Part shown: positions 1 to 64,000 of the stretch, one piece after another
How the letters are laid out: each line of letters opens with the position of its first letter
Numbering within the stretch: the first letter of the stretch is position 1
Sequence record: PQ850617.1
Source of the DNA: Escherichia phage ManiMatter_Bas94
Reading direction: 5' to 3' (one strand)
Length of the DNA stretch: 64,000 nt
Position numbers and translations under genes: made by a program
Notes under the pieces: generated by a model
Database searches by the model: none
Told to the model about the DNA's origin: nothing
Seen by the model: only the letters and a program-made list of their open reading frames with translations

Positions 1-1542
1 ATGTCATTAGATAAACAAATTTATGAAGCTCTAACTGGTAACAACCTTAGTGTAGACGAAAAGAAAGCACTATTGAATATGTTGAAAGAGCGTGACCAAT
101 GGAGGAAGTATAATAAGATTTTGTCTTTCAAGGCGTATGACTTCCAAAAGAAATTTTATGCAGCAGGATTGAAGCATCGCTTCAGATTCTTGTGTGCAGC
201 GAACCGTGTTGGTAAATCTTATAGCGAGGCATACGAGTTTGCTTGTCATGTCACAGGTCGCTACCCAACTTGGTGGACAGGGTATAAATTTAAAAGACCT
301 ATCTTAGCATGGGCAGTTGGTATTACAGGGGATTCAACAAGGAAGGTATTGCAAAAGGAGTTGTTTGGTACACCTATCGGAAAGGATACAAATTTATTAG
401 GGACAGGTGTCATTCCTCGTGATGCTATCGTCATTGATACGATAGAACGAGATGGTAACAAACTTCAAATCGTACAAATCAAACATCAAAATGAGAGAGG
501 AGAATTTGACGGTTTAAGTACATTAGAATTCCGTTCAACCCAACAGGGTGAACACACATTGATGGGTGCAACAGTTGACTACATTTGGTTAGACGAGGAA
601 GACCCATACGAGTCTATGGCTATATTCGCACAGTGCGTCACACGTACACTCACAACTAAAGGTCTAGTTACAATTACAGCTACACCAGAGAATGGTTTAA
701 CTGAACTGGTAGATAAATTTATGAAAGGTGAAGGGGATGAGAGCACAGGTTCTCTATATTTCCAGAATGCTTCTTGGTGGGATGCTCATGTAGACCTAGG
801 TGGACACATCACTGACCAAGATATAAAAGATATGACTGAAGGTATTCCAGCGTGGCAGTTAGAGATGCGTTCAAAAGGTATGCCATTGTTAGGAAGTGGT
901 TTGATTTATGATATATCGGATGACATAATTAAATGTGAACCATTCGAAATTCCTGATACGTGGAAACGTGTCTGTGCAATTGATATTGGTATTGATCACC
1001 CAACTGCTGCTGTTTGGACAGCTTACGACGCAAACACGGATACTATCTATGTCTACGACTCATATAAAGAAGGTGGCTTTACTCCAGTGTATCATGCTCC
1101 AGCTATTAATGGTCGTGGTCAGTGGATTCCTGTCATCCTGCCGCATGATGCGGACAATATTGAGAAAGGTAGTGGTTCATCTGTTGCTCAATTCTATAAG
1201 AATGCAGGGGTTAATGTACAGAGTGAGACCTTCTACAACAAAATTGGAATGGATGGTAAAAAGAACTTCTTTGTAGAACCGGGAATCACAGATATCCGAG
1301 AAAGAATGATGAGTGGACGCTTTAAAATCTTTAACACAGCCGCTAACGCTAAGCTATTCGAAGAGAAAGCTAGATATCACCGTAAGGTTGGTAAGATTAT
1401 TAAAGAACACGATGACTTAATGGATGCAATGCGCTATTCAGCGTGTTCCGTTACACATCGTGGTCGCTCTAAGCATGATGCTAGCTACGGAAGCGCTTCT
1501 TTGTATGAGGCAAACGTAAGCAGATGGAATCAGAGCTACTAA
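1..1542 (+). CDS. terL: Terminase large subunit
   Basis: 513-aa ORF starting at window position 1 (may be N-terminally incomplete); Walker A-like RVGKSYS; first gene of late block, followed by portal-sized gene. Confidence 0.85.
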   Translation: MSLDKQIYEALTGNNLSVDEKKALLNMLKERDQWRKYNKILSFKAYDFQKKFYAAGLKHRFRFLCAANRVGKSYSEAYEFACHVTGRYPTWWTGYKFKRPILAWAVGITGDSTRKVLQKELFGTPIGKDTNLLGTGVIPRDAIVIDTIERDGNKLQIVQIKHQNERGEFDGLSTLEFRSTQQGEHTLMGATVDYIWLDEEDPYESMAIFAQCVTRTLTTKGLVTITATPENGLTELVDKFMKGEGDESTGSLYFQNASWWDAHVDLGGHITDQDIKDMTEGIPAWQLEMRSKGMPLLGSGLIYDISDDIIKCEPFEIPDTWKRVCAIDIGIDHPTAAVWTAYDANTDTIYVYDSYKEGGFTPVYHAPAINGRGQWIPVILPHDADNIEKGSGSSVAQFYKNAGVNVQSETFYNKIGMDGKKNFFVEPGITDIRERMMSGRFKIFNTAANAKLFEEKARYHRKVGKIIKEHDDLMDAMRYSACSVTHRGRSKHDASYGSASLYEANVSRWNQSY

Positions 1543-1545
1543 AGT

Positions 1546-1575
1546 AAGGGGAGGTTTGTCCTCCCTTCTTTTATT
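1546..1575 (+). terminator. Stem-loop plus T-run between terL and portal (possible attenuator)
   Basis: GGGGAGG-TTTGT-CCTCCC hairpin followed by TTCTTTTATTT. Confidence 0.4.
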
Positions 1576-1602
1576 TAAGCTATCAACCGAGGGAGAGAAT
1601 AG

Positions 1603-3846
1603 ATGGCTAAGCAAAAATATAGTGAAGAGGTGTTGGACGAGTTACGTGTTGACCTTCAACGTCGTTTTAATTACGCTCAAGGTTACGTTGACATGGCTGT
1701 TAAGGGCTATGCTCGTGAAGCTTGGGAATATTTCTATGGTAACTTACCTGCACCAGTAACTGCTGGCAGCTCTAGTTGGGTAGATCGTACTGTTTGGGAG
1801 TCTGTTAACGGTACACTGCAAGATATTATTAACGTATTCTGTTCTGGTGATGAAGCAGTTATTTTCGTAGCTGATAACCAACAGGATTCTGATGCTGCTG
1901 ACGTAGCAACTAAATTAGTTAATCAAATTCTTCTGCGTGATAATCCGGGATACAACATTATCTCTTCTGCTGCACAAGAATGTCTGGTTACTCGTAACTC
2001 TTTTATCAAATATTATTGGGATGAGCACACTTCTACTCAAACTGAAGAAGCTGAAGGTGTACCACCGGAGGCATTGGCTGCATATGTTCAGGGATTAGAA
2101 GCTGGTGGACTCAAGAATCTGGAAATCTTCACTGAAGAAAATGAAGATGGTACAGTTGATGTTAAAGTTACTTATGAACAAACTGTTAAACGTGTGAAAG
2201 TTGAATATGTTCCTTCAGAGCAAATCTTTGTTGACGAACATGCTACCTCTTTTGCAGATGCACAATACTTCTGTCATCGTGTACGTCGTTCTAAAGAAGA
2301 TCTGGTTGCTATGGGCTTCCCTAAAGATGAGATTGAAGCATTCAACGACTGGACAGATACGATGGATACTACTCAATCTACAGTTGCTTGGTCTCGTACT
2401 GACTGGCGTCAGGATATTGATGCTGACATTGGTACAGATACCGAAGATATCGCTTCTATGGTTTGGGTTTATGAGCACTACATCCGTACTGGTGTTCTAG
2501 ATAAGAATAAAGAGTCTAAACTCTATCAGGTTATTCAAGCTGGTGAGCATATTCTTCACACTGAAGAAGTAACTCATATTCCGTTTGTAACCTTCTGCCC
2601 ATATCCGATTCCGGGTTCCTTCTATGGTCAGTCAGTCTATGACATTACGAAAGATATTCAGGATTTACGTACCGCGTTAGTTCGTGGTTATATTGATAAC
2701 GTCAACAATGCTAACTATGGTCGATACAAAGCACTCGTTGGTGCATACGATCGTCGCTCTCTGCTTGATAATCGTCCCGGTGGAGTGGTTGAAATGGAAC
2801 GTCAGGACGCTATTGACCTGTTCCCATACCATAACCTACCTCAAGGTATTGATGGCCTCCTAGGTATGTCTGAGGAGCTTAAAGAGACACGTACTGGTGT
2901 AACTAAACTTGGCATGGGTATTAACCCTGATGTGTTTAAGAATGATAACGCTTATGCAACCGTAGGCTTGATGATGAATGCTGCACAGAACCGTCTCCGT
3001 ATGGTATGTCGTAATATTGCTCACAACGGCATGGTTGAATTGATGCGTGGTATTTACAACCTTGTCAGAGAAAACGGTGAAGTTCCTATTGAGGTACAAA
3101 CCCCTCGCGGTATGGTTCAGGTAAATCCGAAACAATTACCAGCTCGTCACAATCTTCAAGTTGTTGTAGCTATCTCTCCTAATGAGAAAGCAGAACGTGC
3201 ACAGAAACTGATTAGCTTGAAACAGCTGATTGCAGCAGATGCACAGTTAGCACCTCTCTTTGGTTTGGAGCAAGACCGTTACATGACTGCACAGATCTTT
3301 GAGTTGATGGGTATTAAGGACACTCATAAGTACTTACTGCCTCTGGAACAGTATCAGCCTCCTGAGCCGTCTCCGATGGAAATCCTCCAGCTCGAGATGA
3401 CTAAAGCACAGGTTGAGAATGTACAGGCTTCCTCTCAGAAAATGATTGCTGATGCATTCGACCAACGTGAACGTACTACATTTGAACAGCAGAGAGCTGC
3501 GGATGAGTTAAGTCTGCGTCAGGAAGAGTTGCAGTTCAAGCAAGAAAATGCAGCAGATGCTATGACTCTGGAAAACCGTAAAGAAGATAACAATGCAACT
3601 CTGGAACAAGCTAAGCACAAGTTAGCTCTTATGCAACAGCAGGTCCGTCAGTATGAGTCTGTACTGAAAGAATTGCAGATGGTTATGGAGCATCAGGTAG
3701 ACCAAGAGAAGATTGTTCAGCAATTTCGTGTTCAGGATAAAACTCTGGAACTCCAAAAGAAAGAAGCTAATGTAACTAAGAAAGAGCAACAAGCCTCTCT
3801 CAAAGATTCACGGATTCCAGGCAAACGTCTTGGAAGTAAAAAGTAA
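1603..3846 (+). CDS. Portal protein (putative)
   Basis: 747 aa, directly downstream of terL, RBS GAGGGAGAG; long coiled-coil-like C-terminus; call by size and synteny. Confidence 0.7.
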   Translation: MAKQKYSEEVLDELRVDLQRRFNYAQGYVDMAVKGYAREAWEYFYGNLPAPVTAGSSSWVDRTVWESVNGTLQDIINVFCSGDEAVIFVADNQQDSDAADVATKLVNQILLRDNPGYNIISSAAQECLVTRNSFIKYYWDEHTSTQTEEAEGVPPEALAAYVQGLEAGGLKNLEIFTEENEDGTVDVKVTYEQTVKRVKVEYVPSEQIFVDEHATSFADAQYFCHRVRRSKEDLVAMGFPKDEIEAFNDWTDTMDTTQSTVAWSRTDWRQDIDADIGTDTEDIASMVWVYEHYIRTGVLDKNKESKLYQVIQAGEHILHTEEVTHIPFVTFCPYPIPGSFYGQSVYDITKDIQDLRTALVRGYIDNVNNANYGRYKALVGAYDRRSLLDNRPGGVVEMERQDAIDLFPYHNLPQGIDGLLGMSEELKETRTGVTKLGMGINPDVFKNDNAYATVGLMMNAAQNRLRMVCRNIAHNGMVELMRGIYNLVRENGEVPIEVQTPRGMVQVNPKQLPARHNLQVVVAISPNEKAERAQKLISLKQLIAADAQLAPLFGLEQDRYMTAQIFELMGIKDTHKYLLPLEQYQPPEPSPMEILQLEMTKAQVENVQASSQKMIADAFDQRERTTFEQQRAADELSLRQEELQFKQENAADAMTLENRKEDNNATLEQAKHKLALMQQQVRQYESVLKELQMVMEHQVDQEKIVQQFRVQDKTLELQKKEANVTKKEQQASLKDSRIPGKRLGSKK

Positions 3847-3855
3847 GGACGTCGA

Positions 3856-4092
3856 ATGAACATTAGGCATCAATTCAATAAAGAGCACGCCGCCGCTTTG
3901 GCGGCTCTCAACCTTAACGGCAGTCTTGACGCAGCATTAGAGGCATTGAAAGAGAGACTCATGACAGAAATAGTTCAAACTGAACCTCATGAGAATAAGA
4001 AACGCGAAGATTGTTATCAAAAGTATAAAATGGTGGGTAGCTTAAAAGAGGTCATAAAAGCTGCTATCAATAGTGCAGGAGATGTTTCATAA
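3856..4092 (+). CDS. Hypothetical protein
   Basis: 78-aa ORF in operon between portal and scaffold; stop overlaps next start. Confidence 0.4.
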   Translation: MNIRHQFNKEHAAALAALNLNGSLDAALEALKERLMTEIVQTEPHENKKREDCYQKYKMVGSLKEVIKAAINSAGDVS

Positions 4093-5177
4093 TGCCACAA
4101 GATAATTATATTGACCCGAACGATTTTAAATCTTTCCTCCAACTGGATGACCTGAAGGGTTCTTTCAAAGAAGAACTTGGTCGATTAGAATCTGAACAAG
4201 AACCAGAAGTGGACATTGACGATGAGTTCCCGGAAAAAGACGGTGACGATTTCGACTTTGATACCGACCTTCTCGGTGAAAGCAATGAGCTTAAGTTCGA
4301 AGATGAAGATGGTTGGGAAGATCGTGATGAGGAAGGCGAAGTCGAAGAAGATGGGGACAACTCTGACGAAGGTGATGAAAACACTGAAGTAGAAGAGGAA
4401 GACTCAAGCGATGCAGGATATGAAGATGATTCTGCTGACGGTGAAGGTGAAGTCTTTGATGTAGACTATGAAACCGTTATCACCCTTCCTGATGGACGTG
4501 AGATGACTATTGAAGAACTCTCCAATGGCTATCTTACTGGTGCTGATATGGCTGAACGTGAAACTACTCTTCAGCGTCACATGGAAGCATTTGAGGAACG
4601 TGTAGTAGGTTTGAAGGATGTATTAGAATTAGCGTCTTTAGAAGCAGACCGAGTAATTGAAGATTACAACGGTTTTGATTGGGACAAGCTTGCAGTAGAA
4701 GATCCTCAAGCATATGTTGAAAACAAACGTTTCCTAGAGAAGTATACAGCTCGTCGTAACCAGCTTGAACAGGCTCAGATCCGTATTAAGCAGGAAGCAG
4801 CAGCTAAAGAGCAGGAAGCTTTCCAAGCCAAGAGCATTGAATGTGTTAATATTCTGAAACGTGAGATTCCAAATTGGGATGAAAACTTATATCAAAACTT
4901 AATGCAATACGCAATTGACTTAGGTGCTACTGAAGAAGAAGTATTGAAGGAAAACCGTCCGTCTATTTTCCTAGCCCTTCACAAAGCATACCAATTTGAT
5001 AAAGGTAAGCAGCAGGTGATGGCTAAGATTAAACGTCCCGGTGCTCCACGCAAGGTTGTGAAGTCTGATGCTGCAAAGTCTCGCACTTCCAATAAGCCAG
5101 ACAACGCTAAGGTTGCCAAGGCATTCGCAGAGGGTCGCGTTAGTCACGAAGACGCATTCAAATTCCTCGTAGATTAA
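4092..5177 (+). CDS. Scaffolding protein (putative)
   Basis: 361 aa, extremely acidic D/E-rich N-terminal half, helical C-terminal half, immediately upstream of capsid gene. Confidence 0.55.
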   Translation: MPQDNYIDPNDFKSFLQLDDLKGSFKEELGRLESEQEPEVDIDDEFPEKDGDDFDFDTDLLGESNELKFEDEDGWEDRDEEGEVEEDGDNSDEGDENTEVEEEDSSDAGYEDDSADGEGEVFDVDYETVITLPDGREMTIEELSNGYLTGADMAERETTLQRHMEAFEERVVGLKDVLELASLEADRVIEDYNGFDWDKLAVEDPQAYVENKRFLEKYTARRNQLEQAQIRIKQEAAAKEQEAFQAKSIECVNILKREIPNWDENLYQNLMQYAIDLGATEEEVLKENRPSIFLALHKAYQFDKGKQQVMAKIKRPGAPRKVVKSDAAKSRTSNKPDNAKVAKAFAEGRVSHEDAFKFLVD

Positions 5178-5218
5178 TCGACAAATTAATTATTTAATAG
5201 TATAGGAGCTAACATAAC

Positions 5219-6280
5219 ATGGCTAATCCAACTTTATTTGTATCGTATGACCAGAATGGTAAAAAACTTTCTTTTGCTAACTGGATTTCTGTTCTGTCCC
5301 CTCAGGATACCCCGTTCGTATCTATGACCGGTAAAGAGTCTATCAACCAGACTATCTTTAGCTGGCAGACCGATGCATTGGCAAGCGTTGACGCTAATAA
5401 CGCACACGTTGAAGGTTCTCGTGCGGTTGATGGTGAAATGCAACCTACCGTAATTAAATCCAACGTTACTCAGATTCTGCGTAAGGTTGTTAAAGTTTCT
5501 GATACCGCTAACACCACCGCTAACTACGGTCGTGGTCGTGAACTGATGTATCAGCTGGAGAAGAAAGGTAAAGAGATCAAGCGTGACCTCGAGAAAATCC
5601 TTCTGTCCGGTCAGGCTCGTACCGACGTGCTGGCTGACCAGTACTTGACTAACTCTGCAACTGATCCTACAGCTGTTGGTCTGAACGACACCCACGCAGC
5701 TCGTAAGACTGGTGCATTCCAGTTCCTGTGTGCACACAACGGTGTTTCTGCTGGTGTTGTTAAGAAAGAAAATGGCCCTGCTGATCCGGATACTGGTGCA
5801 GTAACTGTTAAAGTTGCACAGAACGCTTCTAACCCGACCACTAACGTTGGTTTTGATGAAGCTGATATCTTTGATATGACTCTGCAACTGTACACCGCTG
5901 GTTCTGAAGCAGACATCATCATGATTAACCCGGCTCATGCTAAGATCTTCGCTGGTCTGCAAGAAAACACTCAGGGTTCACGTAAGCGTATCTTTGAGAA
6001 CACCAAGCAGTTCATCTACGAAGTTAACAGCATCACTGACCCGCTGGGCCAGAACTACAAAATCATCGTTAACCGTTGGATGCCTACCGATGCAGTTTAC
6101 TTCTTCCGTAGCGCTGACTGGACTCAGATGGTCCTGCGTGCTCCGAAACGTACTGAACTGGCAAAAGATGGTTCTTATGAGAAGTGGATGATTGAAATGG
6201 AAGTTGGTCTGCGTCACCGCAACCCTTATGCTTCCGGAGTTCTGTTCACTGCTGCGGGAAAGTTGGATCCGCAACAGTAG
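5219..6280 (+). CDS. Major capsid protein
   Basis: 353 aa, AGGAG RBS, canonical position after scaffold; followed by frameshift-linked Ig-like ORF. Confidence 0.7.
   Translation: MANPTLFVSYDQNGKKLSFANWISVLSPQDTPFVSMTGKESINQTIFSWQTDALASVDANNAHVEGSRAVDGEMQPTVIKSNVTQILRKVVKVSDTANTTANYGRGRELMYQLEKKGKEIKRDLEKILLSGQARTDVLADQYLTNSATDPTAVGLNDTHAARKTGAFQFLCAHNGVSAGVVKKENGPADPDTGAVTVKVAQNASNPTTNVGFDEADIFDMTLQLYTAGSEADIIMINPAHAKIFAGLQENTQGSRKRIFENTKQFIYEVNSITDPLGQNYKIIVNRWMPTDAVYFFRSADWTQMVLRAPKRTELAKDGSYEKWMIEMEVGLRHRNPYASGVLFTAAGKLDPQQ
6256..6262 (+). promoter_or_regulatory. Candidate -1 ribosomal frameshift slippery heptamer G_GGA_AAG
   Basis: Heptamer read as GGA AAG in capsid frame, 19 nt before capsid stop; the -1 frame is open from here through the Ig-like ORF. 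Confidence 0.5.
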
Positions 6281-6285
6281 ACAGT

Positions 6286-6798
6286 GTGACTGTTAGCCCT
6301 GCGTCTGTAGAAAGTCTAGAGACAGGGGCTACTCAGCAGTTTACTGCAAGCGCTGAGAAGAGTGACGGCTCTACCGAAACAACTGGCTTTACTTGGTCAG
6401 TAACAGGAGGCGGTTCTATCACTCAGTCTGGTTTGTATACTGCTCCGAGTGCGGCTCAATCCACTGATGTATCCATTACTGCGACTTTAGAGGGTGTTTC
6501 TGGTACAGCAACCATTTCTGAAATTGTTGATCCTGCCCCTACTATTGTAGCTAAGGGTCCAATTACAGGTAAAACTGGTGGTTCTTCCACTAACTTCACT
6601 ACCATGTTTACTGTAACTAATTCTACTGCTGCGGATTACACGTTTGTTGTAACCCCTACAGAAGCTGGTACAGTAAGCGCCGCTGGTGCGTTAACCTTAG
6701 ATGATGCTGCAAGTGGCGAAGTTACTGTTCAAGCAAGTTTGACAGCTGACCCGTCCATCAATGCAACATGCACTTTTACTGGTGTAACACCTGCTTAA
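6286..6798 (+). CDS. Ig-like (Big_2-type) domain; probable C-terminal extension of capsid protein
   Basis: 170-aa ORF in -1 frame relative to capsid gene, GTG as first possible start with no SD; Thr/Ser-rich beta-sandwich-like sequence (TGATQQFTASAEKSDGS...GLYTA). Confidence 0.6.
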   Translation: MTVSPASVESLETGATQQFTASAEKSDGSTETTGFTWSVTGGGSITQSGLYTAPSAAQSTDVSITATLEGVSGTATISEIVDPAPTIVAKGPITGKTGGSSTNFTTMFTVTNSTAADYTFVVTPTEAGTVSAAGALTLDDAASGEVTVQASLTADPSINATCTFTGVTPA

Positions 6799-6805
6799 AA
6801 TTAGA

Positions 6806-6835
6806 CCCTGCCTTCGGGCGGGGTTTTTTCGTTTT
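6806..6835 (+). terminator. Rho-independent terminator after capsid/Ig unit
   Basis: CCCTGCC-TTCG-GGCGGGG hairpin followed by TTTTTTCGTTTT. Confidence 0.7.
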
Positions 6836-6857
6836 AAGACCTATACAAGCCAGCGTG

Positions 6858-6866
6858 TAATGTATA
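6858..6866 (+). promoter_or_regulatory. TAATGTATA promoter motif (phage sigma-dependent, putative)
   Basis: Exact TAATGTATA 34 nt upstream of ATG at 6900; same motif recurs at similar spacing before other genes. Confidence 0.55.
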
Positions 6867-6899
6867 TTCTTTGTCTACATATAACAAGGAGGACAACCT

Positions 6900-7652
6900 A
6901 TGGCAATGCCAGATGTTCAATACCCCATCAATACCTATGGGTGGCTAAAGAAGGCCGTGGCCCTCTGGGCAGATAGGGACGATGATGAATTTGTTAATCA
7001 AATTCCAAACTTTATTAACTTTGCAGAGAAAGAGATTTATCGTAACTTACGTATCCCTCCTCTGGAAAAAGAAGTGTATTTAGATATTAAAGATGGAGTA
7101 GCTTACATTCCTCCTGATTACTTAGAAGCTCAATGGATGATGAGAGCCAAAGATGGTACAATCTTCCAAGTAACATCTCCTGAAGAGATTAGCTATCGTA
7201 GACAGCACGGAACAATTAATCCATCTCATTGGAATAACCAACCTGTTAACTTTGCTCGTTTCGGTAGTCGTTTCATTTTCTACCCTAGCATCGAAGCAGA
7301 TACTCCGTACTACCCTGATGATGGAAGCCCTTTGATTCCAGCAGAAAACTCAGTGATTCTTAGTTATTATGCAGACCCACCGGAGTTCCATGAAGATACA
7401 GACACTAGTGCTATTCTTACTATCGCACCAGAGCTTCTTCTGTATTTCACCCTACGTCATGCTTGTCTGTTTGTTCAAGATGATAACGGTGTTCAGAAAT
7501 GGTCAGCATTAGGAAAAGCTATCCTTGATGAAATGGTAGAACAGAATAAGAAACAAGAGTACTCAGGTTCACCTATCGCAATTCCGAATAACATGACCCG
7601 ACTTCAGAGCAGCTTGCCTGATATTTATGGTATTCGTACTTCTCGTGTATAA
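6900..7652 (+). CDS. Virion structural protein (head-tail adaptor candidate)
   Basis: 250-aa ORF, GGAGG RBS, first gene after capsid terminator/promoter. Confidence 0.4.
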   Translation: MAMPDVQYPINTYGWLKKAVALWADRDDDEFVNQIPNFINFAEKEIYRNLRIPPLEKEVYLDIKDGVAYIPPDYLEAQWMMRAKDGTIFQVTSPEEISYRRQHGTINPSHWNNQPVNFARFGSRFIFYPSIEADTPYYPDDGSPLIPAENSVILSYYADPPEFHEDTDTSAILTIAPELLLYFTLRHACLFVQDDNGVQKWSALGKAILDEMVEQNKKQEYSGSPIAIPNNMTRLQSSLPDIYGIRTSRV

Positions 7653-7661
7653 GGAGATAAT

Positions 7662-10310
7662 ATGATCGTTTATAATAACCAAGCACCTGATGCAGTGAAT
7701 AACGTTGGGCAGTTTGGTGCTACTGAAGGCTCTATCGGAGCTTACAAGCAAGCGGCAGAATATGCAGCTGATTCTAAGTATTGGTCACTGTTGGCAGAGG
7801 CTAAGTTTGGTACAGTTGATGACTTGATTGCTCAGGTTGAGATTCTATACAAACAAGGTGTTCTATTAAGAGAAGATATTGAAGACTTAAAACAAGACTT
7901 CATTGCACAAGATGCTCGTTTGATGAACCTCATTGCTCAAACTAACGCAGCTGTAGCTGATGCAAATAATGCAGTTGCTCTGATTAATCAGAAACTTGTA
8001 GAAGTTCAGAATCAACTCGACGTTCTGTTGGGAATGTCTGTTGACGTAACTACACTTCCTCCGGGAACTCCGGCTACTGGCTCTTTTAATCCGAACACTG
8101 GTGTAATCTCTCTGGGTATCCCAGAAGGTGATCCCGGAAAGGATGGTTCTGTTACTGACCTATCTGCTGCTCCTACCGGTACACCGGAGCTGGGGGACAT
8201 CGGTTTCTATGTTGACAAAGATGATAACATTGTTCACAAAACAACTCTCGAAGATATTGCAAACCTGATCCCATCTGTTCGTTCTGTTTCAGTTAACGAT
8301 GGCCCTGCGCTTGACGGAGAAGTTGCTCTAACGCTTAACAAAGAGACGGTAGGTTTAGGGAATGTTCTGAACGTGGCTCAGTACAGCCGCCAAGAGATTA
8401 ATGATAAGTTTGACAAAACAACTAAAACCTACCAATCGAAAGCCGAAGCTGATGCGGATGCTCAATACCGACAGGTAGGAGAAAAGGTTTTGGTGTGGGA
8501 CTCAACGAAGTATGAATTCTATACTGTTGCAGCGAATAAAACCCTTACTCCGGTTAAAACAGAAGGTCGTATCCTAACTGTTAACTCCCGTTCTCCTGAT
8601 TCAACTGGTAACATCGATATCGTAATCCCAACAGGAAACCCATCTTTGTATTTAGGGGAGATGGTAATGTTCCCTTATGACCCAGCTAAAGCTGTCTCCT
8701 ATCCGGGCATTCTTCCTGCGGACGGTCGTTTGGTGTCAAAAGAATCTGCTTTGGATTTAGGCCCATCCCTTATCAGTGGACAACTCCCTGTTGTTTCTGA
8801 AACAGAGTGGCAAGCTGGTGCTAAGCAATATTTCTCTTGGGGTAAATTAGCCGATGGCATCACTGATGCAGATTCTACTAACTATATCAATATCCGTCTT
8901 CCTGATTGGACAGGCGGTGAGGCTATTCGATCCCCTGATTCTGTAAAAGATAGTGCATATAAAGGTAATGTTCAAAGTCAGGTCCCTTATGTAGTCACTG
9001 TAAATAACCAAGCTCCTGATGAGATTACAGGTAACGTCAATATCTCCAGATCTATCTTAGGTGCTGCTGCTGCTGGTGCAAACTCTGATATAACATCTCT
9101 CGCAGGGCTTACAACAGCGCTTTCTGTCACTCAGGGTGGAACAGGTGCAAAGAATTCCAATGATGCTAAGGTAAATTTAGATTTAGACAGAATAGAGCAA
9201 GGTTCTGGAGAGACTAAGATCCTATCTCCAAATAAAGAAACCTACATGTTTGTTGATAATGACGGGTGGGGTTGTTACCGTACCACGGCTGGGTTGGTCG
9301 GTACTGTAGCTTTGTCAGTTGAGAGAGGGGGCACTGGAGCAACAGATGTTGCTAGTGCAAGAGATAATCTAGGACTTAAATCTCTTTCTACATTAGATAC
9401 TGTTCCAGTAACAAAAGGTGGGACAGGTGCTATCACTGCTGCGGAGGCTAGGTCTAATTTAGGTCTTGGTTCTGTTGCTACTCTTAGTAACGTACCAATC
9501 GCTAGTGGTGGTACAGGTGCTAGTGATGCTGCCGGTGCAAGGTTTAATTTGGGGTTGGGAAATGTTTCTACTCTGGACAACGTACCAGTTGCTAGTGGTG
9601 GTACAGGTGCTAGTGATGCTGCCGGTGCCCGAAGCAACCTCGGAGCGCTGAGTAACACTCCAGCAAACACAGGTGCAGGTAATACTGGTGCGCGAGTCCA
9701 ACATGCCACCGGAAGAGGTCTGTTTACTTTAGACATGTTTAACTGCTACTGGTATATGCAGCCAGAGGATACTAACTTCTGGGTTGCCCACGGTGTGTCA
9801 TATGCAGGGCCTAATGGCGAAGCCTCAGAGTATGGTCGTATATCTTACGCAATAAAGATTGCAGATGGAACAACAAAATATGTCCATTGTCTTACAAACA
9901 AAAACACCATCATTGATACAGGCGGATTTATCAAAGCGGCATCTCCGGTAGTTAACATTTATGCCAACGGTCGGTATGAAACGAACGATGAGTCTGAGGG
10001 GGTTAGTGTCATCCGGCAGGGTATTGGTGAATATCTGATTACCGGTTGCCTCGGTCTTAACTCTGATGCAAGATGGGGTGGGGTGGATGGGGGGTTTGAA
10101 ATCCCAACAGATCGCAACAAGCAACCTAGGATTTGGCTGGACTATGAGGTTAAAGAAGATGGTTCTATTTTAGTTAAAACCTATCACAGAACTCACCCAA
10201 CCTCTCCAGTTTTTGCTAGAAACGAGATAGAAGGTTTTTCTGATGGGGACCCTATTGATATTCCAAGTGATGCTTTTATCTCAGTTCGTGTAGAGATGCC
10301 AGCTGAGTAA
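7662..10310 (+). CDS. Tail fibre-like protein with tandem Gly-rich repeats
   Basis: 882 aa; repeated units ...VP(V/I)(A/T)(S/K)GGTGA(S/I)(D/T)AA(G/E)AR(S/F)NLGLG...; typical fibre repeat architecture. Confidence 0.6.
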   Translation: MIVYNNQAPDAVNNVGQFGATEGSIGAYKQAAEYAADSKYWSLLAEAKFGTVDDLIAQVEILYKQGVLLREDIEDLKQDFIAQDARLMNLIAQTNAAVADANNAVALINQKLVEVQNQLDVLLGMSVDVTTLPPGTPATGSFNPNTGVISLGIPEGDPGKDGSVTDLSAAPTGTPELGDIGFYVDKDDNIVHKTTLEDIANLIPSVRSVSVNDGPALDGEVALTLNKETVGLGNVLNVAQYSRQEINDKFDKTTKTYQSKAEADADAQYRQVGEKVLVWDSTKYEFYTVAANKTLTPVKTEGRILTVNSRSPDSTGNIDIVIPTGNPSLYLGEMVMFPYDPAKAVSYPGILPADGRLVSKESALDLGPSLISGQLPVVSETEWQAGAKQYFSWGKLADGITDADSTNYINIRLPDWTGGEAIRSPDSVKDSAYKGNVQSQVPYVVTVNNQAPDEITGNVNISRSILGAAAAGANSDITSLAGLTTALSVTQGGTGAKNSNDAKVNLDLDRIEQGSGETKILSPNKETYMFVDNDGWGCYRTTAGLVGTVALSVERGGTGATDVASARDNLGLKSLSTLDTVPVTKGGTGAITAAEARSNLGLGSVATLSNVPIASGGTGASDAAGARFNLGLGNVSTLDNVPVASGGTGASDAAGARSNLGALSNTPANTGAGNTGARVQHATGRGLFTLDMFNCYWYMQPEDTNFWVAHGVSYAGPNGEASEYGRISYAIKIADGTTKYVHCLTNKNTIIDTGGFIKAASPVVNIYANGRYETNDESEGVSVIRQGIGEYLITGCLGLNSDARWGGVDGGFEIPTDRNKQPRIWLDYEVKEDGSILVKTYHRTHPTSPVFARNEIEGFSDGDPIDIPSDAFISVRVEMPAE
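9491..9628 (+). repeat. Direct repeat (about 48 bp, period 90 bp) inside tail fibre gene
   Basis: cgtacca..gctagtggtggtacaggtgctagtgatgctgccggtgc occurs at 9491-9538 and 9581-9628, 38 bp identical. Confidence 0.6.
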
Positions 10311-10319
10311 ATAAAACAT

Positions 10320-10340
10320 GCTCCCTTCGGGGAGCTTTAT
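10320..10340 (+). terminator. Stem-loop (weak terminator/attenuator)
   Basis: GCTCCC-TTCG-GGGAGC followed by TTTAT, just upstream of RBS of next gene. Confidence 0.4.
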
Positions 10341-10352
10341 GGAGGATTATAA

Positions 10353-12497
10353 ATGTCTAGAGAATTAATGCCCAAATCTGGGATAATGATGCCTCATGTG
10401 GTAGTTACTAGAGATGCCGCAGTTGTGGGTGTGTCTACAGTTGATGGCGTGGCAGGTGCTGTTAATTTAACAGATAAATATCTACAAAAGTCTGATGCTG
10501 AAGCAACATATCAAACGAAAGCAGAAGGGGCTACTAAGCAATATGTAACCGATGCTATTAACCCTATTATGACAAATGCTCTGTTTAAAGATGACCCTTT
10601 TGTCAATAATGATACACCTATCCGCTCTGGTGGTGGTAATGGTGTTGAATCAGTGGATATGATTAAAGTTACCCCCGAGAACTCTATCAAACTAGGGAGT
10701 TATGCTTCTTCTGTTCAGGGGGTTGAGATTCACTCTGCTGGTCGTGTTCAGGTTGTTGATCAGAATGATGGTGGGGTAGAAACTAAATACCCTATCTATT
10801 CTAAGCGTTTCCGTCCTGAGATTGAAGATTTACCTTTTGCTGCAATCGGTTCTTATGTTAAGGATTCTCAAGGTCGTACTGTTGGTGTAACCCGTACTGG
10901 TATTAACTCTGATATCAAACAACTCACACAGAAGGTGACTTTCACTCAACCAGTTACTGTTCCTGATGCGGTTGGTGACTATGATGCAGTTACTTTGAGA
11001 CAGCTTCGTAACAGTGGTGGCTCTGGCGGTCCTACCATGAGTGGTATCTCTAACTTTGGTATTGGTGATTTCCACTTACGTGATAGTCGAGCTTTCATCC
11101 CAGCTTTTGAAGTTCCCTCAGATGGTCAGCTTTTAAATCGTGCTGATTATCCTGACCTGTGGGCTTATGCTCAACTATTAACCCCTATTAGTGATTCTCT
11201 TTGGGTAGGAGATATTACCCAAAGAGGTAGATACTCCACAGGCGATGGCACCACCACTTTCCGTGTCCCTGACCGAAATGGTATTCAGCTTAACTCCCTT
11301 GCAGCTCTTTATGGACGAGGTGATGGGGGTGCTTCCGCAGCTAATGGTATGGTTTTTGACTCTGCCGCTCCTAACATCTACGGTGACATTGGTGGTGTTG
11401 TAGCCTATGGTCAGACTGGTGCTATTATGCGAGGTCAGGAAGAAACTGCACTAGCTCCACAACCAGTTACAGGAAACGGTGTATTAAGGGTAAGCTTGGA
11501 TGCTTCCAAATCAAGTCCGATATACGGTCGCAGTAACTCAGAAATCATGGGTCGTAACTTTGTAGGTGTTTGGACTATTCGTGCTCATGGTGGTTTTACT
11601 GCTGCTAACACATCTTGGTCAGTTATTAATAGTGATGCAAACCGTCCTGCTGGTGGAACTCGAGCAACTAGTGGTTCTGTTGTTGCTGAATATAAAATAG
11701 GTTCAGAAGTAGAAGCCTCTACTACGCTCCAAACTGATGCTTATATCGACGGAGCTTATTATGGGATTATCAATGTTTATAATAAAACCAAAGGAGTTAC
11801 CAAGCAATTAGCTTTTGATGATTCTGGAACCCTGAACTCTGATAGGTATGCTGCTCGGTTTGGGACAATGATGGCTTGGAGCCAAACAGGAAGTCGCAGA
11901 GGGACGTTTTCTACAGACAACCAAGGGATCGGTGCTAACTACTCTTTTAACTCTATACTGAGTGCTTCCCAAGCATCCCAAGGTGGATACAAAACTACTA
12001 CCCATGTAGGGATGATTCACAACGATGCTGGAACTTTTGCTGATTCTTGTTGGCACGTAGCTGGGGATGAAGACAACAAATATGGTTGTCGTTTAACTCT
12101 TCGACCAAACAGAAATGAGCTTTTCTATTACACTTGGCAGCCTGGCGCATCAGGAGTTTACACTCTTGCTATGAATCCTGTGTCAGATGAAAGGTTGAAA
12201 CACAACATTCAAGATCTCTCGCCTGATGAAGCAATTCGTGCGATTAAAGGTTTGGATTTCAAATCGTTTGTATATAACAACGACGAACAAGGAAGAACTC
12301 GTCGTGGTGTTATCGCACAGCAAGCAGAAAAGGTAGAACCTCTTTATGTTAAGACTCGTAGGTTCCATGACAACGACGGCGTAGAGCAAGAACAGAAAGA
12401 GCTGGACTCAGCTCCTATGCTCCTCGATACTATGCAAGTTGTTCAAGACCTGTTGAAACGTATTGAAGTTCTAGAAGCGAAGTTAGCAGAGAAGTGA
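10353..12497 (+). CDS. Tail fibre/spike with C-terminal intramolecular chaperone (peptidase S74-like) domain
   Basis: 714 aa; fibre motif DAVTLRQL; C-terminal ...SDERLKHNIQDL...coiled coil, resembling self-cleaving chaperone domains of fibres/endosialidases. Confidence 0.65.
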   Translation: MSRELMPKSGIMMPHVVVTRDAAVVGVSTVDGVAGAVNLTDKYLQKSDAEATYQTKAEGATKQYVTDAINPIMTNALFKDDPFVNNDTPIRSGGGNGVESVDMIKVTPENSIKLGSYASSVQGVEIHSAGRVQVVDQNDGGVETKYPIYSKRFRPEIEDLPFAAIGSYVKDSQGRTVGVTRTGINSDIKQLTQKVTFTQPVTVPDAVGDYDAVTLRQLRNSGGSGGPTMSGISNFGIGDFHLRDSRAFIPAFEVPSDGQLLNRADYPDLWAYAQLLTPISDSLWVGDITQRGRYSTGDGTTTFRVPDRNGIQLNSLAALYGRGDGGASAANGMVFDSAAPNIYGDIGGVVAYGQTGAIMRGQEETALAPQPVTGNGVLRVSLDASKSSPIYGRSNSEIMGRNFVGVWTIRAHGGFTAANTSWSVINSDANRPAGGTRATSGSVVAEYKIGSEVEASTTLQTDAYIDGAYYGIINVYNKTKGVTKQLAFDDSGTLNSDRYAARFGTMMAWSQTGSRRGTFSTDNQGIGANYSFNSILSASQASQGGYKTTTHVGMIHNDAGTFADSCWHVAGDEDNKYGCRLTLRPNRNELFYYTWQPGASGVYTLAMNPVSDERLKHNIQDLSPDEAIRAIKGLDFKSFVYNNDEQGRTRRGVIAQQAEKVEPLYVKTRRFHDNDGVEQEQKELDSAPMLLDTMQVVQDLLKRIEVLEAKLAEK

Positions 12498-12500
12498 GAT

Positions 12501-12520
12501 AAGCCCCTTCGGGGGCTTTA
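12501..12520 (+). terminator. Stem-loop after tail fibre gene
   Basis: AAGCCCC-TTCG-GGGGCTT hairpin; weak U-tract. Confidence 0.4.
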
Positions 12521-12589
12521 GTAGTAAGTACCCTTAGTAAGTAATGAAACTAATATATCCCAAGAGGTTAATATATAGGAGACACTCAA

Positions 12590-12808
12590 ATGAAAATGAT
12601 GAAACAAGCTGCATATGGTTTAGTTTGTTTAGGTGCAGGTGTTGTGGTGTCAACCGCAGTTCCTGTAGGCGCAGTTCTTCCATTAGTAACTGTCCCTGCT
12701 CCAGTAGAGAAACTTAGTTCTCAATGTAAGCAGCGAACCATTCAAAATAATCTAGTTGTTATTTGTCCTGATGCTGAATCTAACGCTCTGAGAAAGATAC
12801 TACCTTAA
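12590..12808 (+). CDS. Small membrane/secreted protein (holin candidate)
   Basis: 72 aa, basic N-terminus then about 30 hydrophobic residues; directly upstream of endolysin. Confidence 0.3.
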   Translation: MKMMKQAAYGLVCLGAGVVVSTAVPVGAVLPLVTVPAPVEKLSSQCKQRTIQNNLVVICPDAESNALRKILP

Positions 12809-12837
12809 TTTAAAGGGACCACAAAAGGAGGTTAGAA

Positions 12838-13329
12838 ATGGATAACGCCGCATTGCCACCTGTACAACTAAACTTAAGTCCAGCTGGAATGGAATTCATC
12901 ATGAAGCATGAGGGTATGAGAACCAAGGCTTATAAAGATTCCGCAGGTATCTGGACGATATGTGTAGGGGCTACGCGCGATATGAATGGTTATCCGGTTA
13001 GACAAGGATTAACGTATTCTATAGAGGATTGTCTAGCTCTGCTAGATAGAGACACACAAGACTCTGTTCGTGCTACTCAGAAGAACATAAAGGTTCCTTT
13101 ACTAGTTCATGAGTTTGATGCACTCACTTCTTTCAGCTTCAATGTTGGCAGTGGTGCTTTGAGCACATCTAAGTTAAGGAAGGTTATCAATGGAGAGGTC
13201 AAAGGTGATGTATACTCAGAGTTTCTTCGTTGGGATAAAATTACGGTGAATGGAGAGAAGCAGAGGAGTCAGGGTCTTCATAACAGAAGGGTTGCAGAAG
13301 CTGATCTTTACACCGAAGGTAAATATTAA
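12838..13329 (+). CDS. Endolysin, T4-type lysozyme (GH24)
   Basis: 163 aa; MKHEGMRTKAYKDSAGIWTICVGAT matches the E...D...T lysozyme N-terminal signature. Confidence 0.8.
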   Translation: MDNAALPPVQLNLSPAGMEFIMKHEGMRTKAYKDSAGIWTICVGATRDMNGYPVRQGLTYSIEDCLALLDRDTQDSVRATQKNIKVPLLVHEFDALTSFSFNVGSGALSTSKLRKVINGEVKGDVYSEFLRWDKITVNGEKQRSQGLHNRRVAEADLYTEGKY

Positions 13330-13341
13330 TGGAGGTGCCTT

Positions 13342-14145
13342 TTGGCTATCGAAACTAATGCGGTAGTTGTTACCGATTTAAACCCGCTCTATCCTAGAGA
13401 CAGGGATTACATCTACGAAGGGGCGGCTCAAATCCGCCTCATTAAACAAACATTACAGAACACATTCCCAAATGTTACAGAGCCAGTTCAGTTGGACTCA
13501 GATTCTCTCAATATTCTGGCTAGCAAAGTTACCTTTACTGGTGACTCTATGGATGTTGGTGGGTTGATGATCAAGAATGCCACTCCGGGTACAGGTGATA
13601 GCGATGTTGTCACTAAAGGCCAGATGGAAGCTTTCATGCAGAACTGGATGGCTAATAAACTTTACAGGATTGGCTCTTACTATATCACTGAAGAAGATAT
13701 TAACCCCGGTGATAGTTCTTCTCTTGGTTTTGGCTCTTGGGCTAAAGTGACTGGTGTTATCATGGGTACTGGTGTAGTAAACCCTGATGGCTCTGTTCCT
13801 AATGCTCAGAGGGTTGAATTCCAAGCAGGTGGTACTGGTGGTCGTGTATTCAATACCATTCGTACAGAGAACATACCTTTGATGACAGTTAATGGCTCCA
13901 GCTTCTCTTTATCCAGCAACACCCACAGTCACAACATGGTATTTGGTCGTGGAGATGCTAGCGGTCATAACAGCTCACCTAATTGGTATAGTCCGGGTGG
14001 TGGTTACAGTCAGAGAACGGAGAATGATACACACTCTCATACAATCTCTGGTAGTGTGAGTCTTGGTCGTGACGATATCTCTCGTCAACCTATCAACACT
14101 TTGCCACCATTCAGAGCGGCTCACATTTGGAGACGTATTAGCTAA
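13342..14145 (+). CDS. Tail fibre protein (TTG start)
   Basis: 267 aa; GGAGGTG RBS 5 nt before TTG; fibre-like motif DSDVVTKGQM. Confidence 0.5.
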   Translation: MAIETNAVVVTDLNPLYPRDRDYIYEGAAQIRLIKQTLQNTFPNVTEPVQLDSDSLNILASKVTFTGDSMDVGGLMIKNATPGTGDSDVVTKGQMEAFMQNWMANKLYRIGSYYITEEDINPGDSSSLGFGSWAKVTGVIMGTGVVNPDGSVPNAQRVEFQAGGTGGRVFNTIRTENIPLMTVNGSSFSLSSNTHSHNMVFGRGDASGHNSSPNWYSPGGGYSQRTENDTHSHTISGSVSLGRDDISRQPINTLPPFRAAHIWRRIS

Positions 14146-14154
14146 GGAGGAATT

Positions 14155-17100
14155 ATGGCGCTGTATCCAATAAAGTCACTAGGTGCTGTAGGCGTTATCG
14201 CTGATCAGGCTCCGACAGACTTAGCTCCTAATGCTTTCACTAATGCTATAAATGCTCGATTTGTTGAGCAGAGAGTGTTTAAGACGGGGGGCAATGCCCC
14301 TCTTTCTTATGTAGATGAAGATAAGGATTTAACCCCTCTGTCTTTCGTGTCTATGCCTTTCGATTATTATAGCGCAGGTAATAGCTTTCTTGTTGTAGGT
14401 ACGAATAAGAAGTTATATAAACTGACAGATGAAAGCTTGACTGACATTAGCCGTAAGGTTGCTACAGTCACTAAGAAGGCTTCTGCCTCAATTAAGATCT
14501 ATCCAGTTGTTTCTCAAATCGTTCCTAAAGAATCAACTATTTCAATGAACTTCAATCAGACTAAGAATCTAGAAGTTTCTCTTCTTCCTGCTGATGCTAA
14601 CAATACCGACCTTGTTTGGGAGGTTAGTAATTCAACCTATGGAAGTATTGCAGTAGACCCTAATGATTCTAAACTTGCTACTCTAACATCTTTTGAGAGA
14701 GAGGGGAATCTTGTAGTAACCATCTCTACTGCTGATGATTCTGTAGTGGCTCAGATTGCTGTGAACATTATAGATGGTGATTCGGGAATCTTCTTGAGTC
14801 AGGACACTGTTACTATCCGTAAAGGAGGGACTACCACTCTTACGGCTGTTACTGGTAAAACCCCTGTTACTTGGTCTAGCAGTAATGCTTCTATTGTATC
14901 CGTAACCCCTAACGCTAATTCTCTAACTGCTGTTATTACTGCTAATGGTGAGGGCAACGTAACAATCACTGCCGATAATGGAACGAAGACTGCTTCTTGT
15001 GAGGTTGTTTCTATACCTCAGATTGATAGCATCTCTTTAAGCCAGTCGGATGTTATTGTAAGCAGAGGTTCTCAGTACATCTTAACTGCTACCCTTTCTC
15101 CTGCTGATGCCCCTAATCAAAACATTACTTGGACCTCTTCTAATCCAAATATTGCAACAGTATCAGGGACTAGTACACAAGGGACGATCAATGCCTTACT
15201 TGCTGGATTTACTGAGATTACGGCTACCACTGAAGAAGGTAACAGAGTTGCTGTCTGTACTGTACGAGTAGATTTAGCTGGAAGGGCGATGAGAACAAGT
15301 GCTATGGCATTTGCTGCACCTGCATCAGAACCAATTGAATCACAAGAGGAAGAAGTAGTAACTTCTCCTGAAAGTGAAGAGACGGTTTATTTTGCTGATC
15401 CTGTGTCTGGTATCGATACGTCAGGGATGTATGAAGGTAATAACTTCTACGACTACTCTAACGTGAACGACATTGAAGGTTTTGCAAGAGCTTCTTTACT
15501 AGAAACCCCTTTGTCATCCGTAACCTTGGATGTTGTCAGTGCTTCTCTTGATGTTGGTGAGGAAATAGTTATTACAGCTACAGCTTCTCCAGAAGGTGAG
15601 TATTCCTATCAGTGGTCTGTCGATAAGACTGGTTATGTTTCTACAACTTCAGTTACTGGTAAATCTATCAAACTGGTTGCTCTTCGTAAAGGAGAGATTA
15701 ACGTAACATGTACTGTCAGTCAGATGACTCAGAAAGATTACGATGCTTTTGATGATTACCCTTGGTATCACGCTGTTATCTCTAACTGTGCAGTTGCTAC
15801 AACTCACTATGAAACTCCTCAGGTAAAAGAGTTCGAATCAGAATACTTTGTAGACCTTCCGGGGTGGGGTGAGCAAACAGTTGTTGATAGTGATGGAAAC
15901 CCTTCAGTCAAAAAGTTTAACTGGAAATGTGAGAGAGTAAGATCTTTTAACAACCGTCTTTTTGCTCTGAATATGAGAGAGGCTAATGCTTCTGGTGTTA
16001 CCACTAACTACCCTCTTCGTCTTCGTTGGTCTAATTTTGCCAACGAGAACAAAGCTCCTACTTTATGGGATGACTTTGCCTATGATCGAGTTGTGTCTTC
16101 GGACTTGGCTTCTAACATCGTAGGACAGACTCAGGCTTTAGAAAATGGATATGCTGGTTACATCGACTTAGCTGACTCTAACGGCAGCTTGATTGATATC
16201 CTACCTCTTAAAGATTACTTGTTCGTTTATACAGAGTTTGAAACGTACATTGGTTCTCCAACTAATAACACGTACCAACCTCTGATGTTCAAGAAACTCT
16301 TTAACGATTCCGGTATCCTTGCTCCTGAGTGTGTAGTAGAAGTTGAAGGTAGTCATTTCGTAGTTACTCAGAACGATGTAATCTTACACAATGGTGCAAC
16401 TAAGAAGTCAATCGCTTCTAACCGTGTTAAGAATATGCTAATTAATGAAATATGTCTGGTTAACCCTTTAGCTACTCGAGTACATTTGCATCAGGATAAG
16501 AAAGAAGTTTGGATTCTGTACGTAGGTCCGGGAGAACCAAAAGAAAGCTTCGCTTGTACTAAAGCTGCTGTATGGAACTACGAGTTTGATACTTGGTCCT
16601 TCCGTACTATTCCTTATGCTCAGTGTATCGGTCTAGTTGACCCTCCTGTTTTAGAGAGAGGTCCAATCTGGTCTGACTTCCAAGAGATCACTTGGGATGA
16701 CCAATCTATCAAAGAACTCGTTTGGAGAAAGGATGCAACAAACTTTAGACAGAGGGTTACGATAGTAGGTTCGTTCTTGAGGGGGTTCTATCAAGTGGAT
16801 GTAGGTGCTCTTGATTATTTCTATGATAGGCTTAATGATAAGATTATAGAAAAACCACTGGAGATGAGGTTAGAGAGAACTGGCATTGATTTTGATAACA
16901 TCACTAATGAGTGGAATCAAAAGCATATCAATAGGTTCAGACCTCAGACGACAGGTTCTGGTACGTATACTTTTGAGGCGGGTGGTAGTCAATTCTCTAA
17001 CGAGTATGGTCATCCACATACATCCAAGACGTATACGATTGGTGTTGATAGGCATGTCTCGGTGAGACTGAACCATCCATACCTTTTCTATAATGTTATA

Positions 17101-17172
17101 GATAATGATGTTAACAGCAATGCTGCTATCAATGGATTAACGATAGAGTTTGCTGTTGGCGGGCGGAGATAA
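14155..17172 (+). CDS. Large tail protein with Ig-like (Big_2) repeats
   Basis: 1005 aa; several Thr/Ser-rich Ig-like segments (VTWSSSNASIVSVTP..., ITWTSSNPNIATVSG...) and a large C-terminal domain. Confidence 0.55.
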   Translation: MALYPIKSLGAVGVIADQAPTDLAPNAFTNAINARFVEQRVFKTGGNAPLSYVDEDKDLTPLSFVSMPFDYYSAGNSFLVVGTNKKLYKLTDESLTDISRKVATVTKKASASIKIYPVVSQIVPKESTISMNFNQTKNLEVSLLPADANNTDLVWEVSNSTYGSIAVDPNDSKLATLTSFEREGNLVVTISTADDSVVAQIAVNIIDGDSGIFLSQDTVTIRKGGTTTLTAVTGKTPVTWSSSNASIVSVTPNANSLTAVITANGEGNVTITADNGTKTASCEVVSIPQIDSISLSQSDVIVSRGSQYILTATLSPADAPNQNITWTSSNPNIATVSGTSTQGTINALLAGFTEITATTEEGNRVAVCTVRVDLAGRAMRTSAMAFAAPASEPIESQEEEVVTSPESEETVYFADPVSGIDTSGMYEGNNFYDYSNVNDIEGFARASLLETPLSSVTLDVVSASLDVGEEIVITATASPEGEYSYQWSVDKTGYVSTTSVTGKSIKLVALRKGEINVTCTVSQMTQKDYDAFDDYPWYHAVISNCAVATTHYETPQVKEFESEYFVDLPGWGEQTVVDSDGNPSVKKFNWKCERVRSFNNRLFALNMREANASGVTTNYPLRLRWSNFANENKAPTLWDDFAYDRVVSSDLASNIVGQTQALENGYAGYIDLADSNGSLIDILPLKDYLFVYTEFETYIGSPTNNTYQPLMFKKLFNDSGILAPECVVEVEGSHFVVTQNDVILHNGATKKSIASNRVKNMLINEICLVNPLATRVHLHQDKKEVWILYVGPGEPKESFACTKAAVWNYEFDTWSFRTIPYAQCIGLVDPPVLERGPIWSDFQEITWDDQSIKELVWRKDATNFRQRVTIVGSFLRGFYQVDVGALDYFYDRLNDKIIEKPLEMRLERTGIDFDNITNEWNQKHINRFRPQTTGSGTYTFEAGGSQFSNEYGHPHTSKTYTIGVDRHVSVRLNHPYLFYNVIDNDVNSNAAINGLTIEFAVGGRR

Positions 17173-17176
17173 CAAC

Positions 17177-17206
17177 AAGGGGCTTCGTGCCCCTTTTATT
17201 GTTTTT
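17177..17206 (+). terminator. Rho-independent terminator
   Basis: GGGGC-TTCGT-GCCCC hairpin followed by TTTTATTGTTTTT. Confidence 0.6.
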
Positions 17207-17216
17207 GGAGGAACTT

Positions 17217-18185
17217 ATGGGTGCAGGTGGTTTTCGTAAGAACACTGGTCGCAATAACACCACACTCCCGTACAACGTTGGGTTTCTCAATAATGTACAG
17301 GACACAGAAACTTATAACGTAGCTGTTTATGATGAACTACAGAAAGTCAGCACAGCTACTAACCAAATGTTCCAAGCTATAGATGAAATTCACGAAGAGA
17401 TTGACGTTCGTATCAAAGCTCTTCATGCGATGAATCTACAATTTGATGAGCTTGAGAATAGAATTACTACAGAGATAGAGACAGCTATTGCCGATATCCA
17501 AACACAGATGGGGAATCTCTCCACTGAAGATATTTGGGATAATTCTGTTCAACCTCCTGTAAAATTAGAAAGCACTGTATCTGGCTTTAAGACGAGTATT
17601 GAAGGTAACACGACTAAGATTCAAACGGTAGAAGGTATTGTCAACGACCAAGGTCAAGAGATTGCTTTAGTTCAGACAGAGATTCAAAACATTAATGGAA
17701 GCCTATCTCAGTATATGAAGCTCTCTGAGTATGAAGCTACGTGGGGTGTTAACTCTTCTGTTAATGGTCAGTACGCTGGAGTTAAGCTAACTAACAATGG
17801 AACAAACAGTCAATTCCAAGTAACCGCTAACAAGTTTGTTGTCGGTGATGGTACGACAGGGAATACACCATTTGTGTTTGAGAATGGAAGAGCTAGGATG
17901 GAGTTCGCTGATATAAAGAACGTCAACATCACAACAGCTCAGGTTGCCAACGCTAGGATTCAGTGGGCACAGATTGATAACGTATCCATCTCCAACGCCC
18001 AAATTCAGAACTTGTCAGCGGATAAAATCACTGCTGGTTCTATGTGGGGTTCTAACTGGAGACTTACTGTTGGGGGTGACTTTGTTATGGGCGGCACAGG
18101 TGGGGCACAATTGTGGATGAATGGGAACAGGATAGACTTCTATGATGGAAGTGGTGCTCTGAGAATTAGGATAGGGAGTTGGTGA
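17217..18185 (+). CDS. Tail fibre-like protein
   Basis: Start moved to ATG 17217 (GGAGG RBS, downstream of terminator) instead of track start 17187; repeats of NxxIxNAQI type. Confidence 0.45.
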   Translation: MGAGGFRKNTGRNNTTLPYNVGFLNNVQDTETYNVAVYDELQKVSTATNQMFQAIDEIHEEIDVRIKALHAMNLQFDELENRITTEIETAIADIQTQMGNLSTEDIWDNSVQPPVKLESTVSGFKTSIEGNTTKIQTVEGIVNDQGQEIALVQTEIQNINGSLSQYMKLSEYEATWGVNSSVNGQYAGVKLTNNGTNSQFQVTANKFVVGDGTTGNTPFVFENGRARMEFADIKNVNITTAQVANARIQWAQIDNVSISNAQIQNLSADKITAGSMWGSNWRLTVGGDFVMGGTGGAQLWMNGNRIDFYDGSGALRIRIGSW

Positions 18186-18186
18186 T

Positions 18187-19206
18187 ATGGCATATGGAAT
18201 ATGGTGTCAACCGGTAGGTCCGGGGCCAGCCGCCCCTGCCTCTCTTTTTATAGATAGTAATTTAACATTTCCACAATATCTAGGAGCATACAATATATCT
18301 CCTTCGTGGAGTGCTAGAAATGCTTCTTTTAACGTAGGCTCTTTTGATGGTCAAGGTGAGTTATTAATTGTCCCGACTAGTAGACTTATTCAAGATTATT
18401 ATGTAGGGACAGATTTAATGCCTAGTTTTAGTTATGTAACAGGTATAGGGACTTCTGGACAAACAGTAAATATTAACATAGAGCCTGCTGGAGCTAGTGG
18501 TAACAATAACAGAAACTTCCCAATGTCTTTCCAAGCATATAAACTCTGGCCTAGAGGTAATAGAAGCTACGGAATAACTTTCTCAAACTCAGCAGATTTC
18601 TTTTCTATCTCTGATAGTGGGGTTGTTGGTCAGTGTGTTTGGGCGTACAGAGGGGCTGTAGGAGACGGTTTTACTGTCCCTAATGCTGGCCCCAACGCTC
18701 TAGTATTTGCCAACTGGAATCAGGGTGGGGTGTGTGCTTCTTACAACGCAAGCAACGGTCAAATGATCATAACCCACGATAGATCAAACCAGTCTGGCAG
18801 TAACAGAGGTGCAGTAATATATGATATGAGAATTGCTGTTTTTGCTAGTGGTGTGGGTGTACCAGAACATAATGGAGGTCTGAATATATACTCTCCCGGA
18901 ACTACAACTTGTGTATTCTCTACTTACAGGACTCCGTTTGCTATCAGCAGGTTCTTCCCATCTAGTGGGGGTTATACAGGTCTAGGCATTCCTATGATGT
19001 GTATGAATGTCACTAATGGAGCCATAACAGCGCAAGGTGGTGGATGGATGTGGGTTCATGAAAGATCTCATACAATGAGTGGTACGTCAGTAGGAACAGG
19101 CTTTGGCCCACTCGTGGCTAACTGGACTGACCGATACCCAATCAACGTTAACATAAACCTAGGATTCAATTACCCAATGTTGGAAGGTTCTTTAATTTAT
19201 GCATAA
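18187..19206 (+). CDS. Virion protein (hypothetical)
   Basis: 339-aa ORF translationally coupled to previous gene. Confidence 0.35.
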   Translation: MAYGIWCQPVGPGPAAPASLFIDSNLTFPQYLGAYNISPSWSARNASFNVGSFDGQGELLIVPTSRLIQDYYVGTDLMPSFSYVTGIGTSGQTVNINIEPAGASGNNNRNFPMSFQAYKLWPRGNRSYGITFSNSADFFSISDSGVVGQCVWAYRGAVGDGFTVPNAGPNALVFANWNQGGVCASYNASNGQMIITHDRSNQSGSNRGAVIYDMRIAVFASGVGVPEHNGGLNIYSPGTTTCVFSTYRTPFAISRFFPSSGGYTGLGIPMMCMNVTNGAITAQGGGWMWVHERSHTMSGTSVGTGFGPLVANWTDRYPINVNINLGFNYPMLEGSLIYA

Positions 19207-19215
19207 GGAGATATT

Positions 19216-19998
19216 ATGGCAATTAGAATGGGTATCGAAGAACTAGACCCAATGGTGCAACAGGCTTCAAAGAAGTATGGAATACCAGCTGCTTTGATTC
19301 ATGCTGTAATCCAAAGGGAGTCTAGCGGTCGTCCTACGGTGGCCTCCGGAACTGGTCCTGTAGGTTTAATGCAGATCAGTAAAGGAGTAGCCAAAGATTA
19401 TGGTTACAAACTAGAAGATAGACTTGACCCGGCAAAGAACATTGATATGGGTGCTCGTTACATCAGAGACAATCTGAAAGCTTTTAATGGTGATGTTAAG
19501 AAAGCGATGGTTGGTTATTCAGAAGGTATTAGTGGTGCTAAGCAGATGTTCGCTGGTAAAAGAGGTTTTACTTCTCAGGCTCTTGACTCAATGAATAACA
19601 AACACTTTCTCCCTTTCTATGGTGACGCATCTTCTCAGATTGCTAACCCTATTGGAGCTTTACAAGCTGTTCAGCCCGTCAACCAGTTCAGTTCGGACTA
19701 TTTAGACAGAGAGAAGGCTGCACAAGCTCCAACTCAGGCAGAGATTGCTGTTTCTAAGACAGGTGCTTTAGGTGGTAATCCTGTAGAGTTTTACTCTGAT
19801 GAAGTGCAGGAAGGTGAAGACCAGAAGCCCCAACAGAACTTTGGTAATGCAGTATTAGGGGTGGCTGCTATGCTTGCTGGTAAACCTCCTACCTCTCAAA
19901 CAGTTCAGAGGGCAAGTGCACCTCATGCAGCAGGTTCTCAGTACAGCCCACAAACACAAGCAGTGCTTAGACGTCTGGCTAGCATTGGTGTTAAGTAA
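19216..19998 (+). CDS. Lytic transglycosylase (SLT domain) virion protein
   Basis: 260 aa; QRESSGRPTVASGTGPVGLMQI matches the SLT catalytic-Glu motif. Confidence 0.75.
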   Translation: MAIRMGIEELDPMVQQASKKYGIPAALIHAVIQRESSGRPTVASGTGPVGLMQISKGVAKDYGYKLEDRLDPAKNIDMGARYIRDNLKAFNGDVKKAMVGYSEGISGAKQMFAGKRGFTSQALDSMNNKHFLPFYGDASSQIANPIGALQAVQPVNQFSSDYLDREKAAQAPTQAEIAVSKTGALGGNPVEFYSDEVQEGEDQKPQQNFGNAVLGVAAMLAGKPPTSQTVQRASAPHAAGSQYSPQTQAVLRRLASIGVK

Positions 19999-20017
19999 TA
20001 ATCGTTAAGGAGGACTT

Positions 20018-21070
20018 ATGTCTTTATTTGGAAAATCAGCTTCTAGCAAAACCACAGTGGCTCCTTCCTCTCAGGTTGATGCCCTGCTGAAGCAGATTGT
20101 TGCTAATGCTCAGAATATGCAGAACAACGATCAGGGATTCATTTCCCAACAGCTGGCTGGGTTTAATGGCAACCAACAAGGTGCTCTGAACAACTTAGCA
20201 GCTTCTACTACTCAAAAGCAATTGGCTGATATGTACACACCTCGTACACAGCAAGGGCTAGACCAACTGAATTCTCTTGCCCAGCAGTATCAGAATATTG
20301 TTAATGGTGGTGGCCTGACTGCTGACGGTGTTAATAACTTTAGTAGAGGTTTAAACAACTCAGCTCTTGCTCAAGCTACCAGTAAAGCAGCTTCCAATGT
20401 ATCTCTTGGAAATGGTTCTGACTCAGGCTCTCTTCGTAGAGCTGCTGCTCAGGGTGCTGCTCTTAATGGTGCTAATACAAACCTCTCTCGTACCATCAAT
20501 GGTAAGAACATGGGAATTAGTGCTCTTCAACAAGATCAAAACTTCCAGAGGGGTTTGCTTGGTGCTCAGTCTGGTTTAGCTGGACAGAACCTCAATCTCG
20601 GTGCACAAGGTGTTCAGGCAACTCAGCAAGCTATCCAGAATCAACTCATGGCTGGTAATTTACAACAGCAACAAGCTCAAGCTCAAGCAGATATCAATTG
20701 GCAGAATGCTATTGGTTCTCGGCAGTATGGGTGGAATCAGCTTAACAATCAGCTTAATGTACTAAACAGTGTAAGCCCGATGGCTGGATATACGATTAAG
20801 AATGCTGCTCCGGGTATTAGTACAGGACAACAGCTCCTAGGTGCTGGTATTACTGGTTTAGGTATTGCAGGTCGTTTGGGTGCTTTCTCTCCTGACCAAC
20901 AGACTCAGAATGCTTGGAGTTCCTATAACAATTCAGGCGGGCAATCTGGAATGGCTGGTCCTATGATTGGGGGTTCTAATCTTTCTCAACAGAAAGGTCA
21001 GTCTAACTGGTTATCCACAATGGGTAATAATATCTTAGGTGGTGTCTTAGGGGCATTCGGAGCAAACTAA
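20018..21070 (+). CDS. Gln/Asn/Gly-rich internal virion protein
   Basis: 350 aa, low complexity Q/N-rich with C-terminal Gly-zipper-like hydrophobic tail. Confidence 0.45.
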   Translation: MSLFGKSASSKTTVAPSSQVDALLKQIVANAQNMQNNDQGFISQQLAGFNGNQQGALNNLAASTTQKQLADMYTPRTQQGLDQLNSLAQQYQNIVNGGGLTADGVNNFSRGLNNSALAQATSKAASNVSLGNGSDSGSLRRAAAQGAALNGANTNLSRTINGKNMGISALQQDQNFQRGLLGAQSGLAGQNLNLGAQGVQATQQAIQNQLMAGNLQQQQAQAQADINWQNAIGSRQYGWNQLNNQLNVLNSVSPMAGYTIKNAAPGISTGQQLLGAGITGLGIAGRLGAFSPDQQTQNAWSSYNNSGGQSGMAGPMIGGSNLSQQKGQSNWLSTMGNNILGGVLGAFGAN

Positions 21071-21082
21071 AGGAGATTTGAT

Positions 21083-22051
21083 ATGGCTTTATTTGGAGGA
21101 GGGAATAGTAAAACTACTTCCCAAATGATTCGCCCTGAATACATTCAACAGTATATTGACCAGCTTAGCCAACAGATTGGTAATACTAGTTCAGGGGATT
21201 ATGTTTATCGTGACAACGTAGGGTTTAATAATAACCAGATAGAAGCTCTTAACAACTTAGCACAATCTGGTGCTCTAGGGACTCTCTCGCAGCAATATAT
21301 GGATGCAGCAGGTCAAGGGTTAGGTTATCTAGATAATGCCTATAAAGGTTATCAGAGCCTTTCTGGACAGGGTGGGATTACTGGGGAGCAGATTGGTGCT
21401 CTTGCTGGTCAACTATATGATAACGATGCTGTGCAAGCAGCTATTACAGCTAATAATGAACAAGTTCAACAAAACCTAGCACGTAATGCTCTTCCTCAGC
21501 TAGCTCAACAGTATGCTGGTCAGCAGGGTTCAGGTGCTCGTATGGCTAAATCTTTTGCTCAAGGCGATGCTCTGAATCAGATGCAAGGACAAGCAACAGA
21601 TATTACCAACAGTGCCTATAATTCGGCTATCAGTCAAGCTGAAAGCATTCTCTCTGGTAATAGACAGAATCAGGCAGCTGCTCTCTCAGGTCTTTCCAAT
21701 ATTGGTTCTAACCTTTCTAACTTAGGTCAGCAAGGTGCTAATTTGTCTCAACAGCAAATGTTGAATCAATGGAATGCAGGGTTGCAGCAACAACAGCAAC
21801 AACAGAATGAATATGATAATGCCTACCAGAATGCCCAGAATGCAGCTAACTGGGGATGGCAGGATATCAATAACCAACTCGGTGCAGCAGGTGTACTTAA
21901 CGGTGCTCTTGGACAAACTACAACTACCAAAACATCTGGTGGTGGCGGTGGCTTCTTAGGTGGAGCTATGAGTGGTGCAGCGGCAGGTTCTTCCTTTGGA
22001 CCTTGGGGTGCATTGGCAGGGGGCGTAATCGGTGGGTTGGCTAGTAATTAA
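21083..22051 (+). CDS. Gln/Asn/Gly-rich internal virion protein (paralogue of previous gene)
   Basis: 322 aa; similar N-terminus (MALFGGGNSKTTSQ vs MSLFGKSASSKTTVAPSSQ) and composition. Confidence 0.45.
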   Translation: MALFGGGNSKTTSQMIRPEYIQQYIDQLSQQIGNTSSGDYVYRDNVGFNNNQIEALNNLAQSGALGTLSQQYMDAAGQGLGYLDNAYKGYQSLSGQGGITGEQIGALAGQLYDNDAVQAAITANNEQVQQNLARNALPQLAQQYAGQQGSGARMAKSFAQGDALNQMQGQATDITNSAYNSAISQAESILSGNRQNQAAALSGLSNIGSNLSNLGQQGANLSQQQMLNQWNAGLQQQQQQQNEYDNAYQNAQNAANWGWQDINNQLGAAGVLNGALGQTTTTKTSGGGGGFLGGAMSGAAAGSSFGPWGALAGGVIGGLASN

Positions 22052-22064
22052 TTAGGAGACAAAT

Positions 22065-23720
22065 ATGCAACAGACAACTTACGCTCAGGTCAGAAGTCGT
22101 GACCCGAGAAATACTTTCTATGGTGTTAATCCGGGAGCGGCTTCGGCCTCTCCTTATATGGCTAGACCTATTCAGACAGCAGATGTTTCTATGTACCGAC
22201 GTCCTTCTGTACCTCCATCTCTCGCAGGTCTTATCTCTCAGGCAGAAGAAGATCAGAATGCTATGGTGAATCCGGGATTTCAGCAACGTCTTATGGAACA
22301 ACAGAATCGAGGAACCCCAACAAGTCTTCAGGGTATTGATATTGGAGCACCAGCCCCTGTAGCAGCTAATCCTGATTTATCCACTGATCAGGGTTTACAA
22401 GATGCTGGACTTATGCCTAGCGACCCTCTTCCGGTAACGCCTCCTACTAAACCGCTAGAAGATGGCCCTATGGAGTTTACTCCTTCTCAAGTGGAACAGG
22501 CACAAGGTGTTGTTACTACTCTTGCTCAAGGTCAGGACACTGGAGACGGAATGGCTGGGGCTACTCGTATTAAAGATCAGGAACGTGTTAATAATGATAT
22601 CATGCAAATTGCTAAAGCTAAAGACCCTTCCGAAGCTTGGAATAAACTACAGAAAGAACCTTTCTATCAGAATTCCAGTTTCTATACAGGTTTGATGGGT
22701 GTAGGTCTTTCTATCATGTCAGGTAAATCTCCTATCGAAGCATTCCAAATTGGTCAGGGAATGGCTAATCAAGATGAGACTAAGAAGCAACTAGAAGCTA
22801 ACCGTGATGCTCTGATTGAACAAGGTTTCTCTCAAGACTCAATTGCAGCTGCTATTGCTAACGGAGATCCATCTCTTCTGAAGATGAAAACTATAGACCC
22901 TGCTCAAAAAGAAGCATGGTATGAGGAGCGTGAAAGACGTCAGAATGCGGAGTGGGATAGACGTCAACAGATTCAAGAGAAATCTATGCGTGAGCGTGCT
23001 GAGGAAACTCGTCGTGCTGCTGAAGAGAGGACTAACATGAACCTTGAACGTCAGAAAAAGTTGATTGACTATCGTGATAAGGTTAAGGCTGAACGTGCCG
23101 AACAAGCTGCTCAGAGTTTTAACTTCTCCCCTAAAGAGACTCGTAACGCTCAGAATACAGCTGAAGGTAAAGTTGCCACTCAGTGGGCAGAGAAAGGTGG
23201 CCTGTTTAACCAATCCAATAAAGACTTGGACTTGGCTGATAAAGCTATTAAGGACAAGGATTACCAGACGGCCCGTTCTGCTTACATGCAGGCTATCATG
23301 AACTCCGCAAGGGCTGAAATCGGTTCTACTCGTTCTCTTACTGAAGAAGACTTGGGACATTTTGCAGAAGATCCATCAATCTTCATCCGTGTAGGTAACA
23401 AGTTCGCTCTGAAGTCGGGATGGCGTCCTACTGATTCTGCTCTTGCTTATGCTCGTAAACAAGCGAACGTCGGTTACACCTCTGCTATGAAGGGTGTTGC
23501 TGATGCTAAGAAAGCTGTTATCGAAGCGTACATCGGCTCTAAGATGGATAAGAAGAGAGCTACTGCATTGGTTAACCGTGCAATCCCTTCTGGCGGTTTC
23601 TATGATCCTCTCGGTGTTTTCTCTGAGGAAGCAGAAGAGTCAGTTGGTGGTGCAGCAACCAATCCTAAACTGAATGGTGCTTTATCTGGTTCTTCAGATA
23701 CTAGCTGGTTCACTGAGTAA
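22065..23720 (+). CDS. Internal virion protein (hypothetical)
   Basis: 551-aa ORF in the internal-protein operon. Confidence 0.4.
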   Translation: MQQTTYAQVRSRDPRNTFYGVNPGAASASPYMARPIQTADVSMYRRPSVPPSLAGLISQAEEDQNAMVNPGFQQRLMEQQNRGTPTSLQGIDIGAPAPVAANPDLSTDQGLQDAGLMPSDPLPVTPPTKPLEDGPMEFTPSQVEQAQGVVTTLAQGQDTGDGMAGATRIKDQERVNNDIMQIAKAKDPSEAWNKLQKEPFYQNSSFYTGLMGVGLSIMSGKSPIEAFQIGQGMANQDETKKQLEANRDALIEQGFSQDSIAAAIANGDPSLLKMKTIDPAQKEAWYEERERRQNAEWDRRQQIQEKSMRERAEETRRAAEERTNMNLERQKKLIDYRDKVKAERAEQAAQSFNFSPKETRNAQNTAEGKVATQWAEKGGLFNQSNKDLDLADKAIKDKDYQTARSAYMQAIMNSARAEIGSTRSLTEEDLGHFAEDPSIFIRVGNKFALKSGWRPTDSALAYARKQANVGYTSAMKGVADAKKAVIEAYIGSKMDKKRATALVNRAIPSGGFYDPLGVFSEEAEESVGGAATNPKLNGALSGSSDTSWFTE

Positions 23721-23740
23721 GACCTAAGTCCTGCCTTCCA

Positions 23741-23749
23741 TAATGTATA
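23741..23749 (+). promoter_or_regulatory. TAATGTATA promoter motif
   Basis: Exact motif 38 nt upstream of ATG 23787. Confidence 0.5.
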
Positions 23750-23786
23750 TAGGAGGTAGGACATTTTATTTATAAAAGGAGACGTT

Positions 23787-26700
23787 ATGGCTAACATTAA
23801 ACCGTGGGAAGAAGCTTCCAAAGCTCCTGCGTATCTGAATGCCTCTCCGGAGCAACAGGCTCAAATGAGAGAACAATATAAGGCAGCAGGTGGCTTTATT
23901 CCTGAGGAACAACCAGTAGCACAACCACAACAAGAAGAACGTGGTGTTATAGGTGAGGTTGCTCAAGGTGTGTCAAATGCTCTTCAATCTGGTGGTGCAA
24001 ACATTGCAGCTAGTGCTGCTAAAGGTATTGGTGGTTTAGTTGAGATTGGTGAAGATCTAATTGGAGCACAAACTAGTTATGGTAAGCGTATCCAAGAGAA
24101 CTCTCAGAACCTTCTGAAAGAACGTATGGATAAGATTGAGGATGGGATTGGTAAAACTGCTGGTCAGTATGCTGGCGTTGTTGGTGATATTGGTTTGACA
24201 GTTACTAACCCGTTAGCTGCCGCTGCTATCATCGCAGGTCGTGAGACAGGTCGTGCATATGCAGACCAAACCCCTAAAGAGGGAGAAGACAAGTCTGTTC
24301 TGGATGCAGCCTTAGTTGGTGGTGCTAACTATGCAGCTCAGAGAATTCTTCCGGGTGCTGTTGGTACAGCTGAATCTACACTTGGTCGTATCGGTCAGAA
24401 CGTTGTTACTAACGCAGTGGCTGGTGCTAAAGGCGGTGCTCTTGTAGGTGCTGCTGAAGCTCAGAACAAATATGGTGATGACACAACCTTTGCTAATGTC
24501 TTAGAAGGCGCTATTGAAGAAGGTGCTATTGGTGCTGCATTCGGTGGTGCAGTTGGTGGTGTTCATGGCTTAATTAGCCGTCCAGATTCTGCTGTCTTCA
24601 AGAATACTCCAGAATATGCAAAGACTGACATTGCTGCTGACGATGAGCTGATTCGTAGTGCTAAGACTGTTGATGAACTGAAAGAAGCCTACTCTAAAGC
24701 TGAAACTGCTAACGCCGCTTCCGCTCTTAATCTTCTGGATGAGAATGGATTCCGTATTACTGATGCTGTTGCTTTAGATTCTCCTGCTGCTCAGCGTATT
24801 CTTAATACAGACCAAGCCAGTGCTGAGAAAGCTGCTTCTGCTCAGAAAGAGCATTCTAACATTCCGGGCCTCAATCCTTTGGCTCCTCCTGCTAAGACTC
24901 GTGGTAAAGCATTCGCTGATAACGAGCACAACCAGAAGAAAGCTGTCGCTATGAAAGATGCAATGGCTGACTACACCAAGGATAACACGAAAGTTCTTAC
25001 AGATGTTCTAGATAACCTAGACCGTGAATTAACTGCTTACCGAGCTGCTGATGATTTTACTGGCAATCCACTTGATGTCAAGAATCGCACACAAGCTGAC
25101 CGTGACTTCGTTGATGCTTATAAGACTTTCTATAATGAAGCAAATCGATTCAAAGCTCGTGATGGTGAAGACTTTAACAACTTTGTAGAGAAAGCTACTG
25201 AGCTACGGAAGATGGCTGATAACGTTTCTCCAGAGATGAAGAAAGCTATTAGTGGGTTGAAGAAACTGAAAGGTATGCCTGAAGGTTTTAACCCTATTCA
25301 AGATGCTTATACTCTGAACAATGCAGCTAAGTTCATGAGCAACCAAGACCGTGGTTGGACTTCCCTGACCGATGATGGATTCCGTGAGGCTTCTTCTCCT
25401 AGTCTGGTTATGAACACACTCGGTGCTGCTAAGTATGCTCTGAATCGCTTCTCTTCTCAGCGTGCTCGCTCTCAACGTGTTAAGCAACAAGAAGCTAACA
25501 GCGAAGCTATCCGCTCTCTGGCTCGTGGTGATTTGGAAGTTGCTCGTGCTAAATCTACTGCTGATGAAGCTCGTGCTAAAATGGAAGAAGAACCAGTTGT
25601 TGATGACATTAAATTTAAGACGCAAAATGACGTGGAAACCGAACCGGTTCGGGAGCCTTCTTCTAGTACTGTGACGGAAGAAAATCTTCCTTCTTCCACT
25701 CCTCAAGAAGCCCCTCTTACAGCTCGCGATTTAGTTGCTCAAAGACGTGCAGTTAAACAGGCAGAACAGCGTCGCGCTCAAGAAGAGGCCGCACAGGCTC
25801 CAGAACCCACTGTAGAGGAACCAACGGTTAAAGCTGAGCCATTACCTGCCCGTGCTCCTAAAGCTCCTAAGGAGTCTATACAGGACGTTAAACCGGCAAG
25901 TGGTGTAGAACGTTTAGCTGCCATGTCTAGTGCTGCTCGTCAGGCTACTATAGATCGTGCAGAACGTTTTGCTCGTTCTCTGTACTCTCAGACTGCTAAG
26001 GCTAAGGCCACTGCTGAAAACTTCTTGGCTTACAAGGGAAGTTATAGGGAGTTGATGCGTCGGATTCGTCAGGAAGATAATGCTATCAACACTGAGCGTC
26101 ATGAAGAGATGGCTCGTAATCAGCTAGCTTCTCAGCAAGGTATTGCTACTGCTAAGAACAACACTGTACGAACTAACTTTGCTGAATGGGTTAAGGAACG
26201 TGGTCTGCCAGAAGACATTGCTACTAAGGCATTACGTGCTGAAGAGAAGGGTTTAGGTGGGAACGTGACTAACTTAGATAGTCTGAAACGTCGTGCTGAA
26301 AGGTTGTATCAGAAGCAGCGTGAGGACGAGTTTGATAGACTGTATCAACAGGCTCTGGAAGAGAATAAAGCTTTTGATAAGAAGAATGCTCCTAAACTGG
26401 CTGACCAGAAGAAAGAACTTCAATCTGAGATTGATACTTTGATTGATTCAGAACCTTTACGTCCTGCTCAGAAAGATGCTATGCGTAAACTGATGAATGA
26501 CTTTGTAGATGAGAAGTTTAAATCTTCAGAGAAGGCTGGTAGGGAAGAAGCTTTGGAAGTAGGTCAGATGAAGGATATTTGGGATGGGTTTATTAACACC
26601 TATAACAGAGAAGTGAATGCCTTCAACAAAGCTAACAAGAACTCTCAGTACGAAGCTTTTGCTAAACACATACAGGCTCGTGAAGAACGTCTTGCTACTC

Positions 26701-28094
26701 TGAAAAATAAAGCTCAGGCTCGTGCTCAAGCGAAAGCTACAGCAGAAGCTGAACGTCAGTTACTCGAAGCTATTGCAGCTCAGAAGAGTGAGATTGAGAA
26801 GATGTTTGATGAGTTACCTAAACCTGTCCGCGAGGCTCAGGAAAGCCGTACTCTGAAACAGCTTGCAGCTCACCATGATAAGAACTCCCCTGTTCCTCCA
26901 GAACGTTTCCGTAGTATTATCGAACGTATCCACAACGCCGAGTCAGATTACCTTGATCGTCAGCGTCGTTTAACTGATGCAGAAGAAGATGCTCGTCAGG
27001 CTAAGTGGAACAAAATGTATGAGCAAGCGGAAGAGATGGACCGTAAGTTTGAGATAGACAAAAGGGTTAAGCGCAGTGAAGAGCTTAAAGCGGCTCAGAA
27101 GCGTGAGAATGACCTTATGGCGGTACAACGTCAACGTGACGACATCCATCGTCGCCTGATGCATACTTTGGAGGATAGGGGCATATCTAAAGAGGATGCT
27201 GAAGCATTTGCTGGTTCCTACATGGATAACCGTTATGCACTTCTTGATAAGCCTATGACTCCTACTGAACATCAGAATGCTCGTTCTCGTATTGAGGCTG
27301 ATGTTGAGAAGTTTGCTAAGAAGTACGAATCAATGACTCCTATTGAGAAAGAGATTGTTAAGGTTACTGGAGATACTGAAGGTAAGCTTGATAACTTGGA
27401 TTCGGATACTAGGAAGGCTATTGAAGAGGCTCGGAAGGTAGACTCTGATATTAAGAAACTGCAAGAGGAAGAGATGGAGATGGAGAAGATTCGTTCTGCT
27501 CTGCCTGATGATGAAAGATCTCAAGCAAATTCTGATATCTTGGAAAGCATTAAACAGCAGGAAGAAGCCTTTGCTGATAAAGCAGAGAAAGCTTTCTTGA
27601 ATGGGAAGAGCTTGGATGAGTTGGCTAGTGTGGCTGAAGTTTTAGACAGGGTTCATGGTGCAGACAAGGCTGGTAACAACCGTCGCTTTGTACGTGCATT
27701 GCAGACTGCTGCTGAAAACAAGAAGAAGTATGGTGATAATCCGGTAGCTTGGTTTAGTGCTGATGATTATTCTGCTATTGCTAAACTTGGTGCTTCTTCC
27801 GCAGGTGGTAACAAATCTAGAGCACTGGAGAAAATCTTTGGTTCTACAGCTGAACAAGCTAAGAGTAAGTTGCTTGGCAGGGATGATGTAGCGAAGATGA
27901 GACGTGTAATTGAAGAGAACCCTGATATTAAGATTCCTTCTTACAAGACAACGAATCGTACTGAGTACTTGCAGTTCTTGGAGAAGTTTAATGACGAAGG
28001 GAAGCCGAAGATTAAACGTGGCTCATTGTCAGAGAAGCTTGAACGCAGTAAGCGTCAATCGAGACTCCGTGTAAGAGTTCGATCTAAGGAGTGA
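23787..28094 (+). CDS. Large internal virion / DNA-ejection protein (putative)
   Basis: 1435 aa; N-terminal Gly/Ala-rich glycine-zipper segments followed by long charged coiled-coil region. Confidence 0.5.
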   Translation: MANIKPWEEASKAPAYLNASPEQQAQMREQYKAAGGFIPEEQPVAQPQQEERGVIGEVAQGVSNALQSGGANIAASAAKGIGGLVEIGEDLIGAQTSYGKRIQENSQNLLKERMDKIEDGIGKTAGQYAGVVGDIGLTVTNPLAAAAIIAGRETGRAYADQTPKEGEDKSVLDAALVGGANYAAQRILPGAVGTAESTLGRIGQNVVTNAVAGAKGGALVGAAEAQNKYGDDTTFANVLEGAIEEGAIGAAFGGAVGGVHGLISRPDSAVFKNTPEYAKTDIAADDELIRSAKTVDELKEAYSKAETANAASALNLLDENGFRITDAVALDSPAAQRILNTDQASAEKAASAQKEHSNIPGLNPLAPPAKTRGKAFADNEHNQKKAVAMKDAMADYTKDNTKVLTDVLDNLDRELTAYRAADDFTGNPLDVKNRTQADRDFVDAYKTFYNEANRFKARDGEDFNNFVEKATELRKMADNVSPEMKKAISGLKKLKGMPEGFNPIQDAYTLNNAAKFMSNQDRGWTSLTDDGFREASSPSLVMNTLGAAKYALNRFSSQRARSQRVKQQEANSEAIRSLARGDLEVARAKSTADEARAKMEEEPVVDDIKFKTQNDVETEPVREPSSSTVTEENLPSSTPQEAPLTARDLVAQRRAVKQAEQRRAQEEAAQAPEPTVEEPTVKAEPLPARAPKAPKESIQDVKPASGVERLAAMSSAARQATIDRAERFARSLYSQTAKAKATAENFLAYKGSYRELMRRIRQEDNAINTERHEEMARNQLASQQGIATAKNNTVRTNFAEWVKERGLPEDIATKALRAEEKGLGGNVTNLDSLKRRAERLYQKQREDEFDRLYQQALEENKAFDKKNAPKLADQKKELQSEIDTLIDSEPLRPAQKDAMRKLMNDFVDEKFKSSEKAGREEALEVGQMKDIWDGFINTYNREVNAFNKANKNSQYEAFAKHIQAREERLATLKNKAQARAQAKATAEAERQLLEAIAAQKSEIEKMFDELPKPVREAQESRTLKQLAAHHDKNSPVPPERFRSIIERIHNAESDYLDRQRRLTDAEEDARQAKWNKMYEQAEEMDRKFEIDKRVKRSEELKAAQKRENDLMAVQRQRDDIHRRLMHTLEDRGISKEDAEAFAGSYMDNRYALLDKPMTPTEHQNARSRIEADVEKFAKKYESMTPIEKEIVKVTGDTEGKLDNLDSDTRKAIEEARKVDSDIKKLQEEEMEMEKIRSALPDDERSQANSDILESIKQQEEAFADKAEKAFLNGKSLDELASVAEVLDRVHGADKAGNNRRFVRALQTAAENKKKYGDNPVAWFSADDYSAIAKLGASSAGGNKSRALEKIFGSTAEQAKSKLLGRDDVAKMRRVIEENPDIKIPSYKTTNRTEYLQFLEKFNDEGKPKIKRGSLSEKLERSKRQSRLRVRVRSKE

Positions 28095-28105
28095 TAAAAG
28101 AAAAG

Positions 28106-28145
28106 CCCTCAAGGAGAAAACCTCTTTGAGGGCTTTATTTGTTTT
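28106..28145. terminator. Terminator at convergence of late (+) and early/middle (-) blocks
   Basis: 12-bp stem GCCCTCAAGGAG/CTCTTTGAGGGC followed by TTTATTTGTTTTT on + strand; A-run on the other side. Confidence 0.7.
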
Positions 28146-28314
28146 TAGAGGTTATTGATGAAATTAATCAGACGTTCTTCACTATCATCAAAAGCTTTTC
28201 CAGCTGCTTCCATGTCCCAAGTATTGGCATTGTCAATAAAGCTCTGAGCTTCTAATAGATCGTGGATTAAGTCGAAGAGTTTATTTTTATCTGATTGTGT
28301 GATCATGTAAGTTC

Positions 28315-28542
28315 CTAGATTAAATCGTAATATTGAATAATGTCAGAGAGTTTGAACTCTCGAATCTCGTCTTTCTCTACATCTATCGCTGTCATAATCC
28401 AACAAGGTTTGCCACAGTTATGAAAACGGGAGCTAGCAACGGAGGTTCGGAGTGGAATAACGGACCGGTCAGCAACCTCGCCTCTCCAATTGCGATAGCG
28501 AAAGCGAAGCACTTGTTGCGTAGATTTTTGATCATCACTCAT
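28315..28542 (-). CDS. Hypothetical protein
   Basis: 75 aa from ATG 28542 (AAAGGAA RBS), immediately after HNH stop; track ORF 28315..28683 trimmed. Confidence 0.35.
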   Translation of the reverse strand: MSDDQKSTQQVLRFRYRNWRGEVADRSVIPLRTSVASSRFHNCGKPCWIMTAIDVEKDEIREFKLSDIIQYYDLI

Positions 28543-28936
28543 TTCCTTTTTTGAATTGTTTTCTTGCATCATTCTCTTCTTTTGTTTTAATCTTATGACA
28601 AGGATCTTTACACAGAACCTGAAAACCTTCTTTCTCACACAGAGCACGAGAGATGATTTCATCCCAAGTAGCTTCATGGTCAAGAGGTACTATAGGCTCT
28701 ATGTGGTCAATAGCCATATCTTTTACAGGGTGGTCAGAACCACACATGGCACACTTAAAGTGCATTGCCAGTCTACCTGTCTTTGGATTAATCTTCTGTT
28801 CTGTCTTGGCTTCTGCTAGTGCATCGAACATGGGCTTCCACTTTCTAGTCAGAGAACGAATCCCTGACTTGATGAAAGAGTTGTAACGAGCTTCAGTCCA
28901 AGTTCCACTACATCGTGTCTTCTCAGACTTCGCCAT
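28535..28936 (-). CDS. HNH endonuclease
   Basis: 133 aa; CAMCG...AIDHIEPIV...CKDPCHKIK matches HNH Cys/His motif. Confidence 0.7.
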   Translation of the reverse strand: MAKSEKTRCSGTWTEARYNSFIKSGIRSLTRKWKPMFDALAEAKTEQKINPKTGRLAMHFKCAMCGSDHPVKDMAIDHIEPIVPLDHEATWDEIISRALCEKEGFQVLCKDPCHKIKTKEENDARKQFKKGNE

Positions 28937-29102
28937 AATCAGCTTCTTCCCAAACTCGTTTGTTTACACGATGACTCACTTTGCCCTCACGAGGAATACG
29001 ACCTGTCCGCTGATCAAACAGTTGATGTTTAATCTTTTGATCTTTACGAGATTCACGATTGGAAGAGTTTTCATCATATGAACGATAATCAAATTTACCC
29101 AT
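28923..29102 (-). CDS. Small basic protein (hypothetical)
   Basis: 59 aa from ATG 29102 with AAGGA RBS; track ORF trimmed. Confidence 0.3.
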   Translation of the reverse strand: MGKFDYRSYDENSSNRESRKDQKIKHQLFDQRTGRIPREGKVSHRVNKRVWEEADYGEV

Positions 29103-29115
29103 TATAATATCCTTA

Positions 29116-29934
29116 TCACCAAATTTTTTCGAGCCACGACCAATCAAATAGGTCTTCCGGAGCCTGACCAACAAAGAGCAGCCGAGCATTCTCAAGCATT
29201 TTCTCTTCATCTTCAGTATCGAACTTCTTATAATATTCCATTCGTACTATATGATACATGGTCCACTTATCTGTAACCCCAGCCAACAACTTAGCTGCTG
29301 CTTTCTTCCCTATTCCTTGACGTCGAAGCTGGAGCTTACCGCCCCACATCACTTCTTTACGTTCACCACATCCGGGAATATTATCTGTTCCATCTCCAAT
29401 CAGCATCTGATAGAAGAAATTTTGCCATGAAACTAAATCAGATACGTAGTGAGGAGGAACCTCTTTTTGTCTTTCTCCACAAGCCCAACGGTAATGCCAT
29501 CCGGGAGTTATTAACAAATCTTTGTCTCTAGTACAGATGATAGTGTTCTTATCTCTACGTTGCCTTTCAGCTAGTGCATCATCAGCCTCTCTCCCAAATA
29601 CATCTATGTATTCATACTTACCTTTAATATAATCACCGACATTTTGCCAGTGAAAAGGTCTTTCTCCGGGAGGTCTGTTTGCTTTGTAGTCTTGCTGCTT
29701 AGCAACATCGAAACGGAAGTTACCGCCTTCGCTGAAGTAGAACACAACCTTGCTGCAACCTGAGCGAGCAATGATAGTATCTATCTTGTACTGAAGTCGT
29801 TCAATCATGAAATTATAATCAACTGGAACACGTCCTGTGTCAAGAAAGGGATGCTCCTGAGTAAGAGCACCCACTTCATATCGAAGAACGTCAGCATCCA
29901 CTATAGCTACTTCAGGGAGCTTAACGTCTTCCAT
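29116..29934 (-). CDS. 5'-3' exonuclease / flap endonuclease (T7 gp6-like)
   Basis: 272 aa; ...DYKANRPPGE... resembles T7 gene 6 PNYKANR region; PIN-like acidic motifs. Confidence 0.7.
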   Translation of the reverse strand: MEDVKLPEVAIVDADVLRYEVGALTQEHPFLDTGRVPVDYNFMIERLQYKIDTIIARSGCSKVVFYFSEGGNFRFDVAKQQDYKANRPPGERPFHWQNVGDYIKGKYEYIDVFGREADDALAERQRRDKNTIICTRDKDLLITPGWHYRWACGERQKEVPPHYVSDLVSWQNFFYQMLIGDGTDNIPGCGERKEVMWGGKLQLRRQGIGKKAAAKLLAGVTDKWTMYHIVRMEYYKKFDTEDEEKMLENARLLFVGQAPEDLFDWSWLEKIW

Positions 29935-29935
29935 A

Positions 29936-31106
<1,171 letters not shown>

Positions 31107-31353
31107 AATGCATCTCTTTATAAATAGTTTCCGTGTTCTTCTTCCAGTTAGATAAACCGGTAAGAACTCTCTGAGCAACTTCATCAGCTGCCTTGCTTCT
31201 TTCAATCTCTAACTCTTGTTGATGCTTTTCTTTATCCAGATTGTTACTATCTGTTCTGTACTCATTAAACTTCATTCCGCCAAAGAACACCAGAGCAGAG
31301 AAGATAACAAATCCTAGATTATCACTTAAAGTGCTTTGCATATTGACCCCAAC

Positions 31354-31378
31354 GAAAAAAGCCACCCGAAGGTGGCTA
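31354..31378 (-). terminator. Rho-independent terminator after SSB gene
   Basis: On - strand AGCCACC-TTCG-GGTGGCT followed by TTTTTTCG. Confidence 0.75.
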
Positions 31379-31398
31379 AGCTATAACAAGGAGAGTTA

Positions 31399-32145
31399 TT
31401 AGAATGGGCTGTCGTTGTCGTCTTCGTAGGTAGAAGCAGGCTCTTTATCAATCGTAGGGATTGAAGGAGTAGCTTCTTTCTGTTCTGTTTCAGAAGCACG
31501 AGTAATTTCACGACCAGCCAGAGGTATGTTCTTAGCGTCATTAGCTTGAGTAAGCAGGTTGCGCTGGAACGGGAACATCAGTTGATAAGATGCTACGTTC
31601 TCATCGGTTTCAGCATACGGTTCGAAGAATACCAGAGGACTACGAGCTTCACCAACTGCTGCACGATATTTGGTTGGGATTGGAGAAATGGTTTTGATGG
31701 AGTTTTTAACTTCACCAGCTTTGTTAGTGTAGGAGTTAACCAGAATGTTAACAGGCTGACCTAACAGCACATCCTTAAACCAAGACAGATCACCTTTCAG
31801 TGCTTGAATGCTTGGGTCAATCATCTTGCAAAGATCAAGGATACCAGAGTTCTTAGCTCGTGGGTTTACATCATAACTCTTGAACTGGCAAGCAGGACGT
31901 GGTTCTAATGCCTTACCATCGGAATCTTTACCCGTAGCATCAACACCAATCAGCTCGAAAGCCAAATCCATACGGAAAGCTGGATTCTTAGGAGTTACTG
32001 CTTTGGTCTTCGGGTCAATCCAAGGGTCACGATTGTGAACACCCAAACCTACTACACGAACAATACGTGCTTCGTATTCACCATCAGGGATTACATCGTA
32101 GTTGGATTTACGAGAAGAAGTTGCGATAGTTGGAATCATAGACAT
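31399..32145 (-). CDS. Single-stranded DNA-binding protein (T7 gp2.5-like)
   Basis: 248 aa; acidic C-terminal tail ending ...YEDDNDSPF (terminal Phe as in gp2.5). Confidence 0.6.
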   Translation of the reverse strand: MSMIPTIATSSRKSNYDVIPDGEYEARIVRVVGLGVHNRDPWIDPKTKAVTPKNPAFRMDLAFELIGVDATGKDSDGKALEPRPACQFKSYDVNPRAKNSGILDLCKMIDPSIQALKGDLSWFKDVLLGQPVNILVNSYTNKAGEVKNSIKTISPIPTKYRAAVGEARSPLVFFEPYAETDENVASYQLMFPFQRNLLTQANDAKNIPLAGREITRASETEQKEATPSIPTIDKEPASTYEDDNDSPF

Positions 32146-32204
32146 ATTTTAATTTCCTTATTTAATTTGAAAGATTGTTGCTCTCTTTGAGCGGTTATGT
32201 ATAA

Positions 32205-32213
32205 TATACATTA
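32205..32213 (-). promoter_or_regulatory. TAATGTATA promoter motif upstream of SSB gene
   Basis: rc of tatacatta; CGTAATGTATATT closely matches the 6855 copy. Confidence 0.5.
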
Positions 32214-32276
32214 CGCTTATACCGATAAGAGTACTATATAATATAAGTGTCTTTGGTAGTAGATATAACACACTAG

Positions 32277-32285
32277 TAATGTATA
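32277..32285 (+). promoter_or_regulatory. Orphan + strand TAATGTATA motif in 420-bp intergenic region
   Basis: Exact motif on + strand with no + strand ORF downstream. Confidence 0.35.
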
Positions 32286-32384
32286 TATTGTATAGCTGAT
32301 AAAGTTATTGCAGGCTTGTATATTGGGCAATTCATAGAATCCCTTGCAAGTACCGAAGGGCAGGAGCCACCTGCGAGATAAAAA

Positions 32385-32445
32385 TAGAGAATTAAGGAAT
32401 CCTTGATTTAGGTTGTAGGGACTCCTAGGGACTTTGATTCTCTAT
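32385..32445. repeat. Inverted repeat ATAGAGAAT/ATTCTCTAT flanking direct repeats TAGGGACT
   Basis: 9-bp perfect inverted repeat separated by about 44 bp containing TAGGGACTCCTAGGGACTTT. Confidence 0.45.
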
Positions 32446-32566
32446 TTAAAAGAATAAATAATTACTATATCTAATACTAAACAGACTGAAACAAAGATAA
32501 GAAACTTCTTATAAATACTCATTACTTATCATCTAAATAGTTAACTAATCTCTGATATAAAGAAGT

Positions 32567-32755
32567 TTAAATCAAGCATCCATCACAAACATAGTCTCCA
32601 CTAAGAGACTCTTGTAACAAACGATTTTGTTCCTCTGAATATAGAGAATTTACTAATTCTTTTAACTCTGAAAGAGTGATGAAATCAATAGTATTTCCAT
32701 TATCTAAAATAGAAGAGTTAAGTAAATATTCATTGTCTTTAATTTTATTAATCAT
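32567..32755 (-). CDS. Hypothetical protein
   Basis: 62-aa ORF; start overlaps stop of upstream small ORF (ATGA). Confidence 0.4.
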   Translation of the reverse strand: MINKIKDNEYLLNSSILDNGNTIDFITLSELKELVNSLYSEEQNRLLQESLSGDYVCDGCLI

Positions 32756-32892
32756 TCTTCATTTCCTTTTACTTCAGCGTAGACTTTGATAATGCCCTTA
32801 AGAACTTCCTTAGAAGCAATAGCACTTTCTTCAGAGGTGTGAATAGTAGAAAACTCTTTCTTTCCAATCTTGTAAGTGTGAACCCAAATCAT
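32752..32892 (-). CDS. Small hypothetical protein (46 aa)
   Basis: Found by manual translation; stop overlaps next start. Confidence 0.3.
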   Translation of the reverse strand: MIWVHTYKIGKKEFSTIHTSEESAIASKEVLKGIIKVYAEVKGNEE

Positions 32893-32894
32893 AC

Positions 32895-33056
32895 TTATTC
32901 CTCGTATTCCCAATTTCTTTCATAATATCCAGAGTTATAATTTAGAGCGCATCTCTCAGCCTCTTCTATGTCATCAGTGTTTAGGATATTTACCCACCCA
33001 CCAACTTCATCAAAACCTTCTTCCTCTTCGTTAAACCATACACTATACTTTTTCAT
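32895..33056 (-). CDS. Small acidic hypothetical protein (53 aa)
   Basis: Found by manual translation; ATG overlaps stop of HAD-like gene. Confidence 0.3.
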   Translation of the reverse strand: MKKYSVWFNEEEEGFDEVGGWVNILNTDDIEEAERCALNYNSGYYERNWEYEE

Positions 33057-33445
33057 CGAATCACCAAAGGCTCTTCAGAGTACACAGGAGCGGCTATTTC
33101 TACAGGAGGTGCTGCCCTAAGGTCATTAAGTCTTACACCCTTCAGCATCCCATCTAGGTGGTCCTTTTTGGGTATTCCAACAGGGAAGTCGTCAATCCAG
33201 ATATCTACAAAGAAACCTAACTGGCGACATACGTCATCTTTCTGAACACCATTGCAAAAGATGATAGGAATCTGCAAACGCTCTGCATCAATCTTAATGT
33301 CGTGATTATCATACCCATTAGGCTCTGCAAAGCGGTAAGTTACAAAACGTACATCATAACCTTTGGCTTGCATTAATGCCACCACAGATCGCCACAGCTC
33401 TTTATCTGAGGTGTAAGTATCATCGTAATCTAAACCAATATTCAT
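33053..33445 (-). CDS. HAD-superfamily phosphatase (possible nucleotidase)
   Basis: 130 aa; N-terminal LDYDDT (DxD motif) and C-terminal VDIWIDD. Confidence 0.5.
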   Translation of the reverse strand: MNIGLDYDDTYTSDKELWRSVVALMQAKGYDVRFVTYRFAEPNGYDNHDIKIDAERLQIPIIFCNGVQKDDVCRQLGFFVDIWIDDFPVGIPKKDHLDGMLKGVRLNDLRAAPPVEIAAPVYSEEPLVIR

Positions 33446-33492
33446 GTTGAATCCTTTTAGACAAGAAAAGCCGCCCTAAGGCAGCTTCTTAT

Positions 33493-33669
33493 TTAACTAT
33501 TCACTTTAGCTTCAAGTGTTTCATTTTCAATACTCAAGTCAATCACTACGCCAGTAAGCTCAACGACTGCTTGGCGAAGGGCGTCTTTACCCATAGAATG
33601 TACTTGAGATAAGAAGAAAGCTTTACCTTCTTCCGTGGATAGGGTTTCTTTTAATTCAGAAGCAGTCAT
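33493..33669 (-). CDS. Small hypothetical protein (58 aa)
   Basis: Manual translation, helical. Confidence 0.3.
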   Translation of the reverse strand: MTASELKETLSTEEGKAFFLSQVHSMGKDALRQAVVELTGVVIDLSIENETLEAKVNS

Positions 33670-33683
33670 TGATATTCCTTATT

Positions 33684-33875
33684 TTACATTGTATAAATTC
33701 GCATGATTGTACCACCATCAGCTTCAATAGCAGAAACAACTTCATCTCGTTCTTCATCCGTGTACACTAGTACGCTTTTAAACGAGCCAGTCACATCTGT
33801 GTACAAAATGTTGTACTTGGGAGGTGGTTTACGGTAAATACCTTCCATCATTCTTTCTCCTCTCGTTCTTTCCAC
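33684..33875 (-). CDS. Hypothetical protein
   Basis: 63-aa ORF. Confidence 0.35.
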   Translation of the reverse strand: MERTRGERMMEGIYRKPPPKYNILYTDVTGSFKSVLVYTDEERDEVVSAIEADGGTIMRIYTM

Positions 33876-34045
33876 AGTTCAGCAAGCTCTAGGTAGAACT
33901 CAGCTTCATCAGGACGTCCTTGTTCATTACAGATGGCGCTTTGACGATAACACCAATCTGATGGCATCTCTTCCACTTCAATCTCCTTATTATGAACTAA
34001 TCAATAAGACTAGTTCATTTGTATTTCAATCTTTCAGTTCTGAAT

Positions 34046-34540
34046 TTAGTGTGTATGCATCCAGTTTAACCCAATCTGACAATCAGAAGCCAGAGGACAC
34101 TCCATGTTCAAGTACTCACCAGCCTTCTTAACACAAAGCTCGGTGTACTCTTTGAGTTTCTGTACATCATTACGGTTCACTGAGAACTGGCCCTCATCGT
34201 GCATATCAATTACCTTAGCACAACGAACTCCATCTTTCTCAATCCACTTGTTAAGGAACATCATAGCATATTTCATAACAACAGCACCAGCACATTGCAG
34301 GAGTGTGTTAAGGGCTTTATGAACCATAACCTTACCAGTGGCATCCCGTCTCATTGTAATCTTACGACCATCAACGCCAATCAAATACCCTTGAGCAGCT
34401 TTCTCTGTCATACGATCAATGAGGATTGCAATACATGGGTTCTCTGCCAAGAAGCGTGCTCGCATCACTGAACCTTCGTCAGCTCCACCACCTACGATTG
34501 AACCAAGCTTAGCATCACCAGCACCATAGTTAAACGCATC
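34046..34540 (-). CDS. DNA polymerase (family A, T7 gp5-like), C-terminal exon
   Basis: Frame open from 34540: ...FNYGAGDAKLGSIVGG...VDGRKITMRR...ALNTLLQCAGA...IDMHDEGQF... (motif B remainder and motif C HDE); close to T7 gp5 C-terminus. Confidence 0.75.
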   Translation of the reverse strand, partial: DAFNYGAGDAKLGSIVGGGADEGSVMRARFLAENPCIAILIDRMTEKAAQGYLIGVDGRKITMRRDATGKVMVHKALNTLLQCAGAVVMKYAMMFLNKWIEKDGVRCAKVIDMHDEGQFSVNRNDVQKLKEYTELCVKKAGEYLNMECPLASDCQIGLNWMHTH

Positions 34541-35243
34541 TCATATATTCGACAAGAGCCGCAACACTCTCGCCCGTTCTCTTATGAACTGCTACATGTC
34601 GCCATGTAGGATAGACTATATCATCACCCTCTGTCGAGGGGTTGGGCGCTTCCACCGGCATTAGCTTCCGGTGTACTCCTTTCGGATAGTCGTTGCACCT
34701 TCAAGTATTCTATAGCTGTTTCTAATCGGCTAACATCATCTTTCAATAGCCCTAAAGCTCTGTTGCAGTTGTGACACAACAGACCGCGTATTACTCCGGA
34801 TTCATGGCAATGATCAACCACAAGTTTAATTCTGTGATGTGTTGCCATTGCAAACCCTTCGCCCTTACAGATAGCACACTTCCCATCCTGATCAGCGTAC
34901 ATCTTTTCGTAATCGCTGGCTGTGATTCCATAAATTCGTTTGAAGTAGGAATTTCTCCAGCCCCTATCTTTGCATTCATCAGAGCAATAATGTTCAGATG
35001 GTGCATTTGGTTGAAAATCTTTTGAGCAATTACGACAAGGTTTTGGATTGAACCGACCTTGAGGGTATTTACTTGCCTCAGCAGTCTGTTCTTCTTTAGT
35101 TTTAGTTACAGTTGTATATTCCATAAGCACCTCCATGTTGAGTTGCTATAGAATACTTGCTTGGCTCAGGATTGTCTACTAGAGAGTTTCCCTGAGTTCA
35201 CCCAATTTAATCGACGAGATTACTCTCGAAGTATCCATTTACG
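34541..35243 (-). mobile_element. Intervening sequence in polymerase gene (probable group I intron carrying an HNH homing endonuclease)
   Basis: About 700 nt between polymerase motif B halves (exon 1 ends ...PTRDNAKTFI-stop); contains free-standing HNH ORF with own start; exon 2 has no in-frame AUG before conserved residues. Confidence 0.55.
34624..35136 (-). CDS. HNH homing endonuclease (intron-encoded, putative)
   Basis: 170 aa; DHCHESGVIRGLLCHNCNRALG HNH motif plus Cys-rich zinc-binding segments. Confidence 0.75.
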   Translation of the reverse strand: MEVLMEYTTVTKTKEEQTAEASKYPQGRFNPKPCRNCSKDFQPNAPSEHYCSDECKDRGWRNSYFKRIYGITASDYEKMYADQDGKCAICKGEGFAMATHHRIKLVVDHCHESGVIRGLLCHNCNRALGLLKDDVSRLETAIEYLKVQRLSERSTPEANAGGSAQPLDRG

Positions 35244-36596
35244 TCAGATAAACGTTTTAGCGTTGTCACGAGTAGGAAGACCAGCAAGTTTCTGGTTGTG
35301 GGAGTGGATATCACCTTCAAGAAGGATATCACGATACATAATAGCAGAAGCTAAACCACGTTCTGCCAGAGCTTTCTTAGCTGGATTATTCTCTTCGATT
35401 GCTTCAGCAAGCATATCCCTACATTCTTTAATGAGGTAGTGAGCGAGCATACGAAGTTCAAGTCCAGAACCATCATACCCTAAGAATACTTCTTTACCAG
35501 CGGGTATGTAATATTTGTAAGCACCTACAGGCTTATCTTTCTTCCCCGGCTTACCTTTCTCGTAAATTACGTTAGTACCTTTTCGTATATAACAACCATC
35601 AGGAACAACGTTAGTAATAACGAAAGGACGAGAGTGATCACTGTCTGAATTATAGTCAGACTCAAACAAACTGCGACACTCATGACCAAACAAACCACGG
35701 GAGGGAATATTAACCACGATACGATGTTTGAATCGAAAAGTTGGCGTAGCGCAGCTGTTAGCTTCTGCCGAAAGTTTACCATCTTCGCGTTCCTTTGCTA
35801 TGAGTCCACTGATAAGACCTAGCCTGTGAGCCGCTACAACGCGCCTCTTAAGCAAACTTCCAACACTCCCTAGCTCGCCCCCTAACCCTTCTTCAAGAGT
35901 CTCCTCGAGGTTTGTAGGAGCTGTAGGCCACTTGTTTGAGGTAGCTAGTGCTATCTTAATCTCATCAAACGTGATAGGTCTACGTCGGTTAGGGTTTAAA
36001 CCTAAACCAAACACATAAGCCTTCATATAGTTCTTAGTCTTAAACCTAAAATGCTTCTCTAAGAACCTCCTAATATCTGCGTCAACCATCTCGGCTGTCT
36101 GCTTCTGTTTAGCATTACCTCGAATCCAAGCTGAATACCACGCTTGGTATGTTCCATACTTTCGTATATCTTTCTTGATTTCAAAAGTATTCCAAGGTTT
36201 CTTTGATACGTTAAACTCTGGAGGAAGAAAACCCTCATCCATAAGGGCTTCTTTAACTCGTGCATCTTTCGATGGGTCAAAGTCCACGTATTCAACACAG
36301 GTGAATGCTCCACCAATGTCTTCTCTCTTAAGGCCAACTCTATCACAATAGGCTTGAGGCCACTTCTGTAAAGCTCCAGACTTCTTAAATGGCTTCATAT
36401 AAGTAGAGCCATCTAATCTCATCTTAGGTAAGAGAGGGATCAGTTCTTTGTCGATATTAACAATAATCTCTTTAAGGAGGTGAACATACCACCGAGCATT
36501 TCTTCGGTTGAAACTCACTCCGTGCTTCGCTTGCTTAGAGATTATATCAGCGACAGTCATCTCTGTCAAAAATGGGAGAGCGTCCGGGTTGCTCAC
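35244..36596 (-). CDS. DNA polymerase (family A, T7 gp5-like), exon 1 (polymerase domain, N-terminal part)
   Basis: 450 aa; motif A GYDGSGLELRMLAHY; ends in motif B ...GDIHSHNQKLAGLPTRDNAKTFI, nearly identical to T7 ...GDIHTKNQIAAELPTRDNAKTFI. Confidence 0.8.
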   Translation of the reverse strand: MSNPDALPFLTEMTVADIISKQAKHGVSFNRRNARWYVHLLKEIIVNIDKELIPLLPKMRLDGSTYMKPFKKSGALQKWPQAYCDRVGLKREDIGGAFTCVEYVDFDPSKDARVKEALMDEGFLPPEFNVSKKPWNTFEIKKDIRKYGTYQAWYSAWIRGNAKQKQTAEMVDADIRRFLEKHFRFKTKNYMKAYVFGLGLNPNRRRPITFDEIKIALATSNKWPTAPTNLEETLEEGLGGELGSVGSLLKRRVVAAHRLGLISGLIAKEREDGKLSAEANSCATPTFRFKHRIVVNIPSRGLFGHECRSLFESDYNSDSDHSRPFVITNVVPDGCYIRKGTNVIYEKGKPGKKDKPVGAYKYYIPAGKEVFLGYDGSGLELRMLAHYLIKECRDMLAEAIEENNPAKKALAERGLASAIMYRDILLEGDIHSHNQKLAGLPTRDNAKTFI

Positions 36597-36612
36597 TTTA
36601 TACTCCTTTAAA

Positions 36613-37035
36613 TTATTGGTAAAGTAAATCTGTAAATGCTTGGTTGTCTTCTACTACATCTAGCAAGGTTGCTTCGTTACTATAAGACCTAACCGTCCCG
36701 TTGACAACTGTCCGAGTAGGAGAGGGAGGTGGTGTATGGTTAGCTCTAGCTTCGCGAGGTTGCTCTCGTACTAAATGAGCCATAGCCATTTGGTTAGCGA
36801 CTTCTTCTCTTTCTCGAATAGCTCTCTGAATATAAGCTAGCTTCATGCCCCAAGCTTCTTCAAATTCTTGAGGATGTTTGTCACTGATAACCACATATTG
36901 ACGTTCAGGGATACCAGAGCGAATCTCTGATAAGAGTTCACAGAACAAATCCAGTTCGTGTTCAGTGAGATTCATTTCGATATCATCCCACTTGAGAACT
37001 AGGAAACGGTTTTGATATCTAGTCGGTAATGGCAT
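36613..37035 (-). CDS. Hypothetical protein
   Basis: 140-aa ORF upstream of polymerase. Confidence 0.4.
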   Translation of the reverse strand: MPLPTRYQNRFLVLKWDDIEMNLTEHELDLFCELLSEIRSGIPERQYVVISDKHPQEFEEAWGMKLAYIQRAIREREEVANQMAMAHLVREQPREARANHTPPPSPTRTVVNGTVRSYSNEATLLDVVEDNQAFTDLLYQ

Positions 37036-37038
37036 AGC

Positions 37039-37293
37039 TTAACCTTTAGGGAATGGGATGAGGTTTTCTACTGCAACACGGAATTCTTTCTCTACATCTT
37101 TATTCTTATAAGAAATGAATTTCCCATCAGCACCACGGAGGATTACGTTAGTGCGAGCTGTTTTTGGGTTATGACTGATTTGGTTTGCAATGAGACTAAT
37201 GTTGAGTTTAGTGTTGTGGTTATTGGTGAATTTCCACTTAGCCAGACGATTAGTCATTACATCAATGATAGTTACAGTTTTTACAATAGACAT
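37039..37293 (-). CDS. Hypothetical protein
   Basis: 84-aa ORF. Confidence 0.4.
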   Translation of the reverse strand: MSIVKTVTIIDVMTNRLAKWKFTNNHNTKLNISLIANQISHNPKTARTNVILRGADGKFISYKNKDVEKEFRVAVENLIPFPKG

Positions 37294-37326
37294 AGTTATT
37301 ACCTAAGAAGTTTAGTTTGGTTTATA

Positions 37327-37356
37327 TAAAAGAAAAGGCCACCCATTTGGGTAGCC
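37327..37356 (-). terminator. Rho-independent terminator
   Basis: On - strand GGCTACCC-AAAT-GGGTGGCC followed by TTTTCTTTTATATAAA. Confidence 0.6.
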
Positions 37357-37361
37357 TCATA

Positions 37362-37679
37362 TTACGATGAGCTTAAAGCTCCTTTGCGTGCTCCAGCTGC
37401 CTTCCCAGTTCGATCTCCACTTTTGCCGCCAGCTGAACGATTTCCGCTGACTGTTTCAACACGTAAGTTGCTTGACGCATTAGAGCCTCCTGACTTGATA
37501 GCTCGTTTGTGTCCAACGTCTTTACCTCTGACAGCAGCTTTTCCATCGCGCTTTTCAACGATGCGACGTGCACGGTGGCGCTGAGCATCTCCGCTCTTGC
37601 TACCAATTCCCGTTTCACCCCTTGCGATGGCGGTACGTCTTTCTTGTGCATAATCTCTCTTTCCTACATGGTCTGCCAT
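37362..37679 (-). CDS. Gly/Arg/Lys-rich disordered protein (KGG-repeat stress-protein-like)
   Basis: 105 aa; strong AAGGAG RBS 8 nt upstream; composition like YciG/KGG stress proteins; own promoter motif and terminator. Confidence 0.45.
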   Translation of the reverse strand: MADHVGKRDYAQERRTAIARGETGIGSKSGDAQRHRARRIVEKRDGKAAVRGKDVGHKRAIKSGGSNASSNLRVETVSGNRSAGGKSGDRTGKAAGARKGALSSS

Positions 37680-37715
37680 TTAGAACTCCTTAATATATCA
37701 GTGTACACTAAGGAG

Positions 37716-37724
37716 TATACATTA
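37716..37724 (-). promoter_or_regulatory. TAATGTATA promoter motif
   Basis: rc of tatacatta 37 nt upstream of ATG 37679. Confidence 0.5.
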
Positions 37725-37914
37725 TGAATGATGTTAAAACTCTGCTAAGTATTTAATATCAGAGGCATATACCTCATCAAAGGAAATAATTTCTCCATTG
37801 TAAAGAAGTTCTATCTTCAATATACCAGAGCATTTGGTGTCTTTAGAATCAACCCTGATAGAGAGCTTATCAACTATCTAAGCTTTAATCTCTTCTATCA
37901 TTAACTCTTGAGTG

Positions 37915-38100
37915 TTATTCACTCCACCCTCCCGGTGGTACAAAATCATCAGGAACGTCAATGATAGTAGGTTCTCCATTATTCATGCAGGTGTCTTCAT
38001 TGAACTCTTCACACTCAAAGCATGCTCGTTCGATATTTTTGTAGAAGTCGATGGTTGCTGAACCATCACCACAATCTCGGATAACTAGAGCTACTTTCAT
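37915..38100 (-). CDS. Small Cys-containing hypothetical protein
   Basis: 61-aa ORF overlapping phoH start. Confidence 0.35.
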   Translation of the reverse strand: MKVALVIRDCGDGSATIDFYKNIERACFECEEFNEDTCMNNGEPTIIDVPDDFVPPGGWSE

Positions 38101-38840
38101 TTCTCTTGTCCTTTTTCCATTGCTTTAACAATAGCTTTACAGAAACCAGAACGAACAATGTCATCTGATTCACCATCTACAATCTCAGCGAACTCATACA
38201 GATCATGTTCATCAATAAAGTTAGTAGCCCAAGTAAGACCACTCTCACGACCACGCATGTCATGCTGGTTAGTATCACCCATGCAGAACAGTTGAGAGGT
38301 TTCTCCCAATCGAGTCATGATTGAGAAGGCTTCATCTTTAGTGGTGTTCTGGAATTCATCAACAATAACAACAGCATCATTGAAAGAACGACCACGGAGA
38401 TATTCCAGAGGTACAAATTCAATGTTCCCATTACCAAGCTGGCATTCATAAAAACCCTTACCGTATCGCTGAGTGATTACGTCAACAATAGGCATCAGAT
38501 ATGGTTCGAACTTATCACGAAGCCCACCCGGAAGTAATCCGAGAGAATTACCCATGCCAACAGAAGGTCGGCTAATGATAATCTTTTGAATCTTACCACT
38601 CTTCAGTGCATCAATGACAGTAGAGGTGATGACGAACGTCTTACCACAGCCCGCAGGAGCGTCTGTGAACACCACTTGTTTAGTCTTGATAGCATTGAGT
38701 AGCTCAGATTGAAACTGATTCTGAGGGACCACTGGCTTCGCTAAAACAACCTCTTCATACTCACGCTTACCTTTCTTAGTGACCAAGGCTTCACGACGTA
38801 AATCTTTACGAGATTCTCTACGGGACTGTCTACGGCTCAT
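38097..38840 (-). CDS. phoH: PhoH-like ATPase
   Basis: 247 aa; Walker A DAPAGCGKTF, LGLLPGG, VIVDEFQN motifs typical of PhoH. Confidence 0.85.
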   Translation of the reverse strand: MSRRQSRRESRKDLRREALVTKKGKREYEEVVLAKPVVPQNQFQSELLNAIKTKQVVFTDAPAGCGKTFVITSTVIDALKSGKIQKIIISRPSVGMGNSLGLLPGGLRDKFEPYLMPIVDVITQRYGKGFYECQLGNGNIEFVPLEYLRGRSFNDAVVIVDEFQNTTKDEAFSIMTRLGETSQLFCMGDTNQHDMRGRESGLTWATNFIDEHDLYEFAEIVDGESDDIVRSGFCKAIVKAMEKGQEK

Positions 38841-39022
38841 TTGCGCTCTCCTAGCTCTTCGTAATTAAATACAGAGGTTCGACAATCTTTACATGTTGTT
38901 GTATAGACTCGAACATTAATGTACTTCTTGTTCTTCCCTTTGGTGGGTGAGCCTTTAGCAAGCTCACTGATAACTTTAGAACTTAAGTTTAGGTTTGTGC
39001 CTTCGCATTTAGAGCACTTCAC
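38837..39022 (-). CDS. Small zinc-ribbon protein
   Basis: 61 aa; CxxC...CxxC (CSKCEG...CKDCR). Confidence 0.4.
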   Translation of the reverse strand: MKCSKCEGTNLNLSSKVISELAKGSPTKGKNKKYINVRVYTTTCKDCRTSVFNYEELGERK

Positions 39023-39243
39023 TCAGGCTCACCAACAGTAACTTCCCATACAACTTGAGAGATGATATTGTTGATCTGTTTGATTTGCTCGTAAGTCAGT
39101 TGCATACCTTTCATCTTCCGAGAGGCATTGCTTCGTGCTCTTCGCTGACGATAGAAGTTATTCTTTTTAGTAGAGTGTAATCTACTCATTTCACAAGCTC
39201 CACTTCTTCAATACTGTACCCTTCAAAATACTCACCATCTTGA

Positions 39244-39600
39244 TCATACTGGTTGATTGCTCTTGTTAGTACCCACACTTTCATTATTCTTCTCTTTATG
39301 AAGTCTATAAACAGCTGTCGCCATGCAAGCAACAGCTTCATTGTGTGGGAGATGCATCCCTGTAGAACCATCCCAATCTTTGAACTCATTGTCAAAGACT
39401 CCGGTAGGCTCTGGATACAGAGCTTGCAGCTCAACCAAATCATTAGCAACTTGTTGCCATTTATCATCAGACCAGATAGGGTCATCCAACCAGTAATACA
39501 AATAGGAATGGATGATTAATTGCCTTCTGTGCCGATTAATTACTTCAGCGGGACTTATCTCACTTCCATTTGAAGTCCTAAATGTATTACTGTCAATCAT
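39244..39600 (-). CDS. Hypothetical protein
   Basis: 118-aa ORF. Confidence 0.4.
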   Translation of the reverse strand: MIDSNTFRTSNGSEISPAEVINRHRRQLIIHSYLYYWLDDPIWSDDKWQQVANDLVELQALYPEPTGVFDNEFKDWDGSTGMHLPHNEAVACMATAVYRLHKEKNNESVGTNKSNQPV

Positions 39601-39602
39601 GA

Positions 39603-40259
39603 TTAATTATTCCAAGTAGTTGATAAGGCTTTCCAAGAGATAGGATAAAGTTTCTTCATTTCTTCATCAATAGTTTGTGCAAACAGTCGGACCTCATACT
39701 GAGCGTGCTCTGACAGACGTTGACGGCACACATCTGACCAGCCATATAGAGAGCCAGTCCACACCCACTCAGTGATCATCCCCTGAGGAAGAACAAATCG
39801 AGCTTGCTCTGGTGCAACAAATTCAATCAACTTATCATATGCTGCTAGAGAGGATTCATATGCATCGTTAATCAGCATTAATGCTTCAGCTCGTTCTCCA
39901 TCGATGAGTTGAACCCCTGAACCTGCATGGAGGTCCGAAGGTCTCGCAAAAATCTCTTTAGGGATGAAGACTTCAACTGCTCCATCTTTATACCGACGGG
40001 ACATTTCGTTCCACGAGAATCCAACCTGATGCTTGCCCAGCTGTCTCGCAATTGCGATAGGTGCTTTGCATCGGAAACTGACTTGTGGGTGTCGGAATGG
40101 AGTAACATGCTTTTCTCTTGCGAGGAAGTTGATGAGACGTTCATCACGTTCATTTAAATCACCTTCACGGGTTACGCCAAAGGAAACTCGAGCTGCGTTT
40201 ACTACGCTACGATCGCTTCCCATAGCTTCGATTAATGTTGCTTGTAGTTGTTCATTCAT
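39603..40259 (-). CDS. thyX: ThyX-family (flavin-dependent thymidylate synthase-like) protein
   Basis: 218 aa; ERLINFLAREKHVTPFRHPQVSF...MSRRY resembles ThyX core; signature region appears divergent. Confidence 0.6.
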   Translation of the reverse strand: MNEQLQATLIEAMGSDRSVVNAARVSFGVTREGDLNERDERLINFLAREKHVTPFRHPQVSFRCKAPIAIARQLGKHQVGFSWNEMSRRYKDGAVEVFIPKEIFARPSDLHAGSGVQLIDGERAEALMLINDAYESSLAAYDKLIEFVAPEQARFVLPQGMITEWVWTGSLYGWSDVCRQRLSEHAQYEVRLFAQTIDEEMKKLYPISWKALSTTWNN

Positions 40260-40274
40260 CCGTGAATATCCTTA

Positions 40275-40550
40275 TTATTTATTGCTCAGTGCTGTGTCCA
40301 AAAATGCTTTCAGGTTTGCTTCAGTCTGCATACCAGAGAGGCTGTAATGTGCGCCACTATTCCGGTCAGGCACAACGAAAGCAGGAATGCTTCGTACACC
40401 ATACTTAACAGCTTGTTCACGACCGTCACCCTCAAGGATATTAATCTCTTCCACTTCTACATCGAACTCCTTAACAACCTTCTCAAAGATAGGAGCCATT
40501 GCTTTACATGGAGCACACTGATCACTATAAAACTTAATTACTTTAGACAT
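40275..40550 (-). CDS. Thioredoxin
   Basis: 91 aa; active site CAPC in thioredoxin-fold context. Confidence 0.8.
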   Translation of the reverse strand: MSKVIKFYSDQCAPCKAMAPIFEKVVKEFDVEVEEINILEGDGREQAVKYGVRSIPAFVVPDRNSGAHYSLSGMQTEANLKAFLDTALSNK

Positions 40551-40558
40551 GTAAATCC

Positions 40559-40738
40559 TTATGCAGTCAGGAGGTGAAGCAGGAATGGGATAACAACAGC
40601 TACGACAACCATGATAGTTGATGCTGTTTGAATCTCACCTTTCTTGTCAGGGGTTTCTTCGATAAGCTTACCAGAAGCCCAATAGATACCACCACCAATA
40701 AAGATAGCCCAAATACCCCATACGATAGCTGATAACAT
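40559..40738 (-). CDS. Small two-TM membrane protein (59 aa)
   Basis: Manual translation MLSAIVWGIWAIFIGGGIYW...VVVAVVIPFLLHLL; AAGGA RBS. Confidence 0.35.
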   Translation of the reverse strand: MLSAIVWGIWAIFIGGGIYWASGKLIEETPDKKGEIQTASTIMVVVAVVIPFLLHLLTA

Positions 40739-40764
40739 ATATCTATATCCTTATAAAGAGAAAA

Positions 40765-40786
40765 CCCCGTCTATTCCTAGACAGGG
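40765..40786 (-). terminator. Terminator after Dps-like gene
   Basis: On - strand CCCTGTCTA-GGAA-TAGACGGGG followed by TTTTCTCTTT. Confidence 0.5.
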
Positions 40787-40796
40787 CTTGAGTTTT

Positions 40797-41360
40797 TTAG
40801 TAAGACACATCACCACTTGAGTGGGACATGTTGCTCTTGACAAAGTAGCAATACTTGCCAAGACCTTCATTAATTTCTTGAAGCATACTTTGATCGACTG
40901 GATAAGTGGCTAAATCGCCATCAAACTCATCCATCTTCTCAATAATACACAACAAGGTCATGCACATATCAGAGAGCATACCGTCCATGTCTAGATCAGC
41001 GTTACCCTCTGAGAACCAAGCATGAGAGAGGTAGTTAGCTGCTGTAGCATCCACTTTAACACAGTGGTAACGCATACGTTCAGCAATACGATCTCCTACT
41101 TGTCGTGCGTAATCTTCCAGCTCGTCAAACATACCATGAACACCCTGAAATCCTGCACCAGAGACGTTCCAGTGGTAGTTTTTAGCTTTGATGTGCAAGA
41201 GTTCCATATTAGCTTGTAAGCAGCTCAGGATGTGTTCTAGGCTGTTTCCACTAATCATACCCTGCATCGTTTCAAGGCGAGAGATTGATAGGTCGGACCG
41301 GTCTAACATGCTATAACTGTCACGACCAATATCAGGTAAATCAAAGACATTCTTATGCAT
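40797..41360 (-). CDS. Dps/ferritin-like protein
   Basis: 187 aa; HWNVSGAGFQGVHGMFDELEDYARQVGDRIAERM matches Dps ferroxidase-site pattern. Confidence 0.6.
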   Translation of the reverse strand: MHKNVFDLPDIGRDSYSMLDRSDLSISRLETMQGMISGNSLEHILSCLQANMELLHIKAKNYHWNVSGAGFQGVHGMFDELEDYARQVGDRIAERMRYHCVKVDATAANYLSHAWFSEGNADLDMDGMLSDMCMTLLCIIEKMDEFDGDLATYPVDQSMLQEINEGLGKYCYFVKSNMSHSSGDVSY

Positions 41361-50021: not shown

Positions 50022-52052
50022 TTAACCTCTATTCAATGAACATTTAGGAGAATTACAATAAACTTGATTCATAGAACCAAGCGTACAACTTTCAGCATCG
50101 CGCCACGGAATCTGCTTAAAACACCCTGAGCAGTAGCCGAGGGTTGACCACATTGCTTTGGTGAAGTCAGTGCTTCGGTTTCCGTCGAAGCTGACAACAG
50201 TTTTGCGGAGAGCTGTTCGTGATTCAGGAAACACACCTGCTTTCTCAGCAGGTTCCTCCTTTTTTGGCTTAGTTGAGATTGCAAAAATACTGTTGCTACG
50301 TTTCTCAACATAAGCATCAACAACATCCTCCAGAGTAATGCCTGTCTGTTTCGCTGAGGAAGGTAATACAGTCATACGACCAATCATATCTTCAGTTACA
50401 CGTAAAGCAAATTCAGGACGACGGGCGTTTGTTGTATCTGTTGCTTTAATCCAGACATAACCATCTTTGATCGTAGCATTAGATACTTTCTTCTTTATAT
50501 CTACAGCGCAGACTTTACAGATATCTTCACCACGAAGACGACTGAGTTCATCATCAAACTCGTTCTCTGTTTTAACTTCACCACAGATTTCACAAACACC
50601 AATAGGAGTTTCCTCCTCTTCTTCATCTTTAGGCTTAGTCAAACCTTCCAGACATTCAGGGTGCCAGTAGCATTGATATGCGAAGACTGCTTTAGGTGCA
50701 TCCTTCCAATCAATGTGTTTATCACAACCGCCACAATCACCATGAGAATGTGCTTCCCAGAATTTACGAGTGATAGTAACGCCATTCTTGTTGACGAAAC
50801 TATCATTCATATCAAAAGGGATATCATCATCAAAGTCAGCAGTAGTTGACTCAGGCTCCTTTTTCTCCAGAGATGGGTCAACAAAACGACCTGCTGTGAT
50901 CACTAAACGAACCATAGCATTAACTTCGGAGATACAGGATACTGTCCCACGGTAAACAATTTTAGGGTCTTTCAGGGCATCCTGATAAGCCTTAATGTCT
51001 ACGTTATGAACATCACCTTCGATATACTCTTGAGATTTCTCATCGTAGATATAACCAATCATCTTACCACGAGAAGGAACAGCACCAGCAGTTGCATAAG
51101 GGACAAACTCATGTGGTGTGATCTCCACAGTCATGTCGCGGCGAATGTCAATGTTTCGATCGCTTGCGATTTTGTTTTGACTTACCACTGCGTTTCTTCG
51201 ACGAACGTCTGCCGCTGTCACTCCCGGCTTCGTGTCGTAAGGATTGCTTGTACTGCTTTTTGAGGAACTTTGATAGTTGCTTTGGCTGTAGTTGTTCGAG
51301 TAGTAATTGCCCCAACGATTGATTACCGTAAAAACCGGAAGCTCGTGGGCGACCTCTTCAACTAGAGTCATGCTGTTGTTTGACACATCAAAGATGTATT
51401 CTGTACCAACTTTACATTCAAAGTGCTCATCAATGCGATTCTTGTGAGACCTAGAACGCTTCAGAATCCACATCAACATATCTTCTTCAGAAGCACCAAA
51501 CCAATCTCTGTTACAACGTGCAAGATGGAAAGGACGCTCTTCATTACGGATGATATGAAGACGATTATCAGAAGCATCATGCCAGATTAAGGTGAAAGCA
51601 CCATCCAGCTTTTGAATAGTCTCTGCTGCACCAATAGTGTTAATAGAGTGGCAGATGTTTTCACTGTCTACCTCGAAGTTTTTACTGTCAGGTAACAGGT
51701 CTTGGTTCATCAAGGTTCCGTTATGAACCAGAGTGATGTTACCGTGTTGGAAAGGATGGGCGTTCTTGGCGTTAACTGCACCTTTCGTTGCATGACGGCT
51801 GTGACCAACAATCCATGAAGGTGCTACAGTGTAAGCTGTTTCACCAGTGGTGTGCTTCTTGTACTCATCTTGAAGGATGAATGCGAAAGAAGGAAGTGCC
51901 TCTTTATAAGTGAAGACTTCTTTAGTGCTTTTACGCTGACCAAAGATACCAGAGGAGTGCTGTCCTCGGAATACTCCAGCATAAAAGAGTTGGTTAAATA
52001 TATCTAAATCAGTGCTTGACAGATTACCGCCAGCTAATACGATGCCACAAAT
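50022..52052 (-). CDS. Class II (Ntn) glutamine amidotransferase with C-terminal Cys-rich modules; apparent AUU start
   Basis: Conserved N-terminus CGIVLAGG...RGQHSSGIF...HSRHATKG...NAHPF...VHNGTL lies upstream of the first ATG (51713); frame opens at TAG-AAA-ATT-TGT with AGGTGG 8 nt upstream; C-terminus has two CxxC...W...C...C modules. Confidence 0.7.
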   Translation of the reverse strand: MCGIVLAGGNLSSTDLDIFNQLFYAGVFRGQHSSGIFGQRKSTKEVFTYKEALPSFAFILQDEYKKHTTGETAYTVAPSWIVGHSRHATKGAVNAKNAHPFQHGNITLVHNGTLMNQDLLPDSKNFEVDSENICHSINTIGAAETIQKLDGAFTLIWHDASDNRLHIIRNEERPFHLARCNRDWFGASEEDMLMWILKRSRSHKNRIDEHFECKVGTEYIFDVSNNSMTLVEEVAHELPVFTVINRWGNYYSNNYSQSNYQSSSKSSTSNPYDTKPGVTAADVRRRNAVVSQNKIASDRNIDIRRDMTVEITPHEFVPYATAGAVPSRGKMIGYIYDEKSQEYIEGDVHNVDIKAYQDALKDPKIVYRGTVSCISEVNAMVRLVITAGRFVDPSLEKKEPESTTADFDDDIPFDMNDSFVNKNGVTITRKFWEAHSHGDCGGCDKHIDWKDAPKAVFAYQCYWHPECLEGLTKPKDEEEEETPIGVCEICGEVKTENEFDDELSRLRGEDICKVCAVDIKKKVSNATIKDGYVWIKATDTTNARRPEFALRVTEDMIGRMTVLPSSAKQTGITLEDVVDAYVEKRSNSIFAISTKPKKEEPAEKAGVFPESRTALRKTVVSFDGNRSTDFTKAMWSTLGYCSGCFKQIPWRDAESCTLGSMNQVYCNSPKCSLNRG

Positions 52053-52131
52053 TTTCTAATCCACCTGAAGGGTAAACCCTTTCATCTAATTAACCTTTAA
52101 ATTGTGCCCCTTCGTCAGAGGCACCCATTGA

Positions 52132-53235
52132 TTACAGCGCTTGCTCTAACTGATTTTCCAGATGATCTGGAATATATTCTGTGATGTTGTTATCACTGTG
52201 TCCTGACTCACGTAGCAAGTCAAAAATAGCACGGATACGCTGTTCTGATGCAGATCGTACAGTAGATAGGTCAGTTGTACGAAGCATAACCAGAATTTCT
52301 TGGTACAAGTTGTTAGCGTTCCCTCGAATATACCCAAGGAATCCATAGAAGTCTGGAATAAGACGTAAGTCAACAAGAACTTCTCCGTTGGAGTTGGTTC
52401 GACGTAAACGAATACGACCAGACTGCTCTACTTCATGAGAACGACAATACAAAACATCACGGGCCATACAATACCCTGAATGCAAATCCGATTCGTCCAG
52501 ATTGTAATCCAGAGGAAGATAAGGAAGCATTGGGGCAAATCGTACAGTATTTAAATGCTCAATAAACTGGTCATTGCTCATCTCTGCGTTATCTAAAGCC
52601 AGCTTCTTCAACATTAAGAAGCGGTTAACCAGATTGAGAAGTTGACCACGTTTCCACTTAGGCTCGCTGATACGAAACTCAATTGAGCCGTATTGGGCAA
52701 GTGGCAGAAGGTTCAGAGATGTATACTTATCCCATGAACGAACCAGACGGTTGAAGAACTCTTCACCGTCGTAGTTAAATGCGTCAGAGGCGTTCATTAC
52801 CTGTGCTTGTACCACTGCGAAAGCAGGGCAGAAGTTGCTACGGTAACGATGATAGCCTGAACACTTGAACAACATTTTTTCATAGAAGGTCCAAGCGAGG
52901 ATGGTTTTCTTGAGGATATTACTATCAGCATCCCTCATATCCATATGAACGTGAGTAGAGCAACGCCAAGTCCCCTCGGCGTGCGATTCAGCTACTGCTT
53001 CACTCAGGTTGTTGATAGCGTCTAACAACTCCTGTCCATTGTAAGGTCGTGAACATACCATTTCACAACCATTACGCAGGGAACCATCCTCTGTACAATC
53101 CCACATATCTGCTTCAATATGGTCGGAACCTTCGAGTTCTAGTTCGATACCGATACCGCACTGAAGTGCAATTGAACTATGCGCCTCAGTTAAACGACCT
53201 TCTCGGTATCCAAAAGTTTGCGCTACAGTTGTCAT
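52132..53235 (-). CDS. Amidoligase (glutamine synthetase/GCS-like COOH-NH2 ligase family)
   Basis: 367 aa; GIGIELELEG...DGSLRNGCEM pattern recalled for Amidoligase_2-type proteins. Confidence 0.55.
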   Translation of the reverse strand: MTTVAQTFGYREGRLTEAHSSIALQCGIGIELELEGSDHIEADMWDCTEDGSLRNGCEMVCSRPYNGQELLDAINNLSEAVAESHAEGTWRCSTHVHMDMRDADSNILKKTILAWTFYEKMLFKCSGYHRYRSNFCPAFAVVQAQVMNASDAFNYDGEEFFNRLVRSWDKYTSLNLLPLAQYGSIEFRISEPKWKRGQLLNLVNRFLMLKKLALDNAEMSNDQFIEHLNTVRFAPMLPYLPLDYNLDESDLHSGYCMARDVLYCRSHEVEQSGRIRLRRTNSNGEVLVDLRLIPDFYGFLGYIRGNANNLYQEILVMLRTTDLSTVRSASEQRIRAIFDLLRESGHSDNNITEYIPDHLENQLEQAL

Positions 53236-53849
53236 AACGAATCCACCAACGTAATATTATAATTGCTAAGATTTTCAGAGATGTGATGAAAATGTTCCAG
53301 AAGTCGCATCGGTTGCTGACCATAAGAGTCACGAGATGCTTCCAGATCTACTTGCCCTACCAGTGCACCTTTATAATGCACTTTACCATCTGTAGGGTTG
53401 ATGTAAATGTAACGAGTGACCAATCCATCAAACTCTGGATTGAACAAACTGTAAACCATCTCCCCAGAGATAGAACGACCAATCCCAGGAGCATTTCGAA
53501 TCTTATTACCCATTAAACCCTTTGCTCTCTGACGAACAGGGTTAATGTGAGTCCAGCTCACAGTGTTACCGTTATGGAACAGATAACCAACATCAGGTGA
53601 TTCAAGAATCAAGGTTGGGTCGAACACTGGAATATTCATCACAGTGTTTCGAAGATTCCCATGCTCGTTCTTGTACCACTGCTCTACAACAAAATACAGA
53701 GCCTGCTCTGCTTCGTGAGAGAAGTCATCGCTGCGGAAGTTACCGCTCTGCTCAACACCAATCACAAAACATGGAAGGTTGATATTACCTGCTCGTTTAG
53801 CAATCCATGTACCGTTATAGTAATGAGAAAAATCAGATACTAAGCTCAC
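53232..53849 (-). CDS. Hypothetical protein (cluster member)
   Basis: 205-aa ORF translationally coupled within ligase cluster. Confidence 0.4.
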   Translation of the reverse strand: MSLVSDFSHYYNGTWIAKRAGNINLPCFVIGVEQSGNFRSDDFSHEAEQALYFVVEQWYKNEHGNLRNTVMNIPVFDPTLILESPDVGYLFHNGNTVSWTHINPVRQRAKGLMGNKIRNAPGIGRSISGEMVYSLFNPEFDGLVTRYIYINPTDGKVHYKGALVGQVDLEASRDSYGQQPMRLLEHFHHISENLSNYNITLVDSL

Positions 53850-53858
53850 GATAACCTC

Positions 53859-54665
53859 TTATGCTACCTGAAGGCGTTTAATCTGCTGGTCCGCTTCTTT
53901 AACGTTATTACCGTTAATGATTTCATGAAGCTTCTCAATCGGAAGGCGAGAGTGCAATGCCATCAGAGTGGACATGTCACACTGCTGAACAACCTTGTCA
54001 ACCTGATCATAAACAAACTTACGGTTTTCACGATCGCTAATCCAGAAGTTAGACAGGGAACGATATTCAATACCATAGTCCTTGTAGCGGATTGCAGATG
54101 CTTTACCGTAGAGTTCTTTACGGCGAGTGTCTTTATCCATAATAACTGCTGGGAGGGATAGGAAGTAGTCACACAGCACACCCAGCATCATCTGAGTTTG
54201 CAGGGTGATATCCAAAGCACCAACTACGCCAAGATGTACGTGACCACCGGCAGTACGAAGCCCCTTATTTTGAGAAGTCGGGGATGGGTTCTTCTGACCA
54301 GTGAAAGCGTTGAAATCAGGAGTACATCCAAAGATGAACGCTGATTCATTGAAAGTCTTCATCTCTTCTTCAGTGAAGATGTGAGAGCTAACACCCGGAG
54401 CTGTTTCCATGTCCAGTTTGTTCAGGACATTATTGGTGAGATCGATACCACGTTGCATGTTGTCATTAAACGCTTCAAAACCACTCTGTGGGTCAATATC
54501 AAACTCAGCCAGTACGTTGTCCTCTTGAAGACGAACATCCTTAGCCAGAGCGATCTTATCGTCCTTAGAACAACCTAACAGACCAGCTACAGAGGTGATG
54601 ATTCCTTTGCTGGTACGAACGAACATTTCCGGATCCGATCCTATTAAGAATTTGCGCTTAGTCAT
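53859..54665 (-). CDS. Second COOH-NH2 ligase-like protein (putative)
   Basis: 268 aa; N-terminal FLIGSDPEMFV; assignment from memory of phage ligase families, unverified. Confidence 0.4.
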   Translation of the reverse strand: MTKRKFLIGSDPEMFVRTSKGIITSVAGLLGCSKDDKIALAKDVRLQEDNVLAEFDIDPQSGFEAFNDNMQRGIDLTNNVLNKLDMETAPGVSSHIFTEEEMKTFNESAFIFGCTPDFNAFTGQKNPSPTSQNKGLRTAGGHVHLGVVGALDITLQTQMMLGVLCDYFLSLPAVIMDKDTRRKELYGKASAIRYKDYGIEYRSLSNFWISDRENRKFVYDQVDKVVQQCDMSTLMALHSRLPIEKLHEIINGNNVKEADQQIKRLQVA

Positions 54666-55629
54666 TGTAATACTCCACTAGTTCAGAAAAGAGAGATGAG
54701 ATTGTGTTACCGATTTCTTCAGGATTAAGACCAGAATCTATTCCAGTACGCTGAATTATTCGTGCTGTAAAGTTTTGTACTGTAATGTTTTCCAACTTAT
54801 TGTCTATTGCTTCACGTTTGTGACCATAACAGTTGGACCAGAGTTTTAACCACTCTGACATTGTTTCATACTCATCCGGATCTTGATCTTTAGCACGAGC
54901 AAATCTTCGTAAGACATCTGTGTTGTGGTTACGAACATAACCATTCTCGTTGTCACCAACACCGAAGGGGTTTTGAACCCATACTTGCTTCGTGTATTCA
55001 TCAGAGTCAACAACCAAAGGAAGGAATGCTGCTGCTGACATATTGTTGTCAATAACAACAGACGTGCTTTCACTACTCCCATTGGAAGCTCCTCGTTGAG
55101 ACCACCTACCAAAGAAGTCACGACCCAACCCAGCTAACAATAGAGCGATGCCAATGCGTTTACGCTTCAGCCACTCTTCCCTGTCTTCAATTCCTTCTGC
55201 TAGGAAATCCATTCCACGATACTGCCCTTCCAAAATGCTACGGAAGAGCATAAGTCCTGTGAAGATTTGATCTGCTGGATGCTCACGGAGGTTGACAGCT
55301 ACGCTATTCGCTGAAGTGATTGTGAATACATCGCGATAGCAAGACATGGAGTTCATAATATCTGCTGTTTCAACCAAGTTCTTTTCAATATAAGATGCAT
55401 CATGACCGTGAAAAGAGTGAGTCCAGTAATTCAGCATCTCCAGTTGCAAGTTGATATCACGGTTGAAGCGTCTATAACGCCCCTCTTCCATGATAACTTC
55501 GCCATTAATATCGCTTACGCATTGGCCTTGCATGTAGTTGTGAATACCGAAGCACCCACGACCTAAGAACTTCTGTTCCCCTAAATCTTGTTGAAGATTC
55601 AGAGGTACGATCGTTGTGGAGATTGACAT
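54658..55629 (-). CDS. Hypothetical protein (cluster member)
   Basis: 323-aa ORF overlapping neighbours. Confidence 0.4.
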   Translation of the reverse strand: MSISTTIVPLNLQQDLGEQKFLGRGCFGIHNYMQGQCVSDINGEVIMEEGRYRRFNRDINLQLEMLNYWTHSFHGHDASYIEKNLVETADIMNSMSCYRDVFTITSANSVAVNLREHPADQIFTGLMLFRSILEGQYRGMDFLAEGIEDREEWLKRKRIGIALLLAGLGRDFFGRWSQRGASNGSSESTSVVIDNNMSAAAFLPLVVDSDEYTKQVWVQNPFGVGDNENGYVRNHNTDVLRRFARAKDQDPDEYETMSEWLKLWSNCYGHKREAIDNKLENITVQNFTARIIQRTGIDSGLNPEEIGNTISSLFSELVEYYND

Positions 55630-55639
55630 AACTAACCTT

Positions 55640-56836
55640 TTATTTTCCTAAAAATAATCCGCTCATAATACCATCCCACTCAGAGGATGGGATCACTGAA
55701 TACTCCGAACTTTGGTCCAGAGTTCCACTACTAAATCGCTGAACAATGTTATAGATGTTGAACAGGTCTTTAGCCTCAGTACGGATACCGTAGACTAATT
55801 TATCAGATGTTCTTTCATCTTTAGATACCCGACGAGCAAAATTAACCAGAAGGTTGTCACATTTAAGCGTTTCTGACCCACTCTCTACCAAATCAGGGTG
55901 CATCACAGGCAAGAACATCGAGTTATTGACTCGCAACTCTGCTGTTTCGTCATTCTCATAATGAATCCACTTAAAGTCTTCATCACGGAAGTGACCACAA
56001 CCATCTCTGTACGACTGCTGACGCCAAGGCACTTGAAATGCTTCAGCGTATTTATCAGCCATGCCGACTGTAAACAGCGACGCTGGGAAGATACAAGCAT
56101 CCCAATCATTACCAACCAGAGTTGCTTTAGTTTCCCCCAAGAGGTTAGTGTAAGTGCTAACCATTCGGGAGTAAATGTAAGCCTGAAGAATTGTCCAGCC
56201 TTCAATCAACCATTTATGAAGGAAGGTTTCAACTTGACTCTCTTCGTCTTCGCAATAGAAGGTTCGGTCTAGCATTAAATAGAACAGACAACGATCAGCA
56301 GGGATGTTCTCAGTTGCTACACCCATAAAACCTTTCTCGTGCCAGCGTAAACAGGAGGGACGATCTTTGTCCACAAATGCTTCCATAGCTTCCAGTACAG
56401 CACGAGGTGAGGTTTGGTATTCAGGGTTTTTACTATTCCAACGATCAATGTTGTTCTTAGGAGGTGTGTCTTCATCTTCATACGAACACCAACTTAAAGC
56501 TTCGGATACATGCTCTGCGTCATGCCAACGTCTAAAACCTAACATCTTCATGTGAGTTCCGGAGTTCCAGATATGCTTGATTTTACACATATCCATCTCT
56601 CGGCTTAACAGGAACTCTTCCCCATCAGCACTACGAACGTTAGCTTCTTCATGCCACACTCGAACGTGCATATTCCACCCATGAGTTGCCTCATACATAT
56701 TAGGGTCGAAGTATTCATATTCGTCGTCATCTTCATCAACGCCACCATTATAGTTGCGAAGCTGAAGGAATCCATAACAAGGAGGGTTAACCGTTAAAAC
56801 ATTACCTTCAGTATCTTCTAATGTTACTGGAAACAT
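55640..56836 (-). CDS. Hypothetical protein (cluster member)
   Basis: 398-aa ORF, acidic, Trp-rich. Confidence 0.4.
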   Translation of the reverse strand: MFPVTLEDTEGNVLTVNPPCYGFLQLRNYNGGVDEDDDEYEYFDPNMYEATHGWNMHVRVWHEEANVRSADGEEFLLSREMDMCKIKHIWNSGTHMKMLGFRRWHDAEHVSEALSWCSYEDEDTPPKNNIDRWNSKNPEYQTSPRAVLEAMEAFVDKDRPSCLRWHEKGFMGVATENIPADRCLFYLMLDRTFYCEDEESQVETFLHKWLIEGWTILQAYIYSRMVSTYTNLLGETKATLVGNDWDACIFPASLFTVGMADKYAEAFQVPWRQQSYRDGCGHFRDEDFKWIHYENDETAELRVNNSMFLPVMHPDLVESGSETLKCDNLLVNFARRVSKDERTSDKLVYGIRTEAKDLFNIYNIVQRFSSGTLDQSSEYSVIPSSEWDGIMSGLFLGK

Positions 56837-56847
56837 TATACCAACCT

Positions 56848-57210
56848 CTATTGGTTTTTAATCAACTCAATAGACTTACGGATATAAAGAATATCTCGGA
56901 AGTTTCTGTAGTTGTTCATAAATTGATGCTTCTGGAACTCAGCTTCTTCCAGAGCTTTCTTTGCGTCTGCGTAGTTTTTACGGGCAAGACATACAACCCG
57001 CTCTGGTAACATGTTTGCACGATGGATTAGATACTTGTGAGCTTTCATATTGCTTTGCTCACGAGCAATCTTACCTTTAGCAACTTTGATACCATTTGCA
57101 ATCCAAGCAAGTTCTTGCTCAAGCTCATCGTTGGACATTCCACCGAGGTTTGATGCAACCTTGTTCAGAGTTTCAATATTAACGTTGCCCTTAATGGGAC
57201 GTGTATTCAT
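56848..57210 (-). CDS. Hypothetical protein
   Basis: 120-aa ORF. Confidence 0.4.
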   Translation of the reverse strand: MNTRPIKGNVNIETLNKVASNLGGMSNDELEQELAWIANGIKVAKGKIAREQSNMKAHKYLIHRANMLPERVVCLARKNYADAKKALEEAEFQKHQFMNNYRNFRDILYIRKSIELIKNQ

Positions 57211-57212
57211 AC

Positions 57213-57365
57213 TTACTCCTGTTGTTTACACTCGTCAATAACCCACTGATAAGTGGATTGCCCAGAAAAGAAACACTGAATAAATCCAGATGTTCTCTGC
57301 GTTACCAGTGCTAGTGCACATATCACTACCGCTGCTGCTAGCAGTTTCATATCTAATTTAGACAT
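57213..57365 (-). CDS. Small secreted Cys-containing protein (50 aa)
   Basis: Manual translation MSKLDMKLLAAAVVICALALV... signal-like N-terminus. Confidence 0.3.
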   Translation of the reverse strand: MSKLDMKLLAAAVVICALALVTQRTSGFIQCFFSGQSTYQWVIDECKQQE

Positions 57366-57475
57366 ATTTCCTCTCTTTGAATTTAAAAAAGGACTCTCCG
57401 AAAAGAGCCAAACTTTAAATCCAAAAAAAGATATTACCCAATATCTGTGGATAACCTGCTCTTAAAATATCTATC

Positions 57476-57596
57476 CGACGGATGTTTGAGGAACACTCCT
57501 CGCCCTAGCATCGGCCCCATACGGGAAATAAATTAAGATTAGGTTAGTTGAGTCAGAATAACTCACATAGCCTTCTCCGGAAGAAGGCTATAGATG
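57476..57596 (-). repeat. Intergenic cassette, copy A (related to 60371-60485)
   Basis: Shares blocks cggatgtt(t/c)gag, c(g/t)ccctagc, gaggaacac, ctcacatagcc(t/c)tct + hairpin + ggctata with copy B; both immediately 3' of a - strand gene stop. Confidence 0.5.
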
Positions 57597-57830
57597 TTAC
57601 TCGCCTTTCTTAGCACGATCTTTGGCAGTTTTGCCAGTGCGGATGCGGTGTGAAACGTTAACCAGAGTGCCACCATCAACTACGGTAACGCTCTTGTTTT
57701 TAGCCAGATCAAACACAGCCTTCTCTGTGCCACCCAAGCGAATTTGCTTAGGTTCACTGAAGGTTTGGGTTGATTTAGATTGGAACTGGAACGGTTGACG
57801 GATTGCATCAATTGCACTTACTTTAGACAT
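57597..57830 (-). CDS. Hypothetical protein
   Basis: 77-aa ORF, AAGGA RBS. Confidence 0.4.
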   Translation of the reverse strand: MSKVSAIDAIRQPFQFQSKSTQTFSEPKQIRLGGTEKAVFDLAKNKSVTVVDGGTLVNVSHRIRTGKTAKDRAKKGE

Positions 57831-57848
57831 AGGGGAAATTCCTTAAAA

Positions 57849-57880
57849 AATCATGGCTGCGTAGAGGGAATTCCCTACGC
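57849..57880 (-). terminator. Stem-loop terminator
   Basis: GCGTAGGGAATTCCCTCTACGC palindrome followed on - strand by ...GATTTTTTAAGG. Confidence 0.45.
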
Positions 57881-57902
57881 AAATTAGGCCGCCTAAAAAG
57901 AG

Positions 57903-57920
57903 GCGTCATAGTACTAAAAG
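57903..57920. repeat. 18-bp motif GCGTCATAGTACTAAAAG (copy 1 of 2)
   Basis: Identical 18-mer at 63104-63121; both between a - strand stop codon and a terminator hairpin. Confidence 0.5.
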
Positions 57921-58056
57921 GAGGAGAGAAGAGGGCTTATTTAGCTACCTTTTTCTGTCCGTTTACGAACCAGATAATTGTTCCATCAGGTTGTCGTTGA
58001 CCAAAGCCTTTCTGGTTAATCATATCGTCATAAGAATATGCTTTACGTCTCATCTG

Positions 58057-58302
58057 TCACTCCTGAACAACTGACATACGAATCATTTCTACCGGAGTGT
58101 CACCTTTCATAACACCCAGCACACCAGTCAGAAGATTAACTGTAGTAATCCAGTCTTTTTCTACAGAGATTTTGCTGGATACATTGGCAACACGCATATG
58201 ATACTGAGGTGATGCTGTTCCTCTCTGAACTACGAAAGGGTTTCCGGGAATAATTGTAGCCAGCGAAACTGTGTTATCTTTAATCTTTGGGATGATTTTC
58301 AT
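58057..58302 (-). CDS. Hypothetical protein
   Basis: 81-aa ORF. Confidence 0.35.
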   Translation of the reverse strand: MKIIPKIKDNTVSLATIIPGNPFVVQRGTASPQYHMRVANVSSKISVEKDWITTVNLLTGVLGVMKGDTPVEMIRMSVVQE

Positions 58303-58310
58303 CTTGATTC

Positions 58311-58622
58311 CTATTTAAGTTTAAGGCTAACATTAAGGTGCATACACGCCCTGTTCTGTACAGCGGCATAACTTCTACCGAGCATGTCTGCCATTCTCTG
58401 AATAGGCATGAACCCAGCATTACGAATAACAAACTGATCTTCTTCTTCCGTCCACTTGACACGTAGAGAAGCCCTTGATATACCAAACTTGGTACAGGCT
58501 GTGTTAACAGCATTCTCTGTAACATTCATAATCTGAGCAACTTCTTGAACCGAATACTCTTTGATTAGTCTCCGAAGATTTTCAATCTGCATCGGAGTCC
58601 ATATAGTTCTTCGTGCTTTCAT
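58311..58622 (-). CDS. Hypothetical protein (possible DNA-binding, two W/E-rich helical repeats)
   Basis: 103 aa; repeats WTPMQIENLRRL... / WTEEEDQFVIRN... Confidence 0.35.
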   Translation of the reverse strand: MKARRTIWTPMQIENLRRLIKEYSVQEVAQIMNVTENAVNTACTKFGISRASLRVKWTEEEDQFVIRNAGFMPIQRMADMLGRSYAAVQNRACMHLNVSLKLK

Positions 58623-58917
58623 ATACCCTCCAATTAAACATTTATATAAGACTTGCTTAGATAAAGATTCAATAAAATAGGGGGAGGGGACGAATCCTCC
58701 CTTATCCTATTAATTAGTATTGCATGTAAGATCTAACAATCGGTTTCCTTTGTAGGAATAAGCGTTATGCTCATCCAGCACTAAACTCCCGCCCCCTTAG
58801 TGGGCTGGGTTATTAAAGGGTAACGCCCTTATGGGCTAGTTACGTGAATGTTAGTTTGATAGGAGATCTGAAGTCCTATCTCAAAGGACTCTCGTAAGAA
58901 TCCTTCACGATAAGCTC

Positions 58918-59205
58918 TTAATATACTAATCCGTGTAAGAGAAACACTCTATTAGTTAACTCTGCTTTAGCTCTGTAATAAGCCTTAGAACCTAACAGGC
59001 GGCTCTTAACAAAGAACTTGATGTCATTGCTTACGTCTTGTATTAAACGCTCCTGTACAGCTTCTGAGGAGCTATTAATTGAATCAATTAACACCTTTGT
59101 AGATGTGTAATTCACATCACCACTCCTTACCGGTTGTAGTTGTAGAGCCACCACACCACTGTGCATCAGATAAGGTTTTAGTCTCCTCATCCATTGCTGC
59201 ACCAT
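58918..59205 (-). CDS. Hypothetical protein
   Basis: 95-aa ORF; 5' end overlaps previous gene, true start uncertain. Confidence 0.3.
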   Translation of the reverse strand: MVQQWMRRLKPYLMHSGVVALQLQPVRSGDVNYTSTKVLIDSINSSSEAVQERLIQDVSNDIKFFVKSRLLGSKAYYRAKAELTNRVFLLHGLVY

Positions 59206-59398
59206 TCATGCATGAGATACCATTGTAACGCATATCAATTTCGCCAGAAGGAACCTTCTCACCTTTATGCCAGCGAGATACACAAATACCTTCCACTGCT
59301 ACTGCACACCATCCATCAGGACGGCTCTGTACGCAGCCTGTAAGGGCCACACAGACAATGAAGATACAGATTAAGGATATTACACCACTCCAACTCAT
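59117..59398 (-). CDS. Small Cys-rich lipoprotein
   Basis: Start set to ATG 59398 (GGAGGTG RBS); signal MSWSGVISLICIFIVCVALTGC with lipobox LTGC; mature part about 70 aa with 5 Cys. Confidence 0.5.
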   Translation of the reverse strand: MSWSGVISLICIFIVCVALTGCVQSRPDGWCAVAVEGICVSRWHKGEKVPSGEIDMRYNGISCMNGAAMDEETKTLSDAQWCGGSTTTTGKEW

Positions 59399-59421
59399 AA
59401 CACACCTCCAAGAGCTTCTAG

Positions 59422-59500
59422 TGAGGATGACAGGATTTGAACCTGCATACTCCAATTACTTCTTTAACGACCGCTTAGAAGGCGGGGAAGATACATCCTC
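59422..59500 (-). tRNA. tRNA-like element, possibly atypical tRNA-Arg(UCU)
   Basis: Perfect 7-bp acceptor stem GAGGATG/CATCCTC, canonical T-arm GCAGG-TTCAAAT-CCTGT, hairpin CCGC-CUUCUAA-GCGG with anticodon-loop-like UCU; no canonical D-arm found, 23-nt extra segment. Confidence 0.45.
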
Positions 59501-59541
59501 ATTAAGAATTCTCGTTAAAGCTGGTTTAAATCACATCAACC

Positions 59542-59793
59542 TCAAGCACAAGCAGGGAGAGTGATGATTTTATACTTGCCATCAAATTCTCCAAACAAAC
59601 CTAAGAATGTAGGACTATAAGTACCAGTACAAACAAACTCATCAAACAGTTCGTTATAGCTAGGCTTAATCTTCCAAGCCCATACATAACCCATCTTGTC
59701 AATTGCAATGTAACGAGTGTTTAGAGGAACAGTCATCATCACACCATCAACTTCGACCACTTTAGTGATTGGTGCAGCTTGGAAGTTTTTCAT
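59542..59793 (-). CDS. Hypothetical protein
   Basis: 83-aa ORF. Confidence 0.4.
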   Translation of the reverse strand: MKNFQAAPITKVVEVDGVMMTVPLNTRYIAIDKMGYVWAWKIKPSYNELFDEFVCTGTYSPTFLGLFGEFDGKYKIITLPACA

Positions 59794-59845
59794 ACTTTAC
59801 CTTTAATTAAAACAACAAAGGCCACCCAATCGGGCAGCCTTTCTT

Positions 59846-60055
59846 TTATTGACTCACACCACGAATCAAATGATTCTGTAGCATTTCATCTTCTGCATTA
59901 TAAAGGAATGCGAACATCAATTCCTTAGCCACATCTCTTGAGCAGTTAAGACACTTAGAGATTTGAGCTAGTTGCATATTACGTTCGGTGTGCTCCACTA
60001 AGGCAATGCGAATGATCTCTCGCATACCTATTACATGGGCTGTTTTAACCGGCAT
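59846..60055 (-). CDS. Small helical protein (possible regulator)
   Basis: Start at internal ATG 60055 overlapping stop of a 46-aa upstream ORF; track ORF 59846..60097 trimmed. Confidence 0.3.
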   Translation of the reverse strand: MPVKTAHVIGMREIIRIALVEHTERNMQLAQISKCLNCSRDVAKELMFAFLYNAEDEMLQNHLIRGVSQ

Positions 60056-60370
60056 AGGTCCAATTACCTTGCTTGTCACGGATAGTGGACATTGCATGAA
60101 CCCAGAAGCCTTCCAGTTTCAGAGCACCATTAGTTACTGCATCCATACGTTCAGGGCGGTTCATACGTTTGGTTGATACTTTCATACCTATCTCTCTTTG
60201 TTAGTGAAGGCATTATTGCCAGTTGATATAGCAGATAGCCCTATTAAAAAGGACTACCGACTATCTAAACTGGTGAAGACTCCCTACCCCTAGGAAGTCT
60301 CCTGAATCCCAAACCAATATGTACCCCTACATATCGGAAAGTCTACCGAAAATTAACAGGTTTTAGTCTA

Positions 60371-60485
60371 ACACCGGATGTTCGAGCAAGCTCTCCCTAG
60401 CGGTGTGGCATATGCCTGATTTAATAAGTTAATGAGGAACACCCTCACATAGCCCTCTGATAAGCACAAGGGCTATAAGTCGGTG
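60371..60485 (-). repeat. Intergenic cassette, copy B (related to 57476-57596)
   Basis: Same ordered sequence blocks and hairpin ATAGCCCT...AGGGCTAT as copy A, immediately 3' of gene 60486-60782. Confidence 0.5.
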
Positions 60486-60782
60486 TTACTTGTCGGCTTC
60501 AATCTCTTGATGCTTAGCTATAGCTACTCGCAAGTCCTCATTAGCACGAGTAAGGCGTAATACTTCATGGTTGAGATTCTGAAGACGCTTGTTTCTATCT
60601 TCAACTTGCGTAATAAGATCATTAAGAGTTGCTTTAACTTTCTCATTATACATCTCATCCACTCGGACTAGAGATTTGTACATTCTCTCCCAGCTTGCTG
60701 CTTTGTTCCTAAGGATAATAAATCCTATAACGCTGATAGTTAAACAGCTTACAAAAAGGAATTTATATATCTCTAAAGTCAT
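60486..60782 (-). CDS. Membrane-anchored coiled-coil protein
   Basis: 98 aa; N-terminal TM FLFVSCLTISVIGFIIL then heptad-rich helix. Confidence 0.4.
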   Translation of the reverse strand: MTLEIYKFLFVSCLTISVIGFIILRNKAASWERMYKSLVRVDEMYNEKVKATLNDLITQVEDRNKRLQNLNHEVLRLTRANEDLRVAIAKHQEIEADK

Positions 60783-60981
60783 ATTATTTACCCTTTATCA
60801 GAGATTAAAAGTAATATTATTTAAGTAAGTTATATTTAGTAAACTTATTTTCTAAGAAATTTTCAAAGGGTCTATATACAGAGCATTACCCATAGTCCCA
60901 GAACACTACCATCTTTTTCAATAAATTTACTAAGTGGTTGGTTTATAAAGGAATTTAGTTTGTCAAATCTGGCACTAGTGA

Positions 60982-61371
60982 TTATTCCCTAGAGCTATTA
61001 TCGAACACTAAATCACCACAATACATAGGATTGGCATACCATTTTGGCACCCCTTCGCTCTTACTCTGAAAGTAAGTCCCACTGTACAGCGGAACATAAT
61101 TCTTCTTAAGGGCACGTTTAGCAAGTCTCTCGCTTTCTCCAATGGCTTGCTTAGTCATCGGATTTTTATCACGAATCAGCTTTACATAACGTTTATAAGG
61201 TTTCTCCTGTTTTAATAGTACCGGAATCCACTCAAACTGGTTCTTTTGTCTTATCACCTGTTCAGCGGTCAGTTTTCGTTGGGCCATTCTATTTATCACG
61301 GTATCCGCAACCATAGCCTTACATGCGGTTGGCTGATTCCCTGCCTCATAATAAATAGTCAATGTCAACAT
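60982..61371 (-). CDS. Cell-wall hydrolase (SleB/CwlJ-like, putative)
   Basis: 129 aa; LTIYYEAGNQPTACKAMVADTVINRM resembles Hydrolase_2 N-terminal motif. Confidence 0.45.
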   Translation of the reverse strand: MLTLTIYYEAGNQPTACKAMVADTVINRMAQRKLTAEQVIRQKNQFEWIPVLLKQEKPYKRYVKLIRDKNPMTKQAIGESERLAKRALKKNYVPLYSGTYFQSKSEGVPKWYANPMYCGDLVFDNSSRE

Positions 61372-61625
61372 TAGCTGGGCCGTTGTTATCAGAACTTGCT
61401 ACCTCCTCTCAGGATAAAACACCTTTCATGTATGCCTTACTCGAAGCCCTCCTTGTGGCTTTTAGTATGGATTGCTTAGCCTTATTCTTAGCTTCTTCTG
61501 TCATTCCATCAAAAACACCGAGCTTAGTTAGCTCCTTACTAGGAGGCTTATAGGAAGGGTTTAAAGCATTAGATAAATTATGACCATAGGCATGACCACG
61601 GCACAATAAAGAAGAAAGATTAAGC

Positions 61626-61991
61626 CTATGGATTTACACATTGACCGTTACCGGATGCGATTTCATTCATTGACTCATCAAACAAGGTTAGGGATGAGCG
61701 CATCAAGTGATCGACCGTGATTTGTTTACCGGTAGTTTCATTTACCAGTTGAATAGTTTTATCATATGATTGCACATGATCGAAATCATTTACATGCAAA
61801 ATAATAACTTTAGGTGACTTTTTACCAGTCGAATAGTTTTCTATCAAATAGGTGCACTGTAAACCTTCCACCGTATCAGGGGAAAATGTTGCAGCCTTTA
61901 CACTACCCATAGCCGATAGGAGAACGCCCAGCAGTAGAACGACCAGAAAAAAACCTACAACCATTTTAATGATGAATTTAATAAACCACAT
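61626..61991 (-). CDS. Membrane/secreted protein
   Basis: 121 aa; N-terminal hydrophobic MVVGFFLVVLLLGVLLSAMGSVKA. Confidence 0.35.
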   Translation of the reverse strand: MWFIKFIIKMVVGFFLVVLLLGVLLSAMGSVKAATFSPDTVEGLQCTYLIENYSTGKKSPKVIILHVNDFDHVQSYDKTIQLVNETTGKQITVDHLMRSSLTLFDESMNEIASGNGQCVNP

Positions 61992-62093
61992 AACTATAAA
62001 CCTTTTAATCAGAGGATGTAAGAATAAAGCATATCAGCGACGAATAACGCCACTGTAACGACGAATAAGCAACGCCAGAAAAATCATTAAGCA

Positions 62094-62339
62094 TCATTTT
62101 AATCCGTGATTCAGTAGGTTCGCCAGTGATAGCCCACCGTCAAAATAAATTGAACGGAAGTCATCGCGGGTAATTTCAATCCCTACAGCAGATAACCAAT
62201 CTTTGGCCTTTTTAAAATCCATGACGCAGAAAGTAACGGTCGGGATTATTACATCACCAGCTTGCAAGCTAAACGCAATAAAAGTATCACACACAAAACA
62301 AGAAAAGCCGCTAGACAATTTAACTTCTTTGATAGCCAT
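62094..62339 (-). CDS. Hypothetical protein
   Basis: 81-aa ORF. Confidence 0.3.
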   Translation of the reverse strand: MAIKEVKLSSGFSCFVCDTFIAFSLQAGDVIIPTVTFCVMDFKKAKDWLSAVGIEITRDDFRSIYFDGGLSLANLLNHGLK

Positions 62340-62353
62340 AATTCTAACCCTTA

Positions 62354-62842
62354 TTATTTAGCACTGATGCAATTAGCTAGGTTGATGTGTACGGTATAAA
62401 CCGCATTATTCTCACTATTGTAAACCGTGGTGGCAAGCATTGATTCGTTTATCGGGCCATAACTGACTAGATTTGTAACAGCTTTCGCATGTTTGTAACG
62501 TTGTACAGTGCCAAATGTAACTAGTTCGGGATCGTTATCAGTGCGCTTTAATAGCAAATCATCATTGCCCTGATTATCTAGTGTTTTGGTACTAACGACC
62601 AGACCATCACGGGAAACGTTACTAAATTTAACCTTTAAGACGATTTGATTGGTGTCACTATCCGCACCGTTACAGATTAACCATTTGTTAGGTGCATCCT
62701 TCACGAACAAACTAGCGGCATTATTAGCAGAAGCAGAACTAGCGATAGCGTTGTCAGAAAAAGAAGTTACCAGTGCACTGACACCGATGGCTGTAACCAG
62801 TGCATAACTTGCCAGATTAATAGTCTGCATTACTTTCGCCAT
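62354..62842 (-). CDS. Secreted protein with signal peptide
   Basis: 162 aa; signal MAKVMQTINLASYALVTAIGVSALVTSFSDNAIA, two Cys in mature part. Confidence 0.45.
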   Translation of the reverse strand: MAKVMQTINLASYALVTAIGVSALVTSFSDNAIASSASANNAASLFVKDAPNKWLICNGADSDTNQIVLKVKFSNVSRDGLVVSTKTLDNQGNDDLLLKRTDNDPELVTFGTVQRYKHAKAVTNLVSYGPINESMLATTVYNSENNAVYTVHINLANCISAK

Positions 62843-63103
62843 TTTTGCTACCCCTTAGATAGAATCAATTAACTATTGCCACTTCTATAATACAAAGACG
62901 GTATTCAAGGTTACTACTCATACTTATACCTCCTGTTTTACGGGCATAAAAAAGCCCCAGCCGTAGCCGGGGCAAACCTGAAAGCAACGCATGACCGTTG
63001 CTATAAATACACTCGCAAATGCACTTACAGCAACGCAAAAAGCCGCTCAAAGGCGGCTATGTGGAAGCTTCAAATGGGGAGAGGGCACGACGCGGCAGAA
63101 AGA

Positions 63104-63121
63104 GCGTCATAGTACTAAAAG
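63104..63121. repeat. 18-bp motif GCGTCATAGTACTAAAAG (copy 2 of 2)
   Basis: Identical to 57903-57920; followed on - strand by hairpin AGCCGCC-TTTGAG-CGGCT + TTTTTGCG. Confidence 0.5.
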
Positions 63122-63138
63122 AGGGGGCTGCATTCCTA

Positions 63139-63582
63139 CTACTTAACCCTTGCTTCTTTGATGGGGTCAATATATTTTTCAACTCCCCACTTATGTTTGC
63201 TGTCTGCGTAGAATACATCAGGTGCGCATTGGCTTGTTTTAGGGAAGGCTTGCGGATCTTTGGTGCTCCCTTTAAACTTCTGTTTACCACGGGTGCGACC
63301 ATTACAGAAGATTTCTAGTTTCTTCTCCTCTTCTGTTTTAGCTCCCCCGCTCTTTAATAGTGAACGTTTATGATCAGCTAACAGCAACGCATCAGCACGA
63401 TGGGTACGATGGCCTACACGCTTGGGCACACTAGAAGGAATATGAGATTCAGCCTCAGCCCTTGCAGCACGACGCTTTAAACTACGCTTGCTAACATGAT
63501 TAGTTGCCTTTGGTTTCTCTTTCTCCAATTCAGAAATAGAAAAACAACGCCCGCCCTTCATGCTGATTTTAGATTTAGCCAC
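63139..63582 (-). CDS. Basic hypothetical protein
   Basis: 147-aa Lys/Arg-rich ORF. Confidence 0.35.
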   Translation of the reverse strand: MAKSKISMKGGRCFSISELEKEKPKATNHVSKRSLKRRAARAEAESHIPSSVPKRVGHRTHRADALLLADHKRSLLKSGGAKTEEEKKLEIFCNGRTRGKQKFKGSTKDPQAFPKTSQCAPDVFYADSKHKWGVEKYIDPIKEARVK

Positions 63583-63651
63583 TATCTTATTCCTTTCAGT
63601 GATAAGTTATATCGGGCAAGCCCATCAAGGCGATAGGCTTGAACAAATAAC

Positions 63652-63861
63652 TCAACCAAGTAAACCAAATGATTTCCAACTACGCAGTAAGATCGTACCA
63701 TCATCCATAGTTACGCATAATTTTAGTAGTCGCTTACTGGTACTGCTCACCGTTGTGATTCGTCCGGTTGTACATTTACCTTTATTGCTATAAAGATATA
63801 TAACACGATGGCCTAACAAACGAGATGGCGCTTTCTTAAATTCTGAAATGTTAGTGATCAT
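63652..63861 (-). CDS. Hypothetical protein
   Basis: 69-aa ORF. Confidence 0.3.
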   Translation of the reverse strand: MITNISEFKKAPSRLLGHRVIYLYSNKGKCTTGRITTVSSTSKRLLKLCVTMDDGTILLRSWKSFGLLG

Positions 63862-64000
63862 TATCCATATACCTTAACATGATTGATTCGACGTGAATGA
63901 TGATAAGAAGACTCAACAGCCATTGCCTTTAATTCTTCTTTTCGTTGGTTAGTGTGTACAATATCCCAATGATTATGATCGTGTTGGCGCTGTAATATCT

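Follow-up and report, generated by a model that had tools for sequence, protein, structure and literature searches.

An acidic Dps-type mini-ferritin and its conserved gene partner in Kuravirus-type phages

Why does a virulent phage carry a gene for a ferritin-like protein, and what could this protein do during infection? The question is raised by a locus in the window, i.e. the whole stretch of 64,000 nucleotides of Escherichia phage ManiMatter_Bas94 analysed here (PQ850617.1). Positions 40797..41360 correspond exactly to the bounds of an ORF on the minus strand, with an ATG start and a product of 187 aa (21.2 kDa), orthologous to gp67 of phiEco32 (phi32_67). A sequence-only reading had proposed a Dps/ferritin-like protein of a lytic phage, which could sequester iron, protect replicating or packaged DNA from oxidative damage, or compact DNA. 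The genome is that of a Kuravirus-type (Gordonclarkvirinae) Escherichia coli phage, and the nucleotide identity of the window is 97.5–99% to Bas93, Bas92 and LAMP and ∼93% to phiEco32. This is consistent with a virulent, phiEco32-like source phage, in agreement with the lytic lifestyle first proposed. The predicted ribosome-binding site of dps is strong (GGAGGG, 41367..41372, minus strand), 6 nt 5′ of the ATG and within the 3′ end of an HNH ORF. Two plus-strand ORFs within dps (41022..41219 and 41188..41316) are without support and are taken as chance ORFs.

The gene has a history. In the 2008 GenBank record of phiEco32, gp67 is called a ‘DNA-binding protein’ and noted to be a ‘member of the Dps family’. 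In phage SU10, CDS67 ‘contains a DPS domain’, and the gene is one of few shared by all five C3 phages then sequenced (PMC4281155). The SU10 protein was detected by mass spectrometry in a PEG-concentrated lysate (6 peptides, 35.8% coverage; PMC4281155), showing that Dps is made in SU10 infection. In the Privateer paper, a Dps-family protein is reported in purified virions and its function is called unverified (PMC7881722). Given the 2008 annotation and the discussion of the gene in the SU10 and Privateer papers, the Dps gene was already known; both were missed by the sequence-only reading. Family membership itself, recognised since the phiEco32 genome deposit, is thus of little discovery value. 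What is new here is the acidic, tail-less character of the Kuravirus protein, a neighbourhood shared by four genera, coupling to a gp68-family gene and the splitting of this pair by an HNH gene. Two misleading labels, ‘DNA binding protein’ and ‘integrase’, are also corrected. Our literature search for phage Dps function retrieved no functional study of any phage Dps. A clear answer would show whether virulent phages must manage iron and peroxide chemistry during replication, and a knockout is feasible since Bas86–93 infect engineered E. coli K-12 with restored O-antigen.

Assignment to the Dps (DNA-protection-during-starvation) mini-ferritin family, InterPro IPR002177, relies on several lines of evidence. 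The Pfam Ferritin model PF00210 matches with 31 bits (E 2.8e-7), above its gathering cut-off of 24.5 bits and over aligned residues 55–107 only, so that the family proposed from sequence is supported by HMM. PHROG 3636 matches the product from end to end (E 1.7e-54). A phmmer search of PDB sequences gives 59 matches at E ≤ 1, of which almost all are Dps proteins (best E 2.9e-9), and a profile built from the phage clade with its closest relatives aligns with solved Dps proteins over the whole core (E 7e-35 to 1e-14). The AlphaFold2 monomer model, built on 16 homologues, has a mean pLDDT of 80, with values >85 across residues 41–177. It contains helices at residues 41–65, 71–98, 125–150 and 154–177 and a short helix at 107–112, which sits in the BC loop, a typical Dps feature. 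The predicted Dps subunit fold, a four-helix bundle with a short BC-loop helix, is therefore present in the model. In a Foldseek search of the PDB, the best 50 listed matches are all Dps or Dps-like dodecamer subunits (probability 1.00), with target TM-scores of about 0.8–0.9 and rmsd values of 1.1–2.4 Å to solved dodecamer subunits; the model deviates by 1.1 Å over 137 columns from Bacillus anthracis Dlp-2 and by 1.4 Å from E. coli Dps. A ferritin-like fold was thus also borne out by structure prediction. Collectively, HMM, profile, structure prediction and conservation support a genuine Dps-type mini-ferritin, divergent and phage-specific. From homology, fold and the conservation of interface sites, it would assemble into a 12-subunit cage with 23 symmetry; oxidation of Fe2+ by H2O2 or O2 and formation of a ferric core would be expected by homology only.

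Other identities were rejected. A 24-subunit ferritin or bacterioferritin is ruled out, since all significant sequence and structure matches are of Dps type and the ligand pattern is of the inter-subunit Dps type. A Dps-like protein with a bacterioferritin-type centre, PA4880 (8w1e), ranks 45th among the best 50 Foldseek matches, with 15% identity. A phage integrase, the label carried by GenBank records such as those of IME267, IMEP8 and 172-1, is excluded because Pfam gives Ferritin only. The sequence cluster titled ‘integrase [Escherichia phage IME267]’ carries PF00210 alone, and the label is a mis-annotation propagated between records. Four long multi-domain representatives (P0032, P0095, P0128 and P0070) were scanned for capsid-related fusions and contain Ferritin and DUF6321 domains only. 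One of them, P0032, looks like a repetitive artefact.

The putative ferroxidase centre is encoded by codons 63–95 (41076..41174, minus strand), and residues 63–95 of the product read HWNVSGAGFQGVHGMFDELEDYARQVGDRIAER. All elements of the ferroxidase pattern noticed at first (HWN, G..F, VH, M.DE and IAER) are found within this segment. In the phmmer alignment, query residues 56–95 fall on residues 44–83 of E. coli Dps (1dps), an offset of 12. In E. coli Dps, the established inter-subunit ligands are H51, H63 and D67 of one subunit and D78 and E82 of its partner, with W52 as the adjacent tryptophan. With the offset of 12, H63, W64, H75, D79, D90 and E94 of the phage protein map to H51, W52, H63, D67, D78 and E82, with the same spacing. 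All six are invariant across 16 close homologues (48–96% identity); in a set of 18 sequences down to 25% identity, H63, H75, D90 and E94 never vary and W64 hardly does. Alignment and invariance together indicate that the HWN-type pattern is real and functionally placed and that the inter-subunit ligand set is complete. The same fold and ligand spacing (H-x11-H-x3-D … D-x3-E, with Trp after the first His) characterize the bacterial proteins compared, namely Mycobacterium smegmatis Dps2 (2z90/4m35), B. anthracis Dlp-2 (1jig), Bacillus subtilis MrgA (2chp), Pseudomonas aeruginosa Dps (8ff9) and E. coli Dps (1dps/6b0d). Differences are in the overall sequence (20–27% identity), in a 44-residue acidic extension on the phage protein and in gene control, the phage gene belonging to a middle operon of a virulent phage and not being subject to starvation or OxyR control.

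The gene is widely kept. A full-length copy occurs in 97 phage records, as compared with 98 records matching the surrounding 4 kb, and dps is retained by practically every genome of the Kuravirus-like phages, a widespread group infecting E. coli, and by related prolate podophages of C3 morphotype. The nearest orthologue in sequence and context, phiEco32 gp67 (ABY52868.1), has 187 aa, 98.9% aa identity and the same strand and flanking genes; others across Kuravirus, Suseptimavirus and Nieuwekanaalvirus are SU10 CDS67, Bas93_0056 and ECBP2_0065. Two amino-acid differences separate the window protein from that of phiEco32, and two from that of Bas93. Values of dN/dS are low (0.058 against Bas93, 0.027 against phiEco32 and 0.051 against ECBP2), denoting strongly purifying selection. 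Remoter copies (31–45% identity) are found in Salmonella phage 7-11, Proteus phages including Privateer, Cronobacter phage GAP52 and Aeromonas phages, and unrelated-looking Dps genes (27–29% identity) in one Streptomyces phage and one cyanophage. The proteins of Privateer (QIN94861; 41% identical to the window protein over the core), 7-11 (AEK81988), LAh_6 (gp082) and GAP52 belong to the same phage Dps clade and have the same ferroxidase residues. A profile search of 1.84 billion representatives gave 3355 Dps-like matches, only seven of them under E 1e-30, indicating a tight phage clade within the large Dps family. Recent capture of a host dps gene is rejected, as the structural alignment shows 21% identity with E. 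coli Dps and the single-sequence match to 1dps has an E-value of 0.18. The NCBIfam equivalogs also stay below their cut-offs, NF006975 with 34.5 versus 114 bits and the haloarchaeal and cyanobacterial DpsA models with 31.7 versus 170 and 17.5 versus 300. By these comparisons, the phage proteins form a separate, phage-specific subfamily rather than copies of a host gene.

The genes around dps include several for nucleotide-precursor and replication enzymes. Downstream, on the same minus strand, are a gp66-like ORF (59 aa, phrog_9296, 40559..40738), a thioredoxin gene (Pfam Thioredoxin, 40275..40550) and a ThyX thymidylate synthase gene (Pfam Thy1, 39603..40259), in an order shared with Bas93 and phiEco32. 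Beyond ThyX lies a gene for a NAD-ligase-like N-domain protein, and the Bas93 annotation shows PhoH further downstream. Upstream, the order of transcription is dCTP deaminase, three small ORFs, the gp68-family gene (108 aa, phrog_10984, 41844..42170), an HNH_3 homing-endonuclease gene (164 aa, PF13392, 41353..41847) and dps. Related neighbourhoods occur in phiEco32, Bas93 and ECBP2, and in phage 7-11 ThyX abuts dps. The Privateer locus has dCTP deaminase, thioredoxin, the gp68-like gene, dps and an NrdD-like ORF, with NrdAB nearby, and that of LAh_6 has NrdD, NrdG, the gp68-like gene and dps. A metagenomic phage with 53% identity has an 8-nt overlap between its gp68-like gene and dps, which are followed by thioredoxin, ThyX and NrdD. 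Taken as a group, Privateer, 7-11, LAh_6 and GAP52 resemble the window in having thioredoxin, dCTP deaminase, ThyX or RNR around dps and a gp68-family gene nearby. The neighbourhood of nucleotide-precursor and replication genes is thus conserved in four genera and a metagenomic relative. In these phages almost every middle gene serves nucleotide metabolism or replication, which makes the neighbourhood only mildly informative.

Expression of dps would depend on its upstream neighbours. The gene lacks its own promoter, and its translation is coupled to that of the preceding ORF. The SU10 authors, reasoning from homology with phiEco32, assign CDS25–68 to the middle class and locate a promoter before CDS68 (PMC4281155). 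Middle and late promoters of phiEco32 contain AATGTA centred at –11.5 and are recognised by gp36, a sigma factor of the phage (PMC12276001). An AATGTA hexamer is present in the window (42212..42217, minus strand), in the 72-nt gap 5′ of the gp68-like ATG; it suggests a candidate gp36-type middle promoter for a gp68–HNH–dps unit, a lone hexamer being a weak signal, and a consensus scan upstream of the gp68-like gene retrieves no sigma-70 promoter. This would place dps among the first genes of a middle transcription unit.

On the 3′ side, a terminator-like hairpin with a U-rich tail (40752..40789, minus strand; 12 pairs and a 4-nt loop) starts 8 nt past the dps stop. The hairpin proper spans 40789..40762 on the minus strand and is followed by UUUUCUCUUU. 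Its predicted folding energy is –17.8 kcal/mol (z = –3.8), with 0 of 200 shuffles equally stable, and it is terminator-like by consensus scan. It is identical in Bas93. In phiEco32, the hairpin is different and has no clean U-run, so that termination is not assured. Of the ‘own terminator’ initially attributed to dps, the hairpin and U-tail stand as a sequence feature, but the claim is overstated for a gene lacking its own promoter and coupled to an upstream ORF. The hairpin could attenuate read-through, which fits a protein required in many copies; together with a promoter-proximal position, it would favour high gp68–dps expression.

Which role would fit such a protein? We consider H2O2-driven iron sequestration during phage DNA synthesis the likeliest, and reasonably probable, on the basis of fold, ligands, constraint, conservation and neighbourhood. 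Phage Dps subunits would form a 12-subunit hollow cage, as in bacterial Dps. Fe2+ would be bound and oxidised at sites between two-fold-related subunits, with H2O2 as the preferred oxidant, and the oxidised iron would be kept inside the cage as a ferric core. Removal of both Fenton reagents would then suppress hydroxyl radicals while the phage genome replicates. Redox-active or metal-dependent dNTP enzymes would be running meanwhile, namely flavin-dependent ThyX, thioredoxin and the iron-dependent host RNR, joined in related genera by phage NrdAB or NrdDG; the link to ThyX and RNR chemistry is suggested by gene neighbourhood alone. Of the functions proposed at the outset, iron sequestration and oxidative protection fit the predicted set of intact, invariant ferroxidase ligands, the role itself being read from these features. 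Two elements of the locus, the conserved N-terminal extension and the gp68 partner, are unexplained by a plain mini-ferritin role.

The extension bears on the way in which DNA would be protected. It is encoded by codons 1–44 (41229..41360, minus strand), is found in the Kuravirus-like clade only and is net acidic. It carries the conserved motifs MHxNxFDLP and S-x-x-R-L-E/D-x-M, and residues 19–37 are predicted as a low-confidence helix by AlphaFold2. A wrong-start artefact is excluded by the strong ribosome-binding site, the conserved extreme N-terminus and a frame kept through indels; the 44 codons are under purifying selection (dN/dS 0.05–0.13). The first 44 residues contain four K/R for seven D/E, the last 11 contain no K/R, and the pI of the protein is 4.7. 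The 146–156-aa Dps proteins of 7-11, Privateer and LAh_6 are devoid of the long extension and have short N-terminal tails with three to five Arg/Lys. E. coli Dps binds DNA through its basic tail. DNA binding is plausible, from their sequences, for the Privateer, 7-11 and LAh_6 proteins. The trait of the DNA-binding Dps subclass, a Lys/Arg-rich tail or a positive surface, is absent from the Kuravirus protein. Some Dps proteins bind DNA via surface charge or metal bridges, so that a protein lacking basic tails may still be a DNA binder.

These features weigh on the alternative that the cage coats or compacts phage or host DNA during infection, iron chemistry being secondary. Such a function is annotated in phiEco32, Bas93, ECBP2, 7-11 and PHROG 3636, and the tails of the Privateer, 7-11 and LAh_6 proteins are reminiscent of the E. 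coli one. A possible adaptor is at hand in the coupled gp68-like protein, which is basic and has a predicted SH3/KOW/PWWP-like barrel, often a nucleic-acid-binding fold; its fold matches are, however, non-significant. The label derives from the family name and not from experiment, our literature search found no such test, and an acidic Kuravirus protein with a net-acidic extension and a C-terminal tail free of K/R argues against it. Several well-studied Dps proteins, such as Listeria Dps and B. anthracis Dlp-1/2, which are among the best structural matches, are known to be non-DNA-binding, and this also speaks against DNA coating. With its acidic pI and the lack of basic tails, the ‘DNA-binding’ label is unsupported for the Kuravirus protein, as is the compaction or binding of DNA envisaged by the sequence-only reading. 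We regard this alternative as rather unlikely. For an acidic protein devoid of Lys/Arg-rich tails, protection would probably be chemical, by removal of iron and peroxide, and not by coating or condensing DNA.

A second alternative is a virion-associated Dps that travels with the genome, or attached to it, inside the prolate head; outside the cell it would guard the encapsidated DNA against iron and peroxide damage, or it would enter the next host along with the DNA. Mass spectrometry identified Privateer Dps in virions taken through CsCl step and equilibrium gradients (PMC7881722). SU10 Dps was found in a phage preparation (PMC4281155), and the gene is conserved specifically among C3-morphotype podophages. 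A viral fold search also detects putative Dps-like domains within larger proteins of uncultured phages named ‘prohead protease’. The SU10 preparation, however, was PEG-precipitated only, its authors warn of non-structural proteins, and polymerase and thioredoxin were detected as well (PMC4281155). The SU10 cryo-EM study places structural and ejection proteins only in gp1–24, from major gel bands only, and leaves Dps unmentioned; since its structural table covers gp1–24 only, it neither confirms nor excludes Dps in the virion. The location of dps in the middle replication and nucleotide block, outside the late structural block, argues against packaging, and a stable 12-mer cage or a DNA-bound contaminant could co-purify with particles. 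This explanation is quite improbable for the window phage. For the protection of packaged DNA, also among the functions first envisaged, the virion detection in the distant relative Privateer is an indirect argument in favour (PMC7881722), and the Kuravirus data give it no support. The presence of Privateer Dps in CsCl-purified virions suggests that, in one relative at least, Dps may act in association with DNA or the virion.

A third alternative keeps the iron chemistry and changes its purpose. Rather than a general antioxidant, Dps would be a buffer or donor of iron to nucleotide enzymes that depend on this metal, or a counter-measure against a host response; it could load a di-iron RNR or the Fe–S activase of the anaerobic enzyme, or act on an iron- or ROS-dependent abortive response of the host by starving or quenching it. 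NrdD/NrdG are next to dps in LAh_6; in Privateer an NrdD-like ORF and NrdAB lie in its vicinity, as does NrdD in the metagenomic relative. A thioredoxin gene is always close. In Bas93, the closest annotated relative, no RNR is annotated in the early and middle region, which presumably leaves the phage reliant on the host enzyme with its iron requirement. Set against this, the basis of the proposal is purely gene neighbourhood. To our knowledge, Dps proteins are not established as iron donors for RNR, which counts against the donor function. For the host counter-measure, no link with a defence system was found, and the BASEL study, where the Kuravirus genus is sensitive to Fun/Z only, reports no Dps-related phenotype. 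The probability of this alternative appears low, and sequestration of iron with removal of peroxide stays the preferred reading.

The least ordinary element of the locus is the conserved gp68–dps pairing. A gp68 orthologue lies directly 5′ of dps, overlapping or abutting it, in phiEco32, ECBP2, Privateer, LAh_6 and the metagenomic relative. The family is homologous across four genera, with an invariant core HRD.L.R … D.V.W..G, and the window member is basic (pI 8.8). Searches of Pfam and of PDB sequences give no match. In its predicted model (pLDDT 70), a five-stranded SH3-like barrel is flanked by helices, and a fold search with this model retrieves only non-significant matches of the SH3/KOW/Tudor/PWWP type (best E 0.017). 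It can be imagined that Dps and the SH3-like gp68-family protein constitute a two-protein module common to prolate (C3) podophages, with a DNA-tethering or head-loading function; we hold this to be very unlikely. If true, an iron-oxidising cage would be held on phage DNA, or brought into the prolate head, by this module, as a phage counterpart of the ferritin-like cargo in encapsulin shells. Three points not covered by a plain mini-ferritin role would be explained as well: that Privateer Dps is found in virions, that the N-terminal motifs are conserved and that the clade is confined to this capsid type.

The gp68–dps pair is usually translationally coupled, and in the window it is split by the HNH gene, which overlaps both the stop of the gp68-like gene and the start of dps. 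In phiEco32 and Bas93, no HNH gene separates the gp68-like gene from dps, and none is located at the corresponding site. Among about 98 Kuravirus-like records, an HNH gene occurs at this site only in XT18 and XT73.

The junction between the gp68-like gene (41844..42170, minus strand) and dps (40797..41360, minus strand) is occupied exactly by an HNH_3 homing-endonuclease gene (41353..41847, minus strand), whose stop and start codons overlap with those of both neighbours. The insert is absent from this junction in the related phages Bas93 and phiEco32 and, among ~98 related records, is found there only in XT18 and XT73. On either side of it, the minus strand carries divergent or recoded stretches (41229..41360 and about 41848..41905). 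All 10 nucleotide differences between the dps genes of the window and Bas93 fall within codons 1-44, adjoining the insert, with dS reaching 0.39 in these codons versus 0 in codons 45-187. On the other side, the gp68-like gene is recoded over its final ~60 nt. Collectively, these flanks look like a homing co-conversion tract.

The gp68-like gene belongs to phrog_10984, a family with unassigned function that is kept in four genera of prolate podophages; further members lie in stretches of relatives' DNA (L002, 2679..3008; L004, 11682..11966; L006, 3609..3962; L009, 4679..5008). In nearly all cases its members show translational coupling with dps. Structure prediction gives the protein an SH3-like barrel, without significant fold match, and it may partner the phage Dps.

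Many deposited Kuravirus-like GenBank genomes (e.g. IME267, IMEP8, 172-1, DE5 and PAS59; cluster P0004 of the representative search) name the dps orthologue 'integrase'. The sole domain of the protein so named is Ferritin/Dps, and the name is a propagated mis-annotation, which could falsely imply a temperate lifestyle for these therapy-candidate phages.

Candidate Dps-like regions also turn up outside the window, in larger proteins. Several uncultured-phage proteins of 333-763 amino acids named 'Prohead protease' (BFVD A0A6J7XDU5, A0A6J7WPK9 and A0A6J7WIS1) contain a region that matches the AlphaFold2 model of the window's Dps (probability 1.00, query TM-score 0.63-0.66). These structural matches hint that in some phages a Dps-like domain may be fused to capsid-maturation proteins. 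A further candidate from the representative library, P0032 (1156 amino acids), has 20 short stretches matching the Dps profile (query positions 62-97) and scattered, incoherent Pfam matches. Rather than a Dps, this protein is most likely an artefact of repetitive or low-complexity sequence.

Elsewhere in the window, a minus-strand ORF of 118 amino acids (39244..39600) has a single match, PF22745 (E 2.5e-35), the Ia domain that binds NAD+ at the N-terminus of NAD-dependent DNA ligase. Its counterparts in related phages are named 'DNA ligase'; its length is far below that needed for a ligase. Upstream of its replication genes, the close annotated relative Bas93 (L003, record 47.4-56.8 kb) carries a block encoding an amidoligase, a COOH-NH2 ligase, a glutamine amidotransferase, a gamma-glutamyl cyclotransferase and a RimK-like ligase, to which large minus-strand ORFs at ~47.0-56.8 kb of the window correspond roughly in position. 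According to the BASEL paper, these phages withstand restriction-modification systems without known DNA modification.

Follow-up and report, generated by a model that had tools for sequence, protein, structure and literature searches.

The glutamine amidotransferase gene of a phiEco32-like coliphage (Kuravirus) was confirmed, by comparison of sequences, to start at an AUU codon, AUG being absent. The window analyzed is the whole 64,000-nucleotide stretch of phage DNA, in which the gene lies on the minus strand (Table 1). The start is positioned at this AUU, selection keeps the ATT, and the N-terminal domain of the enzyme is translated. In the reading favored here, to which we assign a probability of roughly 70%, the AUU is used through Shine-Dalgarno (SD) binding and initiator fMet-tRNA, with subsequent exposure of Cys1, and a hairpin, the SD and the AUU constitute a selected module. 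We infer that the AUU is not a tolerated defect, but half of an initiation module under selection, which recurs in many unrelated branches of the phage enzyme family. The ATT start itself is not new: it is already present in the original phiEco32 record and is annotated in the phiEco32, LAMP and BASEL records. The wider hairpin-SD-AUU pattern across the phage enzyme family appears to be the new part.

Table 1 Features of the amidotransferase gene and its leader (positions within the 64,000-nucleotide window)
Feature	Position	Strand	Basis or detail
Glutamine amidotransferase gene, phiEco32 gp83 homologue	50022..52052	-	Translation; Pfam; profile; record annotations
Predicted catalytic N-terminal Cys1, codon TGT	52047..52049	-	C1-G2 invariant; alignment to GlmS/PurF Cys1
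ATT (AUU) initiation codon	52050..52052	-	Sole near-cognate codon between in-frame TAG and Cys codon
A/U-rich spacer AUUAGAAA, 8 nt, SD to AUU	52053..52060	-	Sequence; includes in-frame UAG (52058-52056)
SD AGGUGG	52061..52066	-	8-nt spacer to ATT
Hairpin AAGGG-UUUA-CCCUU	52068..52081	-	Predicted fold, -4.6 kcal/mol
Mini-ORF MKGFTLQVD*, 9 codons (ATG AAA GGG TTT ACC CTT CAG GTG GAT TAG)	52056..52085	-	In frame with amidotransferase; ATG 52085-52083
Invariant block, 52 nt (-49 to +2)	52048..52099	-	All Kuravirus-type lineages
Upstream hairpin GUGCCUCU-GACGA-AGGGGCAC	52104..52124	-	Predicted fold; after amidoligase stop codon
Upstream amidoligase gene, gp84 homologue	52132..53235	-	Stop 79 nt before ATT

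Counted from Cys1, the open reading frame comprises 675 codons and ends with a stop at 50022 (translation), and the same span is annotated in the LAMP, phiEco32 and Bas92 records. The encoded protein opens with a class II (Ntn) glutaminase domain, ~250 residues long, which is followed by a Cys-rich C-terminal region, and it scores above the Pfam cut-offs for GATase_6 (3e-15, 56.7 bits against 27) and GATase_7 (30 against 25). In a profile of the phage N-domains, position 1 (Cys) coincides with residue 1 of GlmS (PDB IDs: 1xff, 1jxa) and PurF (PDB IDs: 1ecb, 1ao0). The C1-G2 pair is invariant in 15 of 15 diverse homologues, and the glutaminase residues H83, R85, A87, T88, N110, G111 and D128 are likewise invariant among homologues. 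Based on these alignments, the phage Cys is the catalytic N-terminal nucleophile, and its position, the conserved residues and the Pfam scores place the protein among the class II (Ntn) glutamine amidotransferases, with predicted activity. It resembles GlmS, PurF and AsnB in an N-terminal Cys1 that is bared by removal of the initiator Met and in the conserved Arg, Asn-Gly and Asp residues; unlike these enzymes, it carries a different, Cys-rich C-terminal region. The gene belongs to a cluster with amidoligase, ATP-grasp and gamma-glutamyl cyclotransferase genes.

On the minus strand, the start region reads ...TAG ATG AAA GGG TTT ACC CTT CAG GTG GAT TAG AAA ATT TGT GGC ATC GTA TTA GCT GGC GGT..., in which the Cys codon is preceded by TAG-AAA-ATT alone (AAA at 52055-52053). 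No ATG, GTG or TTG occurs in frame between the upstream in-frame TAG and codon 113. A longer N-terminal extension is impossible because a second in-frame TAG (52088-52086) directly precedes the ATG of the mini-ORF. The preliminary description of this DNA had recognized both that a canonical start is missing and that the mature enzyme begins with Cys, and the alignment with Cys1 of GlmS and PurF bears this out. Its placement of the first in-frame ATG ~110 codons downstream holds for the distance, but the codon at 51713, where a canonical start first appears in frame, is a TTG, followed immediately by the ATG at 51710. Initiation at this TTG or ATG, which would leave the upstream 112 codons unexpressed, is the start annotated in phages Paul and SU10. 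This reading is already contradicted and has a negligible probability: codons 1-112 contain Cys1, R28 and the HxRxAT motif and are under strong purifying selection (dN/dS of 0.06-0.12 where estimable, with dS >1), and all relatives in the family begin at this Cys. A sequencing error, a variant of the same reading and an alternative raised in the preliminary description, is ruled out by ~100 independent genomes or contigs that share the leader, with ATT in every sequence read. Mass spectrometry of phage SU10 has identified the product, in a search that used the truncated 63.8 kDa form alone (PMC4281155).

Comparison of orthologues, a check suggested in the preliminary description, supports the same position. 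An ATG is aligned to the ATT in Proteus, Cronobacter, Vibrio, Aeromonas LAh_9, 7-11-like, RIO-1 and numerous relatives from metagenomes. Of 80 IMG/VR relatives, 62 have an ATG at the equivalent site, as does every distant GenBank orthologue that was checked; these ATG-type genes start Met-Cys. The ATT and its leader were found in ~95 GenBank phage records (from 96 record entries, GenBank/RefSeq duplicates included), 5 IMG/VR contigs and 7 metagenome contigs. ATT was read base by base in ~18 distinct sequences that cover every identity class, and was present in all of them; for the remaining records, the evidence is an identity of at least 95% over the ~80-nt leader. The absence of a canonical start, an SD at functional spacing and the ATG of the orthologues point to an AUU-initiated gene, and the proposal of AUU initiation is thereby upheld from the position of the distant ATG codons and the selection on codons 1-112.

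The leader upstream of the AUU is compact. Pairing of the SD with the 3' end of 16S rRNA is predicted at -7.2 kcal/mol, stronger than that of 74% of annotated LAMP genes; the SD-like motif 8 nt upstream and the mini-ORF that ends 3 nt before ATT are as first described. The hairpin, which the preliminary description overlooked and which is the feature that generalizes, has its 3' end 16 nt before the AUU and 1 nt from the SD; in Aeromonas phage BUCT695 the stem is retained and the loop is UUAA. The 52-nt block spans an A/U-rich stretch, the mini-ORF, the hairpin, the SD, the spacer and the AUU, and is invariant in 16 distinct sequences despite saturated synonymous divergence (dS >1). It is the longest exact match of the window to the ECBP2-like and 4E8-like loci, and the second-longest invariant run within 1 kb measures 11 nt. 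The intergenic leader is bounded on its 5' side by the upstream hairpin, which shows compensatory stem changes in the SU7, ECBP2 and 4E8 lineages. Taken alone, the Kuravirus leader has an unremarkable predicted folding stability (z = -1.7). Two other candidate pairings were rejected: an SD-sequestering helix (UUUACC/GGUGGA) is broken by both BUCT695 changes without compensation, and a long-range closing helix (GGUUAAU/AUUAGCU) is unsupported in BUCT695. The invariance of the 52-nt block exceeds the needs of a ribosome-binding site, and the block may have a further function.

The association of a hairpin with AUU extends beyond Kuravirus. Seventeen lineages with ATT or ATC starts, roughly 15-20% of the lineages of the amidotransferase family, are scattered through the phage enzyme tree, where ATT lineages occupy at least 10 separate positions. 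A hairpin of -3 kcal/mol or lower ending at -12 to -16, a position window chosen after the first examples had been seen, is present in 14 of 17 ATT/ATC lineages vs 0 of 64 ATG lineages (Fisher p = 3.7e-13). No enrichment was observed in adjacent position windows, shuffled controls gave a hairpin in 6% vs the observed 85%, and in a small held-out set two of three new ATT genes carried one. The 3' ends lie 12-16 nt, mostly 14-16 nt, before the start and adjoin a GGAGG-type SD usually located 8 nt upstream, and the stems and loops all differ in sequence between ATT lineages; three lineages (L039, L112 and L131) lack a clear hairpin. The SD is also stronger in ATT-type than in ATG-type genes (-8.8 vs -7.0 kcal/mol, p = 0.003), with a perfect GGAGG in 7/17 vs 4/64. 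Its spacing is 8 nt in 10 of the 15 scorable ATT-type genes, compared with a spread of 4-12 nt in the ATG type, and an AAA triplet precedes the start in 10/17 vs 3/64 genes. No other gene in the 64-kb window has a credible hairpin-SD-AUU module, and DNA pattern scans of IMG/VR and JGI metagenomes for more copies of the leader returned only Kuravirus contigs and one chance match. Our literature search found no paper describing the combination of hairpin, strong SD and AUU, and none linking phiEco32 or phage amidotransferases to an ATT start (the original phiEco32 and Iyer-Aravind amidoligase papers lay outside this search).

The invariant leader and its hairpin could instead serve chiefly to bind a regulator of phage or host origin, or act at the DNA level, with only an indirect link to the AUU. 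Such a role would suit full invariance over 52 nt, beyond what ribosome binding needs, a hairpin whose DNA is a near-perfect palindrome (perfect in BUCT695) and the occurrence of one leader in two phage groups despite an identity of only 54% between their enzymes. It is nevertheless unlikely: the wholly different hairpin sequences and loops of the other ATT lineages argue against a single sequence-specific partner, and the constant distance from hairpin to start codon points to the ribosome. Neither a repeated operator nor host mimicry was found, as the window holds no second copy and E. coli genomes contain nothing similar. The leader matches no Rfam family or known riboswitch, the best matches being sub-threshold (E = 0.1 or worse; 16 bits vs gathering thresholds of 44-70). 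Promoters were also considered and rejected. The phiEco32 phage sigma consensus tAATGTAtA (PMC8948821) is unmatched, Kuravirus having TAAAGGTTA; the single sigma-70 match is antisense and in non-conserved codons; and the SU10 promoter and terminator list contains nothing near the amidotransferase gene.

The mini-ORF raises the question of coupling. Were termination-reinitiation the main route, ribosomes would translate the mini-ORF, stop at its UAG and restart 3 nt downstream, so that the mini-ORF would supply ribosomes to a weak start. This arrangement, with the SD inside the upstream ORF, has the geometry of the thrS-infC junction, at which reinitiation accounts for about half of expression (PMC3592434). 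The infC gene of E. coli (IF3) likewise has an AUU start, a GGAGG-type SD 8 nt upstream and an upstream ORF stop at -6 to -4 (GGAGG-AA-UAA-GGU-AUU, compared with GGUGG-AU-UAG-AAA-AUU in the window), and both starts would be weak ones suited to controlled output. Reinitiation and de novo initiation are both documented for the infC geometry (PMC3592434). The infC leader differs in that no hairpin abuts its SD and its upstream ORF is a full gene, thrS, rather than nine codons; in addition, autoregulation by IF3 is demonstrated for infC. BUCT695 retains the mini-ORF in frame, and an upstream ORF or gene ends 4-7 nt before the AUU in L042/L076, L112, L069 and L109. However, the ATG of the mini-ORF has a weak SD (AAAGG) in Kuravirus and none in BUCT695, and its codons 2-6 make the hairpin, which would hinder initiation there. 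Both BUCT695 changes in the mini-ORF are non-synonymous, and in Cronobacter phage A24 the same ATG is already present, out of frame and flanking the old SD. Seven of the 14 ATT/ATC lineages examined (L041, L045, L071, L075, L039, L098 and L077) lack an ORF that ends close to the start, L045 having TAT in place of TAG. The reinitiation suggested in the preliminary description is partly supported, and as the main route it is doubtful. It is possible in Kuravirus, but it is not the general mechanism because the nine-codon leader ORF is confined to Kuravirus and BUCT695 and is absent from other ATT lineages.

The in-frame mini-ORF would also allow a second route, in which UAG readthrough yields a precursor, MKGFTLQVD-X-KI-Cys..., that subsequently loses a propeptide of 12 residues, as in Bacillus subtilis PurF. 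Propeptides do exist in some class II amidotransferases; the PurF structure 1ao0 begins at Cys1, and in L039 an open GTG ACT AAA ATT TGT could encode MTKI-Cys. This route, an alternative in the preliminary description, is highly improbable. The window contains no tRNA, a suppressor included, and TAG closes ordinary genes (eight in LAMP), which also excludes stop-codon reassignment. Furthermore, the start of the mini-ORF is weak, ATG-type orthologues begin directly with Met-Cys, and in other ATT lineages the stop is out of frame or missing. Frameshifting or fusion with the amidoligase or uORF1 was rejected on the basis of the differing frames and the in-frame TAG before the mini-ORF ATG; in the 4E8 lineage, the uORF1 ATG is ACG. 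A hop of the gene 60 type was rejected in the absence of a matching landing codon.

In the favored reading of direct initiation at AUU, a 30S subunit would bind the SD, the AUU would be read by initiator fMet-tRNA, and deformylase and methionine aminopeptidase would bare the Cys1 nucleophile, giving an expected mature N-terminal peptide of CGIVLAGGNLSSTDLDIFNQLFYAGVFR. AUU is normally rejected as a start codon by IF3. In the proposed module, a short hairpin adjoins a strong GGAGG-type SD, which is followed by ~8 nt of A/U-rich spacer, often with AAA at its end, and then by AUU. The role of the hairpin is most likely physical: with AUU in the P site, its 3' end would lie at the 5' edge of the ribosome, where it could brace the SD-anti-SD helix or stack on it, or else stop the ribosome from sliding back. 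In both cases the ribosome would stay in register for the time needed to initiate on AUU. In bypassing on phage T4 gene 60, a 5' stem-loop refolds at the mRNA exit and biases ribosome position, and a hairpin at this exit is, by analogy, the physical idea proposed here. Gene 60 differs in that bypassing occurs in elongation, not initiation, and the phage leader has no pair of take-off and landing codons. Hairpins that flank the initiation region are known to raise expression (PMC3592434). Reported output from AUU is 1-2% of that from AUG (bioRxiv 10.1101/063800) or 6-8 fold below it (PMC3592434). Glutaminase output would be expected to be low or IF3-sensitive, and in Kuravirus ribosomes that end the mini-ORF 3 nt upstream may add initiation, as at thrS-infC.

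For E. coli, just two genes, infC and pcnB, are considered to have a confirmed AUU start (bioRxiv 10.1101/063800). In pcnB (poly(A) polymerase I), AUU limits translation and keeps the enzyme low (cited in bioRxiv 10.1101/063800 and PMC3592434); its leader, GAGGUG-UACU-AUU, has a shorter spacer, no hairpin and no adjoining upstream stop. Because infC and pcnB lack such a hairpin, AUU initiation does not in general require one. A rare ATT also dampens expression of ebpA in Enterococcus faecalis, where the annotated ATG lies 120 bp downstream (PMC4447247); ebpA is a bacterial pilus gene with no reported hairpin-SD module. The glutaminase of the amidoligase/ATP-grasp cluster appears to be deliberately held at a low or conditional level. 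Tentatively, and with somewhat greater doubt than belief, the hairpin, GGAGG, 8-nt spacer and AUU may be a dedicated, repeatedly evolved device that either permits an AUU start despite IF3 proofreading or makes it tunable by IF3 or the ribosome state, with which phages would tie glutaminase output to the translational state of the cell. If true, the module would act as a naturally occurring and portable enhancer of initiation at non-AUG codons. The amidotransferase family offers a comparative data set for the mRNA features that permit or regulate AUU initiation.

The start codon also affects annotation. Gene callers restricted to ATG, GTG and TTG remove the catalytic Cys from many database entries, and the protein is truncated in the records of Paul, SU7, 4E8, BUCT695 and SU10, among many others, a misannotation that parallels the one described for ebpA (PMC4447247). 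Among 57 protein clusters examined, about 8 have their start downstream of the Cys codon with no contig edge that evidently accounts for it, and such truncation makes proteins look inactive that probably are not.

The amidotransferase gene (minus strand) is the homologue of phiEco32 gp83, is annotated as "glutamine amidotransferase", and lies in an early-gene cluster that also encodes gp84 (amidoligase), gp86 (COOH-NH2 ligase) and gp80 (ATP-grasp RimK-like enzyme). The window region shares 99.8% identity with Escherichia phage LAMP, and 94-96% with phiEco32 and related phages (Kuravirus, Gordonclarkvirinae). The start region on the minus strand is TAG ATG AAA GGG TTT ACC CTT CAG GTG GAT TAG AAA ATT TGT GGC ATC GTA..., and re-reading bore out all of the leader coordinates of the preliminary description. 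Its placement of the first in-frame ATG at 51713 is off by one codon: codon 113, at that position, is TTG, and ATG is the next codon, at 51710. From the TAG to codon 113, no in-frame ATG, GTG or TTG is present.

Features of the amidotransferase start region
Feature	Coordinates	Strand	Basis
Mini-ORF ATG	52085-83	minus	sequence reading
Mini-ORF stop TAG	52058-56	minus	sequence reading
ATT start codon	52052-50	minus	sequence reading
Cys codon TGT	52049-47	minus	sequence reading
AGGTGG (ATT 8 nt further on)	52066-61	minus	sequence reading
Hairpin AAGGG-UUUA-CCCUU	52081-52068	minus	
Upstream hairpin GUGCCUCU-GACGA-AGGGGCAC	52104-52124	minus	
Second mini-ORF (MGASDEGAQFKG*)	52090-52128	minus	
Sigma-70-like site TTGACA-16-TACGAT	52016-52043	plus	

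Both GATase_6 and GATase_7 (Pfam) are above threshold in the protein, and 15 diverse homologues from phages, when aligned, are invariant at C1, G2, R28, G29, H83, R85, N110, G111 and D128. In matches of the resulting profile to the glutaminase domains of PurF and of E. coli GlmS, residue 1 pairs with residue 1, so the Cys encoded directly after ATT corresponds to their N-terminal nucleophile and is, by this alignment, the catalytic residue equivalent to Cys1. Synonymous sites are saturated between Kuravirus sub-lineages (dS 1.2-2.8), and dN/dS in codons 1-112 is 0.06-0.12 where estimable, with similar values in the next 120 codons. By these comparisons, the N-terminal 112 codons are shown to be translated and the N-domain to be expressed. 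A start at codon 113, as annotated in phages Paul and SU10, is rejected because the active site would be missing from the product. The SU10 proteome paper gives the product, made in infected cultures, as 63.8 kDa (PMC4281155), which is the mass of the form from codon 113, against 75.9 kDa for the full-length product. The C-terminal two thirds (50022-51300, minus strand) contain three clusters of paired CxxC motifs (for example CGGCDKH...CYWHPEC, CEICGE...CKVC, CSGCFKQ...CNSPKC), which suggest zinc-ribbon-like modules; distant family members also carry CxxC...CxxC at their ends.

All of the more distant orthologues that were examined (7-11-like phages, Proteus 3H10_20, Cronobacter A24, Vibrio Vp_R1, Aeromonas LAh_9, Escherichia PJNS034, Pseudoalteromonas RIO-1 and metagenomic contigs) have an ATG immediately 5' of the Cys codon, at the position of the ATT. 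The leader is present in ~95 GenBank records of the Kuravirus/Suseptimavirus group, in 5 contigs from IMG/VR and in 7 from metagenomes, and ATT was found in every leader-carrying sequence read base by base (~18 distinct, all identity classes represented). At the level of sequence, AUU is thus shown to be the amidotransferase start position, and the core reading of the preliminary description, a real AUU-started gene, holds. A single T-to-G change would regain ATG, yet no such reversion was seen in the Kuravirus-type (phiEco32-like) sequences read, which shows by comparison that the AUU is kept by selection. Positions -49 to +2 (52 nt) are without variation in 16 distinct Kuravirus-type sequences, in which the runner-up invariant run of the surrounding kilobase is 11 nt; among exact matches of the window to ECBP2-like and 4E8-like loci, too, this block is the longest. 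In Aeromonas phage BUCT695, of a different family (Grimontviridae), the leader is 88.6% identical over 79 nt, including TAG AAA ATT TGT, while the enzyme domain is only 54% identical and groups closest in the tree with the ATG-type gene of Cronobacter phage A24.

The bare ATT start is already known from database annotation: the CDS begins at ATT in the original phiEco32 record and in the LAMP and BASEL phages, and at downstream ATGs in Paul (MN045231), SU7 (MZ342906), 4E8 (OQ689734) and BUCT695 (NC_070977). No paper discussing this start was found in a literature search. The LAMP annotation (MG673519) also gives an ATC start for gp85 (34700-35320 in locus L037) and a CTG start for one other gene; because the ATG chosen in other records lies only 3 nt downstream of this ATC, the latter probably reflects a choice by the annotator rather than another non-canonical start.

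A search of a large protein collection yielded 57 clusters, of which 11 begin 3' of the Cys and one more begins "MTKIC". Start-region DNA was intact and retrievable for nine of these 12; the remaining three are L130, which is cut by the contig end, P0006, which its source labels partial, and P0040, which was left aside. ATT adjoins the Cys codon in seven of the nine (loci L039, L041, L042/43, L044, L045/46, L128, L129 and L131); the other two have ATG and TTG. For about eight of the 57, a start 3' of the Cys codon has no obvious explanation in a contig edge; seven of these are ATT genes (P0014, P0019, P0027, P0035, P0036, P0044, P0054) and the eighth is P0040. Gene callers and annotators restricted to ATG, GTG and TTG truncate this enzyme, with loss of the catalytic Cys. 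Among 80 IMG/VR relatives, the codon before Cys is ATG in 63, ATT in 12 (five of them Kuravirus), ATC in one, TTG in two and GTG in one, with one locus cut at the contig end. In a neighbour-joining tree, the ATT/ATC genes are scattered over at least 10 places among ATG genes, and L112 (ATT) is a close sister of L103 (ATG). The enzymes of L112 and of L103/L104/L106 (ATG), all on IMG/VR contigs, are very close (CGIVAVLSKKWH and CGIVAVISKKWH, respectively), whereas the start codon and the entire upstream region differ; from the sequences, this looks like a recent start-codon switch and would offer a natural pair for experiments.

To compare upstream structure between start types, the best perfect hairpin with a stem of 4 bp or more, a 3-8 nt loop and its 3' end 12-19 nt 5' of the start codon was scored. 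In the first set, a hairpin of -3 kcal/mol or lower is observed in 11 of 13 ATT/ATC lineages (all eleven in fact at or below -4) versus 0 of 63 ATG lineages (energies, Mann-Whitney p = 1.8e-11). Shuffled upstream sequences reach -3 kcal/mol in 6% of cases on average and 31% at most, versus the observed 85%, and neighbouring position windows show no enrichment. The position window was set after the first examples had been viewed; in a small held-out set of three ATT loci, scored with the criteria already fixed, a hairpin at -15 is present in two (p = 0.0014). Adding L044 and these held-out loci brings the count to 14 of 17 versus 0 of 64 (Fisher p = 3.7e-13), L131 being among the three ATT lineages without it. 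Where present, the hairpin ends 12-16 nt before the start (14-16 except in one) and 0-3 nt from the Shine-Dalgarno (SD) site. The stems (AAGGG/CCCUU, GAACCU/AGGUUC, AGACUAA/UUAGUCU, CCUAG/CUAGG, AUGC/GCAU, GUAGCC/GGCUAC, ACUUAC/GUAAGU, GUGUUG/CAACAC, GUGACAG/CUGUCAC, GAUACC/GGUAUC, CUAGG/CCUAG, GCUAGA/UCUAGC, AACGC/GCGUU) have no sequence kinship; structure rather than sequence is conserved. The SD duplex is also stronger in ATT/ATC lineages (mean -8.8 versus -7.0 kcal/mol, p = 0.003), with a perfect GGAGG in 7/17 versus 4/64, a GGAGG-to-start distance of 8 nt in 10/15 versus a scatter over 4-12 nt, and AAA directly 5' of the start in 10/17 versus 3/64. None of the papers that could be searched discusses such a hairpin-SD-AUU module recurring within a phage enzyme family, and the module is open to direct testing. 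Locus L039 (Logan SRR34434937 contig, 1708-1725: TAG GTG ACT AAA ATT TGT) lacks the abutting hairpin; an open GTG, in frame and served by an AAAGGA SD of its own, lies three codons 5' of its ATT, and the product could be Met-Cys... or an MTKI-Cys precursor.

We propose that initiator tRNA would read the AUU and that Met removal would then free Cys1. AUU alone supports 1-2% of AUG initiation (bioRxiv 10.1101/063800) or is 6-8 fold below AUG (PMC3592434), a weakness that the strong SD, fixed 8-nt A-rich spacer and abutting hairpin would offset or tune. Because the hairpin is located at the 5' edge of a ribosome holding AUU in the P site, it could buttress the SD helix or serve as a backstop, fixing register and lengthening dwell time; hairpins flanking the initiation region are reported to stimulate initiation (PMC3592434). 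Unlike most of these phage lineages, E. coli infC and pcnB have no such hairpin. The thrS-infC junction (GGAGG-AA-UAA-GGU-AUU) does share the window's spacing of SD, 2 nt, stop, 3 nt and AUU, and for such a layout reinitiation supplies about as much as de novo initiation does (PMC3592434). By this analogy, reinitiation from the mini-ORF, as the preliminary description suggested, is plausible in Kuravirus. An IF3-sensitive output like that of infC may reasonably be expected. As the main mechanism, however, reinitiation fits poorly: the mini-ORF ATG is preceded by a poor SD (in BUCT695, by none), codons 2-6 form the hairpin, and the ATG is already present in Cronobacter phage A24, out of frame and beside the old SD. 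Moreover, only about half of the ATT/ATC lineages have an ORF whose end lies 7 nt or less from the start: it is the full upstream gene in L042/L076 and L112 and a short ORF in L069 and L109, whereas L041, L045, L071, L075, L039, L098 and L077 have none. The full 52-nt invariance in Kuravirus exceeds the needs of the hairpin-SD-AUU module, and another function may be hidden there.

Additional elements are observed around the start. The upstream hairpin, directly 3' of the amidoligase stop codon, shows compensatory stem changes in the SU7, ECBP2 and 4E8 lineages (GCGCUCU...AGGGCGC) and, lacking a proper U-tract, may be a processing or stability element; A24, 7-11-like, LAh_9 and Proteus phages have a similar hairpin 5' of the gene. 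The second mini-ORF extends from 3 nt past the amidoligase stop to 4 nt short of the leader mini-ORF ATG, and the two would make a short-ORF relay; in the 4E8/L031 lineage the start codon of the second mini-ORF is ACG rather than ATG, so this ORF is probably incidental. The sigma-70-like site (10/12 matches), antisense to the gene start, would yield RNA complementary to the leader, but is likely due to chance because its -35 element falls in codons that vary between lineages. Elsewhere, the annotated tRNA-Arg of LAMP (MG673519, 61374-61446) has a window counterpart at about 59321-59570 that matches its flanks only, at ~86% identity, and ARAGORN found no tRNA in the entire window; the phage thus differs from LAMP and is mosaic at this position. 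Finally, window 44906-44979 and 43278-43344 are exact matches of unusual length (74 and 67 nt) to an otherwise ~75% identical KBNP1711-like contig and fall within replication genes (close to the primase-helicase/polymerase junction; nucleotidyltransferase gene).

Follow-up and report, generated by a model that had tools for sequence, protein, structure and literature searches.

Two paralogous copies of a structured RNA in the early operon of a phiEco32-like coliphage

Two related intergenic regions

The DNA that we analysed (the window) is a stretch of 64,000 nucleotides from Escherichia phage ManiMatter_Bas94, a phiEco32/LAMP-like coliphage (Kuravirus) whose minus strand carries the early genes. 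Two intergenic regions of this strand, termed copy A (57385-57602) and copy B (60186-60491), hold paralogues of one structured RNA that is read as part of a long leftward early operon. The same operon contains a tRNA-Arg gene, which itself needs to be processed out.

The initial annotation had described two related intergenic cassettes of about 110 bp at these places. Their kinship is confirmed, as exact sequence blocks occur in the same order in both, but the size was underestimated, with homology extending throughout both intergenic regions (231 nt and 300 nt). The similarity between the copies consists of short blocks set in a common fold. The block pattern GGCTATGTGAG-N40-70-GCTAGGG-N10-25-AACATCCG matches the window only at 57479-57572 and 60375-60454, both on the minus strand, and gives 0 matches in 100 shuffles. 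A covariance model trained on ten homologues and scanned over the 64 kb also finds only two places, copy A at 139.5 bits and copy B at 116.8 bits. Plain local alignment of A with B, one of the checks that had been suggested, gives a weak score barely above shuffles (z = 2.8), so that the relationship had to be shown with block patterns and the covariance model. One block that had been listed as shared, 'gaggaacac', is not homologous between the copies: it lies in hairpin P5 of copy A (57488-57501) and in the P2 region of copy B (60434-60446).

Neither copy matches a known RNA. Searches against Rfam 15 return no family at the gathering threshold for either copy, the only hit in the window being a tRNA at 59422-59500; ARAGORN calls no gene anywhere in the window. 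When each copy is scanned permissively, no score exceeds 21 bits, compared with gathering scores of 34-88, and these weak hits all fall on terminator and hairpin parts. With the core of either copy as query, no family reaches even E = 10. The 11-nt tetraloop receptor, the hammerhead core and the tRNA T-arm were compared informally by eye and dropped, as their defining positions mismatch. The literature searched, apart from the primary phiEco32 papers, contains no account of these RNAs. Both cassettes belong, as paralogues, to a single family of structured RNA that was previously undescribed.

Architecture and conservation of the fold

The fold comprises helices P1 to P7, with a 7x7 internal loop (CUAGGGN/NAACAUC) between P4 and P5. 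A long-range helix, P6, encloses the P3 hairpin and the core (P4, the 7x7 loop and P5), and the 5' motif AGURAC can form a pairing that competes with the P2 hairpin. The parts of copy A are as follows, from the 5' end of the RNA.

57385..57602, minus strand: whole module A, with 5' motif GAGUAAC, P1-P7 and terminator T2
57596..57601, minus strand: 5' motif AGUAAC, holding the UAA stop codon of the gp93 homologue
57566..57592, minus strand: P1 hairpin, UAUAGCCUUCU-UCCGG-AGAAGGCUAUG; stem base invariant, distal pairs covary
57550..57564, minus strand: P2 hairpin, GAGU-UAUUCUG-ACUC, with covariation and extension in relatives
57526..57546, minus strand: 5' strand of P6 (UAACCU, UCUUAA, UAUUU), with its partner at 57452-57470
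57516..57525, minus strand: P3 hairpin, CCC-GUAU-GGG; outer pair covaries C-G/G-C, 100% of cells paired
57475..57514, minus strand: core, with P4 (CCGAUG/CGUCGG) around the CUAGGGC / AAACAUC loop and P5 (57488-57501)
57436..57470, minus strand: 3' arm, AUAUUUUAAGAGCAGGUUAUCCACAGAUAUUGGGU, with the 3' strands of P6, single-stranded UCCACAG and the 5' arm of P7
57423..57446, minus strand: P7/T1 hairpin, AGAUAUU-GGGU-AAUAUCU then U7, read from the sequence
57385..57409, minus strand: T2 intrinsic terminator, GGCUCU-UUUCGG-AGAGUCC then U6, from a terminator scan

The 5' motif of copy A can pair with GUUAUU (57556-57561) as an alternative to P2; this pairing holds in 96.8% of cells and survives one-sided changes. 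P2 itself changes from U-A to C-G in the ECBP2 clade and is longer in phage 7-11. Within P6, three pairs of P6b are changed on both sides and P6a is invariant, and the minimum free energy fold of the single sequence also predicts the P6 pairing. The P5 stem covaries around a loop that is hypervariable among phages, and the loop in copy A of phiEco32 is the exact reverse complement of the version in the window. P7/T1 is paired in 100% of cells where present; it is missing in 7-11, and its U-run is degraded in the ECBP2 clade. The T2 stem is kept as far as the Salmonella phages with a variable loop, and the 7-11 record annotates a terminator there.

Copy B is built from the following parts.

60186..60491, minus strand: whole module B, with 5' motif AAGUAAC, P1-P7, H2, H3 and H4
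60448..60477, minus strand: P1 hairpin, UAUAGCCCUU...GAGGGCUAUG, invariant within the B type
60434..60446, minus strand: P2 region, GAGGGUGUUCCUC, forming the P2 hairpin or pairing GGUGUU with 5' AACACC (60482-60487)
60371..60416, minus strand: P3 (GGCAUAUGCC, 60407-60416) and core
60401-60406 and 60371-60376, minus strand: P4, ACACCG / CGGUGU, enclosing CUAGGGA / GAACAUC and P5 (60384-60393)
60315..60336, minus strand: P7 hairpin, CGAUAUGUA-GGGG-UACAUAUUG, homologous to A P7/T1, no U-run
60275..60302, minus strand: H2 hairpin, GGAGACUUCCUA-GGGG-UAGGGAGUCUUC, 12 bp, 97.6% of cells paired, 4 covarying pairs
60234..60258, minus strand: H3 hairpin, 4 covarying pairs

P1 of copy B is homologous to that of copy A and nearly identical to P1 of the A type in ECBP2. 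The AACACC/GGUGUU pairing, present in 100% of cells, covaries among C-G, U-A and U.G, and B P7 is paired in 98.4% of cells with several one-sided changes. Most Kuraviruses carry about 58 extra nucleotides inside H3, enclosed by a conserved stem.

Comparative analysis argues that these helices are maintained by selection. In the core, 99.0% of cells are paired over 34 distinct copies, with compensatory changes in 14 of the 24 pairs. The full A module is 96.8% paired over 21 A-type copies and the full B module 97.2% over 14 B-type copies, each with 11 compensatory pairs; slid controls reach 40-48% and 37-45%, respectively, and 33-50% over all alignments. Fold z-scores are -5.7 for copy A and -5.0 for copy B. 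As G.U pairs outnumber A.C pairs by 117 to 8 and by 81 to 2, the functional form is RNA with the sense of the genes. Covariation and this asymmetry together give strong support for a conserved structured RNA of the minus (gene-sense) strand. The invariance of the loop strands CUAGGGN/NAACAUC in every copy found is partly circular, since the search patterns required them. The shared core is probably a scaffold, a binding site for a common factor.

Of the regulatory readings offered in the initial annotation, the structured RNA stands, upheld by covariation and the G.U/A.C asymmetry, but a module that includes the promoter of the next gene does not: neither a sigma70-like promoter nor a site for the phage sigma factor gp36 (TAATGTATA) is found in or next to either copy. 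With no promoter before either copy, the 5' end of each RNA would have to arise by processing.

Distribution and boundaries of the module

The covariance model detects about 35 further copies in Kuravirus, Suseptimavirus and Salmonella 7-11-like phages, and one divergent copy (L044) in an unrelated phage-like contig. Comparison of 8 kb of this contig reveals no detectable protein similarity to the window phage, and no relatives of L044 turn up in the phage collection searched. It nevertheless keeps P1-P5 with entirely different stem sequences: its P1 stem is fully replaced by GUUAAGCG/CGCUUAAC, and four of the six P4 pairs are compensatory across A, B and L044. It also carries a sequence resembling P7 of copy B, AUAUGUAGGUGUA. 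Looser core patterns run on IMG/VR recovered only known phages and chance matches. Candidates L047 and L048 were dropped because they lie in coding or unstructured sequence, and candidates L050 and L056 because only the core matched, and the soil, archaeal and Pseudomonadales matches, again to the core only, are attributed to chance.

The 5' edge of the module is sharply defined. The UAA stop codon of the upstream gene falls within the conserved motif (A)AGURAC, and homology begins at this motif in every one of at least five different upstream contexts. The coincidence of each cassette with the end of the preceding gene, described initially as exact, is so in the window, but in phiEco32 and KBNP1711, where the upstream gene is gp91 rather than gp93 (copy A) and gp113 rather than gp116 (copy B), the stop codon of that gene lies up to 9 nt further upstream. 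It is precisely at this edge that gene content varies in both copies, with genes 91-92 and 113-115 present or absent there. The module is a discrete unit, given that its edge is constant whatever the upstream gene and that it recurs in an unrelated phage-like contig. Comparison of the window with ECBP2 gives 81% identity for copy A and 78% for copy B, compared with 53-65% for the flanking genes and only 41% for the adjacent gp88 protein.

Virulent phages have hardly been explored for structured non-coding RNAs. The present 220-300-nt fold, with its strong covariation, is found twice per genome and is kept in phages of three genera; it recurs in one unrelated contig, and it changes less than the surrounding proteins. 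Its fold, spread and conservation make it a good candidate for a new class of functional RNA.

Complementarity to the host nrdD leader and other readings

Copy A contains a 37-nt stretch in which none of the 37 columns varies among 17 distinct copies from E. coli phages. In 5423 of 5426 E. coli genomes its 3' arm matches a single locus, on the opposite strand and just upstream of the start codon of nrdD, the gene for anaerobic ribonucleotide reductase. In an extended alignment, 45 of 55 positions are identical between copy A and the antisense of the E. coli nrdD leader, and the complementary region spans about -12 to -66 of the nrdD mRNA leader, immediately 5' of the ribosome-binding site. The 7-11-like phages keep a core of 18-19 nt, as do the nrdD leaders of Salmonella and of a related enterobacterium. 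Copy A therefore displays the extended, conserved complementarity near a ribosome-binding site that is expected of an antisense small RNA. The copies in Salmonella phages match the Salmonella leader no better than the E. coli leader, and no core element lies in the vicinity of the host nrdD.

These features point to a regulatory RNA built on a shared scaffold, of which copy A would act on host nrdDG; this is our best guess, to which we assign a probability of a little under 0.4. Early transcription would produce RNA A, ended at terminator T2, and pairing of this RNA with the nrdDG leader would alter translation or stability. Activation of nrdDG would be the favoured direction, given that nrdDG genes are lacking in these phages; neither nrdD nor nrdG is present in the window. 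The related phage GAP52 has nrdD and nrdG genes of its own and lacks the element, an anticorrelation that represents a single lineage and so very few independent events. For copy B, a search of E. coli genomes gives no match even at E = 10, and L044 has no host match, so antisense action cannot explain the whole family. The 3' arm differs between the copies and in copy A adjoins terminator hairpins; copy B would use the same scaffold for another purpose. The antisense stretch is also mostly base-paired in the predicted module fold (P6, P7), with only UCCACAG free.

The same arm raises the question of function at the level of DNA. It contains a perfect consensus DnaA box, TTATCCACA (57446-57454), whose flanks are common to the nrdD upstream region, and about 11 nt of the host match correspond to the strong DnaA-box consensus, such that part of the similarity to the nrdD leader could stem from binding at the DNA level. 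Copy A could then be a DnaA site that copies the host region and functions as a decoy, a roadblock or part of an origin, or both copies could be hot spots for recombination in which gene cassettes are swapped, as the change of gene content at their 5' edges might suggest. The elements resemble the promoter-early stem-loops (PeSL) of T4-type phages in being repeated intergenic elements that border variable gene cassettes. Unlike PeSL, they contain no early promoter and are under selection for RNA pairing, and they fall outside that class. The DnaA box is single, with no second box (one mismatch or fewer) within about 1 kb and no cluster or origin signature, and copy B and L044 have none. Together with the G.U excess and the compensatory changes, which reflect selection on the RNA of one strand, this makes a DNA-level function very improbable.

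The main rival to an antisense function is cis control of elongation or termination, by processive antitermination or attenuation, in which the nascent RNA acts on its own polymerase, directly or via a bound factor, so that the polymerase passes or stops at downstream intrinsic terminators. The hairpins had been described as lacking clear U-tracts and as perhaps not simple terminators. This is correct for P1, but copy A continues, beyond the region first delimited, into a hairpin with U7 (57423-57446) and a strong terminator (57385-57409). T1 (57446-57423) has an A/U-rich stem despite its U7 and is not called by the terminator scan. T2 combines a G+C-rich hairpin with a U-run, whereas the P1 hairpins, B P7 and B H2 do not; H2 has no U-tract 3' of its stem.

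Copy A thus lies immediately upstream of a strong, conserved terminator, from which the next gene is separated by about 20 nt with no promoter between. The sigma70 promoters predicted in 7-11 leave a gap, from about 18 kb upstream to about 9 kb downstream, so genes after T2 need read-through. The strong predicted terminators past the early-promoter region (59842-59817 and T2) all come after copy B. The put RNAs of HK022 (putL and putR) and the Bacillus EAR element are cis-acting processive antitermination RNAs, and the two put paralogues of a single phage genome share their structure but differ in part of their sequence. The present elements are similar in being structured RNAs within a long operon, upstream of intrinsic terminators, and in having two copies in that operon. 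They differ from put in that the module is three to four times larger and the copies lie kilobases from promoters. In position, copy A fits this model with T2 directly downstream, but copy B fits loosely: it has no adjoining U-tract terminator, and the next strong one is at 59842. Such an arrangement alone does not establish antitermination. A riboswitch or attenuator should combine a conserved, aptamer-like core with conserved, mutually exclusive pairings that switch the terminator, and of these only the core is present. The only candidate switch, AAGAGC/GCUCUU at T2, is seen in the window and lost in 7-11 and pSal01, and the alternative pairing at the 5' end (P2 or the 5' motif) does not involve the terminator. 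Cis control also leaves the invariant, host-like 37-nt stretch unexplained, and GAP52 manages without the element. We regard this reading as unlikely. If true, it would explain how host RNA polymerase passes strong terminators in the long early operons of the phiEco32 and 7-11 groups, for which no antiterminator is described in the literature covered.

An element for mRNA processing or stability is quite improbable. Hairpins acting as entry sites or barriers for RNase III or RNase E would cut the early transcript between blocks of genes and protect the new ends, consistent with intergenic elements that begin at the upstream stop codon or no more than 9 nt from it, with several covarying 9-12-bp hairpins (P1, P7, H2 and H3) and with a tRNA-Arg gene in the same operon. 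In T7, intergenic RNase III sites cut the polycistronic early transcript. The two copies are like these signals in placing conserved hairpins with internal loops between early genes, right after a stop codon, but differ in their larger branched fold, with helices of 6-12 bp and a loop shared with an unrelated contig. No helix reaches the approximately 20 bp typical of RNase III substrates, and a 220-300-nt fold with a long-range helix and an invariant loop far exceeds known processing hairpins. Processing would also leave unexplained the core conservation in the unrelated contig and the host match of copy A.

For a regulatory RNA acting on nrdDG, the closest parallels are trans-acting, base-pairing small RNAs of phages or prophages, such as DicF and IpeX, and small RNAs derived from 3' untranslated regions that end at an operon terminator: copy A has a structured body, an invariant stretch complementary to an mRNA leader near the ribosome-binding site and a Rho-independent terminator with a U-run. 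It departs from DicF/IpeX-type RNAs in having no promoter of its own and in the unusual length of its complementarity (30-55 nt), most of which is hidden within helices. It is also carried by a virulent phage, and the second copy of the family has no detectable target. A ProQ/FinO protein annotated near the element in pSal-SNUABM-01 was set aside, as the window encodes no homologue.

A more specific version of this antisense model, which we consider improbable as a whole, is that a virulent phage lacking nrdDG uses the invariant 3' arm of an RNA from its early operon to pair with the host nrdDG leader and retune dNTP supply in the anaerobic gut, with the core as a portable chassis. Copy B and unrelated phages would then combine this CUAGGGN/NAACAUC chassis with a different arm, and the chassis would probably recruit one common protein or RNA polymerase. 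The match to the nrdDG leader yields the testable idea that a lytic phage may manipulate host nucleotide metabolism by means of an RNA rather than by carrying the enzyme.

Two paralogous RNA modules in the early operon

Nucleotides 57000-61000 share 96% identity with Escherichia phage LAMP and 90-97% with ~100 other Kuravirus genomes (phiEco32-like podophages). The genes around both copies of the module lie on the minus strand within a long leftward early operon, and are named here by their phiEco32 numbers as used in the LAMP record. No ORF of 40 or more aa is present on either strand of the two gaps that hold the copies.

Features around the two modules
57213-57365, minus strand: gp90 homologue
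57597-57830, minus strand: gp93 homologue, separated from the gp90 homologue by 231 nt (copy A gap)
59422-59500, minus strand: tRNA by the Rfam tRNA model (33.4 bits), missed by ARAGORN; tRNA-Arg in related records
59817-59842, minus strand: strong terminator-like hairpin (11 bp, then GUUGUUUUAA) inside the early operon, ~350 nt downstream of copy B
60045-60185, minus strand: gp112 homologue
60486-60782, minus strand: gp116 homologue, separated from the gp112 homologue by 300 nt (copy B gap)
60982-61371, minus strand: gp117 homologue, a Hydrolase_2 cell-wall hydrolase and likely endolysin
62954-62973 and 63041-63058, minus strand: closely spaced pair of strong intrinsic terminators upstream of the main early operon

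The first short early transcript, described for SU10 and phiEco32, probably ends at these two neighbouring terminators. A homologous endolysin is encoded directly downstream of copy A in 7-11-like phages.

The module is a conserved, discrete RNA of several helices, present in two paralogous copies, of which copy A ends in a terminator. The initial annotation had described two cassettes of ~110 bp (57476-57596 and 60371-60485) sharing ordered sequence blocks, and three such blocks (GGCTATGTGAG, GCTAGGG and AACATCCG) indeed co-occur only at these two places and in 0 of 100 shuffles. The plain local alignment of A with B is only marginal (z = 2.8). Covariance model R1, made with ten homologues as input, scores 139.5 bits at A and 116.8 bits at B and finds no third match in 64 kb. 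The similarity of the copies consists of short blocks held within a common fold. The 'gaggaacac' block is not positionally homologous, as it belongs to hairpin P5 in A and to the P2 region in B, and the ~110-bp extent was too short, since conservation spans both complete intergenic regions (231 and 300 nt).

No Rfam family comes near threshold for the module, and tRNA identity was ruled out for both copies by ARAGORN. No description of these RNAs was found in Rfam 15 or in the searchable literature, whose reach did not extend to two primary phiEco32 papers. The element is an undescribed RNA family, and its mode of action is likely of a known kind, that of a base-pairing or elongation-control RNA.

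Fold, edges and distribution

Elements of the module in RNA sense (minus strand of the window), in order
AGURAC motif
P1: UAUAGCC...GGCUAU
P2: GAGN...NCUC
P6, long-range helix: UAACCU/AGGUUA, UCUUAA/UUAAGA and UAUUU/AGAUA in A; AUUAAC/GUUAAU in B
P3, hairpin enclosed by P6 together with the core: CCC-GUAU-GGG
P4 (core): CCGAUG/CGUCGG in A; ACACCG/CGGUGU in B; UUCGGUG/CGCCGAA in 7-11; AAUAGCG/CGCUAUU in L044, a phage-like contig
Core internal loop, between P4 and P5, the hairpin of the core: CUAGGGN / NAACAUC
P7, then terminator T2 (A) or hairpins H2, H3 and H4 (B)

Counts of paired cells support this fold. Among 34 distinct A, B and L044 copies of the core, 99.0% of cells are paired and 14 of 24 pairs have changed on both sides; slid alignments reach 33-47% paired, and 0 of 500 shuffles attain the observed value. 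Results for the full modules are similar, with 96.8% of cells paired in A (21 copies; slid controls 40-48%) and 97.2% in B (14 copies; slid controls 37-45%), each with 11 pairs changed on both sides. Single sequences fold far more stably than their shuffled versions (z = -5.7 and -5.0). G.U pairs outnumber A.C pairs by 117 to 8 and 81 to 2, which indicates that the selected molecule is the gene-sense RNA rather than the DNA or an antisense transcript. That this RNA is a processing and stability element we regard as improbable.

The 5′ motif can also pair with the segment just after P1, as AGUAAC/GUUAUU in A (96.8% paired) and AACACC/GGUGUU in B (100% paired, with C-G, U-A and U.G as the covarying forms). 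P2, which itself covaries in A, is excluded by this pairing. The 5′ region may have two states. The sequence UAGGG(G) occurs three times in B (60275-60336 and 60394-60400, minus strand), namely in the core loop CUAGGGA and at the tips of P7 (GUAGGGGUAC) and H2 (CUAGGGGUAG), and may be a repeated protein-binding motif.

The gene upstream of the module varies by phage (gp93 or gp91 for A, gp116 or gp113 for B, with at least five contexts per copy). Homology nevertheless starts constantly at the motif (A)AGURAC, ~12 nt before P1, which marks the module as a discrete unit whose 5′ edge is sharp. This edge is also the boundary where gene cassettes come and go: genes 91-92 and 113-115 of phiEco32 are missing here, and both deletions stop exactly at (A)AGURAC (57597 and 60486; L002, which is phiEco32, and L003), so that the shortened upstream genes take the UAA of the module as their stop codon. 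The earlier observation that each cassette ends at a stop codon therefore holds in the window, and fails in phiEco32 and KBNP1711, where the upstream stop lies up to 9 nt earlier. Within copy B, most Kuraviruses carry ~58 extra nt inside H3 (60234-60258, minus strand; A7 columns 275-335) that are missing from the window and a few other phages, and this insertion resembles an expansion segment set within a covarying stem.

Copy A was found in 103 phage records, including the Salmonella 7-11 group (Grimontviridae) at ~70% identity, and copy B in 98 records, all of E. coli or Shigella phages. A and B of the window share 81% and 78% identity with their counterparts in ECBP2 (Suseptimavirus), compared with 53-65% nucleotide identity for the flanking gp90, gp89, gp88, gp87 and gp116; gp88 protein identity is only ~41%. 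Scanning IMG/VR, metagenomes and GTDB genomes with sequence patterns, and then applying the covariance model, yielded 34 distinct copies, all but one in Kuravirus-, Suseptimavirus- or 7-11-like phages. Because every scan required the core-loop sequence, the invariance of this loop and the narrow distribution are partly search artefacts. The exception (L044:3016-3146, 64 bits) comes from a contig of 48.7 kb that was binned to a Flavobacterium MAG and encodes an Srd-like or HNH-like protein besides an array of small phage-like ORFs; no similarity was found between its proteins and those of the window. This copy retains P1 to P5, built from stems that differ entirely in sequence, and the same internal loop. 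The Salmonella phage pSal-SNUABM-01 encodes a ProQ/FinO-family RNA-binding protein (L005:2701-3429) ~5.5 kb upstream of its element copy; no homologue is present in the window.

Copy A and the host nrdD leader

Of 5426 complete E. coli genomes, 5423 contain a match to the 3′ arm of copy A (57436-57470, minus strand), AUAUUUUAAGAGCAGGUUAUCCACAGAUAUUGGGU, at a single locus. This locus is the intergenic stretch just upstream of nrdD (anaerobic ribonucleotide reductase), on the strand opposite nrdD, and the phage RNA is thus complementary to the nrdD leader. FNR-like and NrdR-like sequences, read by eye, sit further upstream than the match; because boxes of these types are placed in the promoter (PMC2892513), the matched stretch is probably part of the 5′ UTR, covering about -12 to -66 relative to the AUG and adjoining the Shine-Dalgarno. 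An extended alignment is identical at 45 of 55 positions, E. coli-specific leader sequence included. Its core of 18-19 nt, AGAACAGGUUAUCCACAG, is common to the nrdD leaders of Salmonella and another enterobacterium and recurs in 7-11-like copies (17/18 to 19/19). Salmonella-phage copies are no closer to the Salmonella leader than to that of E. coli. Across 17 distinct copies from E. coli phages, the matched stretch forms the longest block of the A module without variation (0 of 37 columns variable), while stems, loops and linkers vary elsewhere. Copy B has no match in E. coli genomes even at E = 10, and around host nrdD the covariance model detects no core element.

Perfect consensus DnaA boxes (TTATCCACA)
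57446-57454, minus strand: within copy A
21011-21019, plus strand

Of the host match, 11 nt form the strong DnaA-box consensus (GTTATCCACAG), and the box of copy A (GGTTATCCACA) is invariant in 21 of 21 A-type copies, Salmonella phages included. The flanks of the match are unexplained by DnaA (by a rough estimate, they would match by chance at ~1e-7), and there is no DnaA-box cluster near the box of copy A. Of the readings considered, we hold an action at the DNA level, as a DnaA binding or recombination module, the least probable, below that of a processing element.

We favour, at a probability of about 0.38, a regulatory RNA in which the shared core would serve as a scaffold and the 3′ arm of copy A would target the host nrdDG leader in trans. 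Activation of nrdDG would be more sensible than repression for a phage without its own enzyme, and neither nrdD nor nrdG is encoded in the window. The target is also predicted to pair weakly with the nrdD Shine-Dalgarno, which would allow activation. The Cronobacter phage GAP52, a 7-11 relative, encodes nrdD and nrdG, and no copy of the element was found in its early half. On the complementary strand of the nrdD leader (L058:1500-1560, plus strand, E. coli), the phage-like stretch leads into GGAAAGACGUUUUCC and then U7, a terminator-like hairpin. Judged from this sequence, E. coli might have an antisense RNA of its own at this place, where nothing is annotated.

Termination and hairpin variation

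The suggestion that the hairpins are not simple terminators is correct for P1, and the proposal that the modules include the promoter of the next gene was not borne out, as neither copy contains a sigma70-like or phage-sigma promoter. Copy A ends in a hairpin with U7 (57423-57446) and then in the strong terminator T2 (57385-57409), which is conserved as far as Salmonella phages with a variable loop and is annotated as a terminator in the 7-11 record. The ribosome binding site of the next gene follows T2 by ~20 nt. In 7-11, predicted host-type promoters lie ~18 kb upstream and next ~9 kb downstream (PMC4331800), so that genes past T2 can be transcribed only by read-through. Control in cis of termination or antitermination in the long early operon is a rather unlikely reading that we nonetheless place second, ahead of a processing element; it and regulation in trans are not mutually exclusive.

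The P5 loop of copy A is hypervariable across phages (GUGU, ACAC, ACAG, AUAA, AUAC, AUAU, GUAU and GUAA). The P5 sequence of the window (57488-57501, minus strand; GAGGAGUGUUCCUC) is the exact reverse complement of that in phiEco32 (L002 1589-1602; GAGGAACACUCCUC), as though template switching had inverted the hairpin.

Follow-up and report, generated by a model that had tools for sequence, protein, structure and literature searches.

The short repeat found in the genome of Escherichia phage ManiMatter_Bas94 (PQ850617.1), a phiEco32-like kuravirus, is best explained as the recognition site of a site- and strand-specific DNA nicking system, a reading to which we give a probability of roughly 0.65 and under which the phage probably carries three fixed single-strand nicks in its packaged DNA. 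The window is the whole stretch of DNA analysed, 64,000 nucleotides in length. The 18-mer GCGTCATAGTACTAAAAG is present on its plus strand in two exact copies (57903-57920 and 63104-63121), and open reading frame ends and a hairpin scan confirm the earlier observation that each copy lies between a minus-strand stop codon and a terminator hairpin. The conserved core of the repeat reads on the minus strand, which had escaped the preliminary description, and has the form A-[G/C]-TACT-[A/G]-TGAC-G, about 12 bases in all. With up to three mismatches the 18-mer has three matches in the window against 0.05 expected, a number reached in none of 100 shuffles. The third match (25660-25677, three mismatches) represents a true additional copy of the functional core, also missed before. 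The extended 12-mer AGTACTRTGACG has three exact matches against 0.00 expected, and the bare 9-mer TACTRTGAC is not enriched (three observed, about 1.9-2 expected). The sites and the structures next to them are the following.

25665..25676, plus strand: site A, third copy of the core, AGTACTGTGACG, inside the late open reading frame 23787-28094 (phi32_26 homologue)
57904..57915, minus strand: site B, exact match to the core 12-mer AGTACTATGACG, within the 18-mer 57903-57920
57905-57890, minus strand: small hairpin at site B (fold), whose 5' arm is part of the motif
57857..57882, minus strand: terminator-like hairpin downstream of site B (terminator scan and fold; context only)
63105..63116, minus strand: site C, exact match to the core 12-mer AGTACTATGACG, within the 18-mer 63104-63121
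63110-63087, minus strand: small hairpin at site C (fold), overlapping the motif
63041..63058, minus strand: first terminator-like hairpin downstream of site C (terminator scan and fold; context only)
62954..62973, minus strand: second, strong terminator-like hairpin downstream of site C (terminator scan; context only)

A first line of evidence is the match to motifs at which nicks have been mapped directly. In Pseudomonas phage tf, 14 nicks were mapped on one strand with the consensus 5'-TACT/RTGMC-3' and could be sealed by T4 DNA ligase (PMC3517423); the tf record annotates them as sci1-14. The core TACTRTGAC agrees with this consensus at nine of nine positions, is exact at all three sites of the window, and its variants in kuravirus relatives stay inside the tf consensus. 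It also fits WACTRTGAC, the sequence of 13 nick sites located in phage Rembedalsseter with nanopore reads, which is enriched in 61 related phages including Rembedalsseter (PMC11780129). The kinship expected of a tf-type nick system is present as well. About twenty tf open reading frames have homologues both in the window and in Salmonella phage 7-11 (25-57% identity), and the core proteins common to tf and the window comprise terminase, portal, capsid, primase/helicase (47% identity), DNA polymerase and a ligase/amidotransferase cluster.

By analogy with tf, a putative phage-encoded activity would cut one strand between TACT and RTGAC late in infection, leaving a ligatable 3'-OH/5'-P nick in virion DNA. 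Predicted nicks would fall on the minus strand between 57910 and 57909 (site B) and between 63111 and 63110 (site C), both in the early region, and on the plus strand between 25670 and 25671 (site A), in a late gene. The start points of GenBank kuravirus records near site C do not coincide with the predicted nick.

Conservation among kuravirus relatives singles out the same bases. The search of related phages suggested in the preliminary description did find the motif, which is conserved across three genera. Site B is present at the orthologous position, between the homologues of phi32_94 and phi32_93, in phiEco32, SU10, Bas92, EcoN5, KBNP1711, EP335, SU7 and Bas86, and over nine genomes of these genera the 9-base core varies only by A/G at R. 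At site C an alignment of eight genomes shows A[G/C]TACT[A/G]TGACG as an invariant island between diverged flanks. Site A reads Ser-Thr-Val-Thr in frame in the middle of a late gene of 1435 codons and is kept in SU10, SU7 and ECBP2 including all four wobble positions, within a stretch averaging 69% column identity; wobble positions kept in two genera, in a coding region on the other strand, point to a constraint that acts on nucleotides and not on protein. The phiEco32 genome has, over 5001-77554, exactly the same three sites with the same strand split (site A equivalent at 27941). The base following the 9-mer is G at all kuravirus-group sites, as in 12 of 14 tf sites and 12 of the 13 sites of 7-11. 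The upstream flank, A-G or A-C, is mostly but not strictly lineage-specific, EP335 having both types. Two rearrangements touch the motif: a tandem duplication of its region in EcoN5 and a mosaic breakpoint right at the motif in EP335. An exact-pattern scan of IMG/VR returned three kuravirus contigs and otherwise single chance matches, so that no extra diversity was gained.

Two closer relatives carry whole arrays of the motif, which are apparently undescribed so far. In Salmonella phage 7-11 the minus strand bears 12 copies and the plus strand one, where about 1.2 would be expected on each, and ACTACTGTG is the top 9-mer of its genome in an unbiased ranking. Against 0.2 expected, the minus strand of Cronobacter phage GAP52 has eight copies of the variant TACGGTGAC and one canonical copy, and its plus strand has one. 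Such strand-biased enrichment is typical of nick motifs, and a one-base variant is what would be expected from co-evolution of enzyme and site. In Aeromonas phage BUCT695, another member of the Grimontviridae, the early/middle gene region (45 kb, the part examined) is not enriched, so the system is not universal in the wider group.

As to the enzyme, none has been named for the tf-type motif in any phage carrying it (PMC11780129). In the window, 34624-35136 codes for an endonuclease VII-like protein and 28535-28936 for an HNH protein; no tf homologue of either was detected. Two further candidates were rejected. For the T7 endonuclease I-like protein common to tf and 7-11, the window offers no convincing homologue (E = 0.046, wrong strand), and the product of 37362-37679, the most conserved small protein shared with tf (57% identical to tf_29, phrog_4590), has no known function. 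A T7-type primase site (GTC) is presumably not the source of the breaks: the primer start that we would expect differs from the mapped nick, and tf nicks are ligatable.

Among the functions that the preliminary description had left open, a protein binding site comes closest, the evidence pointing to DNA recognition by a sequence-specific nicking activity. A binding site in double-stranded DNA for a phage or host protein, serving replication, packaging or as a regulatory landmark, would do without any nicking and would make the tf nick a lineage-specific by-product absent in kuraviruses. Strong conservation of just three copies per genome, with a 9-mer that is not enriched, suits such a role, and between sites B and C lies a gene for a helix-turn-helix regulator that gives a sigma-70 region 4-like match. 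The motif is, however, asymmetric, and SU7, Bas86 and KBNP1711 have lost the 8-bp palindrome TAGTACTA, which argues against a dimeric operator; identity with a directly mapped nick motif makes a separate function unnecessary. We regard mere binding as unlikely.

The surroundings of sites B and C could instead be taken to suggest an RNA element acting in cis on sense transcripts, a cleavage, processing or regulator-binding site upstream of early terminators. Both sites lie inside the leftward early operon. At site B a minus-strand open reading frame (57937-58053, stop 57937-57939) is followed by the motif and the hairpin 57882-57857; at site C the order is open reading frame 63139-63582 (stop 63139-63141), motif, and hairpins 63058-63041 and 62973-62954. 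All three sites of the window are on the sense, non-template strand of their local transcription unit, as are nearly all those of 7-11 and GAP52, and the RTG of some tf and 7-11 copies is a start codon. Against this, the motif family acts on DNA, as two of the nicks mapped in tf interrupt the antisense strand of late genes. A scan with the covariance models of Rfam 15 gave no match overlapping site B or C at E-values up to 10, and folding z-scores are unremarkable (-0.3 to -1.7). The small hairpin at site C is not kept in KBNP1711, and the large hairpin downstream of site B is absent at the SU7 site B. The strong hairpin 62954..62973 (eight pairs, seven of them G-C, then TTTTTT) is kept in five of six aligned Kuravirus/Nieuwekanaalvirus genomes and diverged in KBNP1711 and the Suseptimavirus pair. 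Site A has no terminator context and, lying in a late coding gene, shows that the element is not restricted to the untranslated ends of early mRNAs. The 3' UTR-like position noted earlier is real but probably incidental; most copies in 7-11, GAP52 and tf are inside genes or at gene starts. An RNA function appears rather improbable.

Returning to nicking, the placement of the sites could itself be functional, as a minimal three-site tf-type system in which nicks mark stages of DNA entry or early transcription, or act as recombination hot spots bounding exchangeable early-gene cassettes. Each nick would lie on the non-template strand, two of them a short way before the first clusters of terminators in the early operon; measured from the right, early genome end of phiEco32, its two early sites lie at about 7 and 14.5 kb. 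The EP335 breakpoint hints at the recombination option. This extension of the nicking model is put forward tentatively, and we think it rather unlikely in this specific form.

A nut-like antitermination site, allowing read-through of the terminators perhaps with the basic protein encoded upstream of site C, is very unlikely. At site C the sequence GACGCTCTTTCTG precedes first a hairpin and then terminators, and the 147-aa upstream protein is very basic with the Arg-rich stretch KRSLKRRAARAEAE. Site and protein show what we take to be a likeness to lambda boxA and N, and lambda nut sites too lie upstream of terminators in an early operon. Yet the boxA-like CGCTCTT is not conserved (site B CGCCTCTT, KBNP1711 site C GACGTTTCTC, site A GACGGAAGAA), the conserved block being TACTRTGACG; the upstream protein has no Pfam match; and the lambda-type combination of a CGCTCTTA-like boxA with a boxB hairpin varies or is absent between sites and genomes. 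The third copy, inside a late gene, also differs from lambda. A chance match or a functionless remnant of an intergenic duplication, for which the tandem duplication in EcoN5 could be cited, is just as hard to credit and is already contradicted by the conservation data, three copies being kept across three genera, against 0.05 matches expected, while flanks diverge or are replaced.

Least credible of all is a promoter, either on the plus strand, read by a single-subunit RNA polymerase whose gene would lie outside the window, as had been considered in the preliminary description, or on the minus strand with TACTAT as the -10 element for sigma70 or gp36. The plus strand loosely resembles CACTAAAGGGAGA, with an ACTAAAG/GGAG likeness to T3/T7/SP6-type promoters, and TACTAT agrees with a -10 hexamer at the key positions A2 and T6. 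But phiEco32-like phages do not bring their own RNA polymerase (PMC4281155) and are transcribed by the host enzyme with sigma70 and the phage sigma factor gp36 (PMC4281155; PMC8948821); the core is on the opposite strand, the third copy falls well inside a late gene on the other strand, and there are no plus-strand open reading frames downstream of sites B and C. The AGGAGG-like continuation on the plus strand does exist (in places AGGGGG-like); it is complementary to a pyrimidine tract and lacks conservation, site C of SU7 being different. With TACTAT or CATAGT as -10, a sigma70 promoter was rejected on either strand: no site has a -35 box 16-18 bp upstream, and the promoter scan flagged neither B nor C. 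The gp36 promoter consists of one element, tAATGTAtA, placed 6-8 bp before the start of transcription (PMC8948821), and neither motif strand fits it when compared by eye.

Other readings were discarded. For the late promoter of 7-11 (GTAAtg-N16-aCTA) no GTAATG is found in the 15 bases preceding any 7-11 site, a stretch too short to reach the place where the box would lie, and most of these sites are inside early or middle genes. Small open reading frames of 17-29 codons that begin with the motif's internal ATG have no Shine-Dalgarno sequence and are not conserved in length or frame. As a LexA box, TACTGT is only a half match with no CAGTA partner.

Fixed nicks in phage DNA have been known in T5 since the 1960s and later in phiKMV-like and tf-like phages. 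They pose a puzzle about 50 years old, which concerns their function in every phage that has them and, for the tf-type motif, also the responsible enzyme. In the literature searched we found no report of nicks, or of such a nicking system, for any kuravirus. If kuraviruses have them, they would offer a much simpler model with E. coli as host, with BASEL collection isolates growing on engineered E. coli K-12 strains and only three sites, two of them in non-coding DNA and freely mutable. Natural variation in specificity (T or G at position 4 in 7-11 and GAP52; A-G or A-C flank) could reveal the nickase by covariation. Nicks at known positions would also affect nanopore sequencing, terminus calling and DNA handling in a phage group used in therapy studies.

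Compared with known systems, the predicted nicks would resemble those of T5 and phiKMV-like phages in being fixed one-strand nicks in virion DNA, and differ in sequence and phage lineage, which are unrelated (consensus given as R/GCGCRGG for T5 and CGACxxxxxCCTA/CTCCGG for the phiKMV-like phages; PMC3517423). The arrays of 7-11 and GAP52 are closer. They share the flank consensus ac-TAC[T/G]RTGAC-g and a layout of copies on the minus strand, the sense strand of early and middle genes, with one plus-strand copy in the late region; they differ in having 9-13 copies, mostly inside genes, and GAP52 in the G at position 4. With respect to the tf/LUZ24-like phages and Rembedalsseter, in which nicks were mapped, the kuravirus sites are predicted from sequence. 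The tf-like phages have 9-14 copies where kuraviruses have three of a 9-mer that is not enriched; kuravirus recognition appears to be extended upstream by A-[G/C]; and the tf sites are on one strand, whereas the window has two minus-strand copies and one plus-strand copy, which places all three on the sense strand. These phages nevertheless share with the kuraviruses an identical 9-base core including its degenerate position, a preference for G as the next base, an asymmetric motif, copies denser in the early region, and common replication and structural core genes.

The 18-mer GCGTCATAGTACTAAAAG is repeated exactly on the + strand at 57903-57920 and 63104-63121, and each copy lies, as the preliminary description had it, between a - strand stop codon and a terminator hairpin, the minus strand being the coding strand around both. 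When up to three mismatches are allowed, three matches are found in the window vs 0.05 expected, the third being at 25660-25677. The shorter 12-mer AGTACTRTGACG gives three exact matches vs 0.00 expected, and no further site in the window at one mismatch or fewer. The three sites are as follows.

Site A, 25665-25676 (+): AGTACTGTGACG, inside the 1435-codon late ORF 23787-28094.
Site B, 57904-57915 (-): core 12-mer after the stop of ORF 57937-58053 (-), followed by a hairpin at 57882-57857.
Site C, 63105-63116 (-): core 12-mer after the stop of ORF 63139-63582 (-), followed by terminator-like hairpins at 63058-63041 and 62973-62954.

The core of the repeat fits 5'-TACT/RTGMC-3', the published consensus for localized nicks in Pseudomonas putida phage tf. 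The 14 nicks mapped in that phage all lie on a single strand, each occurs in >90% of molecules, and T4 DNA ligase seals every one of them; the main variant of the motif in LUZ24, PaP3 and phiMR299-2 is TACTATGAC (PMC3517423). The sites are annotated as sci1-14 in the tf GenBank record. In phage Rembedalsseter, nanopore sequencing detected 13 strand-specific breaks at WACTRTGAC, a motif enriched in 61 related Pseudomonas phages with an average of nine copies (PMC11780129). TACTRTGMC has three matches in the window, where the bare 9-mer is not enriched. The repeat is real and is best explained as belonging to a set of three predicted tf-type nick sites.

Relatedness to tf extends to the proteome, since about 20 tf proteins are shared with the window and with Salmonella phage 7-11. 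These include the terminase, portal, scaffold, capsid and tail proteins, the 5'-3' exonuclease, the primase/helicase (47% identity), both DNA polymerase parts and the ligase/amidotransferase cluster. The most conserved protein common to the window and tf, at 57% identity and ahead of the primase/helicase or DNA polymerase, is a 105 amino acid protein (37362-37679, minus strand; phrog_4590), a homologue of phi32_58. At tf sci1, sci4 and sci11, and in one case in 7-11 (position 43741 of its sequence L032), the RTG of the motif doubles as the annotated start of the gene that follows; a 2025 survey found nick motifs to be common at gene starts.

The region shares 97% identity with Escherichia phage Bas92 and 88-93% with SU10, EcoN5, KBNP1711 and other phiEco32-like phages (subfamily Gordonclarkvirinae). 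A search of related phages for the motif recovered sites B and C at orthologous positions, both being present in phiEco32, SU10, Bas92, EcoN5, KBNP1711, EP335, SU7 and Bas86; in phiEco32 they lie between genes 94/93 and genes 120/119. Comparison of nine genomes, including those of the site C alignment, gives A-[G/C]-TACT-[A/G]-TGAC-G as the invariant island. Suseptimavirus (SU7, Bas86), the genus that diverges most, has a flanking protein only about 79% identical, and it keeps TACTATGACGC exactly at both sites despite diverged flanks, while the 8-bp palindrome TAGTACTA is lost there. Within the 9-base core of the kuravirus sites the sole variable position is the R of the nick consensus, which is G at phiEco32 site C and in the KBNP1711 and EP335 sites. 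The base following the 9-mer is G at the kuravirus sites, as it is at 12/14 tf sites and 12/13 sites in 7-11. Kuravirus has G immediately before TACT at each of its three sites, and Suseptimavirus has C at each of its own; Nieuwekanaalvirus has C except at EP335 site C, which has a kuravirus-like flank.

The surroundings of the core are less constant. The AGGAGG-like extension reported on the + strand is the complement of an upstream pyrimidine tract that is not consistently conserved and is absent at SU7 site C. Neither the small hairpin with GACGC as 5' arm, missing at KBNP1711 site C, nor the large terminator hairpin of site B, missing at SU7 site B, is consistently kept.

Two rearrangements touch these sites. 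EcoN5 has duplicated about 1.5 kb in tandem, including the gp89-gp92 block and site B (6429-6439 and 7947-7957 of its sequence L033), so that its early region holds three minus-strand copies. At EP335 site C (about 14754-14800 of its sequence L036) the upstream sequence shows no relationship to the other aligned genomes; another gene, ORF118, lies directly against the site, and homology returns no more than about 10 bases from the motif. This mosaic breakpoint at a predicted nick site may mark a recombination hot spot.

Site A is kept in SU10, SU7 and ECBP2, including all 4/4 wobble positions, within an aligned stretch whose mean column identity is 69%. Its phiEco32 counterpart is at 27941 (+), and a search of phiEco32 (77,554 bp) from 5001 to 77554 returned exactly the same three sites, the other two being at 63062 (-) and 70584 (-). 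An inverted repeat, TTCTTC...GAAGAA, brackets site A, and a perfect 14-bp palindrome, CCGAACCGGTTCGG (25639-25652), also inside the late ORF and conserved in SU10, SU7 and ECBP2, lies 13 bases upstream.

In phiEco32-like phages the structural (late) genes are read rightward and the middle and early genes leftward, and early transcription starts at right-end promoters used by the host's sigma70 RNA polymerase (PMC8948821, PMC4281155). By this layout, sites B and C belong to the early operon and their RNA-sense strand is the minus strand. The non-template strand carries all three window copies and nearly all of those in 7-11 and Cronobacter phage GAP52, and the motif could act in RNA, on sense transcripts. 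We consider this unlikely: a copy within a coding region on the other strand speaks against an element confined to untranslated ends of early transcripts, Rfam gave no match at the sites, and folding of the motif regions is unremarkable. The position of sites B and C between stop codon and terminator probably reflects merely the non-coding space available. The suggested promoter for a single-subunit RNA polymerase fails, as the group has no such polymerase, no plus-strand ORFs follow and the core is on the opposite strand. Also rejected were a sigma70 promoter (no -35 box), a promoter for the phage sigma factor gp36 (no match to tAATGTAtA), a nut/boxA antitermination site (boxA-like bases not conserved) and a small ORF from the ATG within the motif (no Shine-Dalgarno sequence, frame not conserved).

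Other features of the window were recorded. The early region (54000-64000) contains 16 terminator-like hairpins vs 6.9 expected, which suggests a segmented early operon. The 147 amino acid product of 63139-63582 (-), just upstream of site C, is a phi32_120 homologue (phrog_11641) without a Pfam match; it is highly basic, with an Arg-rich stretch, KRSLKRRAARAEAE, which we presume to resemble N-type arginine-rich motifs. A second 9-mer, ATACCAGAG on the plus strand (CTCTGGTAT on the minus), occurs at 31629, 31841, 36911, 37822, 40330, 45698, 49456 and 51946. All eight copies read CTCTGGTAT in the sense direction of the middle genes, with 0 on the other strand, vs 0.65 expected, and a protein motif is excluded by their distribution over seven genes in two reading frames. 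Flank conservation around the copies was not found; phiEco32 keeps 6/8 of them and has a single late-region copy on the plus strand, and 7-11, GAP52 and tf show no enrichment.

For the tf-type sites, we infer that a phage-encoded, sequence- and strand-specific activity would recognise about 12 bp and nick between TACT and RTGAC, with predicted nicks at 57910|57909 (-), 63111|63110 (-) and 25670|25671 (+). Packaged DNA would carry these nicks, which would be mended once the DNA has entered the cell; in the phiKMV-like phage phikF77, such repair and the return of the nicks late in infection have been shown (cited in PMC3517423). The non-template bias may come from selection against template-strand nicks. 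The endonuclease VII-like and HNH proteins of the window have no detected homologue in tf, and the T7 endonuclease I-like protein common to tf and 7-11 was not found in the window. One of the window copies lies on the opposite strand from the other two, whereas the tf nicks share a single strand.

Literature linking phiEco32, Gordonclarkvirinae or GAP52 to nicks was not found, nor was a published report of nicks in 7-11, and tf-type nick sites have apparently not been described before in this phage group. They would be unsurprising to a nick specialist, yet for an old question they would provide an E. coli system that is easy to work with, along with naturally occurring specificity variants.

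Two relatives, 7-11 and GAP52, show the strand-biased enrichment that characterises nick motifs. Phage 7-11 has 41 ORFs in common with phiEco32. In its whole genome (NC_015938) TACTRTGMC has 12 minus-strand copies and a single plus-strand copy, with about 1.2 expected per strand and a maximum of 4 in 100 simulations. An unbiased ranking of every 9-mer put ACTACTGTG and CTACTGTGA at the top for over-representation (14 vs 0.2-0.3 expected; 1 on the other strand), which suggests that 7-11 DNA may be nicked. The density of copies rises toward the early right end (83.7-88.0 kb). In GAP52 (NC_019402) a single canonical TACTATGAC is outnumbered by a version differing at one base, TACGGTGAC, which has eight minus-strand copies and one plus-strand copy vs 0.2 expected; this looks like a specificity change at position 4, next to the cut. 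In Aeromonas phage BUCT695 no enrichment was seen in the 45 kb examined (early/middle gene region). The flank consensus of 7-11 and GAP52, ac-TAC[T/G]RTGAC-g, is common to SU7 and KBNP1711, and their layout is that of the kuraviruses, with minus-strand copies denser toward the early end and one plus-strand late copy. These strand-biased arrays, together with the proteins shared with tf, make a shared, co-evolving recognition system among these phages plausible.

Follow-up and report, generated by a model that had tools for sequence, protein, structure and literature searches.

Genes and features of the early region

The window, a stretch of 64,000 nucleotides from Escherichia phage ManiMatter_Bas94 (PQ850617.1), belongs to a Kuravirus (phiEco32/SU10-like podophage) and shows 97.5% identity to Bas92. 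The initial annotation had singled out five open reading frames of the early block as candidates for superinfection exclusion or envelope remodelling. All five were found on the minus strand at the coordinates it gave, and the observation is real and confirmed; its interpretation, taken as a whole, is partly supported, namely for the lipoprotein. The region holds the following features, including a 98-aa protein absent from that earlier list.

57213..57365, minus strand: 50-aa protein, small, exported or membrane-anchored (N-terminal hydrophobic stretch, phrog_13048)
59117..59398, minus strand: Rtp45-family (PF24052) outer-membrane lipoprotein, predicted LptDE-binding superinfection-exclusion factor (lipobox, Pfam, PDB profile)
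59422..59500, minus strand: non-canonical tRNA(UCU)-like gene (Rfam tRNA match, 33.4 bits)
60486..60782, minus strand: 98-aa protein, one N-terminal transmembrane segment, then a coiled-coil-like region
60982..61371, minus strand: 129-aa SleB/CwlJ-type Hydrolase_2 protein, leaderless (Pfam, 33.5 bits)
61626..61991, minus strand: 121-aa protein whose N-terminus is a signal anchor or signal peptide (hydropathy)
62354..62842, minus strand: predicted exported 162-aa protein, Kuravirus-restricted and fast-evolving (signal-like N-terminus, AlphaFold2 barrel)

In SU10, CDS69-125 are classed as early and the orthologous lipoprotein is CDS104; by analogy with this published classification, the lipoprotein gene at 59117-59398 and its region would be expressed early.

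The lipoprotein gene starts at an ATG at position 59398, with the Shine-Dalgarno sequence GGAGG about 8 nt upstream, and encodes a precursor of 93 aa and a mature protein of about 72 aa. A longer, TTG-initiated reading frame (to 59455) was rejected as the start, since it overlaps the tRNA-like gene and the homologues all start with MSWGG. The N-terminus carries a hydrophobic core (Kyte-Doolittle 19-residue maximum 2.75) and the lipobox L19-T20-G21-C22, and the precursor contains seven cysteines, of which five remain in the mature protein, including the lipidated Cys22. Because the match to Pfam PF24052 'Phage_lipoprotein' lies far above the cut-off (E=1.1e-35; 121.9 bits versus 27), the gene is not a chance reading frame. 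The Shine-Dalgarno site, leader, lipobox and family match bear out the earlier description of a Cys-rich lipoprotein with the lipobox LTGC.

Immediately upstream, the initial annotation had overlooked the tRNA-like gene, which lies 23 nt before the lipoprotein ATG. It has no D-arm and carries a conserved insert after the anticodon stem, and ARAGORN found no tRNA at 59422-59500. Homologues and covariation were seen, and in most Kuraviruses the site holds a canonical tRNA-Arg(UCU).

Further exported proteins and a SleB-like protein

Signal-peptide calls were based on hydropathy, motifs and conservation and, for one protein, on a structural model with a disordered N-terminus. On these grounds the products of 57213-57365, 61626-61991 and 62354-62842 are probably small exported proteins, the last of them probably a beta-barrel. 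The 57213-57365 protein, which matches phrog_13048, has an N-terminal stretch with a Kyte-Doolittle value of 2.18 and three cysteines, two of them in its C-terminal part; our crude hydropathy and motif checks cannot tell whether this stretch anchors the protein in the membrane or is a signal peptide that is cleaved off. In the 61626-61991 protein, a very hydrophobic segment of 20 residues (Kyte-Doolittle 2.93) is followed by V-K-A, and two cysteines lie in the presumed periplasmic part; the PHROG label 'terminase' was rejected, as size and layout are not credible for a terminase. The conserved N-terminus of the 62354-62842 protein ends in the cleavage motif A-I-A34, and in its AlphaFold2 model residues 1-38 are disordered and followed by a confident eight-stranded beta-barrel. 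Among its homologues Cys57 is invariant and Cys158 nearly so.

The proposed SleB-like domain at 60982-61371 was recovered by Pfam Hydrolase_2 (33.5 bits, cut-off 27), so that, like the SleB/CwlJ spore-cortex lytic enzymes, the protein matches this domain above threshold; a PDB sequence search gave no match. Its N-terminal 'IYYEAG' resembles the SleB motif with the catalytic Glu. Unlike SleB/CwlJ, it lacks a peptidoglycan-binding domain and a signal peptide and is encoded by an early phage gene apart from the lysis cassette. Since no N-terminal hydrophobic segment was found (Kyte-Doolittle maximum 0.19), the protein lacks an export signal; this speaks against its acting directly on the wall during early infection. 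A role as a lysis-cassette enzyme was rejected, as the SU10 lysis genes adjoin the tail genes.

The lipoprotein is a homologue of Rtp45

Rtp45 has been described as the superinfection-exclusion lipoprotein of siphophage Rtp (PMC12685063). The lipoprotein family profile matched PDB 9RPS chain D, which is Rtp45, with E=7.6e-20, and pairwise comparison of the 59117-59398 product with Rtp45 gave 42% identity (E=1e-19), above the 35% that Rtp45 shares with the lipoprotein of the LptD-dependent phage Oekolampad. The reverse search from Rtp45 retrieved Kuravirus genes at 40-49% identity. Siphophage and Kuravirus lipoproteins have in common the lipobox cysteine, the Cys31/Cys39 pair, which corresponds to the Rtp45 Cys30-Cys38 disulfide, the motif VPxGExDxRYxG and a C-terminal SG..TGKEW. 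By sequence, the 59117-59398 product is a clear Rtp45 homologue.

This family membership also bears on whether the protein might act in lysis, as the outer-membrane subunit of a spanin, or be a generic envelope protein without a receptor role. O-spanins are likewise small Cys-containing outer-membrane lipoproteins, but the gene at 59117-59398 belongs to the early block, 40 kb away from the holin and lysis genes beside the tail genes, no i-spanin-like gene overlaps or adjoins it, and the relationship of its product to Rtp45 is strong. We regard this explanation as highly improbable.

A DUF6453 protein follows the tail needle

The initial annotation had also missed the decisive context, a homologue of an LptD-binding receptor-binding protein in the same genome. 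It is encoded among the late genes, 40 kb from the lipoprotein gene, directly after a gpJ-like needle gene within the tail-gene block.

17187..18185, plus strand: tail needle orthologous to SU10 gp18, to which the DUF6453 protein presumably attaches (PF09327, E=3e-26; BLASTP)
18187..19206, plus strand: DUF6453 protein, SU10 gp19 orthologue, proposed needle-tip receptor-binding protein (PF20051 and 9RPT_C matches)

The coiled coil and Phage_Tail_Tip domain of the needle have their homologues at the C-terminal end of gpJ, which forms the central fibres in Rtp and T1 (BLASTP matches to Rtp43 residues 905-1107 and T1 gp33 residues 892-1166). The protein encoded next to it matches Pfam PF20051 (DUF6453) with 92.5 bits; Rtp44, G8, pSf-1 gp83 and mEp021 gp80 match this family too. 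Its sole PDB sequence match is 9RPT_C, the receptor-binding protein of Oekolampad in complex with LptDE (E=1e-10 with the single sequence, 7e-19 with the profile), and the alignment runs end to end. The AlphaFold2 model (pTM 0.77) likewise has 9RPT_C as its sole fold match in the PDB (E=8e-12, TM 0.73), the next hit having E=0.04. Like the Oekolampad protein and Rtp44, it thus adjoins a gpJ-tip homologue and has the same fold; unlike them, it belongs to a podophage tail and its gene follows that of a short needle protein in the same direction, and it shares only about 25% identity with these siphophage proteins. With SU10 gp19 it shares 45% identity, whereas six flanking structural proteins share 92-97%, and metagenomic alleles range from 98 to 42% identity. 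Such hypervariability is the usual sequence signature of a host-range determinant, which makes the protein a candidate receptor-binding protein.

The low identity to the siphophage proteins means that the Kuravirus receptor could have changed, such that the lipoprotein and gp19 keep their folds and recognise another outer-membrane protein, the module not being specific for LptD. Kuravirus lipoproteins do carry an additional 18-35-residue insert between Cys63 and Cys82 that Rtp45 lacks, and the LptD specificity of DUF6453 proteins is based on a few characterised phages and one negative control, T1. However, conservation in the Kuravirus lipoprotein is highest in the Rtp45 core, which contains the hairpin motif and the strand pairing with LptD residues 318-323, and Rtp44 and the Oekolampad receptor-binding protein are only 33% identical, yet both come from LptD-dependent phages. 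A change of target therefore seems to us a slim prospect.

Lipoprotein and DUF6453 families occur together

The two families co-occurred without exception, in 26 of 26 viral contigs. The lipoprotein was found in 21 siphophage contigs, each of which also has a DUF6453 reading frame within 10 kb, and the Kuravirus contigs with the lipoprotein (n=5) are the same five that the Kuravirus DUF6453 profile retrieved. In T1, which uses FhuA, neither family scored above threshold. The alleles of the two proteins do not co-vary, as judged from identities to the ManiMatter_Bas94 proteins: SU10 and phiEco32 have 45% identity in the binding protein and 91-92% in the lipoprotein, and an ECBP2-like contig has 90% and 63%, respectively.

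A proposed model of LptD entry and closure

According to cryo-EM of the Rtp45-LptDE(M) complex, Rtp45 clamps LptDE from the periplasmic side, its hairpin enters the LptD lumen and the closed conformation is locked (PMC12685063). We consider it likely that Kuraviruses enter via LptD and then shut it with their Rtp45-family lipoprotein, gp19 being the partner in this module. The gene at 59117-59398 would be transcribed alongside the early genes, and its product would take the standard E. coli pathway, with export by Sec, lipidation at Cys22 and cleavage by signal peptidase II. Because residue +2 is Val and not Asp, Lol would be expected to deliver the protein to the inner leaflet of the outer membrane. 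From the homology to Rtp45, we infer that it binds LptDE, the lipopolysaccharide translocon, there at its periplasmic rim; binding would displace LptD extracellular loop 4 outward and keep LptD in a conformation closed to a phage receptor-binding protein. Incoming Kuraviruses, and probably also LptD-dependent siphophages, would then be unable to complete infection, and progeny would be spared from loss on the debris of lysed cells. On the virion side, gp19 would sit on the tip of the gpJ-like needle and LptD would serve as the terminal Kuravirus receptor, with the long fibres binding O-antigen beforehand. The model does not account for the other exported proteins of the region or for its SleB-like protein.

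A second purpose for LptDE binding would be host takeover: the lipoprotein might mainly alter LptDE, for example by slowing LPS/O-antigen export to keep progeny from being trapped or to weaken the envelope ahead of lysis, with exclusion as a side effect. The position of the Rtp45 hairpin and the closed conformation could plausibly impede LPS transport, phage adsorption depends on O-antigen, and several further envelope-directed proteins are encoded close by. Inhibition of LPS export by Rtp45-type proteins is, however, not supported by any data, co-overexpression of Rtp45 and LptDE was tolerated well enough for the complex to be purified, and the constant company of a receptor-binding protein fits receptor masking better. 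We consider host takeover very unlikely to be the main function.

As for entry via LptD, the literature names no established terminal receptor for Gordonclarkvirinae, and our literature search found no paper linking Kuraviruses to LptD and no experiment on any Kuravirus lipoprotein or gp19. As lptD is essential, knockout screens would miss it as a receptor; reported Kuravirus-resistant mutants had lost O-antigen, not LptD function. Mass spectrometry of SU10 detected 34 proteins, including gp16-18 and gp20-24, with gp19 absent, and in the SU10 virion structure paper and its supplement gp19 is unmentioned and absent from the virion model. Low copy number and few suitable tryptic peptides may explain the gap in the mass spectrometry data: gp19 yields five such peptides (7-25 aa), though gp22 yields only two and was detected.

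The absence of gp19 from the SU10 proteomics and structure would also fit a lipoprotein that binds LptDE for competition between phages only, in Kuraviruses that do not themselves use LptD and whose gp19 is a non-virion or assembly protein. The independent reassortment of lipoprotein and gp19 alleles agrees with this, as does the published model, in which the short fibres are assigned terminal binding; LptD-dependent siphophages, which are abundant and share the host, would be those excluded. Yet if the two families had unrelated functions in Kuraviruses, their invariable co-occurrence would be hard to account for; gp19 also has its place behind the needle gene, varies in the manner of receptor-binding proteins and has a receptor-binding protein as its sole structural relative. 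We judge a purely competitive role unlikely and favour entry via LptD followed by its closure.

Comparison with known exclusion lipoproteins

The Cor lipoproteins of T1, phi80, N15 and HK022 are likewise small; they are encoded near the gpJ/receptor-binding locus and exclude phages that use the same receptor, acting as FhuA blockers. T1 Cor scored 17.7 bits against PF24052, below the cut-off of 27 and with an alignment consisting mostly of the signal peptide, and hhalign gave a probability of 54% for its relationship to the lipoprotein family. Unlike the Kuravirus and Rtp-type genomes, the T1 receptor-binding locus is without a DUF6453 protein.

T5 Llp, to which the initial annotation had likened the protein as an early receptor blocker, also comes from a lytic phage and is a small outer-membrane lipoprotein stabilised by a disulfide. 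It binds its own phage's receptor on the periplasmic face and alters the extracellular loops, which bars docking of the receptor-binding protein; the functional idea thus gains support from the Rtp45 homology. A relationship to Llp does not, as the family profile did not retrieve T5 Llp from the PDB at E<=10, and the likely target is LptD rather than FhuA. Llp differs further in that FhuA is a TonB-dependent transporter on which it acts allosterically via the plug, and in that the llp gene adjoins the pb5 gene.

The closest counterparts are Rtp45 and its Oekolampad (Bas18) relative. They differ from the 59117-59398 product in belonging to siphophages rather than a podophage, in lacking the Cys63/Cys82 insert of 18-35 residues and in gene position: their genes lie immediately upstream of those for their receptor-binding proteins, whereas the Kuravirus gene belongs to the early block, on the opposite strand to its presumed partner and 40 kb away from it, and is directly downstream of a tRNA-Arg(UCU) or tRNA-like gene. 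All three share PF24052, the lipobox, the disulfide pair, the hairpin motif and the C-terminal KEW; the phages encoding them always carry a DUF6453 receptor-binding protein or its homologue as well, and the periplasmic LptDE clamp is presumed for the ManiMatter_Bas94 lipoprotein too.

The early block of a Kuravirus genome

By megablast, 109 phage records matched the window over 56.8-63.0 kb, nearly all of them from Kuravirus podophages of Escherichia (subfamily Gordonclarkvirinae; types phiEco32, SU10 and LAMP), and the closest was the BASEL phage JacquesWildberger Bas92 (97.5% identity). GC skew changes sign near 28 kb; the structural genes of the left arm run rightward, and the early-block ORFs under study are all right-arm genes encoded by the minus strand. 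On the model of phiEco32, the right-arm genes CDS69-125 of SU10 have been assigned to the early class. The SU10 orthologue of the window lipoprotein, CDS104 or SU10_0104, falls inside this range, and its Bas92 counterpart is Bas92_0078; judging from this literature, the lipoprotein would also be made early in the window phage. A promoter scan was uninformative on timing, since sigma-70-like sites were not enriched (13, fewer than the 19 ± 3.7 in shuffled sequence). Terminator-like hairpins on the minus strand of 56500-64000 were enriched (14 versus 5.2 ± 2.3 in shuffles), which suggests that the early block is split into several transcription units.

Features of the early block
57213-57365, minus strand, 50-aa protein
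59117-59398, minus strand, 93-aa lipoprotein precursor
59422-59500, minus strand, tRNA(UCU)-like gene of 79 nt (Rfam 33.4 bits), directly upstream of the lipoprotein gene
60486-60782, minus strand, 98-aa protein, mislabelled in relatives
60982-61371, minus strand, SleB-like protein
61626-61991, minus strand, 121-aa protein, mislabelled in relatives
62094-62339, 81-aa protein, mislabelled in relatives
62354-62842, minus strand, 162-aa protein
62973-62954, minus strand, terminator-like hairpin (example)
59842-59817, minus strand, terminator-like hairpin (example)
57882-57857, minus strand, terminator-like hairpin (example)

The early lipoprotein is a member of the Rtp45 exclusion family

The initial annotation had proposed five ORFs of this block, a lipoprotein and four other small proteins, as candidates for superinfection exclusion or envelope remodelling, and all five are present as described. 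The lipoprotein call itself held: a strongly hydrophobic leader is followed by the lipobox L19-T20-G21-C22, in which G21 and C22 are invariant across the family alignment, and the precursor contains seven cysteines. Translation starts at the ATG at 59398, which is preceded by a GGAGG site; a start at the TTG at 59455 was rejected, as this longer, mechanically defined ORF runs into the tRNA-like gene.

The protein matched the 'Phage lipoprotein family' PF24052 at 121.9 bits (cut-off 27) along the whole profile (positions 1-80 of 80), and Rtp45 itself scores 128 bits against the same profile. Its close relatives form only 13 clusters in a large protein collection, each of which also carries PF24052 (13/13), and their profile retrieved one solved structure from the PDB, 9RPS chain D (E=7.6e-20), which is Rtp45 of siphophage Rtp on Shigella LptDE and LptM (PMC12685063). 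Pairwise, the window lipoprotein and Rtp45 are 42% identical over 66 residues, and the reverse search with Rtp45 as query returned the Kuravirus genes at 40-49% identity. In a joint alignment, Kuravirus and siphophage members share the lipidated cysteine, the invariant Cys31 and Cys39 (aligned to Rtp45 Cys30 and Cys38), a VPxGExDxRYxG hairpin motif and a C-terminal SG..TGKEW, whereas the Kuravirus lipoproteins differ in having an additional variable insert bracketed by Cys63 and Cys82. We conclude that the window lipoprotein belongs to an exclusion family of known structure, found here in a genomic and viral setting that is new for the family.

In the published complex, Rtp45 is wedged between LptE and LptM where the rim of LptD faces the periplasm; residues 30-35 of Rtp45 pair with LptD 318-323 in a beta-sheet, and a disulfide links its Cys30 and Cys38. 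Rtp45 extends a hairpin up inside the LptD barrel and pushes extracellular loop 4 aside by as much as 20 Å, which leaves the receptor-binding protein (RBP) of a phage unable to dock (PMC12685063). By analogy, the Kuravirus lipoprotein would bind the periplasmic face of LptDE and block phage adsorption. Another role for a phage lipoprotein, that of an outer-membrane spanin subunit, was rejected because of gene context: the gene lies in the early block, no i-spanin-type partner was found among the neighbouring ORFs, and in the SU10 gene order the holin and lysis genes adjoin the tail genes. The exclusion phenotype of Rtp45 reportedly goes back to the 2006 Rtp genome paper.

A candidate receptor-binding protein beside the needle gene

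Siphophage genomes have the Rtp45-type gene immediately 5' of the RBP gene and beside gpJ. When a siphophage RBP was used as tblastn query against the window, it matched 18370-19173 on the plus strand, within the second of two abutting genes.

Genes of the needle region
17187-18185, plus strand, needle gene (PF09327), orthologue of SU10 gp18
18187-19206, plus strand, DUF6453 gene, orthologue of SU10 gp19

The latter encodes 339 aa, matches DUF6453 (PF20051) at 92.5 bits and starts one base past the stop codon of the needle gene; DUF6453 is also matched by Rtp44, G8, pSf-1 gp83 and mEp021 gp80. Its sole sequence match in the PDB was 9RPT chain C, both with a single sequence (E=1e-10) and, end to end, with the Kuravirus family profile (E=7e-19), and this chain is the RBP of the LptD-dependent siphophage Oekolampad inserted in the open LptDE barrel. 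An AlphaFold2 model of the 339-aa protein (pLDDT 75.5, pTM 0.77) led to the same chain as the only fold match in Foldseek (E=8e-12, target-normalised TM 0.73), with the runner-up at E=0.04 and a TM of about 0.2. The needle protein, called 'tail needle' in SU10, has a coiled coil and a Phage_Tail_Tip domain, which together are homologous to the C-terminal 200-270 residues of Rtp and T1 gpJ, the part which in siphophages is thought to bear a separate RBP (BASEL study).

The SU10 orthologue, gp19, is labelled 'hypothetical' and is only 45% identical to the window protein, compared with 92-97% for each of gp16, gp17, gp18, gp20, gp21 and gp22. The gene thus forms a hypervariable cassette with sharp bounds (window 18187-19206 versus SU10, L009 5559-6590), and metagenomic alleles span a continuum from 98 to 42% identity. 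This variability is a sign that gp19 may be a host-range determinant. Conserved across the family are residues 1-20, 121-160 and 221-240, the remainder being variable; the low-confidence segments of the model (1-27, 122-148 and 229-231) partly coincide with these blocks, which may be interaction surfaces.

Set against a role of gp19 in the virion, the protein was not among the 34 SU10 proteins seen by mass spectrometry, in which all its neighbours were detected, and neither the SU10 structure paper nor its supplement mentions it. This absence from two data sets, one proteomic and one structural, counts against an LptD-receptor model. gp19 yields few tryptic peptides of convenient size and is poorly detectable with trypsin, and it might be present at only one to three copies per virion; the gap is nonetheless a real one.

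Co-occurrence and arrangement of the two genes

Among the 26 IMG/VR contigs with a lipoprotein homologue (21 siphophage and five Kuravirus), the lipoprotein and DUF6453 families occurred together in every case. All 21 siphophage contigs carried a DUF6453 ORF within the 10-kb flanks, and the five Kuravirus lipoprotein contigs were exactly the five found independently with the Kuravirus DUF6453 profile. In T1, which uses FhuA, neither family scored above threshold, in agreement with the BASEL study, in which every receptor goes with a locus type of its own.

The DUF6453 gene lay directly downstream of the lipoprotein gene at 18/21 siphophage loci; adjacency is therefore typical rather than universal, the three exceptions being the Webervirus-like contigs L020-L022 with the genes about 10 kb apart. 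In the window, 40 kb separates the two genes, which are on opposite strands; the siphophage arrangement, with the lipoprotein gene next to the RBP gene and downstream of gpJ, is absent. Klebsiella Weberviruses (phage FZ10, L004, and L020-L022) encode both an Rtp45-type lipoprotein, among DNA-metabolism genes, and a DUF6453 protein about 10 kb away. Kuraviruses are thus not alone in having a split module, and these Klebsiella phages may also use LptD as a receptor.

We also looked for allele co-variation as a sign of coupling between lipoprotein and gp19 and found none: SU10 and phiEco32 pair a 45% identical gp19 with a 91-92% identical lipoprotein, and an ECBP2-like contig pairs a 90% gp19 with a 63% lipoprotein (identities to the window). 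As the alleles reassort, co-variation was not used in support of the model and stands among the points against it; reassortment can be reconciled with a lipoprotein acting from the conserved periplasmic side, regardless of which contacts are made outside the cell, but lends no positive support.

A tRNA-like element upstream of the lipoprotein gene

ARAGORN did not detect the tRNA-like gene at 59422-59500, which has acceptor, anticodon and T arms, an anticodon loop CUUCUAA with anticodon UCU, no D-arm, and, following the anticodon stem, a conserved insert of 22 nt. In its place most Kuraviruses, including phiEco32, SU10 and LAMP, carry a canonical tRNA-Arg(UCU). Homologues were found in 144 records: phi92-like and Vequintavirinae myophages carry the element in their tRNA arrays, and it also occurs in Klebsiella, Listeria and Streptomyces phage records; in one record it is annotated as 'tRNA-OTHER'. 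The proposed pairs form in 98.8% of cases across four distinct sequences, compared with 42-52% in shifted controls, and compensatory changes at 10/20 pairs support the predicted helices.

In Bas92 (L001, about 4170-4700) an HNH endonuclease gene lies next to an intact tRNA-Arg(UCU), and what looks like the surviving 3' half of another tRNA-Arg, of LAMP type and with its anticodon and T arms, is found between the intact tRNA and the lipoprotein gene. This HNH gene and remnant suggest homing-endonuclease traffic at the Kuravirus tRNA locus. The odd tRNA-like element of Salmonella phage SSBI34 is likewise located next to an HNH gene.

Other small proteins of the early block

A simple hydropathy analysis placed N-terminal hydrophobic segments in the proteins at 57213-57365, 61626-61991 and 62354-62842, and also in that at 60486-60782, which the initial annotation did not list. 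In the 162-aa protein, a signal-like N-terminus that ends with A-I-A is conserved, Cys57 is invariant across homologues and Cys158 almost invariant, and AlphaFold2 predicts a confident 8-stranded beta-barrel (pLDDT about 90, residues 41-160). Its fold did not point to a function, as the PDB neighbours returned by Foldseek were all generic barrels of eight strands (designed barrels, lipocalin 2; TM 0.4-0.57). Found only in Kuravirus-like contigs, it is unusually divergent (64-98% identity) among otherwise very similar phages, and this fast evolution hints that the predicted exported barrel interacts with the host or with competing phages. Some alleles carry a different N-terminal extension (MNTRIR...).

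Both the 121-aa and the 50-aa protein start with a hydrophobic segment and contain paired cysteines, and we found no informative homologues of either. NCBIfam gave no match for any envelope protein of the early block, nor a name for the SleB-like protein. The SleB-like domain was confirmed (Hydrolase_2, 33.5 bits, cut-off 27; profile positions 2-85 of 100); the protein has no hydrophobic N-terminus (KD maximum 0.19), and thus no export signal to the wall, and no sequence match in the PDB, and its gene is far from the holin and lysis genes. Of the five genes, the exclusion reading was in essence correct for the lipoprotein; the other four ORFs are candidates only for an exclusion or envelope role.

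For the 121-, 98- and 81-aa proteins, the PHROG-derived names 'terminase', 'DNA helicase' and 'polymerase' carried by relatives including Bas92 were rejected as implausible for their size, layout and membrane segments, as was 'tail protein' on a 41-aa ORF in Bas92, implausible for such a size and layout. Such wrong labels are propagating into new genome records.

An LptD receptor model and comparison with known systems

We lean slightly towards a model in which gp19 is the RBP at the needle tip, missing from the published virion model, and the same receptor would be shut from the periplasm early in infection by the Rtp45-like lipoprotein. The siphophage central-fibre module (gpJ tip, RBP and exclusion lipoprotein) would have moved whole onto the podophage nozzle and be divided there between late and early gene classes, and Kuravirus infection is predicted to depend on LptD. 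In the searchable literature we found no link between Kuravirus, phiEco32 or Gordonclarkvirinae and LptD as receptor; the LptDE paper (PMC12685063) does not mention podophages, and for Kuraviruses the BASEL study reports no more than dependence on O-antigen and a short-fibre target that it does not name. The lipoprotein and gp19 together hence provide a concrete terminal-receptor hypothesis for Kuraviruses, of which we found no published version.

Kuraviruses are frequent isolates and have been characterised as therapy candidates against pathogenic E. coli. An LptD-type pair of RBP and lipoprotein is a specific hypothesis for which reagents exist, namely the BASEL phages Bas86-93, published lptD loop mutants and LptDE expression systems. 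If true, it would give a name to the unplaced gp19 of the SU10 tail, show that modules for host recognition pass between siphophages and podophages, and mean that another, unrelated group of phages, the second, targets an outer-membrane protein which is essential and under high constraint. It would also bear on 'phage steering' and, for cocktails, on predicting where Kuraviruses and LptD-dependent siphophages would show cross-resistance or cross-exclusion.

The early lipoprotein had initially been likened to T5 Llp, for which a FhuA-Llp crystal structure has been published. A search of all PDB chains with the lipoprotein family profile at E<=10 retrieved no Llp chain, Rtp45 being the only match, and T1 Cor stayed below the PF24052 cut-off of 27 (17.7 bits; hhalign probability 54%, with an alignment dominated by the signal peptide). 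The likeness to Llp is therefore apt as a functional analogy, but the lipoprotein belongs to a different family, that of Rtp45, with a presumably different target.
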